Shown: positions 1-64,000, numbered from the stretch's first letter. The stretch: DNA of 64,000 nucleotides from Verrucomicrobiota bacterium (GCA_036803685.1 DAIRTX010000006.1:3797-67796); one strand, 5' to 3'. Numbers and translations are program-made. The notes: a model not told the origin generated them from the sequence alone.

Positions 1-139
1 TGGCGGCGAAGCTCCGTCCGCCGCCCGTTGACAGCGCGAGCAAAATCAAAAGCCATTGCCAGCGAAACGCCATGCGCCCGAATCTAAACGACGTGGCGCA
101 GCGACAAAAGCGGGAAATGAAGAACCCGCGAAATGAAAT

Positions 140-599
140 TCAATTCGTTTTGGGGCCGGGTGGGTTTTCCGCTTTTGCCTTTTGCAATTCCAACGCGGTC
201 GCCTCCGACATTTTTTGAATTCTTTGCATCATGGGCGCCAGGCATTGCTGCATGATTGTCATGGTGCGCTTCATCAACTCCGGCTGCTTGCTCACCAACG
301 ACTGGCCGACCGGCGTCCGGTAAAAGGCAATCAGTCCGTCAATCTCCTCCTGGGAAAACATTTCGCGATAGGCCTGGCATACAGGTCCTTCATTTTGTTC
401 CAGCTTAACTCCTCCTTCATGACGCCGGCCATTTTGGCCTGCTGCCGGTCCAGAACCGCCTGTTCATCCGCGCTTAACGGCTTCTCTTTCGTCGCCTGCT
501 GCAGGCTGGCCTTCATCATGCCATCCATCTGGGTGAAGACGGAATCCGCGAGCTTGTCAACTTTTGTCAGTTGCAGCAGCTGGTTGATGGAATTTTCAT
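140..599 (-). pseudogene. DUF2059-family protein, frameshifted
   Basis: ORFs 331-528 and 140-361 join into KDLYA(Q)AYREMFSQEEIDGLIAFYRTPVGQSLVSKQP if one C is restored near 377. The upstream ATG at 599 is also out of frame. Confidence 0.7.
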
Positions 600-689
600 A
601 AGCGCGGTTCTGAATGCATGAAACAGCCCGTCAAGGGTTTTTGGCCGAAGTTCAAACCGGCTGGCGCTACTCCTGAATCCTTGGCGAAC

Positions 690-793
690 GGAGCGCGGCG
701 TTCACGCCGCTTCAACTCACGACCGCCAGCCGTTGCAGGATTTTTCCCTCGTCGCACCACTCGAACCTTGAAGCGGAGTGAACTCCGCGCTCC
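690..793. repeat. MITE/REP with 26-bp terminal inverted repeats
   Basis: GGAGCGCGGCGTTCACGCCGCTTCAA (690-715) and TTGAAGCGGAGTGAACTCCGCGCTCC (768-793) are reverse complements at 24/26 positions. Confidence 0.8.
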
Positions 794-861
794 TGACAAT
801 AATGACCGATCTACACTCACCGGTGCGCGATCTGTTCGCTTCGCCAAGGATTGCGCGGCGC

Positions 862-1559
862 TTACTTGTTGAACCGGAAGTTGGTCAGGTCGTAGTCCTG
901 CATAACGTATGGCTTCGTCTCCAGCCGCATTTTGTTGGCGCGCTTGGCCTGCGTTTCGCCGCCCGCCGCGATGAAATCCTCATAGCTGATGATTTCCGCG
1001 CGGATGAAGCCCTTCTGGATGTCCGTGTGAATGGTGCCGCCGGCTTCCCAGGCCGTCAGGCCCTTCCGAATCGGCCAGGCGCGGTTCTCCTTGCCGCCAA
1101 CGGTCAGGAAGCAGATGTAGCCGCCCTCCCGAAACGCGCGCAGCAGCAGGGCGTCGGGATTTTCCAAATCCGGCGGTTCGGCCACTACGATTGGCTTGGC
1201 GGTGAAAAAGTTGTGGGCGGCGACGGCTTGCAGGTCGTCCGGCGCCAGACCGGAATTGAAAACGAATTTTTCCTGCTCGAGCAGCGCCTTGATTTTTTCC
1301 AGCGCCTGGCGCTCGGCCTCCTGCGGCTCGCGGCCCAGGCGCGTCTCCACAAATTCCAGGTCCTTCAAAATCATGTCCGCCCGGCCCTCCACCGACACCA
1401 GGATGGCGTCGGCGTCAATCAACTGGTCCTCGCCGACCACGTCCACCTGCGCGTAGGTTTTCTTGTCCGCCTCGACCAGCTTGTCGGCCTCGTCGAAGCG
1501 CGGATCCTTGAGGTTGTGTTTGCCGGTTTTTATCCCGGTCAGACCGAATAACGCTATTT

Positions 1560-1563
<4 letters not shown>
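862..1563 (-). CDS. Short YchF/OLA1-like protein (TGS/DUF933 domain) lacking the P-loop
   Basis: C-terminus YICFLTVGGKENRAW..AGGTIHTDIQKGFIRAEIISYEDF..YVMQDYD..FRFN matches YchF. It is 233 aa and has no GxxxxGKS motif. ATGA overlap with uvrA. Confidence 0.85.
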
Positions 1564-4580
<3,017 letters not shown>

Positions 4581-4687
4581 GGCCGCGAATTTCTCGTTCG
4601 AATCAACCGGGAAATATATTCAAAGCCCCGGCGAAAGCAAAGCGGGGAATGTGCGGATAAAATGCAGCAAATCTGGCAACTACAACC

Positions 4688-6745
4688 TTACCATTGCCGA
4701 ACGCGATAAAACCGCTGCGAGTTGGTGGCGGTTGTGTCGGTCAATATTTGTGTGCCTCCGTTGCCGGTGACGAGCGGCAAGGCAGTCCAGTTACTGTCTA
4801 CCAGCGAGTTCTGATATTCCAGTGCATAGACTTTCCCGCTCTGCGTTGGCAGAGAAAGGCTGAAGGAAGAGATGCTTTTTGTCGAATTGGTTAGCGATAC
4901 ATGGAGTGCGGGTGGGGTCGCACTCACAAGGGCTAAACTCTGTCCACCTCCAACTGCGATGGCTATAACATTGCTCAATCCGGCAGGCACATTTGTCAGA
5001 CCCCATGTATTGTCTCCCCACGAAACCACCGTTCCGTCACTTACAAGTGCCATACAGTGATATGGCCCAGCACTGATGGCTATGACGTTTGTAAGACCCG
5101 TCGGAATGACAAATGGAGTAGACCATGAGCCGTTCCAAAAATAGCCTGTTCCGGTCACGGTGCTATCATTTCTGAGCGCCATGCCATAGGTATCTACTGC
5201 TGCAATTGCCGCGATGTTGCTTAACCCCGCAGGCACATTTGTTTGGCCAGCATAACCGCCCCAACCTACGACCGTGCCATCACTTCTGAGCGCAAAACTG
5301 GAATTACCTGTTGCAGCGATAGCAACGACATTGCTTAATCCAACAGGCACATTTGTTTGACCGTAATAGTTGCCGAAGTAGCCACCACCCCAGGCAACCA
5401 CCATGCCGTCATTCTTGAGCGCAAGACCGTGGTGCCCGCCGGCAGCAATAGCCACGACATTGCTCAAACCGGCAGGCACATCGGTTGGAACTGAATTATT
5501 TCGCCCCCAACCCGCTACCGTGCCATCTTCCCTGAGCGCAAGGTTGTAGTCTGGTCCCGCCGCAACAGCGATTACGTTACTCAAACCGGAGGGTACGGTC
5601 ATTTCACCATCGCTATTGTCGTTCGCCCACCCAGTCACCGTGCCATCACCCATAATTATCAGACTATGATCTCCAACTCCTTGTCCGCTCCCTCCTACTG
5701 CAACTGCCAATGCTTGAGTCTGGCTGCCTGGTGCCATCGTTTGGCCATAACCCTGTCCATAGTATTCATCCCCCCATCCAACCACCGTGCCGTCTCGCTT
5801 CAGCGCCAAATTGTGATATGACCCGGCGGCAATCATGACAACATTCGTAAGGCCAGCCGGAACGCTAACAGGAACATGGTTCGTGCTGTGCCAAATGGCT
5901 CCCCATGCCACCACAGTTCCATTGCTTCTAAGCGCGAGACTGTAATCGTTGCCAGCGGCAATGGCCACCACGTTGCTCAACCCCTCCGGCAAATTCGTTT
6001 GTCCACCGCCATTGTAACCCCAAGCGACCAAGGTTCCATCGGATTTCAAGGCGACATTGTGATCTGCCCCGGCGGCAATCGACACTACATTGCTCAATCC
6101 GATCGGGATGTTTGTTTGACCATAGTAGTTGTGGCCCCACGCAACGACTGTCCCGTCATTTCTGAGTATCAGATTGTGTTCCCATCCTGCAGCAATAGCG
6201 GTTACGTTGCTTAAACCTGCCGGGACATTTGTTTCGCCGTCGAAATTGGGTCCCCACGCAGTGACCGTACCGTCACTCTTCAAGGCCAAGTTGTTCCATC
6301 CTCGTGAGGAAATTGCCACGATATTGCTTAATCCGTCTGGCAAGGGAACGTCGAAACTGTACCCCCACTCCGCAATGGTGCCATCCGTTTTAAGAGCCAG
6401 ACTGTAAAGAGCGCCACCTGCAACAGCCATCACATTGCTTAATCCCGTCGGGACGGAGACCTGACCGTAACCATTGAATCCCCAAGCGACCACTGTGCCA
6501 TCATTTTTGACGGCTAAACTGTGGCGCTCCCCCGCAGCAATATTGGTAAACACAGTTCCCGATTCCACGTATGGTAATACCACCGTCCCCCAACCCGTCA
6601 CCTGATTGGCAGGTAAACCGGCGGCGAAGTTCTGACTCAAAGCCAGCATGCCTGCCAGCCAAGTCATGGTCACGGCTGATTTCCATCCATTGGTTCTGAC
6701 CAGTTTAACTTTTGCCTCACTGCCGACGACCTGTCTGGTTTTCAT
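4688..6745 (-). CDS. Secreted RCC1/BLIP-II beta-propeller repeat protein with C-terminal FYRV domain
   Basis: About 14 repeats of GTVVAWG..GQTNVP.GLSNV.AIAAG..H.LAL, a hydrophobic N-terminal segment, ends [10 protein letters not shown]. Confidence 0.88.
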
Positions 6746-6862
6746 TTTACATGCCTTTCATTTTGGACCGTTGCTCCCAATCCAACCGCCGTTTGCATCG
6801 GAGCTTTCAATGTCTTCAGCATCGCATTTCTAAAAAAGCGCGCCAGAGGGTGAAATCACGCA

Positions 6863-7179
6863 GGGGTTTTCCCGCGCGGGTTTTCCAGTAGCATCGCAAA
6901 ATTAGACCCGATTGTCTTTGAGCATAACTTCTGCCAGGTTAATTGTGGGCCTGAAACGCCTGGGGCAGCGAAACCAACGGGGTAAAACGCGTGACCCTCA
7001 CGCATCTTGCGTGAAATTTTTACGCACGAATATTGGTTTGGACTTCCTTACGCGAGGACTTTCCCTTGCGGGTTTTCCCGCAGGGCGGCGAAGATGAAAC
7101 CCGCCGGGCAACGGTTCACCGACCCAGTTTCCGATGGATGGCCCGCCAGTGTCCCTCCAGTGTGCGGGGAGAAACTCCC
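6863..7179. promoter_or_regulatory. Cluster of GGG(G)TTTTCCC-like boxes upstream of the RCC1 gene
   Basis: Boxes at 6863, 6878, 7055 and 7070, plus palindrome GGGAGAAACTCCC at 7167, in an intergenic gap of about 630 bp. Confidence 0.35.
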
Positions 7180-7379
7180 AGCTGGTCGGCAATCAGCTTG
7201 TCCGGCAGGCCAACGCAGGCGGCCTGCAGGATTTCCTCCTGCCGTTTTGACAATACCGTCAAGATCGGAATCGCCAGCATATTCATCGGTCATCAAACTT
7301 CACAACCCACGCGCCTTGTGTCGGCCCGTCCACTTTGGCTCCAAACCGCGTAAACGCGGAACTCCAAACCGAACCCACA

Positions 7380-10300
7380 TCACGGATACTCAACGAGCCG
7401 GTAGAATTTCATGGCCGTCGGCGCGTTCGTGTCCACGAAGGTGAAATTGGTGGTGACGGAAGTGATGTAAGGCGGAGTGGGCGGGATGTAGTTCCACACC
7501 ACCGGCGGCACCAGATTGGTCGTCCAGGCCACCTGGAACTGGTAATTGGTCGGCGCGGACCATTGGAGCTGGAAGAAACCGTTGGTCGTTACCGTGACGC
7601 TGGAAATGAGCACGGGCAGTGGATTGACGGTGACGGTGAAACGATTGGTGGCGCTGTTTGGCGGCAGGCTGTTGTCGGTGACGACGGTGGTAAAGGTGTT
7701 GACGGTGCCGGCCTGGGCCAAAGCGGGTGTCCAGGTGATGATGCCATTGGCGTTAATGCCCGGGGCCGGAAGGCCGGCGACGGTGGTGGTCAGCACATAA
7801 CTGAGCGTCGCGTTGGTGTTCAAATCCGTCGCGGTGTTGGTCACCACCAGCGGGGTCAGCGCCTCAATGGTCAGGTTCGGCTGGAACGGCAGGGTCAGCA
7901 CGTTCGTTGATTGCAGGAGGATCAACCGGTAAAAGCGCATCGGACCGAGCCCGCCACTTTGCGAGCCGTCGTCGAAGAAGCTGAACAGCCCGTTCGTCGG
8001 TGTCACCGGTCCGGTGTAGCCGATGATGTTGGTGAAGGTGTTCCACGCGGGCGGCGCGAGGTTGTCCGTCCATTGCACCTGGAATAAATCGTTGGTGGGC
8101 GCAAACCAAGTGAGCAGGAAGCCGTTCGTCACGCCGATATTGGTGGCCGTGATGCTGGAAATAAAAATGGTGTTGGTCAGCGACGGCACGTTGGTCGAAG
8201 TCAACAAATGAAAATCCACCTCGATTCCGAAAGTGACAGCGAAGCTGTTCGTGTTCTGCACGCCGAGATAATAAGTTGAGCCGGGCACCAGCGGCGGCGT
8301 GGTGCCGGCGCTCAAAACGACGGAACCGTTCGTTCCGGACGGATACGTGATGTCCGGCAACAACAATAGATTGGTCGTCGGAGGAGAGTTGGTGTCGAAC
8401 CACACATTCACCGGCGCCGTGGCGAAGAGCAGGATGTTGGTCGCGAAATCCGCGTTCGTCGGCACATTCACCACGTAATAGGTAATGCCACCGGCGGCGA
8501 CCGAGTTCGTTTGCGGCTGACCGCCCGGCAGGTTTATCAACGTGGTGACAGTGACGGTGAAACTGTTGGTCGCGCTCAACGAGGTGGCGTTGACGGCGGG
8601 GGGATTTGTATCGGTAACAACTGTGGTAAAGATGTTGGTGGTGCCGGCTTGTGCCAGGGTTGGCGTCCAGGTGATGACGCCATTGGTGTCAATCGTGGCA
8701 CCGGCTGGGAAGCTGATCAACTGGTAAGTCAAAGGGTTCACCGGAATGTCGGAATCGGTCGCCGTATTGGTCACGACGAGCGTGCTCAAGTCGTTGATAA
8801 TATAATTTGTCTGTGACGGCAGAACCGGCGGGGTGTTCACTTCATTCACCGTCACGGTGAAACTGTTGGTGGCGCTCAACGGCGGCGCACCGTTGTCCGT
8901 GACGACGGCGGTGATGATGTAAACCCCCGGTCCCTGAGCCTCGCCCGGTGTCCAGGTGATGACGCCGTTGCTGTTGACGACCGGCGGCGGATTCGTTGTC
9001 GCATAATTCAACGGCCAGCCGTTTGTGATCATGGCGTTCGTGTCAACGAGCATCGTCACTGTGTAAGTCAGCGTCTGCGGCGGCAGGTCCGAATCGTTCG
9101 CGGTGTTCGTCACCAACAGCGTCGTCATTTCATCCAGCGTCACTGGCGGCGGATTGGTGGTCAGCCAGAACGGCGGAGTGTTCGTGAGGTTGACGTTGAA
9201 TGACGAGGCGAGCGCCAGATTATGAAAATAACCGCTTGAGATGGCCACCACGTTGCTCAAGCCGGGGGGTATGCTCGTTTGATTGGTGCTATTGTCGCCC
9301 CAGGCCAGCACACTTCCGTCATTCTTCAACACCAGGCTGTGGAACCCTCCGGCGGCGACCGCCACCACATTGCTCAAGCCTGGCGGCACATCCGTTTGAC
9401 CGTCGCTGTTGTCGCCCCAGGCCACCACCGTCCCGTCGTATTTCAACGCCAGACTGTGAAAACCTCCACCCGCGATGGCCACCACATTGCTCAAGCCCGG
9501 CGGCACATCCGCTTGACCGGCGGCGTTGTCGCCCCAGGCAACCATCGTGCCATCATTCTTCACCGCCAAACTGTGGAAACCACCACCGGCAACGGCCACC
9601 ACATTGCTCAAGCCCGCTGGCACATTGGTCAGGCCGGCGATATTGTAGCCCCAAGCCACCACCCGGCCGTTGCTCTTCAACGCCAGACTGGACCATCTGC
9701 CGCCCGCGATATTCACCACACTGTTCAAACCCGCCGGCACATTCGTCTGGCCAGGAATCGTATTGGCGCCCCAAGCCGCCACCGTCCCGTTGTTCTTCAA
9801 CGCCAGACTGTAAAATTCCCCTCCCGCCACAGCCACCACGCCGTTCAAATCCACCGGCACATTCGTCTGACCATGGAACCCATCACCCCAGGCCAGCACC
9901 GTCCCGTCGTTTTTCAAGGCCAGGCTGTGATCATGAGCGGCGGCGACGGCCACCACATTGCTCAAGCCCGGCGGCACATTCGTCTGGCCGAGGTAATCGG
10001 CGCCCCAGGCTACCACGCCCGTTTCATCAAAAATCTGGTCGAAGCCATAGACCACTTCCACCACTTCCACGATATTGCTCACCACCAGGCGGAAATGATA
10101 CGGCTGGTTCATCACCAAACCGTTGATCTGGTTGGTCACATAAACCACATTGAAACTGCCGCCCACGCTGACCGGCGGCGTCTGGTTTCCGTAGCCTGCG
10201 CTGGTTCCCCATTCGAACCAGGCCGTGGTGGGCGGGCCATTGGGCGTGGCCATGCCGTTCAACTGGGCGCTCGTTCCCGTAACGGAAGTGGCCGGCTGCG

Positions 10301-13300
10301 TGAACGCAAACGGCGACAGGGCACCCGTCACGAAGACGGTAAAGTAATTCGTGACGCTCAAGTGCTGGTTGACCGGCGCCCAGGGATTGAAGTCCGTCAC
10401 CACCGTGGTGATCACGTTGGTGGTGAAAGCCTGCGCCAGCGTCGGCGTCCAGGTAATGATGCCCGTGTTGACATCAATGATCGGAACATTGGTGCCAGTC
10501 ACGGTGCTGGTCAGCGTGTACGTCAGCGGATTGGCCGGGATGTCCGAATCGCCGGCCGCGTTGGTCACGATCAGCGTGGAAAAGGCGTTGATGGTCTGAT
10601 TGGACGGTGTGCCCAAAAAGAACGGCGCCGTGTTCACTTCAATCACGATCACATTGAAACTGTTGGTCGTATGCAACGGCGGCACGCCGCTGTCGGTGAT
10701 GATGGTCTGGATGGTATAAAATCCCGGCCCCTGCGCTTCTGTCGGCGTCCAGGTAATGATGCCGCTGGCGCTGATGGCCACGCCGGGCGGACCGGACACC
10801 GAGTAAGTCAACGGCTGGTTTGTGCTGGAGGCGGTGTTCGTCACCGTCAGCAGGGTCAATTCATCAACGATTTGCGTTCCAATGGGCGGCGGGGCGGGCG
10901 GGAATAACAAGTGGAAGTCCACCTCGATTCCGTAGGTAATGTTGGAGGTGCCCGTGTTTTGCACGCCGAGATAATAAGTCCCGCCAGCCGCGAAATTGGT
11001 CGGCGCGCTGATGAGGCTCAAAACGGAGGAGCCTCCCGTCGAGTTGGGTATCAACAGGTAATCCGGCGGGGTGGTGCCGACGGGCAGCGTGGTCTGGTTG
11101 AACCACACATTCAACGGGCCGGTGGCGAAGAGCAGGCGGTTGGTGGCAATGTCCGCATTGATCGGGACGATGACCAGATAATACGCCATGCCGCCTGGGG
11201 GAATGACATTGGTCACCGCCAATCCGTTGGTGAGCACGCCGATTGAACTGACGGTGGTGGGGAAATTGAACCGCAACTGCCAGCTCACGAGCGTGTTCGT
11301 GAGACCGGCACCGGCGCGGTTGTCCCAAATTTCGAGCTGCCACTGGCCCAGCGCGTTCAGCCCCTTATAGGTGTCGAGCGATTGCTCGGGCAGATAATAC
11401 ACGTCACCGCCGTTCAGCACCGAGTTCGTGACATATTGGGTCGTAACCAGAAACTGGGTCAGGGCGAAATTGTCCAGCAACATTCCCGGCTCAAATCCGG
11501 CGACTTGCAGGACCGTGTTGCTCAGCGCGGCAGTGAAGGTGATGTTCGTGGTCTGCCAGTTGGTGTTGTTGCCGAAGAAAAGGAAATTAGTGCCACCCAC
11601 GGTCACCTGGGCCTCGGCCAGGCCTTGCGCGATGGACGGCGCGTTGGTGTCGTATTTGCCCGAGCTGCTGTGATTGCAAATGGCCTTGATTTCCGAGGCT
11701 GAGAGCGGGCGATTGTAAATGGTCGGCTCATCCATCATTCCATTGAAATGATTGGCAAAATTGCCTGCCGGCCTGACCCCCAGGAAGAAATCGACGCTGG
11801 TCCAAGGGGTAAAGCCGGTACCCAAATTCGCGCTTTGAACGACCCCGCCATTCCGGTACAGAACCGCCAATCCCGTTGCTTTGTTGTAAGTCATCGCTAC
11901 ATGTTGGAAAATGTTTCCCGTCATGGTCCCTCCCACCGAACTCAGGTAGTGCGCGGTGAGAGTGGTATCCATAATATTGGCGTAGAGATCACCGTCCCAA
12001 TTCCCCGAAATCCCAAATTGTGCACCAAGGGGCCCTGCGCCACTGCCGGAACCTACATTCCACTCCAACAGCGATTGGAGATTGTTGATTGGGGCGCCCA
12101 CCGGGTTGACCCAGGCATCGATGGTGTAACCGCTGTTGTTGATTCCAACATTGAGACTGGCACTGGCGGGGACCCTTACTTGCGAAGTGGAGCCGTTGAA
12201 GATAAACGCTTTCCCAACCACACCGTTGGTGTTAGTCATGTTGCTCGGGATGCCCGGGTTGTTGCTGATGCTGTCGTTCCCATTATTTTCCCCCCGCCAC
12301 AAGCTGACAGCGCCCGGCCCGCGATAGGCATACGACAGGGTGTAAGTCTGGTCCGGCACCGTGGGCAACAGGCGCGAGATCACGCCGTCGGCCAGCGCCA
12401 GCAGGTTGCTGCCCCGATAGGCCAGATTGGTATCAGTGATCACTGTGACCTGATTGGCGTTGACGGCCCAGCCGTCAAAGTAATGGCCCTGGGTGTAATC
12501 CCCGGCCGCTGCGCCTTCAAAGCCATTGGCCCCGCTCAATGGCGCCAGGTCAACCGCGTCCAAAAGAACCCCGGAAAAATTGCCTGAAGCATCCAGGGAA
12601 TGAAAAGCCAGGGATGTGGACAAAGAAGTTGCGGTGAACATGTAGGACACCGTTTGCCAATTGAGGTTCGCCCAGGTGTTGGTGTAATTCGCAACCACAT
12701 TGGTCACGACTGTGCCATTAATCGAAACGTTGGCTTGGGGGATATGGGGAGGATTCCCCATGGCTCCCAGGATGCTGTCCGGGTTGCGCGCGTAGGCGAA
12801 ACGAAGGATGTAAGTCTGGCCTGGAACAGTGGTGATGTTCGTGGAAATCCCTCCGGCACTGAAGCCATTCAGGTCCAACAACCAACCCCCTTCATAAGCG
12901 GTTTGTCCCCACGTTCCGTTGGTGACGACATCCACATTTTCGAAGTCAACCAGCCAGCCTCCGGCAAAACGGGTCCCGGCTGTGGGATTAATATTTGTAC
13001 TGCTCCCCAACTCGAAGGAATTGTGCCATCCAACGGCCGCATTGGTGACCGGCACCAGATTGGTCACCAGCACCGCATTGGTGACCAGCATGTTGGTCAG
13101 AATGCCGTGAAACGGCGGCACGGCATATTTGATGGGCGTCGTCGTCTTGTTCGTGTTTTCCGTCAGCACCAGATAGGCGTAGCTGGCCTGCAAGGCACGC
13201 ACCGTGTAATCCCAGCGGGTACCGATTTGCCCGCCGCCTGGGTCCATCACAATGGTTAGGTAGGATGAGTTGGTATAGGCAACATTGAATAGTCCACTAC

Positions 13301-16300
13301 CTAAAATAATCCCAGAATCAAAAATTTGATGTCCACTCTGGTCATAAATGACCATCTGATCCGGTTCAATGTTATAGAAATTGTAGAAAATGCTCAGCGT
13401 GCCGGTGGTCGGAGACACATTGATAATGTTGGTACCCCCCTCTGGACCGCCGGTGGACGAGACCGGGATGATGTTGGTGACGGCGAAGGTCGCGCCCATG
13501 CCGTTGGTGGTGGTGCCGCCGCGATTTTCCACGAGCAGACAACGTGTCCCATCCGGGCTGATCAAATGGAACACCAAATCGGACACGCGCTGATGATCCA
13601 CGCGCAAAGCGGCTTCCACCGACGAAATGGTCTGGGCCGCCGTCACAAAAATGGAATTCGTCATCACGGCGTCGTCCAGAATCGGCGTCGGGCCGCTGGA
13701 ACTGAAAATCACCTGCCCCGGCACCGCGCCCATACCGAACTTCGCGATAACATACACCGTCTGCGGAAGTATGCTCTCGTTGTACAAACCGACCCAGTAA
13801 CGGCCCGGCGGCAGCGGCGGGCCGATGGAAATGGAGCCGTCAAAACCCAGAAGCCCGCTGTTGGTCAGCCTCGCCGGCCCGAATTCATTGGTGTCCGTCA
13901 GTGTCGGTATGGCGCCGACTTTGACGAACAGATCCACCTGCCCGGTCCCGGTCAGGTTCGTGGCGTAGATCGTCAAATTGGTCGCGCCGGCGGGCACATC
14001 AATGAAATCGCGGAACCAACCCAGCGGCCCGAGGGTGGTGGTGATTCCCTTGGTCAGGTCCTGGTGCGGCTCAATCAACATTTGGAAGCCGGTCACGCTG
14101 CCGGTCTGGGTCAGCGAATCGTCCACTTCGGTCAAAATCCACGGGCCAATGGCTTGCTGGCCGACGTAATCGTTCAAACTGCCCGGTCCGTCGGACGGTT
14201 GCGAACCGACAATGTCTCCCTGCCCGCTGTTGTCATAAATAATCGTGTAAGGTCCGGGCGGATTGCCGAGTGAATCGTGATTGTTCAATACCGTCGTCCG
14301 CGACAGCCCGTTCTGGCCGCCGTGTGTCAGCGTCCCGAGGAGGTCGCCGAAATTCTGGTGCGTGATCGTGCTGGTCACGGTGCCGCGCTTGATTTCCATT
14401 GGATTTATGGCGAGGGCGAAAACGTATCCCACACCCGGATGCGCCGGACTGCCGTCGGGGATGTTGACCGGCAGCACCAGGCCGTTGACGATCTGGCTGC
14501 CGTTCGGGTTCATCTGGCTGAACGGGATGTCGGTGAAGATGGGAATAAATCCGTATTCCGATGCCTCCTGATCCTCCGAATACACGCCGACGTAATAAAC
14601 CTTGCCGGGCGCGGAATTGGTGTAATAGACGAACTCGATGCCTCCACGACCGACCGATTTATCCGCGTTGGAAATGACGACGGGGTCCAGGTTCATCAGC
14701 CCCGGATTGCTGCTGACGTAAAGGTCAATGTCCGCTTCGGGCCGCGTGGCGTTGGCCACTGTGTCTTCAAACACACCCATGCGCGGAATCGAGAGCGTGT
14801 CGGGAATGAAGGTGATGAACGCGGCGTTGGTGAAATCCGCCGCGCCGGTGTTGGTGATCACGTAGAAATGCCACTGGTTCGTCATGCCGAGCGTGACCAG
14901 CACGTTCGTGCCACCCAGTTGGATGCCGTTCAATTCCGTGCCCCCGGCGGTCAGTTGAATCGTGTTTGTGCCGAGCAGCGGCGTGCTCGCGCCGACGAAT
15001 TGATTCAACAACGGCGCGTTCGTCGTGGTCACAAAAGTCATTTGCTGGTCAGACGTGGGATTGGAAATGATCGGATTGTCCGTCGCCGTGAACGCGTTGG
15101 TGACCTCGCCGTTGCCGATGGAAATCACGAGCGCGAAATCCTGCACCACGTTGTTGGTGTGGGCGGTGACGGCGTTGACGTTGACGCGATAACCCAAAAC
15201 CGTGACGGAGAAGTTCGTGCCGGCACCCGGCGGCAGATAAACATTTTCAACATTGTTGATGGCATCGTAATTCGGCGCGTTCGTGCTGCTCTGCGCCGAA
15301 CTGAAGGTGCTCGATGCCGGGAAGTCGTTGCCGTAATAGACGATGGGATTGGTCGGATTGCTGAGATTGGTGACGACGAGGTTGAGATCGTTCACGAGCT
15401 TGATGGCGGCGGCCGGGTCGCCGGGCGGATCCGTCCATGCCAGCGTGATGCGCAACGGCAATGCCGCCGCCGCACTGGCAATAGTAAGGTGGTAGGTATG
15501 GCTGTCGCCCGTGGCCAGCGCGCTGGCCGGACTCTGGTCGAGAACAAGCATCGCCTCGCCGGTTGCGTTATTCACGTTCGTCGTGATTCCGGGTGGCAGC
15601 GAATTGGGCAGGTTAATCAACCCCCAACCTTGGTAATTGATCGAGTTTTGAGCCTGGAAATCGTAGTTCCCATCGGGCCGCGCACCGTTGATGAGCATTG
15701 CCTTGAGCAACGCCGGGCTGGGCGTAGTGTGCAGCGTGTTGGTGAAGTAATCCTGCATTAACACCAGCACACCGGACACATCCGCCGCCGACATGCTCGT
15801 GCCGGATTCGTAACGGTAGTAATGCGGAGGAACCAGCGAGTCCGGATCTCCGCCCAGCGAATTGTTCAAATTGCTCAACACCGTGTAATAATTTCCAAGG
15901 TCGTTCGTTGTGATGATTTCAGTAATAATATCGTAGTTGACCAGAAAGTTGTTGGTGTTACCCACTGCATACCAGAACCCGACGTTCTGGATATCCAGGA
16001 TGCTCGCGATGGCACCGCCGCTGTCCGGTGGAATGGAAACCTCGTTGTCGCCGGTCACGAAATCGTAAGTGTTGGTGGTCGGCAAATCCGCCTGCTCCAC
16101 ATAGATCGGCATGTTCGGCGGGAATGGCGGTGGCGAAAGAATGTTCGGGACAACTTGAATCATGACACCGACGGCGTTTCCGGGAACGAAAATGTTGTAA
16201 TAATTCAACGTTTGGGGAGCCACGGCCTGCTTGACGAATTCGGCAAAGTGATAATTCGTCGGGTTGTAATACGCCTTTTCGTCCCATTGCTGCGATCTGG

Positions 16301-17930
16301 TAGAGACAACAAATGTCCCTGGCGCGACCACGTCCGGTTTAAAACGGCCGTTGCCACTTTCAACGCCCACACCGACGTTGCCCCGGCTGGAATATCCGGC
16401 CACTTGAAAACTCGTGTCCGTCATCGGTTTCCAGACAGCGGCCGAGTTGCTGTTGCGGTCGGTGACAATGTTCGTGATGCTGCGCAATTGCTCCAGCGCA
16501 CCCACGGTAATCACGTTCTTGGCCGTGGCCGGTGACAGGATGGTATCCGGATTTCCACCGCCGCCGCCATCATTGCCGCCACCGGCGTTGCCCGCCGAAA
16601 ACACAAACAACACCGGCTGCGAACCAGTCATTTCCGGCAACGCATCGCGCACCGCCGCGTCGTAACTTGCCGCCGCCAGGTCGTAGGTGCTGTCGCCGTA
16701 GTTCCAACCGTTGTTGGAAATCAGAGCGTTCGTCCGCGCCGCCGCTTCCTGAAGCTCCCGGTCTGATGCGTTCCAGTCCATGGAGAGCAAATTCGCCAGC
16801 GGCGCCATGCCGCGAAACTGGCCGTTCGTTCCGGGCATGATTGAACCGGACGCGTTGGTCACGGTCTTTGATTCATAACCATCTCCCGCAATGATGCCCG
16901 CCACGTGTGTGCCGTGGCCGTCAGTGTCAACAAGGCTCGCCGGATTCCCGAAAACCCGGACGGGGGAACCCCCGCCGTTGCTGAAATCGGGATGGGTCGC
17001 GTCTATACCCGAATCGTTCACCACCACCAATACGTTGCTGCCGGAAAGATTGAGATAATTCGTCGTCGTTTGCGTGTCAACTGCCACGCCCACGGTCGCG
17101 CGGCTCAAATCATTCGCGTGAACGCGCGGATGATACGGTTCGACGATTTGCACGCCGGGCAGCGTGATCAGCGCCGTCCAATTCTTTGGCGGAATCACGC
17201 GTACGACCGGCCCGAACGGCGAACGGTCCTGCGCCAAAACTTTCCCCCCGAGCTTTTCAATCTCTTGAATCGTTTGCTGTGCGTTGTCGCCGAATAGCCC
17301 GAGATTCAACGCCGCGCCATCCGGCAGAGCCATTTGCCCAACCGCCAAAGTGAGCATTGACGACTGGATTTTGTAATACGGTTCATAGGGAATCACCGCC
17401 TGCGTCAACGGATTGCCCGCCAGCCCATTGGCCACGCCCGCTTGGGCGCGCACGAGATAGGCGTCGTTCGGAATGTAGGAGACAATCTCCGCGCCCGCCG
17501 ACGCGAGCATGGCGCGGAAAGCGTTGTCAATCGGCCCGCGCGCCTGGACGATGTAAGCCCCCGGATCGCCATGCGACCGCAAATGAACCGGAATGGAAAA
17601 ATTCAGCGGGCTGCCCGTGTCAATCAGCGCGTTCTCCAGCAAAATCGCATGGCGGTCGCCCACCAACTGCCCGATGGTCTTGGTCGTGTTGCTGAGGCGA
17701 TAAGCGAATTGGTTTGTTTTAGCTGAAGTTGCACCGTTTGTGGAAACGGTCTGGCCGGTCAAAATGTTCGGCGCGGTGGACGCGGAACGAACCGTCGTGA
17801 CCGTCGGCACGGCAACTTTTGGGAGCGCGGACGGCTTCGTCTGCGTGTTCGCGGCCCGGGGCCAAAGAAGCCACGCACCCGCCAGGCACAGCAGGCACAA
17901 CAAAATCCAGATGAACGGACGCGAACGCAT
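7380..17930 (-). CDS. Giant (3516 aa) S8 subtilase with P-domains, DUF642-like, LamG, Ig-like and RCC1 repeats
   Basis: Catalytic motifs VNDSGID, HGTHVAG, SAGN, GTSMS. N-terminal hydrophobic signal/anchor. Repeated TNTATDSD..LTY..GIITWTP..TNSFTVTV units. Ends KFYRLVEYP. Confidence 0.93.
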   Translation of the reverse strand: MRSRPFIWILLCLLCLAGAWLLWPRAANTQTKPSALPKVAVPTVTTVRSASTAPNILTGQTVSTNGATSAKTNQFAYRLSNTTKTIGQLVGDRHAILLENALIDTGSPLNFSIPVHLRSHGDPGAYIVQARGPIDNAFRAMLASAGAEIVSYIPNDAYLVRAQAGVANGLAGNPLTQAVIPYEPYYKIQSSMLTLAVGQMALPDGAALNLGLFGDNAQQTIQEIEKLGGKVLAQDRSPFGPVVRVIPPKNWTALITLPGVQIVEPYHPRVHANDLSRATVGVAVDTQTTTNYLNLSGSNVLVVVNDSGIDATHPDFSNGGGSPVRVFGNPASLVDTDGHGTHVAGIIAGDGYESKTVTNASGSIMPGTNGQFRGMAPLANLLSMDWNASDRELQEAAARTNALISNNGWNYGDSTYDLAAASYDAAVRDALPEMTGSQPVLFVFSAGNAGGGNDGGGGGNPDTILSPATAKNVITVGALEQLRSITNIVTDRNSNSAAVWKPMTDTSFQVAGYSSRGNVGVGVESGNGRFKPDVVAPGTFVVSTRSQQWDEKAYYNPTNYHFAEFVKQAVAPQTLNYYNIFVPGNAVGVMIQVVPNILSPPPFPPNMPIYVEQADLPTTNTYDFVTGDNEVSIPPDSGGAIASILDIQNVGFWYAVGNTNNFLVNYDIITEIITTNDLGNYYTVLSNLNNSLGGDPDSLVPPHYYRYESGTSMSAADVSGVLVLMQDYFTNTLHTTPSPALLKAMLINGARPDGNYDFQAQNSINYQGWGLINLPNSLPPGITTNVNNATGEAMLVLDQSPASALATGDSHTYHLTIASAAAALPLRITLAWTDPPGDPAAAIKLVNDLNLVVTNLSNPTNPIVYYGNDFPASSTFSSAQSSTNAPNYDAINNVENVYLPPGAGTNFSVTVLGYRVNVNAVTAHTNNVVQDFALVISIGNGEVTNAFTATDNPIISNPTSDQQMTFVTTTNAPLLNQFVGASTPLLGTNTIQLTAGGTELNGIQLGGTNVLVTLGMTNQWHFYVITNTGAADFTNAAFITFIPDTLSIPRMGVFEDTVANATRPEADIDLYVSSNPGLMNLDPVVISNADKSVGRGGIEFVYYTNSAPGKVYYVGVYSEDQEASEYGFIPIFTDIPFSQMNPNGSQIVNGLVLPVNIPDGSPAHPGVGYVFALAINPMEIKRGTVTSTITHQNFGDLLGTLTHGGQNGLSRTTVLNNHDSLGNPPGPYTIIYDNSGQGDIVGSQPSDGPGSLNDYVGQQAIGPWILTEVDDSLTQTGSVTGFQMLIEPHQDLTKGITTTLGPLGWFRDFIDVPAGATNLTIYATNLTGTGQVDLFVKVGAIPTLTDTNEFGPARLTNSGLLGFDGSISIGPPLPPGRYWVGLYNESILPQTVYVIAKFGMGAVPGQVIFSSSGPTPILDDAVMTNSIFVTAAQTISSVEAALRVDHQRVSDLVFHLISPDGTRCLLVENRGGTTTNGMGATFAVTNIIPVSSTGGPEGGTNIINVSPTTGTLSIFYNFYNIEPDQMVIYDQSGHQIFDSGIILGSGLFNVAYTNSSYLTIVMDPGGGQIGTRWDYTVRALQASYAYLVLTENTNKTTTPIKYAVPPFHGILTNMLVTNAVLVTNLVPVTNAAVGWHNSFELGSSTNINPTAGTRFAGGWLVDFENVDVVTNGTWGQTAYEGGWLLDLNGFSAGGISTNITTVPGQTYILRFAYARNPDSILGAMGNPPHIPQANVSINGTVVTNVVANYTNTWANLNWQTVSYMFTATSLSTSLAFHSLDASGNFSGVLLDAVDLAPLSGANGFEGAAAGDYTQGHYFDGWAVNANQVTVITDTNLAYRGSNLLALADGVISRLLPTVPDQTYTLSYAYRGPGAVSLWRGENNGNDSISNNPGIPSNMTNTNGVVGKAFIFNGSTSQVRVPASASLNVGINNSGYTIDAWVNPVGAPINNLQSLLEWNVGSGSGAGPLGAQFGISGNWDGDLYANIMDTTLTAHYLSSVGGTMTGNIFQHVAMTYNKATGLAVLYRNGGVVQSANLGTGFTPWTSVDFFLGVRPAGNFANHFNGMMDEPTIYNRPLSASEIKAICNHSSSGKYDTNAPSIAQGLAEAQVTVGGTNFLFFGNNTNWQTTNITFTAALSNTVLQVAGFEPGMLLDNFALTQFLVTTQYVTNSVLNGGDVYYLPEQSLDTYKGLNALGQWQLEIWDNRAGAGLTNTLVSWQLRFNFPTTVSSIGVLTNGLAVTNVIPPGGMAYYLVIVPINADIATNRLLFATGPLNVWFNQTTLPVGTTPPDYLLIPNSTGGSSVLSLISAPTNFAAGGTYYLGVQNTGTSNITYGIEVDFHLLFPPAPPPIGTQIVDELTLLTVTNTASSTNQPLTYSVSGPPGVAISASGIITWTPTEAQGPGFYTIQTIITDSGVPPLHTTNSFNVIVIEVNTAPFFLGTPSNQTINAFSTLIVTNAAGDSDIPANPLTYTLTSTVTGTNVPIIDVNTGIITWTPTLAQAFTTNVITTVVTDFNPWAPVNQHLSVTNYFTVFVTGALSPFAFTQPATSVTGTSAQLNGMATPNGPPTTAWFEWGTSAGYGNQTPPVSVGGSFNVVYVTNQINGLVMNQPYHFRLVVSNIVEVVEVVYGFDQIFDETGVVAWGADYLGQTNVPPGLSNVVAVAAAHDHSLALKNDGTVLAWGDGFHGQTNVPVDLNGVVAVAGGEFYSLALKNNGTVAAWGANTIPGQTNVPAGLNSVVNIAGGRWSSLALKSNGRVVAWGYNIAGLTNVPAGLSNVVAVAGGGFHSLAVKNDGTMVAWGDNAAGQADVPPGLSNVVAIAGGGFHSLALKYDGTVVAWGDNSDGQTDVPPGLSNVVAVAAGGFHSLVLKNDGSVLAWGDNSTNQTSIPPGLSNVVAISSGYFHNLALASSFNVNLTNTPPFWLTTNPPPVTLDEMTTLLVTNTANDSDLPPQTLTYTVTMLVDTNAMITNGWPLNYATTNPPPVVNSNGVITWTPGEAQGPGVYIITAVVTDNGAPPLSATNSFTVTVNEVNTPPVLPSQTNYIINDLSTLVVTNTATDSDIPVNPLTYQLISFPAGATIDTNGVITWTPTLAQAGTTNIFTTVVTDTNPPAVNATSLSATNSFTVTVTTLINLPGGQPQTNSVAAGGITYYVVNVPTNADFATNILLFATAPVNVWFDTNSPPTTNLLLLPDITYPSGTNGSVVLSAGTTPPLVPGSTYYLGVQNTNSFAVTFGIEVDFHLLTSTNVPSLTNTIFISSITATNIGVTNGFLLTWFAPTNDLFQVQWTDNLAPPAWNTFTNIIGYTGPVTPTNGLFSFFDDGSQSGGLGPMRFYRLILLQSTNVLTLPFQPNLTIEALTPLVVTNTATDLNTNATLSYVLTTTVAGLPAPGINANGIITWTPALAQAGTVNTFTTVVTDNSLPPNSATNRFTVTVNPLPVLISSVTVTTNGFFQLQWSAPTNYQFQVAWTTNLVPPVVWNYIPPTPPYITSVTTNFTFVDTNAPTAMKFYRLVEYP

Positions 17931-17985
17931 AACAATTGGTCAAACAACTATCTCACACAATTTTCGCCAAAGCGAGGATGGCTTC

Positions 17986-18265
17986 GGTAGGGCCGCGTTG
18001 CCGCGCGGCCACGGACGACCGGCAGGTCGTCCCCACCACCATTCTCAATCCTCTATTTTCCATCTTTGCTTTCATTTCAGCTTGGCTGACTGCGGTAGGG
18101 CCGCGTTGCCGCGCGGCCACGGACGACCGGCAGGTCGTCCCTACCAATGACTGCCAATTTGCATTCTCAATCCTCTATTTTCCATCTTTGCTTTCATTTC
18201 AGTTTGGCGGCTGCGGTAGGGCCGCGCTGCTGCGCGGCCAGGCGGTGCGGCAGCACCGCCCTACC
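17986..18265. repeat. Three tandem GGTAGGG...CCCTACC REPs with duplicated linker (BIME-like)
   Basis: Copies at 17986-18037, 18094-18145 and 18215-18265. Linkers share CATTCTCAATCCTCTATTTTCCATCTTTGCTTTCATTTCAG. Confidence 0.9.
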
Positions 18266-18290
18266 ATTGATTCAACGATCATTTTCATAA

Positions 18291-21200
18291 TCAATCCGGC
18301 GGCAAAATGTTAAAGCTCTCGATGACGGCGTTGTTGTTCGTCACGACCGGAACACTGAACCAATGTGTGCCAAAAACATCGCTGGTGCTGCTAACGACAT
18401 TGGTCAAACTGCTGCCAAAGCGCACGACGGCGCGGGTAGCGATTTCCGACACAACCTGATAATTCGTGACCATGCCGAAAAACTGCCCACCGCCGGTGTA
18501 AATTGAATTCGGCGCGGGTTTGAGCGCCTGGCCGTAACAATAAATCACATAGCGCGGCGAACCGCTCACGCGCAGCAGCGACATCACCTGCTGCGGCAGC
18601 CATTCCATCAGCTCGTCGCTGATTTGCGCATTCGGGTCAAGCCCGGCGAGGAACGGCGATTGTTCCGTCAGCGCCGGCACGGCCAGAATGTCGCCCACAT
18701 GCGTGAAGCTCTGTAGTGGAAACAATTTGGTGTTCGCGCGAATATCGTTGATGCCGTTGGTGCCGTTCTGCACCAGATAACCCAAACACAGCGGCGAATT
18801 TGGACTTGGTGGAGGACCGACAGGCACAGGCGCACCGGCGGGACCGGCCGGATTGATGACCGTGTAAGTATTGGTGAGGCTCGTCGGCACGATAATGCCG
18901 CTGAACAAGGCCGACCAAGCGGCGAGGTTGGCGTTGGTCGGACCCACATTGACCGAAAGCTGGCCGCGCGTGGCATTGTCATTGAACGCGGTGGTGAATA
19001 GGTCGAACAACAGCCGGTCCTGCACCGGAGCGGAGTTCGTAGCATCAATTGAATTTCCGTTGCCAGTCCAAGTCGTCCAAGTGGCGGTGTAATTGGTCAA
19101 AGTCAAAATGTTCGTCGCTTTGAGGAAGACGGTTTGCCACGGCGTGCCGCGATGGACGCGGCCCAGCCAGCCGACGGTCGGGAATTTGTTGGTCGGGAAA
19201 TCCCAATTGTCCGATTGCCACATCAGCGGATCTTTGAACGCGAAATTGTAGGGATTCGGGTCAAAGTTCGTGGACATGAGAGTTCTTCCCCACGGTTGGT
19301 AACGATTATTCAAAATACCAAAGGTGGGCCTGGGCAAATTCGCGGACTTGTTCCACTGGCTTGTTCCGGTTGGCGGCTTGGTATCCTGCCCGGAATAATT
19401 CAAGTCGCTCGCCAAATAATGAACCAAGGGGTCGTTTGCCTGCCATGAAATAAATTCAAAAATAATCCGCATTGGCGTGAAGGGAACCTGCTGGCTCAGG
19501 TTGGTGTTGACCACGGAACTTTTGCCATTTATCGGCGGGCTTAACTGTTTGGGGTTCCCCTTATAAAAAAATGCATCAAAAAACGGCTTCTCAAGCGCTC
19601 CGTACGTATTGTCCCATGTGCCTCCCGCATTCGACGGCAAATCAGCCAACCCCCTTGAAACATTAATTTGATTCACAACTCCATACGGTTTTGAGCTGTT
19701 TAAATAAGCATTCGTGCTCCACATATACGCCGGATCACCAACCGAGTAAGGATCCTGAAGTTCATTATTTAGATCACGGCTGCTGTCCGGACCGGCGAAA
19801 TGGGCATAATCAATGACGTGATTGCCATCAATGATAATCACCTGCAAGCGATTCGTTGTCCGCAAACCAAAGTGCGGCAGTTGCAAAATGCCGGTGTCTA
19901 AAAAGTTGGAGGGATCCAGAGACTGGGGAATGAAACAAGGCGGAGTATACCCCGGCACAGCGCTGGAACTATAATCATAGACGGAGTTGGTGAGCAAAAC
20001 GACCGTCGAAACCGTCGGGTTCAATGGAATGAAAAACGAGTCCGTCTGTGGCTGGCCATTGGGCTGAGGATAACTGCTGCTCCATGCAGAACCCGGCCAC
20101 AAGTTGGTTGAGAAGGTGTTGGTGAAACCACCGTTGATGATCCGCGGCGTTGAAAAGCCCGGAGCATCATTCATCAACACCATCGAGATGTTGTCGCGGA
20201 CCAACCCCTGAATCGAAGTCAACCTGACATAATCGGAGTTATACGAGTTCCAAAGTTCGGCACCGAGGGAGTTGCTGACGCTGAAAATATACATTTGGTT
20301 GGTTGTAATGGCCCCCGCGATGGTCTGGCGCGTCACCTGCAGTTTACGCTCCACCTGCACAACGTTTTGCATCGTAAACTCGTTGAAGTTCGGGAAACCC
20401 TTCTTTGCACCAATAATCCACGGGACACCATAAATGTTCACGGCTAAATTGGTGACCACACCGCTCATCGCCGCCAAAACGGAGGCGTCAATCGGTTGCG
20501 CGAGTTGCCAGTCGCTCAATCCCGAAACCAACAGTACGACATTCGTATAGCCGCTGATAAAAACATTCGTGCCCCGGCCGTCGGCGTCCCGCGAAAAGAC
20601 CGGGCGGAACACAGACGGATAATTGTTGCCCAGCGCAAATGTGTTATTCGTCGTCGCATCGTAAATGTTGGCGGCGAGCTGGAGCACGCGGTTCACAGCG
20701 GGTGAATAAACGAACTGGTTGCTCACCAAAACCGGAATGTTCCCGATGCCAAAGGCGGGGTAGTTGGCCCATAGGGACGGATTAAAAAACATCGGACTGA
20801 AATCGGTCACGCTGTAAAACGTGGTGGCGAAGTTGGTGGGATTGCTGTTGCGCCACTGGGTGGTGTAGGCGCGCAGCATCCGGTCGGCGGCGTTGGTGAA
20901 AAACGCCAGCGGCTGCCACATGAAGAAATTCGTGGAGGAGGCGACGCCGTTGGTGTTCAAAAATCCATTCAAAACCGGATCAAGATTGTCGTAATTGAGG
21001 TTCATCTTGCCCGAGTCCGGCGTGGTGTCCGTGCCGAGTTGCGAGAGCAGCCGGTAAAACGTGTAGCGGTCGTAGGTGGAGACGTTCGTGCCAGCCTGTT
21101 TCAAATGGTCAATAAAGCCGGGCGGTGTCACGTTCAGTTCCGTCTTGTTCGGGTCGAACAAATCTGATGGCGTGAAATAATGGTTGGTATTGTCCGCGCC

Positions 21201-22394
21201 GGCCCACAGCAAAGTGGGATTGTCGGCCACGAAATCCGCATTCGTATTAAATGTGGTCTGCAACGGTCCATCGCTGTAACCGTCGATGTTATCGTTTCGG
21301 AAGGCAATGTCACCGGGACCGCCGAGGCCGCCAAATAATGTGTCCACGTTGGCCAGCGTGTTGTAGTTGAAATTATAACGGTAGTTCAGGATCGAGAAGG
21401 CGTCGTTAAAAGCCGCTCCGCCATTCGCAAAACCGATGGGCCGTTTATATTGGTATGCGCCACCAAGCAACGGGTTGTCCCACTCATTCGTATTCAAATC
21501 GGCCAGGAACGCAGCCAAGTTGATTTCCCAAGAGCCGACGCCTTGGTTACGGAAATAGCCATCGTTTACAAGATTCAAAGGCAGATTATTCTCCTGCAAT
21601 GTTTGATTGTGAATGGCGTTCAAGTCGAGCGTGTTGCCGACGGGCACGGTAATGAAGGCATAGCGCGCAATGAATTTGTTGTTCGGACCGTAAGGCGCGT
21701 CGGGTCGCTCCAACACCCCAATCCATTCCGGGTCGCCGACCATCACATTGCTCCGCGTGTTTCCGGGAATGATATTCGGCATGGTGTTGCCGTTGTTATC
21801 GTAATATGGATTGAGTGGATCCGGACTAATGACCGGCAGCAGGCCGTTGGCGTCAAACTTTGCGTTGCGATTGAGATCGAGGTAAAAGCGGAAATCGTTT
21901 GAGCCGACGGAGTTGGTGACGATGAAAACCGGCGGACGCGGGCTGACATACAAATTGGTCAAGTCGCCCGGCAGGTTGGTAAAATTCAACGGCCAGCCAT
22001 TCGTCGAGACGAGCAGGCTGAAGTTGTAGGGATTGGTGGTGGAAAGGACGTTGGCGATGACCTGGGCCTCGGCGTTGGCCAGCGCGGCGTCGGCGGCCAG
22101 CCGCGCGCTGGCGGTGTCGGTGACGGTGGTGACGGCGCTGCGTTCACGGCGGCTCAAGGCCAGAAAGGTGATGGCCATGAACGTCACCACGGACAGCAAA
22201 ATCAGCGTGATGATGAGGGCGACGCCGCGGCGGGAAGGCTGAAGGCCGCGTTGCGAGGGACGAGAAGAACGGAAACATCGAACATCGAACTCCGAACTTC
22301 CAACATCGAATATGAAATTTAAGCCATCGTGACGGCGTTCGATGTTCGGCGTTCGGCGTTCAGCGTTCGATGTTCGTTTGGTTCTCATTCTCAT
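18291..22394 (-). CDS. Large PilX/GspK-class minor pilin (Verru_Chthon cassette A-like)
   Basis: RRG|VALIITLILLSVVTFMAITFLAL without Glu5, last pilin of the series, 1367 aa, ATGA-coupled to the upstream gene. Confidence 0.8.
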   Translation of the reverse strand: MRMRTKRTSNAERRTPNIERRHDGLNFIFDVGSSEFDVRCFRSSRPSQRGLQPSRRGVALIITLILLSVVTFMAITFLALSRRERSAVTTVTDTASARLAADAALANAEAQVIANVLSTTNPYNFSLLVSTNGWPLNFTNLPGDLTNLYVSPRPPVFIVTNSVGSNDFRFYLDLNRNAKFDANGLLPVISPDPLNPYYDNNGNTMPNIIPGNTRSNVMVGDPEWIGVLERPDAPYGPNNKFIARYAFITVPVGNTLDLNAIHNQTLQENNLPLNLVNDGYFRNQGVGSWEINLAAFLADLNTNEWDNPLLGGAYQYKRPIGFANGGAAFNDAFSILNYRYNFNYNTLANVDTLFGGLGGPGDIAFRNDNIDGYSDGPLQTTFNTNADFVADNPTLLWAGADNTNHYFTPSDLFDPNKTELNVTPPGFIDHLKQAGTNVSTYDRYTFYRLLSQLGTDTTPDSGKMNLNYDNLDPVLNGFLNTNGVASSTNFFMWQPLAFFTNAADRMLRAYTTQWRNSNPTNFATTFYSVTDFSPMFFNPSLWANYPAFGIGNIPVLVSNQFVYSPAVNRVLQLAANIYDATTNNTFALGNNYPSVFRPVFSRDADGRGTNVFISGYTNVVLLVSGLSDWQLAQPIDASVLAAMSGVVTNLAVNIYGVPWIIGAKKGFPNFNEFTMQNVVQVERKLQVTRQTIAGAITTNQMYIFSVSNSLGAELWNSYNSDYVRLTSIQGLVRDNISMVLMNDAPGFSTPRIINGGFTNTFSTNLWPGSAWSSSYPQPNGQPQTDSFFIPLNPTVSTVVLLTNSVYDYSSSAVPGYTPPCFIPQSLDPSNFLDTGILQLPHFGLRTTNRLQVIIIDGNHVIDYAHFAGPDSSRDLNNELQDPYSVGDPAYMWSTNAYLNSSKPYGVVNQINVSRGLADLPSNAGGTWDNTYGALEKPFFDAFFYKGNPKQLSPPINGKSSVVNTNLSQQVPFTPMRIIFEFISWQANDPLVHYLASDLNYSGQDTKPPTGTSQWNKSANLPRPTFGILNNRYQPWGRTLMSTNFDPNPYNFAFKDPLMWQSDNWDFPTNKFPTVGWLGRVHRGTPWQTVFLKATNILTLTNYTATWTTWTGNGNSIDATNSAPVQDRLLFDLFTTAFNDNATRGQLSVNVGPTNANLAAWSALFSGIIVPTSLTNTYTVINPAGPAGAPVPVGPPPSPNSPLCLGYLVQNGTNGINDIRANTKLFPLQSFTHVGDILAVPALTEQSPFLAGLDPNAQISDELMEWLPQQVMSLLRVSGSPRYVIYCYGQALKPAPNSIYTGGGQFFGMVTNYQVVSEIATRAVVRFGSSLTNVVSSTSDVFGTHWFSVPVVTNNNAVIESFNILPPD
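22274..22376. repeat. Inverted blocks of heptamer repeats in the PilX-like leader
   Basis: AACATCG-type x5 (22274-22310) and CG(G/A)(C/T)GTT-type x6 (22333-22376), encoding NAERRTPNIERR and FDVGSSEFDVRC. Confidence 0.8.
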
Positions 22395-23389
22395 TGATAG
22401 GCCGAGGGGTCAACGTTGCGAATCCAGACGCGCTGCCGGAACAGGTGAACCTGGCCGACGTGATTCGACAAGTAAGCCATTTGCGCCGTTGGATTATTAG
22501 CGAGCGATTCGGCGCGCTGGAGCGTGCGGTCTTCGAGCAAACCCAATTGGATTTCCACGGACGCGGGCAGCGTGTTGCTGAACATGTAAAATCCAACCTC
22601 GCCCAGCACCGGCGACGAATACCAGACGTTTCTGGCTGTGTTTGTGTATCCGAACGGGTAGCCATTAGTCATCCAATAGCCATTGTTGTCGTAAGCGCGC
22701 ACCGTCAAATGCACCACGCCGTCCATCAAATGGCTCATGATGCTGGTGTTGGTCCAGGCGGCAAAGAAGACGGCGTTCGTAAAAGCCTTGTAAAGCGCTG
22801 CGGGACCGGCGGCGGCCAGCACATTGGTCGTCATGGAAAAACGGTAAAGCGGGTTGATGGAGTTTGCATTGGTCGTGTCCACCACGTAACCGGTGCCCGT
22901 CCATGTCGTGTTCTGGCGCGTGAGGATGAAGAAATTTTCCAGCACGTTGGTCCGCGTTTGCGCGCTGCCGGCCAACGATTGCCCCAGCGGCCCGATTTGG
23001 GATTGATACTGGAATTGATTGGGATTGGCGTAAAAATTCACCGCGACATTGCTGACGCCAAACGACGGGGCCATTGGTTCCAAATCGCTTTTGATCAGCC
23101 CCATCACGCTGCGGCCGCCTTCCAGCACGTCGGTCTGCGTGATGCTCGCGCGAAACGCGGCCTGCGTGCTGCTGAACACCGCCATCAACGCCAGCACGAT
23201 GAGCGCCATCAACACCACCACCACGAGAATTTCGACCAGGGTGAAGGCATTTGTGCCGGAGGGACGAGCTATGCGAGTCCCTGATCTCCGCAAAGGAAAA
23301 GAGGTCCATTGGGGACTCGTGTAACTCGTCCCTCCGAACGGGGACTCGTGTAACTCGTCCCTCCGAACGGTCAGGCCAAAATGTTGCAT
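22391..23389 (-). CDS. PilW/GspJ-like prepilin
   Basis: TNA|FTLVEILVVVVLMALIVLALMAVF. Start placed at ATG 23389, preceded by AGGA just after the upstream stop. Confidence 0.85.
   Translation of the reverse strand: MQHFGLTVRRDELHESPFGGTSYTSPQWTSFPLRRSGTRIARPSGTNAFTLVEILVVVVLMALIVLALMAVFSSTQAAFRASITQTDVLEGGRSVMGLIKSDLEPMAPSFGVSNVAVNFYANPNQFQYQSQIGPLGQSLAGSAQTRTNVLENFFILTRQNTTWTGTGYVVDTTNANSINPLYRFSMTTNVLAAAGPAALYKAFTNAVFFAAWTNTSIMSHLMDGVVHLTVRAYDNNGYWMTNGYPFGYTNTARNVWYSSPVLGEVGFYMFSNTLPASVEIQLGLLEDRTLQRAESLANNPTAQMAYLSNHVGQVHLFRQRVWIRNVDPSAYQ
23258..23367. repeat. GGAGGGACGAGTTACACGAGTCCC inverted-repeat element in pilin leader
   Basis: Left arm 23258-23281; right arm tandemly duplicated 23311-23367. 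Confidence 0.85.
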
Positions 23390-23397
23390 TCCTGTTT

Positions 23398-24498
23398 TCA
23401 CGGCGTGTTGACGAAGGATTGGGACGCGTAAAAATAAAAATTGTTGTAGATGGGGTCCGGGGCCAGTTGTCCGGCGACCATGGTGCGAAAGGTCTGGCGG
23501 CCGGGGCCTACTTTGCCGTTGGGCAGTTGCGGCCAGAGAAACGTCAGCCGCAACTCGTGCAGGTTGGCGGCGAGTTCCTGGGGGTAAAGAATCCGTGCCC
23601 ACCTAACTGAACTATCGGGAACATCGCTCGATTGTGGCGGCAGAGGCGGTTGCCCTGCGACGATTGCCTGCCAATAAGAATAAGTTGTCTGTCCGGGCAA
23701 GATGTAAGAAACATAGTCGCCCCCGTTGTATGACTTAGGCAGCCAGAGTGGAGGAGTATTCATTGTGATCGGCGTTGTGATCGGCGCGTTGACGCACAGG
23801 ATGCGGTAGCCGAAAGAATCTTCCCGAATGATGCTGTCGTTGGGTTGCGGCGGCTTTTCCACCGCCGGCCCACTGATGGAACGGACATAGGCGACGACGT
23901 GGTTGCTGATGCCGCCGTTAATCAAAGTCGGAATCGGCAAGCCGTTGACATCCAGATATTCCGGTGTGCTCAAAAGCCCCACGATGCGGAAGCCGTTGGT
24001 GATGGGAAAAAAGGGAGCGGACGATGGCCATGTTACCTGCGAAGCAGAGTAAGTGTAACCATTGGCGCCCGAAACATGGGTGGTGATATTTGTCCAGTAA
24101 TTCGTGATGGCATAGACGTAATTGGTCAGGTCGTCCAGGCCGCGCGCGCCGCCACGGATGGCCTCCATCAAAACGGTTGCGTCCTGATTGATGATGGTTT
24201 CCTCGCGGTTGTCCCGCTGCGTGTTCATGCCAATGGGCAGGACGCCGATGATGGCGACGAGCGCGATGCCGATGACCGCCAAGCTGATGGCAATCTCGAC
24301 CATGGTGAAGCCGCTGACATCGGAGGGGCGAGTTACACGAGTCCCTAATTCGGAAGGACGAGTTACACAAGTCCCTAATCTTGGATGATAAAAAGAACCT
24401 GATTGGGGACTCGTGTAACTTGTCCCTCCGAAAATCGTCCCTCCGAAAGCGCCATTCGGGCGACACGCCTTGTGAAAATATGTCTGGCAAATTTTCAT
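23398..24498 (-). CDS. PilV/GspI-like prepilin
   Basis: VSG|FTMVEIAISLAVIGIALVAIIGVL after a 63-aa leader. ATGA overlap with the upstream gene. Confidence 0.85.
   Translation of the reverse strand: MKICQTYFHKACRPNGAFGGTIFGGTSYTSPQSGSFYHPRLGTCVTRPSELGTRVTRPSDVSGFTMVEIAISLAVIGIALVAIIGVLPIGMNTQRDNREETIINQDATVLMEAIRGGARGLDDLTNYVYAITNYWTNITTHVSGANGYTYSASQVTWPSSAPFFPITNGFRIVGLLSTPEYLDVNGLPIPTLINGGISNHVVAYVRSISGPAVEKPPQPNDSIIREDSFGYRILCVNAPITTPITMNTPPLWLPKSYNGGDYVSYILPGQTTYSYWQAIVAGQPPLPPQSSDVPDSSVRWARILYPQELAANLHELRLTFLWPQLPNGKVGPGRQTFRTMVAGQLAPDPIYNNFYFYASQSFVNTP
24320..24448. repeat. Same inverted-repeat element in pilin leader (left arm duplicated)
   Basis: TCGGAGGGGCGAGTTACACGAGTCCCTAAT-like arms at 24320 and 24350; opposite arm at 24405-24430. 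Confidence 0.85.
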
Positions 24499-25385
24499 GG
24501 CGCCATCTTTTGATATTCCAAAACGGCGCGGCCCGTCAGCCGGTCAATGTGAACGATGTTGTAGGAGGAATTGGTGCTGTTGCCGGGCGGATTTTCCGCC
24601 ACGTCGGGCGAGCCTGGATCGGGCGGTATGGGCAGTAAAAAAGCCTTGGTCACCGGGTCTTTCACGACCAACACGCTACCCTTCGCAATCGGGATGTATT
24701 CGTCCCGGCCGGCAACCGTCTGCCCATCAACCGTCAGTTGACCGAGATAATTGAACGCGAGGCAGGGAAAGATCAACGATGTGTTGGTGGCGGTGGGAAA
24801 GGGTATGGCATTGGTGGCAAAGCCGTAGATGTCGTACGATTTAACGGAGTTTATCAAATCGGTGATGATGTAAGGTGGACCAGCCAGCGAATTGGTGAAC
24901 TTCGTCCAAGCGATGAACGTGCCGTCGGGCAGACTTTGCCACGGAGCAAGATAATGCCAGGCGTGTTGTCCCGGCTGGTCGCCCATCGCACCACGAGCGA
25001 TGAAAGTGTAGCCGGTCAATTGCTTGTCGCACAAGTTGGTGACGGCGGTTTGCTGGGCGGGAGCCAGGGTGCTCCACCAAGCGCTGTTGTTCCAGAAATT
25101 CGCCGGCATAAAAACCATATAGACCGTCGTGTGCTGGCTGATGGCCAGTTGGCGCGCGCGGGCGACACCGTCGAGCAACTGGCGCGAGGCGCCGAGGGTG
25201 GCGTCCGACTTGGCGAAATTTTTGAGCACCGGCACGGTCAACGCCGCCATAATGCCGAGGATGGCAATCACCACCAACATCTCGATGAGCGTGAAGGCGG
25301 ACCAGGCAAAGGCTGAAGGCTGAAGGCTGAAGGCTGAAACCTTCTTCCGCGCCGGGCGCGCAAACTTTATTTTAGACTTTAGCAT
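24495..25385 (-). CDS. FimT/GspH-like prepilin
   Basis: WSA|FTLIEMLVVIAILGIMAALTVPVL..ARQLAISQHTTVYMVF, and a C-terminal IDRLTGR motif. Leader has AAGGCTG x4 (25309-25338). Confidence 0.85.
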   Translation of the reverse strand: MLKSKIKFARPARKKVSAFSLQPSAFAWSAFTLIEMLVVIAILGIMAALTVPVLKNFAKSDATLGASRQLLDGVARARQLAISQHTTVYMVFMPANFWNNSAWWSTLAPAQQTAVTNLCDKQLTGYTFIARGAMGDQPGQHAWHYLAPWQSLPDGTFIAWTKFTNSLAGPPYIITDLINSVKSYDIYGFATNAIPFPTATNTSLIFPCLAFNYLGQLTVDGQTVAGRDEYIPIAKGSVLVVKDPVTKAFLLPIPPDPGSPDVAENPPGNSTNSSYNIVHIDRLTGRAVLEYQKMAP

Positions 25386-25406
25386 TTAGCCTTTAGCTTT
25401 TTTTTA

Positions 25407-26336
25407 TTATTGCCAGCTCAGGACGTTGTCCCTGTTTTCACGGTCATCAGCGGGTTCGACGGGATCAATCTTCCGGTTTGGCCCGGCGGACCAGACCATG
25501 ACCTTGCCGTGATATAAGTAATTATCGGCGGTATTATTTGGATTAACCAAACCGTTTAGGCCGGGATTTGAATTCTGGGCGGCGGGAGCAGGAGGAGAAG
25601 ATACCAGGGTCTGACTGTAAAACGCATCCTTGCACTGCTCGTCGTAGCTTAAATCCATGCTGATGACGTAGGGACTGCCCCAGGGGTCCCGATAAACGCC
25701 GGTGATATCCACGCCTCCCGGCGGCTGCGGGTCGGGATTCGACGGGTCATAGCCCGACATTTTGGCATTCAGGAAAATGGTCTGCTGCGGATTTTTGACA
25801 TGGTTAAAATTCACGTTTTGGTGGGTGACGGCATTTGTCGTAACGTCCATCAAAATGGCGATCACTTCGGCGTTGTTGGTCTGATAGTTGTAGGTGGCAG
25901 GATTTTGGACGGTATAAGGGACCGTGGGAGTTTGAAACACGCCGCCATAGGTAAAATCGCCATTAGCCGTCGAGGCCGCGCTTTGCGCCGCGGTGGAAAC
26001 CGGAAAGCGGCCATAGACGGAATCATATTGTTGGATGGCGCCGACAATCTGGCTCATCTCCACCACGGCCTGCTTTTTCTGCGCGCTGATTTTGGCTCTC
26101 GACAACACCGGCAGGAGCAGCGCCGCCAGGATGCCGATGATGGCGATGACCACGAGCAATTCGACGATGGTGAAGGCGGAAGCGTGAAACGTGAAACGTG
26201 AAACGTGACGAGAACGCAGATCGCACGGCGCAGCGTTCGGTTTGCTCTCGACTCCTTGGCGCGGCGAAGCGCAGCGAAGACGGCTCGACGCTCGACTTTC
26301 GTCTGTCTGATAATTTTTCATAGCAATGGTTTTCAT
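25407..26336 (-). CDS. GspG-like prepilin/pseudopilin
   Basis: ASA|[29 protein letters not shown] motif. Leader has CGTGAAA x3.7 (26183-26208). Confidence 0.88.
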   Translation of the reverse strand: MKTIAMKNYQTDESRASSRLRCASPRQGVESKPNAAPCDLRSRHVSRFTFHASAFTIVELLVVIAIIGILAALLLPVLSRAKISAQKKQAVVEMSQIVGAIQQYDSVYGRFPVSTAAQSAASTANGDFTYGGVFQTPTVPYTVQNPATYNYQTNNAEVIAILMDVTTNAVTHQNVNFNHVKNPQQTIFLNAKMSGYDPSNPDPQPPGGVDITGVYRDPWGSPYVISMDLSYDEQCKDAFYSQTLVSSPPAPAAQNSNPGLNGLVNPNNTADNYLYHGKVMVWSAGPNRKIDPVEPADDRENRDNVLSWQ

Positions 26337-26417
26337 GGATTTAAAAAAACAGGGTTGAGGCGGGTGATCGTTTTGTTGCCAGTGGCCGGAACGCGGGCGC
26401 AGCTTGATACTGCCCCT

Positions 26418-26488
26418 GTTCGGAGTTCCGCCTTCAGGCGGTTTGGCTGGACATCCGCATTTGGCCGCCTAAAGGCGGAACTCCAAAC
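26418..26488. repeat. REP-like inverted repeat
   Basis: GGAGTTCCGCCTTCAGGCGG ... CCGCCTAAAGGCGGAACTCC. A related half-copy lies near 58020-58048. Confidence 0.7.
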
Positions 26489-26621
26489 GAAATTGCACGT
26501 TTGCGTGGGGGCAGTACCGGATTGCACCACGATGCGCGGAGACCACGCGCAATCGCGCCAGTCAACGGCGATGGAATATTCGCGGCCGGGTCCAGATTTT
26601 CGCGCAACGCACATAAAAAGT

Positions 26622-27446
26622 TCAGGGCAACGGGCTGTTAATCTGCACTTGTTTGGTCCAGTTGCAGATGAGATTGAGTTTATTGGTCGAGCCAATCGAA
26701 AGCTGGATCCACAACTCATACGAGCCGGGATTGTTGGTCGGGTTCGATGAATTGTAGCGCCAGGGATTTACGTCCGGCTGGCCCAACAACGGCTGGTAGA
26801 TGGCGTCCGGCCCGCCGACGGCGGTGATCAGCAGGTTTACCCCGTTTACCCCAGTGTCGCTGTTTGTAAAATTGTAAACCTGGTTCGGCTTCAAATCCGG
26901 GAGAAAATTCCTGGCCACGGAAGCGTCCTCACCACCAGCAGACTTGCTGCAATTCATAAAGCCATCCACGCCAAACGTCTTGTCCACGACGCTGCTAGCA
27001 GTGCCGCCAGTCAAGGTGGGCAGGCTGCCATCCAAAGATTGATAGACTGGACTGGCTGAGGGGTTAATGTTGGTCGTTCCAGTCAGCTCATAATAAAGCT
27101 GATTTATCAGGGGATTGATGGGATTTTTCTGATTGTCCGGCGGATAAAAGCCATAGGCGGCCTTGTAGCGGTCAATGGCCGTCTCCAACTTCGCCATTTC
27201 CGCCTGGGTGTTGAAAATGTACTGGCGCTTTTTTACCGCGCCCACCACCGGGAAAAGCAGCGCGGCCAAAACACCCATGATGGCGATGACGACGAGCAGT
27301 TCGATCAAAGTGAAAGCGCTGGCATCGGAGGGACGAGTTACACGAGTCCCTAATTTGAAATGATAAAAAGAGCAAGGTTGGGGGCTCGTGTAACTCGCCC
27401 CTCCGAAAATCGACTCTCGACTCTTGACTGTCTGATTAGTTTTCAT
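26622..27446 (-). CDS. GspG-like prepilin/pseudopilin
   Basis: ASA|[43 protein letters not shown] 27446 overlaps the antitoxin stop (ATGA). Confidence 0.88.
   Translation of the reverse strand: MKTNQTVKSRESIFGGASYTSPQPCSFYHFKLGTRVTRPSDASAFTLIELLVVIAIMGVLAALLFPVVGAVKKRQYIFNTQAEMAKLETAIDRYKAAYGFYPPDNQKNPINPLINQLYYELTGTTNINPSASPVYQSLDGSLPTLTGGTASSVVDKTFGVDGFMNCSKSAGGEDASVARNFLPDLKPNQVYNFTNSDTGVNGVNLLITAVGGPDAIYQPLLGQPDVNPWRYNSSNPTNNPGSYELWIQLSIGSTNKLNLICNWTKQVQINSPLP
27325..27406. repeat. Third copy of the GGAGGGACGAGTTACACGAGTCCC inverted-repeat element in a pilin leader
   Basis: Arms at about 27325-27350 and 27380-27406. Internal spacer resembles that of the 24320 copy. Confidence 0.85.
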
Positions 27447-27730
27447 TTTTCGCGCAATTCGTCTTCCATTCTTTCGCTGAGCCATTGCTTGATCATGCTC
27501 TGATAATTCAAATACCGCGACCGGGCGAGCCGCTTGATCCGCGCCAGCATCCGCGGGTCAATCCGCAGCGTGATGGTCACGGACTCGGCGGCTTCCGCGT
27601 TGCCGGCCGTGGCCGCCTCCATCAGGCGCAAGTCCGGCCGGTTCTCCACCCAAAATTCCGCCTCGGCCTCTTCGCTGTCGAAGAGCGGCACCTCTTCCCA
27701 ATTGGCAAAAGTTCGCACAACAAAAATCAC
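27443..27730 (-). CDS. CopG/BrnA-like ribbon-helix-helix antitoxin
   Basis: VPLFDSEEAEAEFW..SVTITLRIDPRMLARIKRLARSRYLNYQSMIKQWLSE. Confidence 0.75.
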   Translation of the reverse strand: MIFVVRTFANWEEVPLFDSEEAEAEFWVENRPDLRLMEAATAGNAEAAESVTITLRIDPRMLARIKRLARSRYLNYQSMIKQWLSERMEDELREK

Positions 27731-27780
27731 GTTTCACGTTTCACGCACCTGTCCTCCATGGCGCGCAGCGCGACGGAGGA

Positions 27781-28077
27781 TCACTTCTCACCGGCATTCA
27801 AAGTCCGGTCCAGTTTCCGCTGATAAAAGAACCGTTCTTCCGGTTCAAAAACGCGGGCGCGCAACACCCGCGCCACCCGGCCGTTGGTCCGATACACGCT
27901 GAAAATTCCGATCCCGCCCGCCGACATTCCCAGGCTGAAAAAGCGCGCCTGCACGCCAAATCGCGGCGAGTCCGGCAACAGCCGAATGGCAAACGGGTCC
28001 TCAAAGGACTCTTCAATTTCCCGCTGAGTCAAAGAACCATCCAACTCAAAGGGCGGATTGTTCCAATCGAACTCCAT
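27781..28077 (-). CDS. BrnT/DUF497-like toxin (divergent)
   Basis: MEFDW..EESFEDP..RFFSLG..RVLRAR..EERFFY pattern, directly upstream of the RHH antitoxin. Confidence 0.65.
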   Translation of the reverse strand: MEFDWNNPPFELDGSLTQREIEESFEDPFAIRLLPDSPRFGVQARFFSLGMSAGGIGIFSVYRTNGRVARVLRARVFEPEERFFYQRKLDRTLNAGEK

Positions 28078-28111
28078 AACGAGTTAGCTGTAAATAAAAC
28101 GCCCATGCACA

Positions 28112-28159
28112 TGCAATGTCTTTACATTGTATTTACGCACAGGCATCACATTTTGTCAA
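28112..28159 (-). promoter_or_regulatory. Putative promoter and operator for the TA-pilin transcript
   Basis: TTGACA on the minus strand (28154-28159). Inverted repeat CAATGT-N4-ACATTG at 28114-28129. Confidence 0.45.
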
Positions 28160-28208
28160 GTTTTTTGCGTCTTTTCCAGAGACAAACGGCCTTTGAGGCG
28201 GTCGCCGG

Positions 28209-29519
28209 TCAGTCACCGCCAGCACCACCACCTTCACCGCTCAGGCTGGTGATCATCTGAATCAGGGGCAGGAACATCGCAATGACGATGCTGCCAACAA
28301 CGACGGCCAGGAAAACAATCATAATGGGTTCCAAAAGCGAGGTCATGGAGGCCACGGCATTGTCCACTTCCTCGTCGTAATTGTCGGAAATTTTCAGAAG
28401 CATTTCCGGCAAGGCGCCGGTTTGTTCGCCGACGTCCACCATGCTGACCACCATGGGCGGGAAAACACCGGAGGCCTCCAGCGGCGCGGTGATGGTTTCG
28501 CCTTCTTTCACGCTTTCATGCACGCCGGCGATGGCGTTGCTGATGATGACGTTGCCGGCGGTTTCCTTGACAATGGTCAGCGCCTGCAAAATGGGAACAC
28601 CGCTGCTGACGAGTGTGCCCAGTGTGCGGGTGAAACGGGCGATGGACACCCGGCTGATGACCGGCCCCAAAACCGGCATTTTGAGTTTGACCTTGTCCCA
28701 GACATAACGCCCGATTTTTGTTTTGATGGCCAACATGAACAAAACCACCACCACCGTCACCGCTCCAACTGTTTGCAGCATGTGGAGTCTGATGGCGTCA
28801 CTGATCGCCAGCACAAACAGGGTGAACCACGGCATCTTGATCTGCATGCCGGCGAAAACCTCCTTGAACTTGGGAACCACCATGACCATCAACAAAATCA
28901 GAATGCCCGCCGCCACGATGAGCACCGCCACCGGATAAAACAGCGCGGCCTTGACCTTGCCTTTGATCTTCTGCGCCTTTTCGGAAAATTCCGCCAGGCG
29001 TTTCAACACCACTTCCAATACGCCGCCCAATTCGCCCGCCTTGATCATGTTCACGAACAAGCGGTTGAAAACTTTTGGATGCTGCGCCAGCGCCTCGGAA
29101 AACGTGCTGCCGCCTTCAATGGACAGCGCCAGTTCGCCGAGAACTTTTTTGAGCACGCCGCTGCGTTCCTGCTTTTCGAGCACGCGCAGTCCGCGCAAGA
29201 GCGGCAGACCCGCGTCCACCAGCGTCGCCAATTGCCGCGTGAACGCGGTCAGAACCTTCGGTTTGACCCTTCCGCCCAACCCCGGGATGGTGATGTTGAG
29301 GTTGAGGGCGCCGCCTTTTTTGCCGCCGGCCCGGGCTGCGGACCGGGTTTTCTTTTGAGATGACTTTTTATACTGACCTTTTTCGGTTTCCACGATTTTG
29401 GTCGGGAACAAGCCCATTTCCTTGACCCGGCCAATGGCCTCGTTCTGGCTGGCGACTTCAACCGTGCCTTTCGTTTCCTTGCCACGGTTGTCCAAAGCGA
29501 CGTAATCGTATTTCGGCAT
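28209..29519 (-). CDS. pilC: Type IV pilus/T2SS platform protein (PilC/GspF)
   Basis: FTRQLATLVDAGLPLLRGL, GELGGVLE, GEQTGALPEML, LLEPIMIVFL motifs. Confidence 0.95.
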   Translation of the reverse strand: MPKYDYVALDNRGKETKGTVEVASQNEAIGRVKEMGLFPTKIVETEKGQYKKSSQKKTRSAARAGGKKGGALNLNITIPGLGGRVKPKVLTAFTRQLATLVDAGLPLLRGLRVLEKQERSGVLKKVLGELALSIEGGSTFSEALAQHPKVFNRLFVNMIKAGELGGVLEVVLKRLAEFSEKAQKIKGKVKAALFYPVAVLIVAAGILILLMVMVVPKFKEVFAGMQIKMPWFTLFVLAISDAIRLHMLQTVGAVTVVVVLFMLAIKTKIGRYVWDKVKLKMPVLGPVISRVSIARFTRTLGTLVSSGVPILQALTIVKETAGNVIISNAIAGVHESVKEGETITAPLEASGVFPPMVVSMVDVGEQTGALPEMLLKISDNYDEEVDNAVASMTSLLEPIMIVFLAVVVGSIVIAMFLPLIQMITSLSGEGGGAGGD

Positions 29520-29552
29520 AACAAATTGGTTCAGCCCCGAACGCGTTCGGGG

Positions 29553-31262
29553 TTACGTGTATTTGACGACTTCCTCGATAGTAGTATCACCTTCAAAGAT
29601 GCTGCGCAAGCCGTCCTCGCGCAGCGGCACCATGCCCAGCTCGATCGCCTTTTGCCGCAACACGATCGTCGGCGCGCGCTCGTTGATCAACACCCGGATC
29701 GCCTCGCTGATGATGAGCAGTTCAAAAATGCCTTTCCGCCCCTTGTAGCCGGTGTCGTTGCACACCGAGCAGCCGCGGCCGTAATGAAAGACCTTGTCGC
29801 CCAAATCGTGCGCCGAAAGATTCAACAGGGCCAGTTGATCATCCGTCGGCTCGAACGGCGTCCGGCAATTCTTGCAAATGGTCCGCACCAGCCGCTGCGC
29901 CAGTACGGCCATCAGCGTCGAAGAAATCAAAAACGGCTCAATGCCCATGTCAATCAGGCGCGTCACCGCGCCCGTCGCGTCATTGGTGTGGAGCGTGCTC
30001 AGGACCAGGTGGCCGGTCAGCGACGCCTGAATGGAAATTTGCGCGGTTTCCAAATCGCGCATTTCACCCACCATGATGATGTCCGGGTCCTGGCGCAAAA
30101 ACGACCGCAACGCCTTGCCAAAGGTCATCCCCACCGCTTCGTTGATGGCGACCTGCATGATGCCTTCGATGTCGTATTCGACCGGGTCCTCGGCGGTGAG
30201 CAATTTGGAATCAATCGTATTGACCCGCCGCATGCAGGAATAAAGCGTCGTCGTTTTGCCCGAGCCGGTGGGCCCCGTCACGATAAGAATTCCATTGGGC
30301 CGCTGAACCGCCTCGGACACATAATCATGCAGGTATTTGGGAAATCCCAGCGTGTCGAGGTCGAGATTGACCGAAGCGCGGTCGAGCACGCGCAACACGA
30401 CGGATTCGCCGAAGAGCGTCGGCAGCGTGGACACGCGAAGGTCAACCTGGCGGTTGGCCACGGTATAACTGATGCGACCGTCCTGCGGCAGCCGCCGCTC
30501 GGAAATGTTCAGGTTCGACATGACTTTCAGGCGCGAAATCACCGGCAAGGCCAGGTGCTTCGGCGGCGGCGCCATTTCATAAAGCGCGCCGTCCACGCGA
30601 TAACGGATGCGAAATTCGGTTTCAAACGGTTCGAAATGAATGTCGCTCGCGCGGTCCTGGATGGCCTGAAACAAGACCAGGTTCACGAACTTCACGATGG
30701 GCGCCTCGTTAGCCAGGCTCTCGACCAGTTTCACATCATCCGACGCACCCGCTTCGCTGACTTCGCGCTCCATTTCCTTGTCGGAACCGAGTTCCTTGAG
30801 GATTTGCGAAAAATCCTCGGTTTCCTCCTGGCCGTAATGACGGTCAACCGCTTTTTCAATTTCGGCGGGATCGGCCACGACCACTTGCACGTCGCGTTTG
30901 CTGGCAAAACCGATTTCATCCGCGTGCGCCGGATCGAGCGGATCGACCAGCGCGACCTGCAAGATCCCATTGTTCAACGCCACCGGCACGCAATGATACA
31001 TCCGCGCGACATTGGCTGGAATCGTTTTCAAAAGGTCGGGCGAAAATTCATGGTCGCGCAGCGAAACGACCTCCGTGCCCAGATTGCTGGCCATCACCTG
31101 CAGGATGTCGTCGAGCTTCATGATCCCGAAATCCTGCAGGAGCTGGAACACCGGCGCGCCGCTGCGCTTGAGTTCGGTGGCGACTTCCTCGTATTGCAGG
31201 TCGTCGATCAGCCCCTGTCCTTTAACGAGGGACAGCAACGGGTTTGAAATCTCTTCCGCCAT
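29553..31262 (-). CDS. pilB: PilB/GspE extension ATPase
   Basis: [41 protein letters not shown], tetra-Cys motif. Confidence 0.93.
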
Positions 31263-31271
31263 GTTACAAAA

Positions 31272-32366
31272 TCATCCTTTGGACCCGGCCTGGGCCAGTT
31301 CCAATTCCTGCAATTTCTGCAGCACCGTCGTCGGGTCTTGCGCCTTGGTGATCACTTCTTCGCGCGCAATTATGCCCTGCTGGTATTTGTCGATCAGAAA
31401 ACTGTCGAGGGTCACCATGCCGAATTTCGCGCCGGTTTGAATGTCCGAATTGAGGCGGAACGTTTTGTTGTCGCGAATCAACGCGGCAATGGACGGGGTG
31501 TTGACCATGATTTCAAAGACCGCCACGCGGCCCGGCTTGTCAATGCGCGGAATCAGCAGTTGCGAAATCACGGCTTGCAGCACGGTGGAAAGCTGGATGC
31601 GAATTTGCTCCTGCTGATTGTTCGGAAAGGCGTTGACAATACGGTCAACCGTCTTGGCCGCGCCCGTCGTGTGCAGCGTGCCGAAGACCAGGTGACCCGT
31701 TTCCGCCGCGGTGATCGCCGCGTCAATCGTTTCCAGGTCGCGCATTTCACCCACGAGAACCACGTCCGGGTCCATGCGCAGCGCGCGGCGCAATCCTTCG
31801 GCAAAATTCGGCACATCCACGCCGATTTCGCGCTGCGTGACCAGCGCTTTTTTGTGTTTGTGGTAATACTCAATCGGGTCTTCGATGGTGATGATGTGCG
31901 CCTCTTCGCGTTCCTCGTTGATGATGTTGATCATCGAAGCGAGCGTGGTCGTCTTGCCGCAACCGGTGGGTCCCGTTACCAGCACCAACCCGCGCGGTTT
32001 ATAGAGCAGTTCCTTTGCGCTCGGCGGAATGCCGATTTCCTCCATCGTCAGCATTTTGGTCGGAATCTGCCGGAGCACGATGCCGAAGTCGCCCTTGGCC
32101 TTGAAGACGCTCACGCGGAACCGCGCCGCGTCGCCAAAGGCAAAACCGAAGTCCGCCCCGCCGCGTTCGCGCACGCTTTGAATGTGTTCCTCCGACGTGA
32201 TGCTGCGCATCAACTCCTCGGAATCCTCCGGTTTGATCACCGGGCCTTCCACGCGGTGCAAAATGCCATGCACGCGAATGGTCGGCGACACGCCCACGCG
32301 AATATGCAGGTCGGACGCTCCTTCGGCCACGACCAACTGCAACAAATCAGACATCGAGTATGACAT
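31272..32366 (-). CDS. pilT: PilT retraction ATPase
   Basis: [55 protein letters not shown]. Confidence 0.95.
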
Positions 32367-32375
32367 AAAAATTCA

Positions 32376-32462
32376 AATGCAGATTGCCGAATGCCGAATG
32401 CAGAAACTTGCTCCACCAGTTGAATCTGGTTTTATTTCTTCATTCTTCATTTTTCATTCTTC
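32376..32462. repeat. Heptamer tandem repeats between pilB paralogue and pilT
   Basis: AATGC(A/C)G x4 and TT(C/T)TTCA x4. Confidence 0.65.
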
Positions 32463-32469
32463 CGTTCCA

Positions 32470-34185
32470 TTACGACTCATCGCCGAGCGTCGAGCGGATG
32501 ACCTCCTCAGCCGTCGTGAGCCCGGCGAGCACCTTGCGGATGCCGTCCTCGCGCAGGGTGCGCATGCCCATTTCGCGGGCGCGTGCGCGCAAAACCGAGG
32601 CGGTCGCCTTGTCGTAAATCAACTTCCGCGTTTCATCGTCAATGACGAATATTTCAAAGATGCCAAAGCGGCTGCGGTAACCCGTGTTCGAGCAATCGTT
32701 GCAGCCGCGGCCCTTCCGGAGCGTGGCGCCCTGCAACTGGTCCGGGGTCAGGCTCAAGGCGCGCATTTCCGCGTCCGTGGGCTGATACGGCTGCGCGCAC
32801 TTTTTGCAGATTCTGCGCACCAGCCGCTGCGCCATGAGGCAGCGCGTGGAAGATGCGACCAGGAAGGGCTTCACGCCAATGTCCATGAGACGCGTGACGG
32901 CGCTCGGCGCGTCATTCGTGTGCAGCGTGGAGAAAACCAGATGACCGGTAAGCGACGCGTTGATGGCGATGGTCGCGGTTTCCAGGTCGCGAATTTCACC
33001 GATCATCACGATGTTCGGCGCCTGGCGGAGAATCGCGCGCAAGGCCGCAGAAAACGTCAGCCCGACGGCCTCGCTCACCTGCACCTGGTTGATGCCGGCC
33101 AGAATGTATTCCACCGGGTCTTCCACCGTGATGATCTTCCGGTCGGGCCGGTTGATGAAGTGCAGGCAGGAATACAGCGTCGTCGTCTTGCCGGAACCGG
33201 TCGGCCCGGTCACCAGCAGGATCCCGTCCGGCAAACCGATGATCCGCTCGAACGTCTGCTGGTCGTCCGTGAAAAACCCGAGTTCCGGCAGCCCCAGCTT
33301 CAACCCTTCCTTGTCCAAAATACGCATCACGATGCTTTCGCCATGATACGTCGGCAGGCAGGACACGCGGAGATCAATCAACTTGGTGCCCACCTTCGAC
33401 TGGATGCGTCCGTCCTGCGGGATGCGGTGCTCGGAGATGGACATGTTCGACTGGATTTTCAGCCGGGTGATGATGGACGCCTGCAACCGCTTCGGCGGCG
33501 CCTTCATCTCCTGCATGACGCCGTCAATGCGGTAACGCAAACGAAACCGCTTGGCCAGCGGCTCCAGATGAATGTCCGACGCCCGCACCTTGAAGGCGTC
33601 CACGATGATCTGGTTCACCAGGCGGATCAGCGGCGCGTCCGCGTCCACCGCCCCACCGTCATCCGCGCCGGGCAGTGTGGCTTCAACGTTATCCTCCGTG
33701 AGTTCCTGGATGACGTCCTTGAAGCGGCTGTCCTCGGCAATGCCCTTTTTTTCCCCACCGTAATATTTGTTGAGCGCGGTTTCGATGTCCGGCTCCGACG
33801 CCACGCGCAGCTCGATTTCCGCGTTGAGCAGATGCGTCAGCGTGTCAATGGTGTTCAGGTCGGACGGGTCGGCAATGGCGACGGCGACCTTGCCCTCGGT
33901 TTTGAAGACGGGCACGACGCGGTATTTTTTGGCGATGTGGCGCGGAATGATGGCGATGACGTCGTCGGGAATCTGTATTCCGGCCAGTTGAACCACTTCC
34001 GCGCCGAATTGCGCGGCCTTGGCCTGGGTCACGTCCTCCGGACGGATGAGCTGGTTGGCCAGCATCAAATCCACCACGCCCACGCCCGAAGCCTGGGCCT
34101 CCGCGCGCGTCTTGGCGACCTGCTCGGCGTTCACCAAGCCAAGGTCCACCAACGAATCCACCAGATAATCGTCTTGTTCAGCCAC
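32470..34185 (-). CDS. pilB: Second PilB/GspE ATPase
   Basis: N-terminal MshEN/T2SSE_N-like region, [33 protein letters not shown], tetra-Cys motif. GTG start. Confidence 0.92.
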   Translation of the reverse strand: MAEQDDYLVDSLVDLGLVNAEQVAKTRAEAQASGVGVVDLMLANQLIRPEDVTQAKAAQFGAEVVQLAGIQIPDDVIAIIPRHIAKKYRVVPVFKTEGKVAVAIADPSDLNTIDTLTHLLNAEIELRVASEPDIETALNKYYGGEKKGIAEDSRFKDVIQELTEDNVEATLPGADDGGAVDADAPLIRLVNQIIVDAFKVRASDIHLEPLAKRFRLRYRIDGVMQEMKAPPKRLQASIITRLKIQSNMSISEHRIPQDGRIQSKVGTKLIDLRVSCLPTYHGESIVMRILDKEGLKLGLPELGFFTDDQQTFERIIGLPDGILLVTGPTGSGKTTTLYSCLHFINRPDRKIITVEDPVEYILAGINQVQVSEAVGLTFSAALRAILRQAPNIVMIGEIRDLETATIAINASLTGHLVFSTLHTNDAPSAVTRLMDIGVKPFLVASSTRCLMAQRLVRRICKKCAQPYQPTDAEMRALSLTPDQLQGATLRKGRGCNDCSNTGYRSRFGIFEIFVIDDETRKLIYDKATASVLRARAREMGMRTLREDGIRKVLAGLTTAEEVIRSTLGDES

Positions 34186-34352
34186 AATACTTTTGCATCA
34201 CACGGTATCACAACGTCCTGCAGAATGCGCGGAGAAGTTACCCATCTAAAACCCCCCATGTCAATGCGGACTGATGATTCCCGGTCTGAATTTTAGTTTT
34301 GCTCCGCCATTTGGGATTGCCATTTCGAGTTGCGTTGACTAGCTCTGTGTTT

Positions 34353-37262
34353 GTGAAAACTGGATTTTCCATCAACTGTCTTTTGGTCGCCACATTTTTT
34401 ACCATTGCCAGTTCGAATTTGTCCGCCGCCGGCACCCACAGCCCGCGCGAACGGTTGCTGCTCGACTCCGGCTGGAAATTTCATCTCGGCAATGAATGGG
34501 GCTTCGCCCAAAACCGCGCCAAGGCCGGCACCGGCAGCGGCCCCGCCAGCCAGTCCTTCAGCGACGCAAGCTGGCGCACGATCAACCTTCCGCACGATTG
34601 GGCGGTCGAACTGCCGTTTAACCAGGGCGCCGATGCCGCGCATGGATTCAAACCGGTCGGACCGGGCTTCGCAACCAATAACGTCGCCTGGTATCGTCGC
34701 ACCTTTGAATTGCCGGAAGCCGACGCCAGCAAACGCATCGGGCTGGAATTCGACGGCGTGTTCCGCGACGCCCAGGTTTTTGTGAACGGCTGGTTCGTCG
34801 GCCACCACGAAAGCGGCTATAGCAGCTTCCGCTATGACATCACCGACCTCGTCGTTCCCGGCGGCAAAAACGTCATTGCCGTGAAAGTGGACGCGTCACA
34901 GTTCGAAGGCTGGTTCTACGAAGGCGCGGGCATCTACCGCCACGTCTGGCTCGTGAAGACCGGGCCGCTCGCCATCGCGCCGGATGGAATTTTCGTTTGG
35001 AGCAAATTTAAGAACAACGTGCCGGAAGGTGATGCGGAAATTCACGTTCAAACAACCGTTCTGAACAAACTTGCGAACAGAGCCAGTGCGACTGTTGTTG
35101 CCGAAGTCGTTGGGCCGGATGGAAAAATTATTGGAAGCGCCCAAAGCCAAGATGGCGTAGGCCCTGACGCACAGTCCGAGTTTGAACAAACCATTTCAGT
35201 TTCAAAGCCAGTGCTTTGGTCACCAGAAACGCCCAAACTTTACAAAGTCGTCGTCAAAGTTTTCGGTGCCGATTCGACTGACCATTCTGCGAATCCGAAA
35301 GAGACAGTTGATTTGAAAGAAACCGAGTTCGGCATCCGCACCGTCGCGTTCGATGTCGAAAAGGGATTTTTACTAAACGGCAGGCCCTATGAACTCAAAG
35401 GCACGTGCAATCACCAGGACCACGCGGGGGTCGGCGCGGCGTTGCCGGACGGCTTGCAGTATTTCCGCATCACGAAATTGAAGGAGATGGGTGACAACGC
35501 CTATCGCACGTCGCACAACCCGCCCACGCCGGAATTGCTCGAAGCGTGCGACCGCCTCGGCCTGCTGGTCATGGACGAAAGCCGGCTGCTCGGCAGTGAC
35601 GAGGCAAATCTGCGGCGCTGGGAAGGCCAGATCCAGCGCGACCGGAACCATCCGAGTGTCGCCATCTGGTCCATTGCCAATGAGGAATTCCGCGTGCAAG
35701 GCACGCCCACCGGCAGACAGGTCGCCCTGACGATGCAGAATTTTGTCAAGCAACTCGATCCGACGCGGCCCGTGACGTACAACGCACCCGTCGGCAACGA
35801 GTTTCCGGGCATCAACTCCATCATCGAGGTCCGCGGCTGGAGTTATCACATCGGCACGAACAACATGGACGCCTATCACGCGGCGCATCCGAATCAGCCG
35901 AACGTCGGCAGCGAACAAGGCAGCACCGTCAGCACGCGGGGCATTTACACGAATGACGCGGCGCGCGGTTACGTGAGCGCCTACGATATCGGCGCAACGG
36001 TATGGTCCAACACCGCCGAACAGTGGTGGAGTTTCTTCGCCGTGCGACCGTGGCTTTCCGGCGGGTTCATCTGGACGGGGTTTGATTATCGCGGCGAACC
36101 GACGCCTTACGGCTGGCCGTGCATCAATTCGCATTTCGGCGTGATGGACATGTGCGGTTTCCCGAAGGACAACTTTTATTATTATCAATCGTGGTGGACG
36201 GACAAACCCGTTTTGCACCTGCTGCCGCATTGGAACTGGCCGGGCAAGGAAGGCGTGGAAATCGAGGTGCACGCCCTGAGCAATTGCGAAGAGGTCGAGT
36301 TGTTCCTCAACGGTCAGAGCCTCGGCCGGAAAATGATGGAAAGAAATTCACACCTGGCCTGGATGGTGCCATACGCGCCCGGCACGTTGAGCGCAAAAGG
36401 TTACAACGGCGGCAAGGCCATTGCCGAAACGAAAGTCGAAACGACCGGCGAACCCGCCGCCGTCCAGCTCGCGCCCGACCGCGCCACCCTCAACGCCGAC
36501 GGCGAGGACGTGAGCGTGTTCACGGTTTCCGCGACCGATGCACAAGGCCGCGTCGTGCCGGTGGCGGCGAATTTGATTCATTTTGAATTGAGCGGCCCCG
36601 GAAAAATTCTGGGCGTGGGCAATGGCGACCCGAGTTGTCACGAACCGGATGTTTTTCTCCCGCAATTTTCAGTGCGATCGGTCCCTTTGAACGACGGCTG
36701 GCGCTGGAAAAAATTGCCGAATGTTTACGACCCGAAGCTCGCCGAATTCAAAACGAATTTTGACGATTCGACCTGGGAGACGGCGGATCCGCAATCCGAC
36801 GGCGGCCCGCTGGGAGAGCGTGCCCAGGCGGTTTACCGCGTAAAAATCCAGGTGACCGGACCGGACCTCGCCGCCCGGGCGGTGGAGTTGCGCTGCGGCA
36901 TGATTGACGAGGACGGCTGGGTTTATGTGAACGGCAGGCAGATCGGCGAATCGCACGACTGGCAGGTCCCCGCCGTCTTTGATTTGAAACCGTTTCTGCA
37001 TCCGGGTGAAAACACCATTGCTGTGGCAGTGGCGAACTGGGGCGAACAGGGCGGACTTAACAAGGGCGTGCTGCTGGAATTTCAGAAAAAATCCGTCGCG
37101 CCCGAATGGCAGCGCAGCGTGTTCAACGGCCTGGCGCAAATCATCATCCAATCCACCAGGGAACCCGGCGAAATCAAGCTGACCGCCCGTGCGGCAGGTT
37201 TGTCCCCGGCCACCGTGTCCGTATCATCACAACCCGGCACTCCGCGTCCGGCGGCGCCTTAA
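34353..37262 (+). CDS. GH2 beta-galactosidase-like glycoside hydrolase
   Basis: LEFDGVF, GIYRHVWL, KGTCNHQD, RTSHNPP, WSIANEE, WTGFDYRGEPTP. Start placed at GTG 34353 with a signal peptide. Confidence 0.93.
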   Translation: MKTGFSINCLLVATFFTIASSNLSAAGTHSPRERLLLDSGWKFHLGNEWGFAQNRAKAGTGSGPASQSFSDASWRTINLPHDWAVELPFNQGADAAHGFKPVGPGFATNNVAWYRRTFELPEADASKRIGLEFDGVFRDAQVFVNGWFVGHHESGYSSFRYDITDLVVPGGKNVIAVKVDASQFEGWFYEGAGIYRHVWLVKTGPLAIAPDGIFVWSKFKNNVPEGDAEIHVQTTVLNKLANRASATVVAEVVGPDGKIIGSAQSQDGVGPDAQSEFEQTISVSKPVLWSPETPKLYKVVVKVFGADSTDHSANPKETVDLKETEFGIRTVAFDVEKGFLLNGRPYELKGTCNHQDHAGVGAALPDGLQYFRITKLKEMGDNAYRTSHNPPTPELLEACDRLGLLVMDESRLLGSDEANLRRWEGQIQRDRNHPSVAIWSIANEEFRVQGTPTGRQVALTMQNFVKQLDPTRPVTYNAPVGNEFPGINSIIEVRGWSYHIGTNNMDAYHAAHPNQPNVGSEQGSTVSTRGIYTNDAARGYVSAYDIGATVWSNTAEQWWSFFAVRPWLSGGFIWTGFDYRGEPTPYGWPCINSHFGVMDMCGFPKDNFYYYQSWWTDKPVLHLLPHWNWPGKEGVEIEVHALSNCEEVELFLNGQSLGRKMMERNSHLAWMVPYAPGTLSAKGYNGGKAIAETKVETTGEPAAVQLAPDRATLNADGEDVSVFTVSATDAQGRVVPVAANLIHFELSGPGKILGVGNGDPSCHEPDVFLPQFSVRSVPLNDGWRWKKLPNVYDPKLAEFKTNFDDSTWETADPQSDGGPLGERAQAVYRVKIQVTGPDLAARAVELRCGMIDEDGWVYVNGRQIGESHDWQVPAVFDLKPFLHPGENTIAVAVANWGEQGGLNKGVLLEFQKKSVAPEWQRSVFNGLAQIIIQSTREPGEIKLTARAAGLSPATVSVSSQPGTPRPAAP

Positions 37263-37309
37263 AAAATACCAGCGCGCTGAAAACCCGCGCATATTTCTTT
37301 ACGGGTTAT

Positions 37310-37343
37310 ACAAAACTTTGTCGCATATGCGACAAAGTTTTGT
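37310..37343. repeat. 34-bp perfect palindrome, copy 1
   Basis: ACAAAACTTTGTCGCATATGCGACAAAGTTTTGT, abutting the paaX stop codon. Confidence 0.95.
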
Positions 37344-38134
37344 CATGACGTGAATGGATTAAAGGTGCGCAATTGTCGCCCGGCTTCCCGAAGCACCTTG
37401 ATCCGCCGGCGCCACACCTGTTGCCCCAAGTAACCAGGCGGCAGAATTCTTTCCGGCAGGAGCGGATCATGTGTCACCGCGTCCAGCCACGCTTCGCGCT
37501 CCGCTGCGGCCCAACACCGTAACGCCTTGGCCGCTGCTTCGTTTCCAAGCGCCCCGCCTGGTCGTTCGCCAAGGATTTTCAAATGCCGGGCATAACGCTG
37601 ATTGATGCGTTCGAAGTCCCAGGCACCCGAGACGATTTCAGCGTCGGATTCCCCCGCGCATGGTCGCGCCTCCAGCAGGATGAGCGATTCCACATTGATC
37701 TTACCGCCAACGAGGATGCGTTTTTCCTCCTCAAGCGAATCAGGTGTAATCCAGACGCTGTTTTGCAAATAGCCGAAGCCTTTATCGTGGAGATAGCGTC
37801 GTAATTGCGCGCGCTGTGAATTCTGCGTGGTTGGAACATCGAACAGCACGAGCCGCCAGCGACCGTCCCATTCGCGCGCCCATCTAGCCTGTGGGTCACG
37901 TCCGCCCATCGCGCGCAGGCGACCCTGCCAGGTGAGCCGATACGTGCGGTCATCAAGCACAGTGGAGCCACGTTCGACCAGGTGCTGCTCCTCCAGCGCG
38001 GCCACCTGACGCAGCAGGTTGTTGCGATAGGCCCAACTCTCGTAAGAGTCCGTGAGGTTGCGGAACGTGGGCCGGGCCAACATTTCGGCGGACCAGAGGA
38101 GGAAATTCAGAAATTCTTCCGTTTGAGGTTTCAT
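37343..38134 (-). CDS. PaaX-family transcriptional regulator
   Basis: YRLT..G wing, WDGRWRLVLFDVP..RAQLRRYL..GFGYLQNSVWITP central domain, AWDFERINQRY, DPLLPERILPPGYLG. Start placed at ATG 38134. Confidence 0.88.
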   Translation of the reverse strand: MKPQTEEFLNFLLWSAEMLARPTFRNLTDSYESWAYRNNLLRQVAALEEQHLVERGSTVLDDRTYRLTWQGRLRAMGGRDPQARWAREWDGRWRLVLFDVPTTQNSQRAQLRRYLHDKGFGYLQNSVWITPDSLEEEKRILVGGKINVESLILLEARPCAGESDAEIVSGAWDFERINQRYARHLKILGERPGGALGNEAAAKALRCWAAAEREAWLDAVTHDPLLPERILPPGYLGQQVWRRRIKVLREAGRQLRTFNPFTS

Positions 38135-38169
38135 GACCGGATATTGGCAAGAGCAGGCAAGTAATGCCA

Positions 38170-38205
38170 TACAAAACTTTGTCGCATATGCGACAAAGTT
38201 TTGTA
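38170..38205. repeat. Perfect palindrome, copy 2 (36 bp including flanking T/A)
   Basis: Identical 34-bp core at 38171-38204, about 36 nt upstream of the paaX ATG. Confidence 0.95.
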
Positions 38206-38274
38206 ATGGCTGACACACCATCGTATGACAAAAACATGTTGGCGCGCATCATTCCTGCCGTGTAATTTGGGCTC

Positions 38275-40995
38275 ATGCAACGGACGATTCTTTGCGCGCT
38301 GGCAGGTTTCACCGTCTGCCTTTCAACCAGCATCGCCTTCGCCGACGAGGAAACCTGCGTGGCCTGTGACCGGAAGGTCCTGGTCAGCGGCCAGTTCGAA
38401 CACGGCCGGGGACATGAAAGCCTGGCGATCCAGGGCGCGCCGAAACGCGGCGAGGAAGCGTTCCGCAAGGAAATTTATGGATCCAATTTCACTGTGTCCG
38501 CCCCCAATCTTCCCGCCGGCAAATACACCGTCCTGATCGGGCTGACGGAAATCGTTTTCACCAACGCCGGCCAGCGCGCGTTCGACATCACCTGCGGCAA
38601 CCAGACGCTCGCGCGCAATCTCGACGTTTTCACCGCCGCCGGCGGCGCGGGCCGGGTCCTCCTGCTCACCAACCGGATTGATTTTCCCGGTGACGCGGCA
38701 CACGGGCCGTTCACCCTCGCCTTCACCGGGCGCACCAACACGGCGAAGCTGAACACGTTCGAACTCAAGGATGCCTCCGGCCAGTCGCTCATTTCGATGC
38801 AGGCGGCGGATTTGATTGACGCCGAGGACACCAACGCGTTGCAAGCGCCCGTCGTCGCCGGGCTGGAAATCTGGAAGGACGCCGCGCAACCCACCGCCGC
38901 ACGGGTGGACGACCTCGTGCAACGCTTGTCGCTCGCCGAAAAGGTGCAGCAGATGCGCAACGCCGCCCCGGCCATTCCGCGACTTGGCATTCCCGCCTAC
39001 GATTATTGGAGTGAATGTCTTCACGGTGTCGCGCGCGCCGGCACGGCCACGGTTTTTCCCCAGGCCATCGGCATGGCCGCGGCGTGGGACGTGCCGCTCC
39101 TGCATCAGGCCGCCGACGTCATCGCCACCGAGGCCCGCGCCAAACACAACGACTACGCCGTCAAGCACAACGGCGACAGCGCGCGCTATTTCGGCCTCAC
39201 GTTCTGGACGCCGAACATCAACCTCTTCCGCGATCCGCGCTGGGGCCGCGGCCAGGAAACCTATGGCGAAGACCCGTTCCTCACGGCCCGGCTCGGCGTG
39301 GCGTTCATTCGCGGATTGCAGGGTGACGACCCGAAATATGTGAAGGCCATGGCGTGCGCGAAACATTATGCCGTCCACAGCGGACCGGAATTGGAGCGGC
39401 ACCGTTTTGACGTTGCGCCGTCCGAACGCGATTTTTACGAAACGTATCTGCCGCAATTCGAGGCCGCCGTCCGCGAAGGCCGCGTCGGCGCAGTCATGGG
39501 CGCCTACAATTCCGTCCATGGCCAGCCGGCCTGTGCCAGCCCGCTCCTGCTCACGGACCTTTTGCGGAAGCAGTGGGGCTTTGACGGTCACGTGGTTTCC
39601 GATTGCGGCGCGATTTATGACATTTACGCGAATCACAAATTCACGGCCACGCCGGCGGAGGCCGCGGCCGCGGCGGTGAAGGCCGGCGACGATCTCTGTT
39701 GCGGCACGGATTACAACTCACTGGTGCGCGCGGGCAAAAAAGGTCTGATTTCGGAAAAGGAAATTAACACCGCGGTCGGCCGCGTGCTCGAAGCGCGGTT
39801 CCGGCTGGGGCTGTTTGATCCGCCGGGAAAAGTGCCGGGCGCGCAAATTCCCATTTCGCAAAACGACACGCCCGCCCATGAGGCGCTGGCGCTGAAAATG
39901 GCGCGCGAATCCATCGTGCTGTTGAAAAACGACAGCCGGTTGCCGCTCGACCGCGCCAAAATCAAACGCATTGCCGTCATCGGCACCAACGCCAGTTCCG
40001 TGGCGGTGCTGCTCGGCAATTACAACGGCACGCCGGCCCGGCCGGTGACCATTCTTGACGGCATCAAAAGTGTGGCCGGCACAAACATCCGGGTGATTTA
40101 TGAACCGGCTTGTCCGCTGGCGCTGCGCAAGGACGGGACGGACAAGCCCAACGCCCAAATGTGGACCAGGGCCATCGCCGCCGCGTGGATGTCGGACGTG
40201 ATTATTTACGTCGGCGGTATCAGCCCGCGGCTGGAGGGCGAGGAAATGAAAGTGGACTATGACGGCTTCAGCGGCGGCGACCGCACGGAGATCGAATTGC
40301 CATCGGTGCAAAACGAATTGCTCAAAGCGTTGCAGGCGACCGGCAAGCCGGTCGTATTCGTCAATTGCAGCGGCAGCGCCATTGCCATGCCGTGGGCCGC
40401 CACCAATCTGCCAGCGATTTTGCAGGCGTGGTATCCGGGCGAACAGGGCGGGCGCGCCGTGGCCGACATTCTATTCGGCGATGTAAACCCCTCCGGACGG
40501 CTGCCGGTCACTTTTTACCGCGCCACCGCCGACCTGCCGGCGTTTGACAATTATTCGATGTCCAACCGCACCTACCGTTACTTCAACGGCCGGGCGGACT
40601 TCGCCTTCGGCCACGGTTTGAGCTACACCAAGTTTGATTACAACAGCCCGAAGCTCAACGGGACAAATTTCACGGCAAACGACACGATCAAACTCACGTT
40701 TTCGCTGCTGAACGCCGGCGCCCGGGACGGTGATGAAGTGGCGCAGGTTTATTTCCGGCAGGTGAACTCCGCCCGGCCCCAGGCCAAGCTCGCGCTGTGC
40801 GGCTTTGTGCGGATTCATTTGCAGGCCAGCCAGGGGGCCAGATTCACCATGAACATTCCGACGGAACGATTCCGCTGTTGGGACGCGGCCAAAAAGCAGT
40901 ACACCGTCGAGCCCGGCAATTACGAACTGCTGGTGGGCGCGGCGTCCGACGACATCCGCCTGCGTGTGCCGCTGAAAATTGCCGCCGCGAAATAA
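38275..40995 (+). CDS. GH3 beta-glucosidase/xylosidase with N-terminal malectin-like module
   Basis: FWTPNINLFRDPRWGRGQETYGEDP, CAKHYAVH, VVSDCGAI, LEGEEM, Fn3-like C-terminus. N-terminal GKYTVLIGLTEI..GQRAFDI. Confidence 0.93.
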   Translation: MQRTILCALAGFTVCLSTSIAFADEETCVACDRKVLVSGQFEHGRGHESLAIQGAPKRGEEAFRKEIYGSNFTVSAPNLPAGKYTVLIGLTEIVFTNAGQRAFDITCGNQTLARNLDVFTAAGGAGRVLLLTNRIDFPGDAAHGPFTLAFTGRTNTAKLNTFELKDASGQSLISMQAADLIDAEDTNALQAPVVAGLEIWKDAAQPTAARVDDLVQRLSLAEKVQQMRNAAPAIPRLGIPAYDYWSECLHGVARAGTATVFPQAIGMAAAWDVPLLHQAADVIATEARAKHNDYAVKHNGDSARYFGLTFWTPNINLFRDPRWGRGQETYGEDPFLTARLGVAFIRGLQGDDPKYVKAMACAKHYAVHSGPELERHRFDVAPSERDFYETYLPQFEAAVREGRVGAVMGAYNSVHGQPACASPLLLTDLLRKQWGFDGHVVSDCGAIYDIYANHKFTATPAEAAAAAVKAGDDLCCGTDYNSLVRAGKKGLISEKEINTAVGRVLEARFRLGLFDPPGKVPGAQIPISQNDTPAHEALALKMARESIVLLKNDSRLPLDRAKIKRIAVIGTNASSVAVLLGNYNGTPARPVTILDGIKSVAGTNIRVIYEPACPLALRKDGTDKPNAQMWTRAIAAAWMSDVIIYVGGISPRLEGEEMKVDYDGFSGGDRTEIELPSVQNELLKALQATGKPVVFVNCSGSAIAMPWAATNLPAILQAWYPGEQGGRAVADILFGDVNPSGRLPVTFYRATADLPAFDNYSMSNRTYRYFNGRADFAFGHGLSYTKFDYNSPKLNGTNFTANDTIKLTFSLLNAGARDGDEVAQVYFRQVNSARPQAKLALCGFVRIHLQASQGARFTMNIPTERFRCWDAAKKQYTVEPGNYELLVGAASDDIRLRVPLKIAAAK

Positions 40996-41206
40996 CGGGC
41001 GCCACCGGGCAGCACCACCACCGAACGGGGTGAGCCGGCTTGGTGCCCCGTCCCGCCCTGCGAGACGGTAAAATCATGATGAGCCACAAGGACCGTCCCG
41101 CAAAGCGGGGCGGGACACCGAACGGTGGCAGAGCCAAATGCCCCCGCCATGACCCGACGTTGCAAAAAATCTCGCAACTGAAAACAAAACTGAGAGGATG
41201 CTTTGC

Positions 41207-43549
41207 ATGAGCCGCACATTTAAAAAATTCACAACTACCGCCGCCGCGCTGGTCTTTCTGGGAGCAGGAGCGGCGGCATTCGCCGGCGATCTTGTCCTGT
41301 GGTACCAGCAGCCGGTGGGAGTCGCAACGAACGAGCCGCCGACAACCACCAAGGGTACGCCGCCCCTCGGCCTGGCCGGCGGCACGGTGCCGCCTTTCAT
41401 CAATGAAGCGCTGCCCATCGGCAACGGGCGCCTCGGCGGGCTGATTGCCGGCGGAACGGCGCGCGAACGGATCGTGCTCAACGAGGACAGCCTGTGGACC
41501 GGCGATGAAAATCCCTCGGGCAATGACAAAATGATGGGTGCCTACCAGTGCCTGGGCAATCTGTTCATCAATCTGCCGGGACATGAAAACCTCGCGGATT
41601 ACCGGCGCGAACTCGACATCGGGAACGCGCTGGCGCACGTCAGCTACCAGTCGGACGGCGTGAATTACCGGCGGGAATATTTTTGCAGCCATCCCGACGG
41701 GGTGCTGGTCGTGCGGCTCACCGCCGACCGGCCCGGCAGTTATACCGGCAGCATTGAATTGAACGATGCCCACGCCGCGCAAACTGTCGCAGCCAAAAAT
41801 CGCCTGGCTTTTGCGGGTGCGCTCACCAACGGCCTGAAATACGAGGTACAATTGCGCGTGCTCTCCGAGGGCGGTTCGTTGCAAACCAACGGCGCGACGC
41901 TCGAATTCAAAAATTGCAACGGCCTCACGCTCATTGTCGCGGTGGGCACGGACTACGCGATGGATTATGCCGTGAAATATCGCGGTGAAGACCCGCATGC
42001 ACGCGCGACCAAACAGGTCGAAAAGGCCGCCGCCAAAAAATACGATGACCTCAAGGCCCGGCACGAAAAGGATTTTCATGCGTTGTTCGACCGCGTCGCA
42101 CTCGACCTGGGCCAATCCTCCGCCGGACAGCTTGAGCTGCCCACCGACGTGCGCAAGGCCATGGCCGTCGGCACGGTGGACCCCGGGCTCGAGGAACTGC
42201 TGTTTCAATACGGCCGCTACCTGCTCATCTCCTGTTCGCGTCCCGGCGGATTGCCGGCAAATCTGCAGGGCCTCTGGAACGACAACAACAATCCGCCGTG
42301 GCATTCCGATTATCACGCGAACATCAACGTGGAGATGAATTACTGGCCCGCCGAGGTGGCCAACCTGTCCGTGTGCCATCAGCCGTTCTTTGACCTCGTG
42401 TTGACCCAGCTCCCGGCCTGGCGCAAGGCCACCGCCGCCTCGCCCGACCTCAAGACACCTTCCGGCGCGATGACCACGCGGGGTTGGGCCATCCGCACTT
42501 CACACAACATTTATGGCGGCATGGGCTGGAAGTGGGACAAGACGGCGAACGCCTGGTATGCTCACGGGTTCTGGGAACATTACGCCTTCACCGGCGACAA
42601 AAAATACTTGAAGAAGACGGCCTGGCCGGTGATGAAGGAAACCTGCGAATTCTGGATGGACCATTTGAAGGAATTGCCGGATGGCAAACTGGTCGTGCCC
42701 AACGGCTGGTCGCCCGAACACGGGCCGGTCCTGGACGGCGTGAGTTACAATCAGGAAATCGTCTGGGACCTGTTCAACAACACTATCGCCGCGGCGGACG
42801 CGCTCGGCGCGGACAAGACGTTTCGCGATAAAATCGCCGCGATGCGCGACAAGCTGGTCACGCCAGGGATCGGCAGTTGGGGCCAGTTGCTCGAATGGAT
42901 GACCGAATTGCACGACCCGAAATATCCGGAACTTGACACGCGCAACGACCATCACCGCCACACGTCGCATCTGTTCGCGGTGTATCCTGGCCAACAGATC
43001 AGCATCGTCAAAACGCCCAAGCTGGCGGTGGCGGCGAAGGTCTCGCTCGACGCGCGGGGCATTGATCCGACCAGCGACGTGCGCGAATGGTCGTTCGCCT
43101 GGCGCACCGCCCTGCACGCGCGCCTGCACGACGGCGAAGGCGCGCACCAAATGCTCCAGCAGTTGTTTTCCGCGCGCAACACCTGCCCGAATCTTTTCGG
43201 TTTGCATCCGCCGATGCAGATGGACGGCAACTTCGGCATCACCGGCGGCATCTGCGAAATGCTGCTGCAAAGCGATCAACTCGAACTCCGAACTCCCAAC
43301 TCCGAACTCCGAATTCTGGATTTGCTGCCTGCGTTGCCGAAGGCATGGCCCGACGGCAGCGTGAAGGGGCTGCGCGCGCGCGGCGGCTTTGAGGTGGACA
43401 TCACCTGGAAGGACGGCAAGCTGGTTTCCGCCACCGTGCATTCGCTGCTGGGCAATCTCTGCCGCCTGCGCTACGGCGACGTGACCCGCGACGTGAAAAT
43501 CAAGAAGGGCAAAACGTTTCAGTGGGACGGACAATCTGCGCCGAAATAA
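41207..43549 (+). CDS. GH95 alpha-L-fucosidase-like hydrolase
   Basis: [69 protein letters not shown]. In-frame heptamer insert at 43282-43316. Confidence 0.93.
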
Positions 43550-43582
43550 AATTCAAATTGCCGCAGTCCGCCATCGTCAAAT

Positions 43583-44857
43583 CTACTTTTCGCTGCTGCC
43601 GAGATTGCCCAAGGCATGGTCCGCCGGAAGATTTTGGCCGGACCAGATTTTACGGGCCGTCCAGTCCGCCGCCGGCCCGCTCCAAAACGCGTGGCGGGCG
43701 GGCAACCCCAGCGGCAAAAAGACAAAAGTGCAGAGATACAGGCTGCCGGTGCTGATGTAGGGTTCCGCCAGGCCCGGTTGATGGCCGGCCAGGCCGACCC
43801 GCAACCAGCCATCGGCGTCAAAGGTGTCCGCCGCTCCCAAGGTGCGCCGGATCACCGCCGTCAACGCCGCCCGCACTTGCGGGGGTTTGACGCCCTCCGA
43901 CAACTCATCGCGCAACGCCATTTGCGCCAGCAATTGGAACGCGCCACACCGGTAGGTGATGGAACGGCCAATCGCCGGATAGCTGCCGTCCGGTGCAATC
44001 AAGTGTTCCTGCACGGCCGCATAACGTCGCGCCCGTTGCCGCACCGCGCCGAGCGGCTCCGCCCATCGGTTTGAAACCTTGCCGATGTGTTCCAACACGT
44101 CCAGCAGGAACGGCTGGATGACGAAACTGTTGTAATAGTCCCAGTGGAATTCCGTGCCGTCGCCATACGTGCCGTCGCCTTTATACCATTGTGCGAAGGC
44201 ACGAATGGCGGTTTCGATGGGCTGTGGCCGCCATTCTTCGCCGATGCTGGCGAGAAAGGTTTCAATCATCGCGGGAAAAAGCAGCCAGTTGCTCTGGCCG
44301 GGCTTGAGGTCGCGGGTTGATTTCAATGCCGTCACCAGCCGCTCCTGCGTCGGCTGCTCCAATTTTCCCCAAAGCCCACTCGGCGACCGCAACAAGGCAT
44401 GGGACAGGAACGCCGCGTCCACCAGACACTGCCCGCCCACAGTGAAGTTGATGAAGTCCGGCGATTCCGGATTCGTCGCCTGGGCCAGTCCCCGGCAGGC
44501 GAAGTCGGCGAAACGGCGCCCCAGCTCCGCTTCCTCGGCGGTTTTATCCGCCAACTCCAGCCACGGCGCAAGGCCGGACAAGGTGCGTGCAACCGCTTCG
44601 AGATGCGTCACCGGCCGCCGCCCGGCGACATTACCGGTCGGACATTCCACCGGCATCCGCTCGCGAAGTTTGCCGGCCGCCAGATTGCTCAACACCGGCC
44701 CGGCGACCCGCTCGAGCATTTTCAGCCAATAGGCCCGGTCGCTTTTGGCGCTGGAAAAATCATCTTCCGCCACGGCTGGACCGGCGTTCAGTTTGGGCAA
44801 AACGAGAAAAGTCCCCGCTATCCCCAAATCACGAAAAAACCGGCGGCGCGAGTTCAT
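43583..44857 (-). CDS. DUF2264-family protein with twin-arginine-like signal
   Basis: SRRRFF signal; HLEAVARTLSGLAPWLEL, LVDAAFL, WYKGDG.YGDG, FHWDYYNSFVI, GRSITYR, YISTGSLYLC. Confidence 0.8.
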   Translation of the reverse strand: MNSRRRFFRDLGIAGTFLVLPKLNAGPAVAEDDFSSAKSDRAYWLKMLERVAGPVLSNLAAGKLRERMPVECPTGNVAGRRPVTHLEAVARTLSGLAPWLELADKTAEEAELGRRFADFACRGLAQATNPESPDFINFTVGGQCLVDAAFLSHALLRSPSGLWGKLEQPTQERLVTALKSTRDLKPGQSNWLLFPAMIETFLASIGEEWRPQPIETAIRAFAQWYKGDGTYGDGTEFHWDYYNSFVIQPFLLDVLEHIGKVSNRWAEPLGAVRQRARRYAAVQEHLIAPDGSYPAIGRSITYRCGAFQLLAQMALRDELSEGVKPPQVRAALTAVIRRTLGAADTFDADGWLRVGLAGHQPGLAEPYISTGSLYLCTFVFLPLGLPARHAFWSGPAADWTARKIWSGQNLPADHALGNLGSSEK

Positions 44858-44965
44858 AAATAAAAACAGACCCGTTCAGTTTTCAGGCGCAGGAGTCAGG
44901 TTGTCCAGAATGAAATTGCCCGGCGTGTCCTGCGGGATGCAACCGGGCACTGCCCGTAAATCCCA

Positions 44966-45060
44966 GCCGCCTACGCTACGGCGACGTGACCCGTGACGTG
45001 AAAATTAAAAAAGGCAAATTGTTTCAGTGGGATGGACAGTCGGAGTTGAAGTCCAATTGA
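44966..45060 (+). pseudogene. Orphan duplicate of the GH95 3' end
   Basis: [25 protein letters not shown], homologous to 43461-43536, ending in TGA at 45058-45060. Confidence 0.8.
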
Positions 45061-45080
45061 CCCGGGAGCTTGATTGCAAA

Positions 45081-45154
45081 GGCAGGGCGGCCAGTCTCCC
45101 GCCCGCCGTTCGTTTGAATAAATTTTCGGCGCGCACGGAGTGACGCGCCCTACC
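45081..45154. repeat. GG(C/T)AGGG...CCCTACC REP variant
   Basis: Termini match the REP family. Lies at the 3' end of xylB. Confidence 0.6.
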
Positions 45155-45157
45155 ACA

Positions 45158-46771
45158 TTAGCCAATTTGTTTCAGCGCTTCGCGTTCGCACGCGGCGTAT
45201 TTCTTGATGAGCTGGTCGTAAACGCGGGCGGCCTTCGGGTCCGGACGGATTTCGCTGTTGGGAACCGGGTCGGTGAAACCGGCCACGACTTTTTCCCATT
45301 TCGGTTTTTCCCCGGCCTGGACCAGCCAGCCATGCGCGGCTCGCAACGCGGCGCCCAGCGCGGCACTTTTGGAAATTTCGATGCGCTCGACACGGCAATT
45401 CATCACGTCGGCCATTACCTGCAGCAGGGGGACGTCGTTCGAAGCGCCGCCGGTGGCGTAAATGCAGCCGGGCGCGACCTTCATCCATTGTGAATGCAGC
45501 CGCATCGTCATCATCTGCGCCTCGACGATGGCGCGGCAGTTCGCCGCGGCGTCCTTTTCGTCGAGATCGAAACGGTGAATGCCCGGCTGGTTCACGCGCG
45601 GAACAATTTCGGCCTCAAACCACGGTAACAGGATGCCACCGTTGTTGCCCGGTGGTGTGGCGGCCAGCGCTTCGCCGAATTTTTTCCAGTCCCTGATGCC
45701 GTAGGCGTCGCGGATTTTTTCCCGGGCGAGCGACCCGTTCTTGAAACAAATCAACGTCATGTAATCGCCGGTCGGTGAACCGAACACGTGGCCTTCGCCG
45801 TGTTCGTCGGTCCGGCATTTTTTCATCGAGCCGAAATACGTGTCGCTGGTGCCCAGGCTGATGGCGACCATGCCTTCGCGAATCAAACCGAGACCAACCA
45901 CGCTGCACGGATTGTCGCCCGACCAGACCAAGGTCTGCGCTTCCGGGTTCAGGCCGAATTTTTTGACGAAATACGGACTGACCGCGCCGACGACTTCCCA
46001 GGATTCGGCCAGCAGTGGCAGTTTCTTTTTCAAATCCGGCGCGGTGGCCGCCAGCGCATCCGGATGCCAGGCTTTTTTGTGAATGTCCATCAGGTTCATG
46101 CCTGCGCCGTCGCCGTGGTCAATCGGCGCAATCTTCCCCGCCAGCAATGACGCCATGAACGAACTGACAAGCGCGATGCTCGCGGTTTGGGCGTAGGCTT
46201 CCGGTTCGGTCTTGTAAAACTTGCGGATTTGCGGACCGGTGAACCGTTCGAATGTGTCCGACCCTGTGGCCTCGGCCGTGGCCTTGATACCGCCAAGCTT
46301 TTTGCGGATTTCGGCGCATTCCGCGGCGGTTGAGGAATCCATCCAAATCGGCGAGGTCGGACGCGAAAAAATGCCGTCCGCCTTCGTTTCACTTCGGCGC
46401 GACAAGCGCAGATTTTCGACCAAGGGTTTTTGGGGATTCAACTTCGCCAGCACATCGGCGGCGCGGTCGTTGAGATAAACCGAGCCGTGCTGCTGGCCGC
46501 TGCCGCTGATGGCCAGGATTTCGCCCAATGCGACGCCGTCCTTTTTCATTTCGGCAAAGAGCAAATCCAGCGCCTCGGCCCACAGCAGGGGCGAGCTGTG
46601 TTTCACCAGCGGGTCGGGATTGGGCAGGACGCCGTTTTGCGTTCCGTACTGCGGCAGCACGCGGTCGAAGTTCAGCGATTTTCCATACACGAGCTTGCGG
46701 CGGTCGTAGTCAATGATCACCGCGCTCAGGCTTTGCGTGCTGGAATCGAGTCCGAGAAATAATTTGGCCAT
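45158..46771 (-). CDS. xylB: Xylulokinase (FGGY family)
   Basis: LGLDSSTQS, ISGSGQQHGSVY, SPIWMDSST, ERFTGPQIRK, ISLGTSDT, ATGGAS. Confidence 0.85.
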   Translation of the reverse strand: MAKLFLGLDSSTQSLSAVIIDYDRRKLVYGKSLNFDRVLPQYGTQNGVLPNPDPLVKHSSPLLWAEALDLLFAEMKKDGVALGEILAISGSGQQHGSVYLNDRAADVLAKLNPQKPLVENLRLSRRSETKADGIFSRPTSPIWMDSSTAAECAEIRKKLGGIKATAEATGSDTFERFTGPQIRKFYKTEPEAYAQTASIALVSSFMASLLAGKIAPIDHGDGAGMNLMDIHKKAWHPDALAATAPDLKKKLPLLAESWEVVGAVSPYFVKKFGLNPEAQTLVWSGDNPCSVVGLGLIREGMVAISLGTSDTYFGSMKKCRTDEHGEGHVFGSPTGDYMTLICFKNGSLAREKIRDAYGIRDWKKFGEALAATPPGNNGGILLPWFEAEIVPRVNQPGIHRFDLDEKDAAANCRAIVEAQMMTMRLHSQWMKVAPGCIYATGGASNDVPLLQVMADVMNCRVERIEISKSAALGAALRAAHGWLVQAGEKPKWEKVVAGFTDPVPNSEIRPDPKAARVYDQLIKKYAACEREALKQIG

Positions 46772-46823
46772 GGAAATTTAAATGTGTCGTTTGCGTCTTA
46801 TTTGGTAACAATAAATTTGAACC

Positions 46824-48959
46824 ATGCAATCGAAAACCGCACTTAGGCTTCATTTTCATAGTATTGTCCTGCTCTGCGCCATCGCGGCCCACGCCGCGCC
46901 GATCGACCGGCACGCGCTCGTGATGCGGCATAATGTCGTGCTGCATCAGTTCGACGCGGACAATCCGCTGACCATCGGGAACGGTGAATTCGCCTTCACC
47001 GTTGACGCGACCGGCCTGCAAACCTTTTCGGAAGCGTTCGAGCACACGACACCGCTCGGCACGTTGTCGGACTGGGGCTGGCACACGAATCCGAACACGA
47101 ACGGCTGGAGTATTGACTCTTTTCAGTTCAAGGAATTCGCGGACCTGAACGGGCGCAAAGTTCCCTACGCCGACGTGCCCGGCAACAATCAAACGCCCGA
47201 AATCAAATGGCTGCGCGCCAATCCGCATCGGTTGCACCTCGGCCAGATCGGTTTCCGGCTCACCCACGCCGACGGTTCGCCGGCGCGAACGAATGATTTG
47301 ATCGACGTTGAGCAGACGCTGGATTTGTGGGATGGCCTGCTCACCAGTCATTTCAAATTCGACGGCCAACCGGTTACGGTAAAAACCGTTTGCGATCCGA
47401 AACTCGATGCGATTGCAGTGCGCGTCGAGTCGCCACTAGTGAAACAAGGCCGGTTGACGATCCAAATTCATTTTCCCTATGGCACGGGCGAAACCATCAC
47501 GGCGGATTGGAGCCAACCGGACGCGCATGAAACCATTTTCTCGCAAGATAAAATCAATGTTGGACATTTTGAACGCAAGCTCGACAACGACACCTACGTC
47601 GTGGACGCCAAATGGTCGCAAGGTGCAACCATTACAAACACGGCCAAGCATCAATTTGAAATCCGGCCAAACAAAAAATTGGAATCGCTGGAGCTGGTCT
47701 GTGAGTTCGCCCCGAAATCAAACAGCCGGCTGACAAGTTTTGACCAATCCCGCCAGGATGCTGAAAAAAATTGGAACGCATTCTGGAGCACCGGCGGCGC
47801 GATTGATTTGTCCGGCAGCAAGGATCCGCGCTGGTTTGAGCTCGAACGCCGCATTGTCCTGTCGCAATACCTCACGGCGATCCAGGACGCCGGGGAATAT
47901 CCACCCCAAGAGACCGGGCTGACGTACAACACCTGGGAAGGCAAGTTTCACCTGGAGATGCACTGGTGGCACGAGGCGCACTTCGCGTTGTGGAACCGGT
48001 TACCGCTGCTGGAAAAGAGCCTCGGTTACTACCAGAAAATTTTGCCACGCGCGGAAGCCACGGCGCGAAAACAGGGCTACGCCGGCGCGCGCTGGCCGAA
48101 AATGACCGGTCCCGGCGGCGCGGAATCACCGTCGCCCGTCGGGCCGTTCCTGGTCTGGCAGCAGCCGCATCCGATTTTCTATGCCGAGCTTTGCTATCGC
48201 AGCCACGGCGACCGCAAAACGCTGGAAAAATACAGCAACATTGTTTTTGCGACGGCGGATTTCATGGCCAGCTACGCGACGTGGGACGACGCAACCAAAC
48301 GTTACGTGCTCGGCCCGACGTTGCAAAGCGCGCAGGAAATTTTTCCAAAGGACAAAACCTTCAATCCGACGTTTGAATTGACCTATTGGCGCTGGGGCCT
48401 GGGAACGGCGCAACTTTGGCGCGAACGGCTCGGTTTTCCGCGCGATGAAAAGTGGGACGCGGTCTTGAAAGGCCTCGCCCAAGCGCCGGTGGCCGACGGC
48501 AAATATCTCTTTACCGAAACCGCGCCGGATTCCTACACGAATCCGCGTTGGAACAAAGACCATCCCGCTGTGCTCGGTGCGTTGAGCTTCGTGCCCGGAC
48601 CGGGCATGGACACGACCACGATGCGGAACACGTTTGATTGGGTCTGGAAAAATTGGAACTGGCCGGACACGTGGGGTTGGGATTATCCGATGATGGCGAT
48701 GTGCGCCGCGCGGCTCGGCGAACCGGAACGCGCCGTGGATGCACTGCTGCTCGACACGCCGAAAAATCATTACGCGCTCAACGGCCAGGTTTACCAGCGG
48801 CCCGGCCTGACGATTTATCTGCCCGCCAACGGCGGCCTGCTTTACGCCGCGGCGATGATGGCCGCCGGCTGGGATGGTGCGCCGAAAAAGAACGCGCCCG
48901 GTTTTCCAGACAATGGCCAATGGAATGTGCGCTGGGAAAATCTGCGGCCGGCGCCGTGA
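46824..48959 (+). CDS. Secreted six-hairpin glycosidase-like protein (GH65/GH95-related, family unassigned)
   Basis: Signal peptide; PIDRHALV.RHN, IGNGEFAFTVDATGLQTF, ELERRIVLSQY, WEGKFHLEMHWWH, WGWDYPM, YLPANGGLL. Confidence 0.65.
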   Translation: MQSKTALRLHFHSIVLLCAIAAHAAPIDRHALVMRHNVVLHQFDADNPLTIGNGEFAFTVDATGLQTFSEAFEHTTPLGTLSDWGWHTNPNTNGWSIDSFQFKEFADLNGRKVPYADVPGNNQTPEIKWLRANPHRLHLGQIGFRLTHADGSPARTNDLIDVEQTLDLWDGLLTSHFKFDGQPVTVKTVCDPKLDAIAVRVESPLVKQGRLTIQIHFPYGTGETITADWSQPDAHETIFSQDKINVGHFERKLDNDTYVVDAKWSQGATITNTAKHQFEIRPNKKLESLELVCEFAPKSNSRLTSFDQSRQDAEKNWNAFWSTGGAIDLSGSKDPRWFELERRIVLSQYLTAIQDAGEYPPQETGLTYNTWEGKFHLEMHWWHEAHFALWNRLPLLEKSLGYYQKILPRAEATARKQGYAGARWPKMTGPGGAESPSPVGPFLVWQQPHPIFYAELCYRSHGDRKTLEKYSNIVFATADFMASYATWDDATKRYVLGPTLQSAQEIFPKDKTFNPTFELTYWRWGLGTAQLWRERLGFPRDEKWDAVLKGLAQAPVADGKYLFTETAPDSYTNPRWNKDHPAVLGALSFVPGPGMDTTTMRNTFDWVWKNWNWPDTWGWDYPMMAMCAARLGEPERAVDALLLDTPKNHYALNGQVYQRPGLTIYLPANGGLLYAAAMMAAGWDGAPKKNAPGFPDNGQWNVRWENLRPAP

Positions 48960-48986
48960 TTATTGAGGCTCGCGAAAATGAGCAGC

Positions 48987-49099
48987 GGGGCGCGGGCTTC
49001 AGCCCGCTTCACCCTCCGCAGTAATGAGACGCTGGAAATGCCTGGCCTGCTTTCGCTTCGCACGTCGAAGCGGTCCCGCAACGGGCGGGACCGCGCTCC
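48987..49099. repeat. MITE/REP of the 690-793 family, between convergent genes
   Basis: GGGGCGCGGGCTTCAGCCCGCTTC ... GAAGCGG...CCGCGCTCC. An (CTCGTC)n/(GACGAG)n inverted tract follows at about 49154-49228. Confidence 0.65.
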
Positions 49100-49247
49100 C
49101 AGTCCGGCACAGATTCGTTACCCACTGGTGCGAGATTCAATAGTGCTCCCGATTCGTTCTCGTCCTCCTCCTCGTCCTCGACCCATTGAAAAAATCGCGG
49201 ACGAGAACGATTACGACGACGAGGACGAATATCGGATGAACGAAAAT

Positions 49248-50435
49248 TTATTTCCCCGCGATCTTCACCGGCAGGGTCAATTGCGCCGGGCGCATCGTCG
49301 CATGGGCTTCCGAAGCGATGATGGCCCCGCCGTTCAAATCCACCGAAGCAACTTTGTTTGCCGCATCTTTGGGGAGATTGAAAACAAGCGTACCCGTGCC
49401 GCTGCCGGAGTCGTAATGGGCGAAAGTGCCGTCGCTCAATTTTAACTGTGGCTTGCCTTTCACCGTGACGTTCTCGCTGAACCCGACGCCAATTTGACCG
49501 GCGCCCACTTTGACCTGCCGGATGGCCGGCCCGGCGGTCCGTTCCGGGTCCCACTTGCCGGCAAACGTCCACGCGGCGGTGATTTGTGCGGGCTTGGGCG
49601 CACCGGGCGCGGCAGAAAGATTGTTGGTGAGCCAGCCATAATCGCCACCCTCGCGATGGCAATTGTAAAAATACGAGCGCTCGCCCCAGACATTCGATTT
49701 GTCCAACTCCTTGTTTTTCTGGATGTCACTCGCGCTGGGTGTTTTGTTGTCGAGCGGGTAGATGACGCGAAACGGCGGCTGGTCAATCATCGTCTTGGAA
49801 AACGTGCAATCGAGGAAATAGAATTGCGCGTCGTGGTGATGACGCGCGAGGTTCCATCCGTTGGTGCCATCAAACCGGCAGTCGCGCAGGACAAATTTCA
49901 TGTCCTTGTTCTTGGAGCCGTCGTGCCAGACGGCGGCGGTGTCCTTCATTTCGTAAAACGTGCAATTGGTCACGTAACACCAGCCGCGCGGGCAGACAAA
50001 ATCCACCGAGCCTTCAAACCGGCAGTTGGCGTGATAACACCGTCCGTGGTCGCCCCGCCAGAACGAAACCGTGTCCGCGCCATGGCTCAGCACGTCGCAA
50101 TCCACCACCACCGCGCGGTCGCCGGTGCCGAGAATGGTGAACGCGTGCGGCCCGATGACGCCGGCGGTGTTCTCCGCAGTGAGGTTCTCCAGGACAAAAT
50201 CGTCGGCGCGGTTCAGGTTGATGACCGCCCGGCCGATGGCGTCGGGGTTTTTGGTGAAGTCCTCGTCCAACTGCGGGAACTCGATGCGGGTGCCCTTGCG
50301 GCTCTGGCCGCACAACGTCACAAACGATGCGTCCACGCGGATTTTCTCATGGTAAGTTCCATCCTTGATGAACACCACCATGCGCTCGGTGTTCGTTTTC
50401 GGGATGGACGCGACGGCGGCTTGAATCGTTTGGAA
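49248..50435 (-). pseudogene. Pectin methylesterase (CE8), 5'-truncated
   Basis: FQTIQAAVASIP, IKDGTYHEKI, GADTV, FEGSVDFV. No signal peptide or N-terminus; it runs directly into the CHAT fragment. Confidence 0.75.
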
Positions 50436-50442
50436 AGCCGAA

Positions 50443-51021
50443 TTGAAGGCCGTCGTTTCCCCGCGCGTGCTGCATCTGGCCACGCATGGATTCTTTCTCC
50501 CGGATCAGGAAGTTCAGCGCACCAACTTCGGTAGGGCCGACCTGCTGGTCGGCTTGGACGCGCGGCAGCGCGTCCCTACCACGAAGAACGACTGGGAAAA
50601 CCCGCTGGTGCGTTGCGGCATTGCGCTGGCCGGGGCGAATCACGCGCTGCAAATCACCAACGCCATCGCGGAAGACGGATTACTCACGGGCTTGGAAGCG
50701 TCATTGTTGAATTTGCAGGGAACGGAACTGGTCATCCTGAGCGCGTGCGACAGCGGCTCGGGCGAGGTGAAGATTGGCGAGGGCGTGATGTCGTTGCGGC
50801 GGGCGTTCCGCATCGCGGGCGCGGAGAGCGTGCTGGCGAGTCATTGGCCAGTGAACGACAAAGCCACCAGCCGGTTGATGACGGAATTCATGCGCCGCTG
50901 GCGCGCAGGCGAGCCGGGAGCGCAGGCATGGCGTGAAGCACAATTGGAATTGCTGCGCTCAAAAGATTTTTCCAATCCTTACTTCTGGGCGGCGTTCACC
51001 CTGACAGGACAATGGAATTGA
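50443..51021 (+). pseudogene. CHAT-domain (caspase-like) C-terminal fragment
   Basis: VLHLATHGFF, LVILSACDSGSG, GEGVMSLRRAFRIAGA, PYFWAAFTLTG. Lacks the N-terminal TPR and most of the domain. In-frame REP at 50530-50580. Confidence 0.8.
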
Positions 51022-51257
51022 ACCTGAAAGCGGGCCTCGTCATCTCGGCTTCTATATTTTATTCGCCCTGCAATTGCCTTGATTTCAATAATTTCCCGTC
51101 CCAGTTTTGCGCCCATCTTGCGCCGTGAACAATTTGCATACGCAGGCAACTGGAAACTGTCGCGTGCGACATAACCAGAAATGGTGATTGCCTTGGCCGG
51201 CGGATTTTTCGGATAGTTTCCGGCAACACAAAAAATCCCGTTTAACTTTCATTTGCG

Positions 51258-52526
51258 ATGAGCTCACCAAACAACATTGAAAAGTCTTTTTCACTGGCCA
51301 AAGAACGTTACGCCGGATTGGGCGTGGATATGCACCGCGCACTGAAGATCCTGGAGAAAATTCCAATCTCGCTCCACTGCTGGCAGGGCGACGACGTCGG
51401 CGGCTTTGAAAATTTCGGCGGGACGTTGGGCGGCGGACTTGTCGTCACGGGAAATTATCCGGGCAAGGCGCGGACGCCGGATGAACTCCGCGCCGACCTG
51501 GAGAAAACCTTTTCGCTCGTCCCGGGCAAGCACCGCCTCAATCTCCACGCCTTCTATGGCGAGTTCGGCAGCCGGAAAGTGGACCGCGATCAAATCACGC
51601 CGGCGCACTTCAAAAACTGGATTGCGTGGGCCAAACAAAACGGCATCGGCATGGACTTCAATCCGACCTGCTTCTCGCATCCGAAAGCGGCCGACGGCTT
51701 CACGCTGGCACACGCGGACAAAAACATCCGCCGGTTCTGGATCGAGCACTGCATCCGCTGCCGCGAAATCGGCGCGGCCATCGGCCAGGCGCTCGAAAAA
51801 ACCTGCATCACGAACGTCTGGATTCCCGACGGCATGAAGGACACGCCCGCCGACCGCAACGCGCCGCGCGCGCGGCTCGCCGAATCGCTGGATGCCATTT
51901 TTAAGAAACCGATTTCACAGGAGCTGAACCTTGACGCCGTCGAACCGAAACTGTTTGGCATCGGCAGCGAGAGCTACGTCGTCGGTTCGCACGAATTTTA
52001 TCTCGGTTATGCCGTCAGCCGGAAGAAATTACTGACGCTGGACGCCGGCCATTATCATCCGACCGAGGGCATCGCGGACAAAATCTCCAGTGTGCTGCAA
52101 TTTTTGCCGGAGATTTTGCTGCACGTCAGCCGCGGCGTCCGCTGGGACAGCGACCACGTGGTGATTTTGAACGACGATTTGCAGGCCATCGCCCGCGAAA
52201 TCGTGGCGAACGGTTTCGTTGACCGCGTCCACATCGGACTCGATTACTTCGACGCCAGCATCAATCGGGTTGCCGCCTGGATCATCGGCACGCGCAACAT
52301 GCTTCGCGCCCTGCTCTTCGCGCTGCTGGAACCGACGGCGAAACTTCGCGCCGCCGAAAGCGCCGGTGATTACACGACGCGCCTGGCGTTGCAGGAGGAA
52401 ATCAAGTCGCTGCCGTTCGGCGCGGTGTGGGATTTTTATTGTGAGAGCAAAGGCGTTCCGGTCGGCGAGGCGTGGCTGGCGGAAGTGAAGCGTTACGAAA
52501 AGAATGTCTTGAGCAAACGGCAGTAA
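51258..52526 (+). CDS. rhaA: L-rhamnose isomerase
   Basis: [78 protein letters not shown]. Confidence 0.96.
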
Positions 52527-52562
52527 GCAAACAACTTAATCCGCAAATCAAATTAATACACC

Positions 52563-53699
52563 ATGGGCAATCCATTCTTAGGCGTTTTCTTTCACTGGCT
52601 CGGCGGTCTCGCTTCCGGAAGTTTTTACGTGCCTTACCGCGGCGTGAAAAAGTGGTCGTGGGAAACCTACTGGCTCGTCGGCGGATTTTTCTCGTGAATC
52701 ATCTGCCCGTGACTGCTGGCGTCCCTCATGACCAACGATTTGTTGGGCGTGCTGAAGCAACAATCGGCGAGCACGCTGTGGTGGACGTATTTCTTCGGCG
52801 CCATGTGGGGCTTCGGCGGGCTGACGTTTGGTCTGACCATGCGTTACCTCGGCATGTCGCTGGGCATGGGTGTGGCGTTGGGCTACTGCGCGGCGTTTGG
52901 AACACTGGTGCCGCCGATTTTCAAACAGTTCATGCCGAACCTCCCGGTGGGAGCAAGCATCAAGGAAATCGCCACTTCCACACCCGGACAGATCACGCTG
53001 GCGGGGGTGGCGGTTTGTTTGCTGGGCATCGGCATCGCCGCGCTGGCGGGTTTCACCAAGGAAAGGGAAATGCCGGAAGAGCAAAAAAAGAAGGTCATCA
53101 AGGAATTCAATTTCAAGAAGGGCATTTTGGTGGCAACCTTTTCCGGCATCATGAGCGCGTGCTTTGCTTTTGCGCTCACGGCGGGCAATCCGATCGGCGA
53201 CGCCTCCCTGACGGCGGGCACCAACAAAATCTGGACCGGCCTCCCCAAGCTCATCGTGGTGCTGCTCGGCGGCTTCACGACGAACTGCATCTGGTGCGTG
53301 CTGCTGAATTTGAAAAACCGCAGCGGCTACCAATACTTTTCTTCCCATATCCGCGCCGAACACGCTTCCACGCCGGGCGCGGCTGTTGCCGTGTCGCAAA
53401 CCGATCTCAAGGTGCCAGTGCTGGCCAACTATCTTTTCTCCGCCCTGGCCGGCACCTGCTGGTATTTTCAATTCTTCTTCTACACGATGGGCGAGACGCA
53501 GATGGGCAAATACAGCTTCGCAAGCTGGACGCTGCACATGGCGAGCATCATCATTTTCAGCACGATGTGGGGCTGGATTTTGCACGAGTGGAAAGGCTCC
53601 AGCAAGAAGGCGCACCTGCTCATTGGCGGTGGCATCGCCACACTCGTGCTCTCGACCATCATCATCGGTTTCGGCACCTATTTGAAGAGCAAGCAATAG
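52563..53699 (+). pseudogene. rhaT: L-rhamnose/H+ symporter with two in-frame TGA codons at Trp positions
   Basis: MGNPFLGVFFHWLGGLASGSFYVPY..KKWSWETYWLVGGFFS*IICP*LLA continues in frame into ORF 52728-53699. TGA at 52695 and 52710. Confidence 0.85.
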
Positions 53700-53705
53700 T
53701 CGGCC

Positions 53706-54020
53706 ATGAAACGCCACGCCTTCAAAATGAAGTTGAAGCCCGGCGTGGCGGCGGAATACAAAAAGCGTCACGACGAAATCTGGCCGGAGCTGGCGGCGGA
53801 ACTGCGGGCGGCGGGCGTTTCGGATTACTCGATTTTCCTCGATGAAGAGACGCTCACGCTGTTCGCCGTTCAAAAGTTGAGCAAAAAAAATTCCGCCGCT
53901 GATTTGCCCAATTCCCCCATCGTCCGCAAATGGTGGGATTACATGGCCCCGTTGATGGAAGTGCATCCCGACAACGCACCCGTCGCGAAACCGCTCAAGG
54001 AAGTCTTTCACCTCGACTGA
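53706..54020 (+). CDS. rhaM: L-rhamnose mutarotase
   Basis: AFKMKLKPG..EYKKRHDEIWPEL..YSIFLD..RKWWDYMA..EVFHLD. Confidence 0.95.
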   Translation: MKRHAFKMKLKPGVAAEYKKRHDEIWPELAAELRAAGVSDYSIFLDEETLTLFAVQKLSKKNSAADLPNSPIVRKWWDYMAPLMEVHPDNAPVAKPLKEVFHLD

Positions 54021-54023
54021 AAC

Positions 54024-54066
54024 TGGCGCACCCATCAGGAGTTGAACCTGAAACCTTCTGGTCCGG
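54024..54066 (-). mobile_element. 3' half of a tRNA-Arg (probable att site)
   Basis: Minus strand reads CCGGACCAGAAGGTTTCAGGTTCAACTCCTGATGGGTGCGCCA (anticodon 3' side, T-arm, acceptor strand, CCA). No matching 5' half is present. Confidence 0.7.
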
Positions 54067-54157
54067 GGTAAACCCATGGCAGTCTGCGTGTCTTCGCGGG
54101 TTCATCCTGTGATACCAATTCTCCGTAACAACCGGAACTTTGGTTGATTGTGTGGAA

Positions 54158-54235
54158 CCCCTCACCCGGTCCCGCAATGCGCACTCCGGGACCACCTCTC
54201 CCCGCTTGGGCGGGGAGAGGGACGGGGGTGAGGGG
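54158..54235. repeat. CCCCTCACCC...GGGGAGAGGG...GGGTGAGGGG REP-type nested hairpin
   Basis: Nested inverted repeats downstream of the sigma gene; may also act as a terminator. Confidence 0.75.
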
Positions 54236-54301
54236 CGTTTAGTTTTGATCCGATTAACGTTGAGAAAGGTATGACTGCTCCACCGACAGATAACGCCATC
54301 T

Positions 54302-55336
54302 TCACGCCGCCACCGCAAACGCTTCATCGGTGGCAGGACGGTCGCGCTCCTCCATTCCGGCCCGCAATTTCTTGAGCGCCTCCTCCTGGATCTGCCGGAT
54401 GCGTTCGCGGGTCACACCAAAATGCTCACCAACCTCTTCCAGGGTTTTCGGCCGGCCGTCATTCAGCCCAAAACGCAGGGCGAGGATCGCGCTTTCGCGC
54501 CTGGTGAGGGTGGCCAGAACTTCCCGCACCAGGTTCCGGTCGGTTTCCCGGATGAGCCGGTCAAAGGGCAATGCCGCATTCGGGTCGGCCACCACTTCCG
54601 AGACGCGACTCGACTCGTCGTCACCCAGCGGCGCGTCCAGTGAAACCGGCGCCCGGGACGCCTGGCGATATTGCCGCACGCGCCGCGGATTGAGTCCCAA
54701 AGCGTCCGCCACCTCTTCATCGGTCGGGTCCCGGTCGAGGACTTCGCGGAGCTTCCGTTCCGCGCGACGGATATGGGTCATCTTGTCGACCACATGGACC
54801 GGCAGGCGGATGGTCTTCGACTGGTTCGCCAATGCCCGCAGGATGCTCTGCTTGATCCACCACGAGGCGTAAGTGGAGAGCTTCGCTCCCTTCCTGGGAT
54901 CAAACCGTTCCACTCCCTTCATCAAGCCGATGTTGCCCTCATTGATGAGGTCGAGCAGCGGCAGGCCCAGCCCGTCATAGTCGCGGGCGATTTTCACCAC
55001 CAACCGCAGGTTAGCCTTGATCATCTGTTCGCGCGCCGCTTTGTCACCCCGCTTGATTCGCCGGGCGAGCGCGATTTCCTCCTTGGGCGTCAGCAATTGC
55101 ACCTGGCCGATCTCGCGGAGATAGAGTTGCAAGGCGTCGCCGCGGGGCAAATCTGCCCGCACTGGTTCCGCCGGCTCGCTTTCCGTCGCCACCGGCGGGG
55201 TCGGCAGTACCCCGGCGGTGGGTGACGCCGACAAAGCACGACTTCGCTTCGGCAGACGCGACGGGGCCAAATGGATGCGAGACGGTGTGAGGCTGGTCGC
55301 CCTCGACCGGTAAGTCCGCTGAAATATGGTTTTCAT
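54302..55336 (-). CDS. RpoD/RpoS-like sigma70 factor paralogue (no region 1.1)
   Basis: LQLYLREIG, ANLRLVVKIA, DLINEGNIGLMKGVERFD, STYASWWIKQ, TLEEVG..FGVTRERIRQI. Confidence 0.95.
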   Translation of the reverse strand: MKTIFQRTYRSRATSLTPSRIHLAPSRLPKRSRALSASPTAGVLPTPPVATESEPAEPVRADLPRGDALQLYLREIGQVQLLTPKEEIALARRIKRGDKAAREQMIKANLRLVVKIARDYDGLGLPLLDLINEGNIGLMKGVERFDPRKGAKLSTYASWWIKQSILRALANQSKTIRLPVHVVDKMTHIRRAERKLREVLDRDPTDEEVADALGLNPRRVRQYRQASRAPVSLDAPLGDDESSRVSEVVADPNAALPFDRLIRETDRNLVREVLATLTRRESAILALRFGLNDGRPKTLEEVGEHFGVTRERIRQIQEEALKKLRAGMEERDRPATDEAFAVAA

Positions 55337-55375
55337 TTGTTTCCCTCAGTTCTTTTGGATAAGTGAGTGTGGGCC

Positions 55376-55708
55376 TCAGGCAGCCACGGCCAGCGCTTCC
55401 AGTTTGGAAATAATTACCTTCTTACCCACGACCCCCGCGATTTGATGACGCACTTCGCCGCCGGCGAAATAGAGCAACGTCGGAATCGCCTGGATGCCGA
55501 AGCGCTCCGCCAGCACAGGATGGTTGTCCACGTTGACCTTGGCGACTTTCACGCGACCGGATTGTTCCGTGGCGATTTCGTCGAGCACGGGCGCGAGCAT
55601 TTTGCACGGCCCGCACCACCCGGCCCAAAAGTCCACGCGGACGGGTTGCGCTGATTTCAGGACTTCGGTTTCAAAATTCGCTTCGTTGATTTCAATGGTC
55701 GCTTTCAT
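55376..55708 (-). CDS. trxA: Thioredoxin
   Basis: DFWAGWCGPCK, KVNVD, IQAIPTLLYF. Confidence 0.95.
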   Translation of the reverse strand: MKATIEINEANFETEVLKSAQPVRVDFWAGWCGPCKMLAPVLDEIATEQSGRVKVAKVNVDNHPVLAERFGIQAIPTLLYFAGGEVRHQIAGVVGKKVIISKLEALAVAA

Positions 55709-55756
55709 ATTTCAGTTCCTGGTTGTTTCAGTTGTCGGAATGCGCCGACGCCCCCG

Positions 55757-56095
55757 TCAGGCCGCCAGCACCAAAACCGGGTTTGCACGCCGCACGGATT
55801 GCTGCTGCCGGTCCCAAGCGATGACCGCCTGGACCTTCTCCGTGGCGAGCGTCGGGAAGACGAGGTGGGGATACCTCGTCTGCCGGGCCGCCGCCTCGGC
55901 TTCATTCAAGGCCAGCCGGAGCAGGCGTTCCTGCGATTGGAGCGCGTGGGATGATTCGGCGAAGATCGCCTCTTTGACCCTTGCAACCTGCGCGAGAATC
56001 TTCTGGCACGAGGCCAGGCAGGCGCCTTTGAAAGTGGTTCCGGCTTCCGCGTTCCCGCGGTTCCGGTTCGTATCATTCAGTTTCATATTCTGCAT
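55757..56095 (-). CDS. Small helical hypothetical protein
   Basis: 112 aa, co-oriented in the operon, CLASC motif, LALNEAEA..YPHLVFP segment. Confidence 0.65.
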   Translation of the reverse strand: MQNMKLNDTNRNRGNAEAGTTFKGACLASCQKILAQVARVKEAIFAESSHALQSQERLLRLALNEAEAAARQTRYPHLVFPTLATEKVQAVIAWDRQQQSVRRANPVLVLAA

Positions 56096-56105
56096 CTTTC
56101 ACTTT

Positions 56106-56128
56106 TATGTAACATTTATAGTTACATA
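56106..56128. promoter_or_regulatory. Putative Rrf2 operator 1
   Basis: Perfect inverted repeat TATGTAAC-N7-GTTACATA, just downstream of minus-strand TTGACG-N16-TAATAT. Confidence 0.7.
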
Positions 56129-56149
56129 TTAATCCAAAAAAAGAGAACG

Positions 56150-56596
56150 TCAATCAACTTTTTCCCGACCGCAGTTGCCCGAGGCTTTCACCGCGCCGAT
56201 CACAGTGGCCAGGGTGGTCTTCTCCAGGTCCCGTTCCAGGGCGGCTTCTGCCGACGCAAAAACCTTGTCCAATGTCGCCCGGATGCAATGGCCCACCGGG
56301 CACGCCGCGTTGGGTTTTCGCGAAGGCGTGGCAAAAGGTTCAACATCCTCGACTGCCCGATAAACTTGGGCCAGATTGATATGCCCGGGCGAACGGCTCA
56401 AACGGGAACCCGACCCGGCCCCTTTGCCGGTCTCCACCAGTTTGGCCCGTTGCAAGGCCAGCAGGAGCCGCCGGACAATGACCGGGTTGGTGTTGACGCT
56501 GGCCGCCAGCAAGACCGACGTGACCCGGTCGCCCTCCTTGTAAGCGAGGACGGCCAGCACGTGAACCGCCATGGCAAAGCGACAACTGGTTCTCAT
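56150..56596 (-). CDS. Rrf2-family transcriptional regulator (YwnA/SaiR/HypR-like)
   Basis: FAMAVHVL, LAASVNTNPVIVRRLL, G.GSG.RL.R....I.L..VY.AV, CPVG motif. Confidence 0.92.
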   Translation of the reverse strand: MRTSCRFAMAVHVLAVLAYKEGDRVTSVLLAASVNTNPVIVRRLLLALQRAKLVETGKGAGSGSRLSRSPGHINLAQVYRAVEDVEPFATPSRKPNAACPVGHCIRATLDKVFASAEAALERDLEKTTLATVIGAVKASGNCGREKVD

Positions 56597-56608
56597 AACC
56601 TGCAAATT

Positions 56609-56629
56609 AAGTAACTTCAGTGATTACAT
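56609..56629. promoter_or_regulatory. Putative Rrf2 operator 2 (autoregulatory)
   Basis: AAGTAAC-N7-ATTACAT, adjacent to minus-strand TTGACA (56631-56636). Confidence 0.6.
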
Positions 56630-56732
56630 TTGTCAACTGGAAATTGAAAGGGAAAGGGATTCGCGTCACGCACCCTGGAGTTGATGCTGAAAATCCGGCT
56701 CTTCCCGCCCCAGTCAGGCCGGGGAGTTGAAT

Positions 56733-57803
56733 TCAGTTCCCGGCTTTCCGGTGCATGGCCTGTTTGAAAAACTCGCCGGACCCGGTGAGATCATAATCCC
56801 ATGAGGCCAACAGGCTCGGTCCCCACTCGGGATCAAAACACCAGACCATCCAACTGATCCCCTTCCCTTCCAGATAATTGATGATGAGATTTCCGTAATC
56901 GTCATCCTTCAGTGCGGTTCCCTTGGGCACGGTAAAACCAAACTCGGTCGCGATGACCGGGTAACGGCCGGCGGCGAACCCAAAATCCTCCTCCCACTTC
57001 GGTTCCCAGGGCTTCGACCGCTTGTTCGCATAGGGATGCGTCACATATCCGACGCCTTCCGCTTCGAGGGGCTCGAGGTTGAGCGGAGTCAGGTCGTACG
57101 CCCAATCGAGACCGGCCACGAGGGGAATCTTTTCGGTGTCAAACGCCCGAATCAGCCGGATCATGTCCTCGTTCAACTTTTTCCATTCACTCCACGACAT
57201 GCTGCCCAACTGGCCCCGGTAGAGGGTCGGTTCATTGAACAGTTCATAAAAGGCAATGGTGTGGGTCCCCTTGAAATGTTGCGCCATCGTCCGCCAGAAT
57301 TCGAACGTCTCCGGTTGCGTGGTGTCGTACATGGGGTCCTGGAACAGCTCCATCTGCAAGTTGCCGATGCTGTGCCAGTCGATTATGATGCGCAGGTTCA
57401 GTTCCGTGCACCAATCCACCGCCTGGTCGAGCAGTTTGAGATACTCGCGCGGCGTGCGCTCGCGCCAGGCCGCCGGATGAACCGGGATGCGGACGAGGGT
57501 GGCGCCCATTTCCTTCACCTTCTCAAAATGGTTTTTGTTCCAGTGTCCCTGGTGTTCGAGCTTGTCGGGATCGGAAATTGACAGGCCCCGGAACAGGACG
57601 GCTTTGCCGTCCGGATCGACAAATTTGTTCCCTTGCACCCGGATCAGGGGAAGTTGGTTCGTCTGGGAACTGGTGAAAGGCGGGCCGAAGGGCCGGTCCT
57701 GCCACCAGCGATGGTAGTCATTGGTCCGGGCGGTTGGCTGGGCGTTGGCGTGTTGGAGACAGAGCAAGACTGTGCCGAGAATGGTAAAGACGGTTTTTTT
57801 CAT
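56733..57803 (-). CDS. GH5 endoglucanase/cellulase-family hydrolase
   Basis: Signal peptide; VRIPVHP, IIDWHSIG, YELFNEP (acid/base), IATEFG (nucleophile). Confidence 0.9.
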   Translation of the reverse strand: MKKTVFTILGTVLLCLQHANAQPTARTNDYHRWWQDRPFGPPFTSSQTNQLPLIRVQGNKFVDPDGKAVLFRGLSISDPDKLEHQGHWNKNHFEKVKEMGATLVRIPVHPAAWRERTPREYLKLLDQAVDWCTELNLRIIIDWHSIGNLQMELFQDPMYDTTQPETFEFWRTMAQHFKGTHTIAFYELFNEPTLYRGQLGSMSWSEWKKLNEDMIRLIRAFDTEKIPLVAGLDWAYDLTPLNLEPLEAEGVGYVTHPYANKRSKPWEPKWEEDFGFAAGRYPVIATEFGFTVPKGTALKDDDYGNLIINYLEGKGISWMVWCFDPEWGPSLLASWDYDLTGSGEFFKQAMHRKAGN

Positions 57804-58192
57804 TTTTTGCCACCCAGTCAATACCGCCATCGCCGTCCGCTTGGCAAGCACGGGATGAATTGACCCCTTTCTCCCCTGCCCGGTTTAATTTTGCCGGAAC
57901 GTCCCAGCCAGCCGGGACCGCCGCGCAAGGATTGATGTCGCTCAAGGCTTGTCCCGCCGGCTTTTTTCTCTGAAATTCGATGCGGCTTTCAGCCGCCGTC
58001 CCGTGTTCTTCGGGATTCAGCGTTCGGTGTCCCGCCTTCAGGCGGCCCATTCGACGTTGGATGTTGCAGCGGTCACTGCCTGCGACACTTTGATGCTTCG
58101 ATGCCGGTTTTGAACGATTTCAACAACTACGGCCTTTCCGCAAAGAAAGGCCGTAGTCACCGGAACACAAATATAATCTTAGTCTTGGATCA

Positions 58193-59638
58193 TCAAGGAT
58201 TAGACAAGCGGAAGAACACCGCCGGATTGGCCGGGTTTATCGCGATAGTAAACGGACTGTTCGTGCCGCTGCCTGTTGGGAGCCATGAGTGGGAGAGATT
58301 GGTTATAACACCCGCACTGTTCGTCAGAGCCAGAACGCTATAACCCGGGAAAGTGGTGCTGTCCCAAGACAAGGTCAGCAGCCCGCCGCTTTGGGACAAA
58401 GTAATGATTGGGGAACCAGCGCCACCGTTGGCAACGGCAATTGATCCACTCGAAAGCAGATTATCAACCCAGATGAGGCCGGGAGAAAGGCTCGGAAAAC
58501 TAGTGGAAGCGAACGCGCCGCCATAATTCGTAGCACTAAAAAATTTATAGCTGTTGCCCAACACCGGCGCAGGACCAGAGTTGATAACATTCAATATTCC
58601 GCTATAGAATAACCAATTCGTCCCGGCCTTGAGAACAATCTGGTTGGTTTTGGCAAGGTCGAATACCAGTGTTCCATGTAGTGTCGGCGTGTTGGTGGTG
58701 AGGGTTATCGTGGTGCCGATGGTATAGGTTCCATTGACCGTTATGGTCGGGATCGTCAGCGAATTGCTGCCGGTGATGATGCCCGTGCCGTCAAAAGAGA
58801 TGCTGCCATATCCCGCGCCAAATATAGATCCATTATTTGTAAGACTCCCGCCGATACCCCACGTCGTTACGTCTGACACATACCAACCATTCGTATAGAC
58901 GCCGCCAGACCAAGTCTTTACACTGGTGCTGGGGCCGGCGACGATTACGTTGCCGTCAATGTGGTTGGTACCCAGCGCGCTGTTCAAGTCCTCCAGCAAA
59001 CCATAAACATAAACGTTACCCCCCACTGTTAAAACGTCCCCAGAGCAATCCCAGGCGCAGCCTGAGCCAATGATCAGATTGCCATTGATGGTAATCGGCG
59101 CTCCTCCGTTTCCTTGTTGAACTTTGACAGCTCCCATCAAAGTCATGTTGCCGGCAATAGTCATGGGCGTAGGCCCAGCGGCACTGGAGAAGTTGTTAAA
59201 GTCTGCCCATGGGGAGCCATACGGCGCTAATGGGTTAACATAATTGGTTTGGACAAACACGAGATTGTAATAATTGCATTGCTTGGCACCGAAAGGGTTG
59301 GCTGAATAAATGACGGTGTTGTCGGGGGCCGTGGTAACTAAGGTTGTATGCGTATCAATCGCTGCATCTTCGGTCAAGTTTAGAGAGGAATTTGCCGCCA
59401 TGGTTACCGTTCCAGAGTCGTAAATAAATTGAACCGTCACATTTGTATCCACAGTAACGTTGATGCCAAACGGGACATCCACATCGTCGGTTGCTCCCGG
59501 CACGGTTCCGCTGTCCCAAATAGTAACGTCGGACCAGTTACCGCTGTTGGTAGCAGTGATATCTGCCGCGCGGCTCATCGAAGCGAAAAGCACGATGGAC
59601 AGGATGGTTAAAATCGCAAAGATTTGTTTTGTTTTCAT
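58193..59638 (-). CDS. Secreted G8/beta-helix-like protein with C-terminal FFRL domain
   Basis: Signal peptide MKTKQIFAIL; SGNWSD..IWDSGTVPGATDDV start; autotransporter-passenger-like tail; ends PAVFFRLSNP. Confidence 0.7.
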   Translation of the reverse strand: MKTKQIFAILTILSIVLFASMSRAADITATNSGNWSDVTIWDSGTVPGATDDVDVPFGINVTVDTNVTVQFIYDSGTVTMAANSSLNLTEDAAIDTHTTLVTTAPDNTVIYSANPFGAKQCNYYNLVFVQTNYVNPLAPYGSPWADFNNFSSAAGPTPMTIAGNMTLMGAVKVQQGNGGAPITINGNLIIGSGCAWDCSGDVLTVGGNVYVYGLLEDLNSALGTNHIDGNVIVAGPSTSVKTWSGGVYTNGWYVSDVTTWGIGGSLTNNGSIFGAGYGSISFDGTGIITGSNSLTIPTITVNGTYTIGTTITLTTNTPTLHGTLVFDLAKTNQIVLKAGTNWLFYSGILNVINSGPAPVLGNSYKFFSATNYGGAFASTSFPSLSPGLIWVDNLLSSGSIAVANGGAGSPIITLSQSGGLLTLSWDSTTFPGYSVLALTNSAGVITNLSHSWLPTGSGTNSPFTIAINPANPAVFFRLSNP

Positions 59639-59944
59639 TGGTTGGGTTGGTTGGGTTTGTCTGGTTGAAATTATTGAATTGAGCAATGGAAATGGGGAGC
59701 AAGTGGAATTAGGCATCAGACGGAATCAAATTATTAAATGTTGTTGCAGTGTTTGATTATAGGCATTGATGTAAAAACCAAGCGGTCAATCCCTGATAAA
59801 TTTGTTTTACGCTGTGTCGCGATAATTTTGTCACTTTAACCGGCAACTAGCAAGCAACGCAACTGACCTTGCCGCTCCATTTCAAGTCCCGGTTGATTTA
59901 CGGATGTGAACATGCATGAATTTACTCTGATTTACCGGTCCAGA

Positions 59945-59974
59945 GTAGTCGCATGAAATGGTGACAGGGCAAAA
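59945..59974 (-). promoter_or_regulatory. 30-bp conserved upstream motif, copy 1
   Basis: Sense strand TTTTGCCCTGTCACCATTTCATGCGACTAC. Confidence 0.7.
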
Positions 59975-60137
59975 ACAGGTGTTTCCCTGCCGACAGGCAT
60001 CCTGACGAGGACGCTTGGTTCCGGCATCAGTTGCTCGTTGAGCTGGCCGACTTCCAGCGGGACCTGGAAAATCGGAGATTGCCTCTTGGCTGCCGCGTAT
60101 GAACACTTCAGATCTCCTGCGGAAGAATATAATAAAC

Positions 60138-60163
60138 AAAAAAGCCGCCCCGAAAGGCGGCTT
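60138..60163 (-). terminator. Rho-independent terminator of the PEP-CTERM gene
   Basis: AAGCCGCC-N6-GGCGGCTT stem with a minus-strand T run. Confidence 0.65.
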
Positions 60164-60192
60164 GAAAAACCAATTGGAAACTTTTCCGTTGT

Positions 60193-60825
60193 TTATTTAC
60201 GACGACGGAAGGCCAGAAGGCCAGCGGCACCCAAGCCAACCAACGCCAGCGTAGCCGGTTCAGGGACAGGCGACAGGACGAGACTGTTAAACGTAATATC
60301 ATAATTCCCCGAAACATTAGCTGGATCTATTTGAAAGTTCATGCCGTTTATTATAGCGCCAGCTGCAACATTGGCTTGATTAGGGGCTTGAAGAGCGAAG
60401 GTATAACTATTTAAACCTGGGGTCGGAACGACATACCCAGTTCCATAGTAATCTACACCGCCCAGGCTATCACCAAGTGCAAACAAAACATTTACCCCAC
60501 CAACTGCAATACCGGAGTTCCAAGTAAAGTCAAACGTGACCTGTGTATCGAGGAGGTTGAGTAGTGTCTGGTCGCCCAAAGGAATGGGGTAATACATTTG
60601 GCTAAACGAGCCGGTGCCGCCGGGTGCATTAAACTCCAAGCCGGTTGCGGTTGACGTAATCGTCGCAAGAGGAGTGGCCCATAAGCCGCCATATGACGGG
60701 CCAACAGCAGGAATATTTGACAAATAGGGGGTACCGGTGATGGGTTGCGCCTGCGCCGAGTTGACCATGACCAGACCACTTGCCACTGCAAGCACGGCCG
60801 CAAACCATTTTGAATGTTGTTTCAT
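60193..60825 (-). CDS. PEP-CTERM sorting domain protein
   Basis: Signal peptide; ends VPEPATLALVGLGAAGLLAFRRRK. Confidence 0.95.
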   Translation of the reverse strand: MKQHSKWFAAVLAVASGLVMVNSAQAQPITGTPYLSNIPAVGPSYGGLWATPLATITSTATGLEFNAPGGTGSFSQMYYPIPLGDQTLLNLLDTQVTFDFTWNSGIAVGGVNVLFALGDSLGGVDYYGTGYVVPTPGLNSYTFALQAPNQANVAAGAIINGMNFQIDPANVSGNYDITFNSLVLSPVPEPATLALVGLGAAGLLAFRRRK

Positions 60826-61022
60826 AAGTTTATTTTTTTGATTTTATTGATTTTATTGATGTTTAAGGTTCCGCCGATGAAAATCAAGGTCTGACGAACA
60901 TTCCGACTTGGCACCCGAGATCTTTCCCAAGCGCAAACATATCTGATGAGCTTCTGAACAAGTTTTTCATTGGTCGTTTCAATGGGTTTCGCAATGACTT
61001 TAGCGCTGATGAACCTTTCACG

Positions 61023-61052
61023 GTAGTCGCATGAAGTGGTGACATGGCAAAT
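61023..61052 (-). promoter_or_regulatory. 30-bp conserved upstream motif, copy 2
   Basis: Sense strand ATTTGCCATGTCACCACTTCATGCGACTAC. Confidence 0.7.
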
Positions 61053-61159
61053 TGGACGTAATTTCACGTAATTCACGTGATTCCGGTGTGGCGGATGGGT
61101 GAATCGCCTCCGACATCGCATTCTTTTCTTGGAAGCCGGGAACATTGATTGGGAGACGT

Positions 61160-61172
61160 GGGGGGGGGGGGG
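61160..61172. repeat. G13 homopolymer in the divergent intergenic region
   Basis: 13 consecutive G. Confidence 0.8.
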
Positions 61173-61346
61173 ATTTCGTTCGCGCAAAAGAAGACCGGCT
61201 CGATTGCCATCATGCGATTCGACAAAGGAACTGCCGCCGTGCTGCGCCCGCTGCCTGCTTTCGGCCTGCTGTTTCCCTATCTTTGTTCATTTTCTCCATG
61301 TTTAGACGATAGCGAATTGCTTTGTTTTCGCAAGGATTGCAGGCCA

Positions 61347-61376
61347 TTTTGGCCTGTCACCGTTTCATGCGACTAT
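61347..61376 (+). promoter_or_regulatory. 30-bp conserved upstream motif, copy 3
   Basis: Sense strand TTTTGGCCTGTCACCGTTTCATGCGACTAT. Confidence 0.7.
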
Positions 61377-61492
61377 TGAGGTTTGGAACAAAGATGTTAA
61401 GTTAAAAGAGTCACCAGTTCCTATGTGCGCAGGCGTCGGATTTGGGCGCCGAAGAGCCATCAACTGGAAATGACATTGCAAAGAGAAATATT

Positions 61493-62476
61493 ATGAATAT
61501 TCTTAAAATGACGGCCGGGGTGGAACAGCTTGAAAGAGAAGAGTTGCCCAGCCAGCCCTTGGAGTTTCCCCAAAGCGGCGTCAAAGCCCGATCTTTGAAA
61601 TCGGCTTTTACTTTGATCGAATTGCTGGTCGTCATTGCGATTATTGCCATTCTGGCGGCCCTGTTGCTTCCGGCTTTGAGCAAAGCAAAGGACCGCGCGT
61701 TGGCGATAGCCTGTTTGAGCAACACCAAACAAATCGGCCTTGGTTTTACCATGTATGCGGGTGATAACGGAGATTATTTTCCGGCGCCACCGCTATGGCG
61801 GACGGATGGTGCGACTTACAAAAATTCACATGGAAAGCTCGCTGGAACAGAATGGTTTTATGGCACTAGTTCAAGCACTTGGGTTCCAAATTCACCGGCT
61901 CCCATGATGGTGAATTATCTACAAAACAACCTGGTTTGGGTATGCCCCAAACGGCACCGAGGGCTGACTTATCCTAATGAACCCGGGGATTGGGATCCGA
62001 GCATAACTGGTTTTCTTTCCTATGGATTCAATGACCTTGGTGTTTTTGGTGCCGTAGATGCCAGCAGTGGTGCTATGCAGAATGCTAAACGATTCAAAGC
62101 CTCTTCAGTTTTGAGAGCATCAGACTTGGTAGCTCTTACTGATACCAGCGGCTCAATTAGCCCCGTCACCTCGGCATCTGCTGCCGCCTGGTTGGATTCT
62201 GTATGGTCGGGAATGTCTGGTTCTGGACAGCCGATAGCAAACGGCTACAACGACCGCCTTCAGACCGCTTACGCGAAACATAATAATCGTGTGAATGTCG
62301 TTTATGTGGATAATCATGCCGCACCCTCGTTACCAAGTGCTCTCACTTGGGGACAGTTTTATGGTGTTTTTGGCAAAGCCACTCTCCCAACTTCTTACTC
62401 CACTACAGTGCAAGCAGACGATTCTATCAGCAGTCCGGATCGTGATAGCCAGGAATGGTCCAGCGCGCCGGAATAA
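61493..62476 (+). CDS. Prepilin N-methylation protein of the DUF1559/H-X9-DG type
   Basis: KSA|[40 protein letters not shown]; C-terminal H-X9-DN ([13 protein letters not shown]). Confidence 0.88.
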
Positions 62477-62608
62477 CGCTGTGGCGTTTGCCGCAAATAT
62501 GCCACACCAAACCATTTATTGGAGCCGGCTCAGTGTTTACGCCTGCCCGTCAATGCGGCGACTGTCGAATTGGGAACTTATATAACCCATAACCAGGGTG
62601 TTCACTTT

Positions 62609-64000
62609 ATGAAAAATCGTTTCTCCCATCTCGTTGCTGTTGTTGTTGTTGCGCTCTCTTTTTCGATTGGCGTCCCCTGGCTGTCAGCAGCCCCGGCTGG
62701 GGAAAAGGCGCAAATCGAGAAAGTTGTTACTTCGCCCAATGATAAAATTTCACTGGTTTTTAGCCTGACCGACGGAATGCCCTCCTATGCGGTGAACTTC
62801 AAGGAACGGCCCGTTATTCTTTCCTCGGCGCTCGGGTTCGAGCTGAAGGGCGGTGCGATGAAGACGGGTTTCACGTTGCTCGATGCCCAGAGGTCGTCCA
62901 AGGATGAAACCTGGACCCAGCCCTGGGGTGAACAACGAGAGGTGCGCAACCACTATAATGAACTGGCGGTCACCTTGCAGCAGGCAGGCGATCAGGGGCG
63001 TAAATTGCGGGTTATATTTCGCGCGTTTGATGACGCCATCGCCTTCCGTTACGAATGGCCGGAACAGGCTGCGCTCAAGAATTTCGACATCATGGATGAA
63101 CTGACGGAATTCGTCTTTCCTGCCGATCCCATGGCCTTGTGGCAGCCGACCTTTCGCCCGCAACATACCGAACAACTTTATGCCAAAACCCGGTTGAGCG
63201 AGTTGCTGCGGCAGACGCGACTTGAACACGGCGATGCAGTCGCGGGTGATAACCCGAAAAGGGACCCCGTGAAGGCGGTGACCACCCCGCTGATCATGCA
63301 GACCGACGATGGTGTGTTTCTGGTCATCCATGAGGCCGACCTGACTGACTACGCAGCCATGGAACTTCAACCCAGGGATAACAACACATTGAAATGCTAT
63401 CTGGCACCGTGGTCGGACGGAGTCAGAGTCAAAGCCTCCGCGCCCTCGGCTTCTCCCTGGCGGTTCGTGATGATCAGCGACAAGCTGTCGGACATCGTCG
63501 AAGCGACGTCGGCGACCGCCCTCAATCTTAATCCTCCTTCGCGCATTGCCGACACTTCGTGGATCAAACCAGGCAAGTATGTGGGTATCTGGTGGGGGAT
63601 GCACTTGGGCAAATATACCTGGCATCCGAGCAAGCCGGGGCAGGACAGTTCCGATGGCCTTGGCGCCACGACCAAAAACACCCGTGAATACATTGATTTC
63701 GCCGGCAAATATGGTTTCAGCGGAGTTTTGGTGGAAGGTTGGAATAAAGGTTGGGCCAAGGATTGGGTCGCGCATGCAGCAGAATTCAACTTTACCGAGC
63801 CGACCCCGGCGTTTGATCTGCCGGGGCTTGCCGCCTACGCCCATGAAAAAGGGGTGGACCTCATTTCCCATCACGAAACCGGATCGGTCATCACCAATTA
63901 CGAGGCGCAGGTGGAAGCCGCTTTTGCCCAGTGCGAGCGCTTGGGCATTCACCATGTAAAATCCGGCTACGTCGGCATGGAGCCCCGCGTAAACCGCTAT
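62609..64000 (+). CDS. GH97 alpha-glucosidase/galactosidase (runs off the window end)
   Basis: Translated by hand from ATG 62609: signal peptide, TWTQPWGEQREVRNHYNEL, SWIKPGKYVGIWWGMH, YIDFA..VLVEGWNKGW, HHET. Confidence 0.88.
   Translation, partial: MKNRFSHLVAVVVVALSFSIGVPWLSAAPAGEKAQIEKVVTSPNDKISLVFSLTDGMPSYAVNFKERPVILSSALGFELKGGAMKTGFTLLDAQRSSKDETWTQPWGEQREVRNHYNELAVTLQQAGDQGRKLRVIFRAFDDAIAFRYEWPEQAALKNFDIMDELTEFVFPADPMALWQPTFRPQHTEQLYAKTRLSELLRQTRLEHGDAVAGDNPKRDPVKAVTTPLIMQTDDGVFLVIHEADLTDYAAMELQPRDNNTLKCYLAPWSDGVRVKASAPSASPWRFVMISDKLSDIVEATSATALNLNPPSRIADTSWIKPGKYVGIWWGMHLGKYTWHPSKPGQDSSDGLGATTKNTREYIDFAGKYGFSGVLVEGWNKGWAKDWVAHAAEFNFTEPTPAFDLPGLAAYAHEKGVDLISHHETGSVITNYEAQVEAAFAQCERLGIHHVKSGYVGMEPRVNRY

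Follow-up and report, generated by a model that had tools for sequence, protein, structure and literature searches.

Sites bound by NarL/LuxR-family regulators in class II promoters, namely the lux box (LuxR/TraR), the Dev box (DevR/DosR), and the NarL heptamers, are ~20 bp long and are centered in the low −40s, where they overlap or replace the −35 hexamer of promoters that keep a −10 element. The regulators concerned share a GerE-type helix-turn-helix, and the response regulators among them are paired with a HisKA_3 kinase. The lux and Dev boxes are dyad-symmetric, and the NarL sites comprise inverted heptamers in a 7-2-7 arrangement. Asymmetric sites of ~20 bp, for which orientation and distance to the −10/−35 elements are decisive, include (i) the marbox of the AraC-family proteins MarA, SoxS, and Rob and (ii) the pho box of PhoB, which also replaces the −35 hexamer.

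Two further systems are close in gene content. The Bacteroides hybrid two-component system (HTCS), represented by the glycan-sensing domains of BT4663 and BT4673, combines sensor and AraC-type output in one polypeptide and controls polysaccharide utilization loci (PULs); HTCS loci encode glycoside hydrolases and surface glycan-binding-like proteins under its regulation, and a Bacteroides PUL additionally has a SusC/SusD pair. In Zoogloea-type floc formation, PEP-CTERM proteins are controlled by the two-component system PrsK/PrsR through sigma-54, with an NtrC-type enhancer-binding activator and a −24/−12 element (TGGCAC-N5-TTGCW, that is, GG-N10-GC). For the Verrucomicrobia (Limisphaerales) of soil and peat, abundant but mostly uncultured degraders of carbohydrates, promoters and regulons are almost uncharted, and a query of a searchable literature library for the motif string described below, or for two-component regulation of PEP-CTERM genes in Verrucomicrobia, returned nothing relevant.

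The window, which is the whole 64-kb stretch of DNA that was analyzed, contains three exact matches (0 mismatches) to a 30-bp pattern, at 59945-59974 (−), 61023-61052 (−), and 61347-61376 (+), as the original prediction had it. The pattern gave 0 matches across 100 dinucleotide-preserving shuffles, and its chance expectation in the window is none. A search of the window with the 21-bp core of this pattern, TGTCACCNNTTCATGCGACTA, returned the same three sites even with 3 mismatches allowed. Moreover, in a position weight matrix scan of the whole window, these sites scored 38-41, while the next-best score was 11, inside the shuffle range, and no weaker copies were present elsewhere in the 64 kb. 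Beyond ~30 bp, the flanks of the three copies do not align to one another, which indicates a short motif rather than a longer duplicated segment. The boxes and the genes around them are as follows.

59946..59966, minus strand: box copy 1, TGTCACCATTTCATGCGACTA, upstream of the gene for a 481-aa secreted beta-helix protein
61024..61044, minus strand: box copy 2, TGTCACCACTTCATGCGACTA, upstream of the PEP-CTERM protein gene
61355..61375, plus strand: box copy 3, TGTCACCGTTTCATGCGACTA, upstream of the prepilin-like gene and divergent from copy 2
58193..59638, minus strand: gene for the 481-aa secreted protein ("FFRL"), predicted target of box 1
60142..60163, minus strand: strong intrinsic terminator that follows the PEP-CTERM gene and lies between it and the promoter of box 1
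60193..60825, minus strand: gene for a 210-aa PEP-CTERM-anchored protein, predicted target of box 2
61493..62476, plus strand: gene for a 327-aa pseudopilin-like protein of the prepilin type (N-terminal methylation motif), predicted target of box 3
62609..64000, plus strand: GH97 glycoside hydrolase gene, truncated where the window ends; the source contig encodes 734 aa

The distances from motif to start codon claimed at the outset, namely 307 nt (481-aa protein), 198 nt (PEP-CTERM protein), and 117 nt (prepilin-like protein), were reproduced, and every copy in the window is co-oriented with its downstream gene. The motif had further been called nonpalindromic, which is essentially right: the one inverted relation, that of TGTCAC (positions 1-6) to GCGACT (positions 15-20), is weak, with 4/6 positions complementary. 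Positions 5 and 16, both variable, pair with each other in this relation, and the central TTCATG is invariant and asymmetric.

Between species, the conserved unit is one contiguous 21-bp core, TGTCACC-NN-TTCATGCGACTA. An exact scan with its 19 specified bases against one genome per bacterial species identified the core in 21 stretches of species-representative genomes, 19 of which carry the same Limisphaerales-type gene cluster. Among these 19, 15 are labeled Verrucomicrobiia, Verrucomicrobiota, or Limisphaerales, and two are labeled "bacterium" only; the remaining two, labeled Bifidobacteriaceae and Binatia, have genes of the same Limisphaerales type and are probably misbinned. The other two of the 21 stretches look like chance matches, of which about four are expected for a pattern of such size. 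The gene following the box in the exact-core loci is a PEP-CTERM ortholog in 13 cases, and otherwise encodes a prepilin-like protein, the 481-aa protein, or a GH99-like or GH31 enzyme.

Conservation was also examined independently of the motif, in 57 metagenome loci fetched by the PEP-CTERM protein alone, with a 7-sequence alignment as the query. Where the PEP-CTERM protein was at least 65% identical, most loci had a box (0-3 mismatches) 50-225 nt upstream of its gene, together with a second box ahead of the following gene; a divergent prepilin gene was often preceded by a third, on the other strand. The orthologous position of box 1 is kept in 18-23 other loci. Among more distant PEP-CTERM relatives, the upstream region either contains a variant box, TGTGGTC-NN-TTCATGTGACTR, or is unrelated; the variant was found, as TGTGGTC-NN-TTCATGTGACT, in the four loci L050, L055, L058, and L062. 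The repeated motif is thus conserved across uncultured soil Verrucomicrobia (Limisphaerales), soil or peat metagenomes included. In a set of 77 nonredundant copies, 13 of the 19 specified positions are invariant and 2 vary once, an apparent invariance that is inflated by the limit of ≤3 mismatches used to collect the set; positions 5, 12, 16, and 21 tolerate substitutions, and positions 8-9 form a variable spacer. The invariant positions include T1-G2-T3, T10-T11, A13-T14-G15, and G17-A18-C19-T20. The information content of the box is ~34 bits.

Downstream of the core, a TAnnnT hexamer is found at 20-22 nt in 67 of the 77 nonredundant copies, compared with ~0.5 per offset elsewhere. Its informative positions are the T, the A, and the final T, with an A enriched 8 nt further on, and this information pattern is, at the level of sequence, the signature of a sigma-70-type −10 element. 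The same 77 copies have no TTGACA-like −35 hexamer, the consensus at the expected place being TAYCGN, and no extended −10 (TGn). With transcription assumed to start 7-8 nt past the hexamer, we predicted the following elements for the three promoters in the window.

59919..59924, minus strand: predicted −10 element TAAATT, 21 nt after box 1; predicted start ~59911-59913, 5′ UTR ~274 nt
60997..61002, minus strand: predicted −10 element TAAAGT, 21 nt after box 2; predicted start ~60989-60990, 5′ UTR ~164 nt
61398..61403, plus strand: predicted −10 element TAAGTT, 22 nt after box 3; predicted start ~61409-61410, 5′ UTR ~83 nt

Relative to these predicted start sites, the box would span about −54 to −34, with its center near −44.5. 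Its apparent replacement of the −35 element, at a fixed distance from a −10-like element, corresponds to a class II geometry. The ~34-bit sequence, combined with the predicted −10 element and start site, could provide a handle to find the regulon in any metagenome.

While a tblastn search found no regulator and kinase genes within the 64-kb window, contigs that encode an identical PEP-CTERM protein show that a two-component system starts ~2.3 kb past the 3′ end of the window. Its sensor kinase (1233 aa) comprises Reg_prop repeats (beta-propeller), Y_Y_Y, HisKA_3, and HATPase_c domains; the periplasmic sensor, at about residues 30-980, matches the glycan-sensing domain of BT4663 (4a2l, 2e-48), and the kinase core, with a HisKA_3 domain of the DesK/NarX type, matches DesK/VraS. 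The response regulator (207 aa), encoded at L080:5339-5962, is of the NarL/LuxR type, with a receiver and a GerE helix-turn-helix, and its sequence matches NarL (1a04, 9e-31), DevR, and VraR. In the source genome, the kinase and regulator genes are convergent with the GH97 gene, and next to them lies a divergent GH99-like gene. The complete order is (i) the GH99-like gene and its box, (ii) the kinase-regulator pair, (iii) the GH97 and prepilin-like genes and their box, which point in the same direction as the first, and (iv) in the opposite direction, a box with the PEP-CTERM gene and a box with the beta-helix protein gene. This brings the number of boxes to four, the fourth being as follows.

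L080:1452-1472: fourth box, at the divergent GH99-like gene; 1 mismatch; TAnnnT at offset 20

The same gene order with four boxes was found in a locus from another species (L086), and three boxes with the kinase were found in a locus from yet another (L085). When the ORFs of 78 loci were clustered, a GH99-like protein was present in 18 loci, the regulator in 13, and the ~1230-aa kinase in 11, and no other DNA-binding gene recurred among the clustered loci. The association also held in the reverse direction: all three loci picked by the regulator ortholog alone (L088-L090) contain the kinase, the regulator, and 1-3 boxes. In each of these loci, the divergent region 5′ of the kinase gene contains a box, which precedes a GH99-like or a GH87 alpha-1,3-glucanase gene. 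L087, the one related locus without the two-component system that was examined, has its PEP-CTERM relative beside a GntR/LacI-type regulator and contains no box. Further, >120 protein clusters are 86-95% identical to the regulator, compared with ~60-80% identity for the target proteins of the same genomes, and its recognition helix is nearly invariant. This near-invariance parallels that of the box.

Gene linkage and promoter geometry are the basis on which we consider it fairly probable that the box is the activator site of the linked NarL-type regulator and drives a small regulon for glycan use. In such a mechanism, the kinase would sense an oligosaccharide and phosphorylate the regulator; the regulator would then bind the box at ~−54 to −34 (center near −44.5); and, once bound, it would recruit a housekeeping-type RNA polymerase to a promoter in which the −10 element is present and the −35 element is missing, as in a class II arrangement. 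In its proposed mode of action, the box resembles the class II sites of LuxR/NarL-family activators: like the lux box, the Dev box, and the NarL sites, it is ~20 bp long, appears to take the place of the −35 hexamer with its center in the low −40s, and is linked to a GerE-type regulator with a HisKA_3 kinase. In addition, the DosR half-site GGGACT resembles the right arm of the box, GCGACT/GTGACT. In contrast to those sites, the box described here is nearly invariant across an order of bacteria. For bacteria whose regulation is so little charted, the analysis pairs a sensor kinase and a response regulator with their likely DNA site.

Three observations count against the regulator reading. First, the box is asymmetric and strictly orientation-dependent, which is unusual for the NarL/LuxR family and unlike the dyad symmetry of the lux and Dev boxes and the inverted NarL heptamers. 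Second, no protein-DNA covariation was seen, in that loci with the variant left half (TGTGGTC...) show no matching change in the recognition helix of the regulator. Third, ~34 bits exceed the need of one regulator, and a second partner or function for the box is therefore possible. The high information and the polarity of the box could reflect a GerE domain of the regulator that stands in for sigma region 4 at promoters without a −35 element.

The same three observations favor the main alternative, in which another protein, encoded elsewhere, activates or represses through the box, for example a monomeric AraC/MarA-type protein with two helix-turn-helix motifs, and the adjacent two-component system is only a co-regulated member of the regulon or its upstream input. 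An asymmetric box of ~20 bp that depends on orientation and distance is marbox-like, the left half varies under an unchanged recognition helix, and the information content is above what a single regulator needs. This alternative is a serious rival, but we regard it as unlikely. Among the genes that recur in the loci, the regulator is the only DNA-binding one; searches in either direction find the kinase-regulator pair together with the box, and both are absent from L087; and the regulator matches the box in its unusual degree of conservation. The linkage itself fits direct binding by the regulator and an unlinked factor acting downstream of the regulator alike. Of the two described sites with comparable asymmetry, the marbox and the pho box, neither has a counterpart in the linked genes, which include no AraC- or OmpR-family regulator; the box also sits further upstream than the pho box. 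A direct-repeat reading of the pho-box kind appears improbable, as the box has no clear direct repeat with a 10-11 bp periodicity, and a 7-2-7 NarL arrangement was likewise weighed from the sequence as a possible reading. We rejected a sigma-54 promoter of the PrsK/PrsR kind: while that system is also a two-component system controlling PEP-CTERM genes, the regulator linked here is of the NarL type, and no GG-N10-GC lies in or after the three copies, two of which have GCC rather than GG.

The original prediction had proposed a dedicated sigma or activator regulon, with TTTGsC-N16-CGACTA as the −35 and −10 elements of an ECF-sigma promoter and transcription starting 6-7 nt after CGACTA. The activator half of this proposal fits the results above, and the sigma half is unsupported. 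ECF promoters are recognized by a conserved −35 and a conserved −10 element, between which lie 16-17 nt of variable sequence, and by linkage to a sigma/anti-sigma gene pair, with the motif usually present upstream of the sigma gene itself. The formal 16-nt spacing does hold in the three window copies, and a sigma-70-family gene lies ~4.6 kb away. However, the TTTGSC region is not conserved between species, where it shows only a weak T-richness (≤0.2 bit), and the supposed spacer belongs to the contiguous 21-bp block and is the most conserved part of the motif. Nor does a bipartite ECF promoter predict the conserved TAnnnT 21 nt downstream; with this hexamer 20-22 nt after the core, the predicted start falls ~34-35 nt after CGACTA instead of 6-7 nt. 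Neither an ECF sigma gene nor an anti-sigma gene was present in the short loci or in any of the seven 16-20 kb loci, and in the loci examined no box precedes any sigma gene. The nearby sigma factor (54302-55336) has regions 1.2, 2, 3, and 4, scores as RpoD/RpoS-like rather than ECF, and is syntenic only in close relatives. We therefore rejected as very improbable a promoter read by an alternative sigma factor dedicated to it, whether of the ECF group or not.

In the leader of the PEP-CTERM gene, duplex energies of cognate versus noncognate 5′ and 3′ segments gave weak support for a helix, and RNAalifold predicted no pairs on a MAFFT alignment that was poor across a variable insert. An Rfam scan of 59500-61700 yielded only subthreshold matches, all on the terminator region (60134-60278). 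That the motif acts in the transcript, as a leader element, or descends from a short mobile or repeat element is the least credible of the explanations and very improbable: the long distances to the start codons (117-307 nt) and the possible conserved long-range helix downstream in the PEP-CTERM leader speak for it, but there is no Rfam match, the box has no conserved complementary partner and is probably untranscribed given the −10-like element downstream of it, and a mobile repeat is at odds with the unrelated flanks and with positions at orthologous genes that are kept across distant species.

Returning to the box as a site for the NarL-type regulator, its targets in the window would be the PEP-CTERM surface protein, the secreted beta-helix protein, and the pseudopilin-like protein. 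The GH97 gene is probably co-transcribed with the prepilin-like gene, since the 132-nt gap between the two contains neither a box nor a terminator. The initial proposal of a dedicated cis-regulatory element that co-controls surface proteins, a pilin-like protein, and GH97 is supported, with the control of GH97 probably exerted through this shared transcript. In the same genome and in relatives, the further targets would be GH99-like, GH87 alpha-1,3-glucanase, and GH31 genes. Across loci, the enzymes encoded behind the boxes thus belong to GH97, GH31, GH87 alpha-1,3-glucanase, and a distant GH99-like family. Boxes ahead of the GH99-like, GH87, and GH31 genes point to an alpha-linked glycan as the probable inducing substrate, possibly of the fungal-wall-type alpha-glucan or alpha-mannan kind.

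The AlphaFold2 model of the PEP-CTERM protein (mean pLDDT 78, with most of the core >90) is a beta-sandwich, and its best PDB matches are carbohydrate-binding modules, namely CBM15 (1gny, 5e-6), CBM28, CBM11, CBM61, and CBM16. The TM-scores of these matches are only 0.43-0.54, so that the CBM likeness concerns the fold and does not establish a function. The PEP-CTERM protein also matches the PepA model weakly, well under the cut-off. The 481-aa protein has no sequence match in Pfam, NCBIfam, or the PDB; its AlphaFold2 model (pLDDT 84) comprises a beta-helix followed by a small C-terminal beta domain, with a weak fold match only (7jvi, 2e-3).

The combination of genes recalls the Bacteroides HTCS loci, in which glycoside hydrolases and surface glycan-binding-like proteins are likewise regulated, and the periplasmic Reg_prop/Y_Y_Y domain of the kinase is homologous to the sensor domains of BT4663 and BT4673. 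However, where the HTCS unites sensor and AraC-type output in one polypeptide, a separate kinase is paired here with a NarL-type regulator, and the place of the SusC/SusD pair is taken by PEP-CTERM CBM-like, beta-helix, and pseudopilin-like proteins. A Bacteroidetes-type PUL with an HTCS was therefore rejected, as the sensor domain is the only shared feature, the kinase and regulator are separate, and the gene tables list no SusC/SusD. We tentatively suggest, as a reading that is possible rather than probable, that the box marks an undescribed, Verrucomicrobia-specific counterpart of the PUL, with a split HTCS-like sensor and NarL-type regulator, Sus-free glycan capture, and alpha-glycan hydrolases. 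The capture apparatus would then consist of exosortase-anchored CBM-like, beta-helix, and pseudopilin-like proteins, expressed via one near-invariant asymmetric box. In these bacteria, PEP-CTERM and "prepilin-type" proteins make up two very large families without an assigned function, and their suggested co-induction with glycoside hydrolases would place them in glycan acquisition.

Within the near-invariance of the box, promoter-specific versions are kept across species among orthologous promoters. Boxes of PEP-CTERM promoters have A8, C12, and A21, followed by CC at positions 22-23; those of prepilin promoters have G8, T9, and T12, followed by TT at positions 22-23; and those of GH99-like promoters have G21. 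These promoter-specific versions suggest a graded affinity among the promoters.

The operon encoding the sensor kinase (1233 aa in the source genome) and NarL-type response regulator (207 aa) carries no sense-oriented box of its own, either in the source-genome contig L080 or in L088, L089, and L090, three loci selected by the regulator orthologue alone. Each of them instead has a box in the divergent orientation, whose distal end is separated from the operon start by 59-157 nt, across the following gaps.

L080:1473-1629, box-to-operon gap
L088:6133-6263, box-to-operon gap
L089:6141-6261, box-to-operon gap
L090:6047-6105, box-to-operon gap

With such a box near every one of these operon starts, the regulator, if bound there, could also influence its own operon.

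Departures from the standard box (TGTCACC left half) were of two types. The copy at L069:3870-3891 (minus strand) has a spacer of 3 nt instead of 2 nt (TGTCACC-ACT-TTCATGCGACTA), and a second class with an altered left half (TGTGGTC-NN-TTCATGTGACTR) lies upstream of PEP-CTERM genes in L050, L055, L058, and L062, where the -10-like TAnnnT is retained at offset 21; the L062 locus has, besides this class, a standard box that precedes GH87.

The box-driven PEP-CTERM gene has a predicted 5'UTR at 60826-60990 of the window, and its leader was compared with the orthologous leaders of L001, L009, L013, L014, L020, L021, L024, L026, L032, L033, L052, and L071. In many of the long leaders, a segment resembling CCGAUGAAAAU on the 5' side can base-pair with AUUUUCAUCGG(C)GGAACC on the 3' side, the latter located just 5' of the A-rich ribosome-binding region; the two segments are separated by 10-90 nt of variable sequence, and short-leader versions lack the pairing. 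Cognate 5' and 3' segments formed more stable duplexes (-20.95 kcal/mol) than did non-cognate ones (-18.76 kcal/mol; permutation p ~0.003), and RNAalifold on a MAFFT alignment of the leaders found no structure.

Directly upstream of the PEP-CTERM box, at 61053-61092, are three tandem repeats of ~9-10 nt each (CACGTGAAT / TACGTGAAA, minus strand), which are shared with the close relative L014 and could be a site for a second regulator. Further into the divergent intergenic region, between this box and that of the prepilin-like gene, is a G13 homopolymer (61160-61172), which reads as G10+TG, G11+TG, or G13 in near-identical contigs from other samples; this length variation reflects either real slippage or homopolymer sequencing error.

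The 481-aa beta-helix protein ends, after a small beta domain, in NPANPxVFFRLSNP (58193-58230), which is conserved in its orthologues. Similar ends occur on other box-driven proteins, such as the GH99-like protein of L017 (SRFFKLQE), and this C-terminus may be a sorting or anchoring signal specific to the lineage. An interval of 341 nt separates the beta-helix gene from a downstream GH5 gene (56733-57851).

A type II secretion/type IV pilus-like cluster occupies 22391-34185 and is a candidate for assembling the prepilin-like protein under box control. Several of its genes have no Pfam matches; the assigned members, and two very large neighboring ORFs, are as follows.

7380-17930, minus strand, ORF of 3516 aa
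18291-22394, minus strand, ORF of 1367 aa, no Pfam match
26622-27485, N_methyl pseudopilin
28209-29519, T2SSF gene
29553-31262, 31272-32366, and 32470-34185, three T2SSE ATPases

Between 34299 and 54077 is a carbohydrate-catabolism neighborhood (GH2, a PaaX-like regulator, GH3 with malectin, GH95, DUF2264, an FGGY kinase, and L-rhamnose isomerase), which contains no boxes and is continued by RhaT and RhaM in the source contig L081.

Finally, contigs assigned to unrelated phyla, labeled Bifidobacteriaceae (L001) and Binatia (L021), also hold this Limisphaerales-type locus, with matching boxes and genes, and one protein of such a locus, P0278, is labeled Methylomirabilota; all three are probably from misbinned contigs in public metagenome-assembled genomes.
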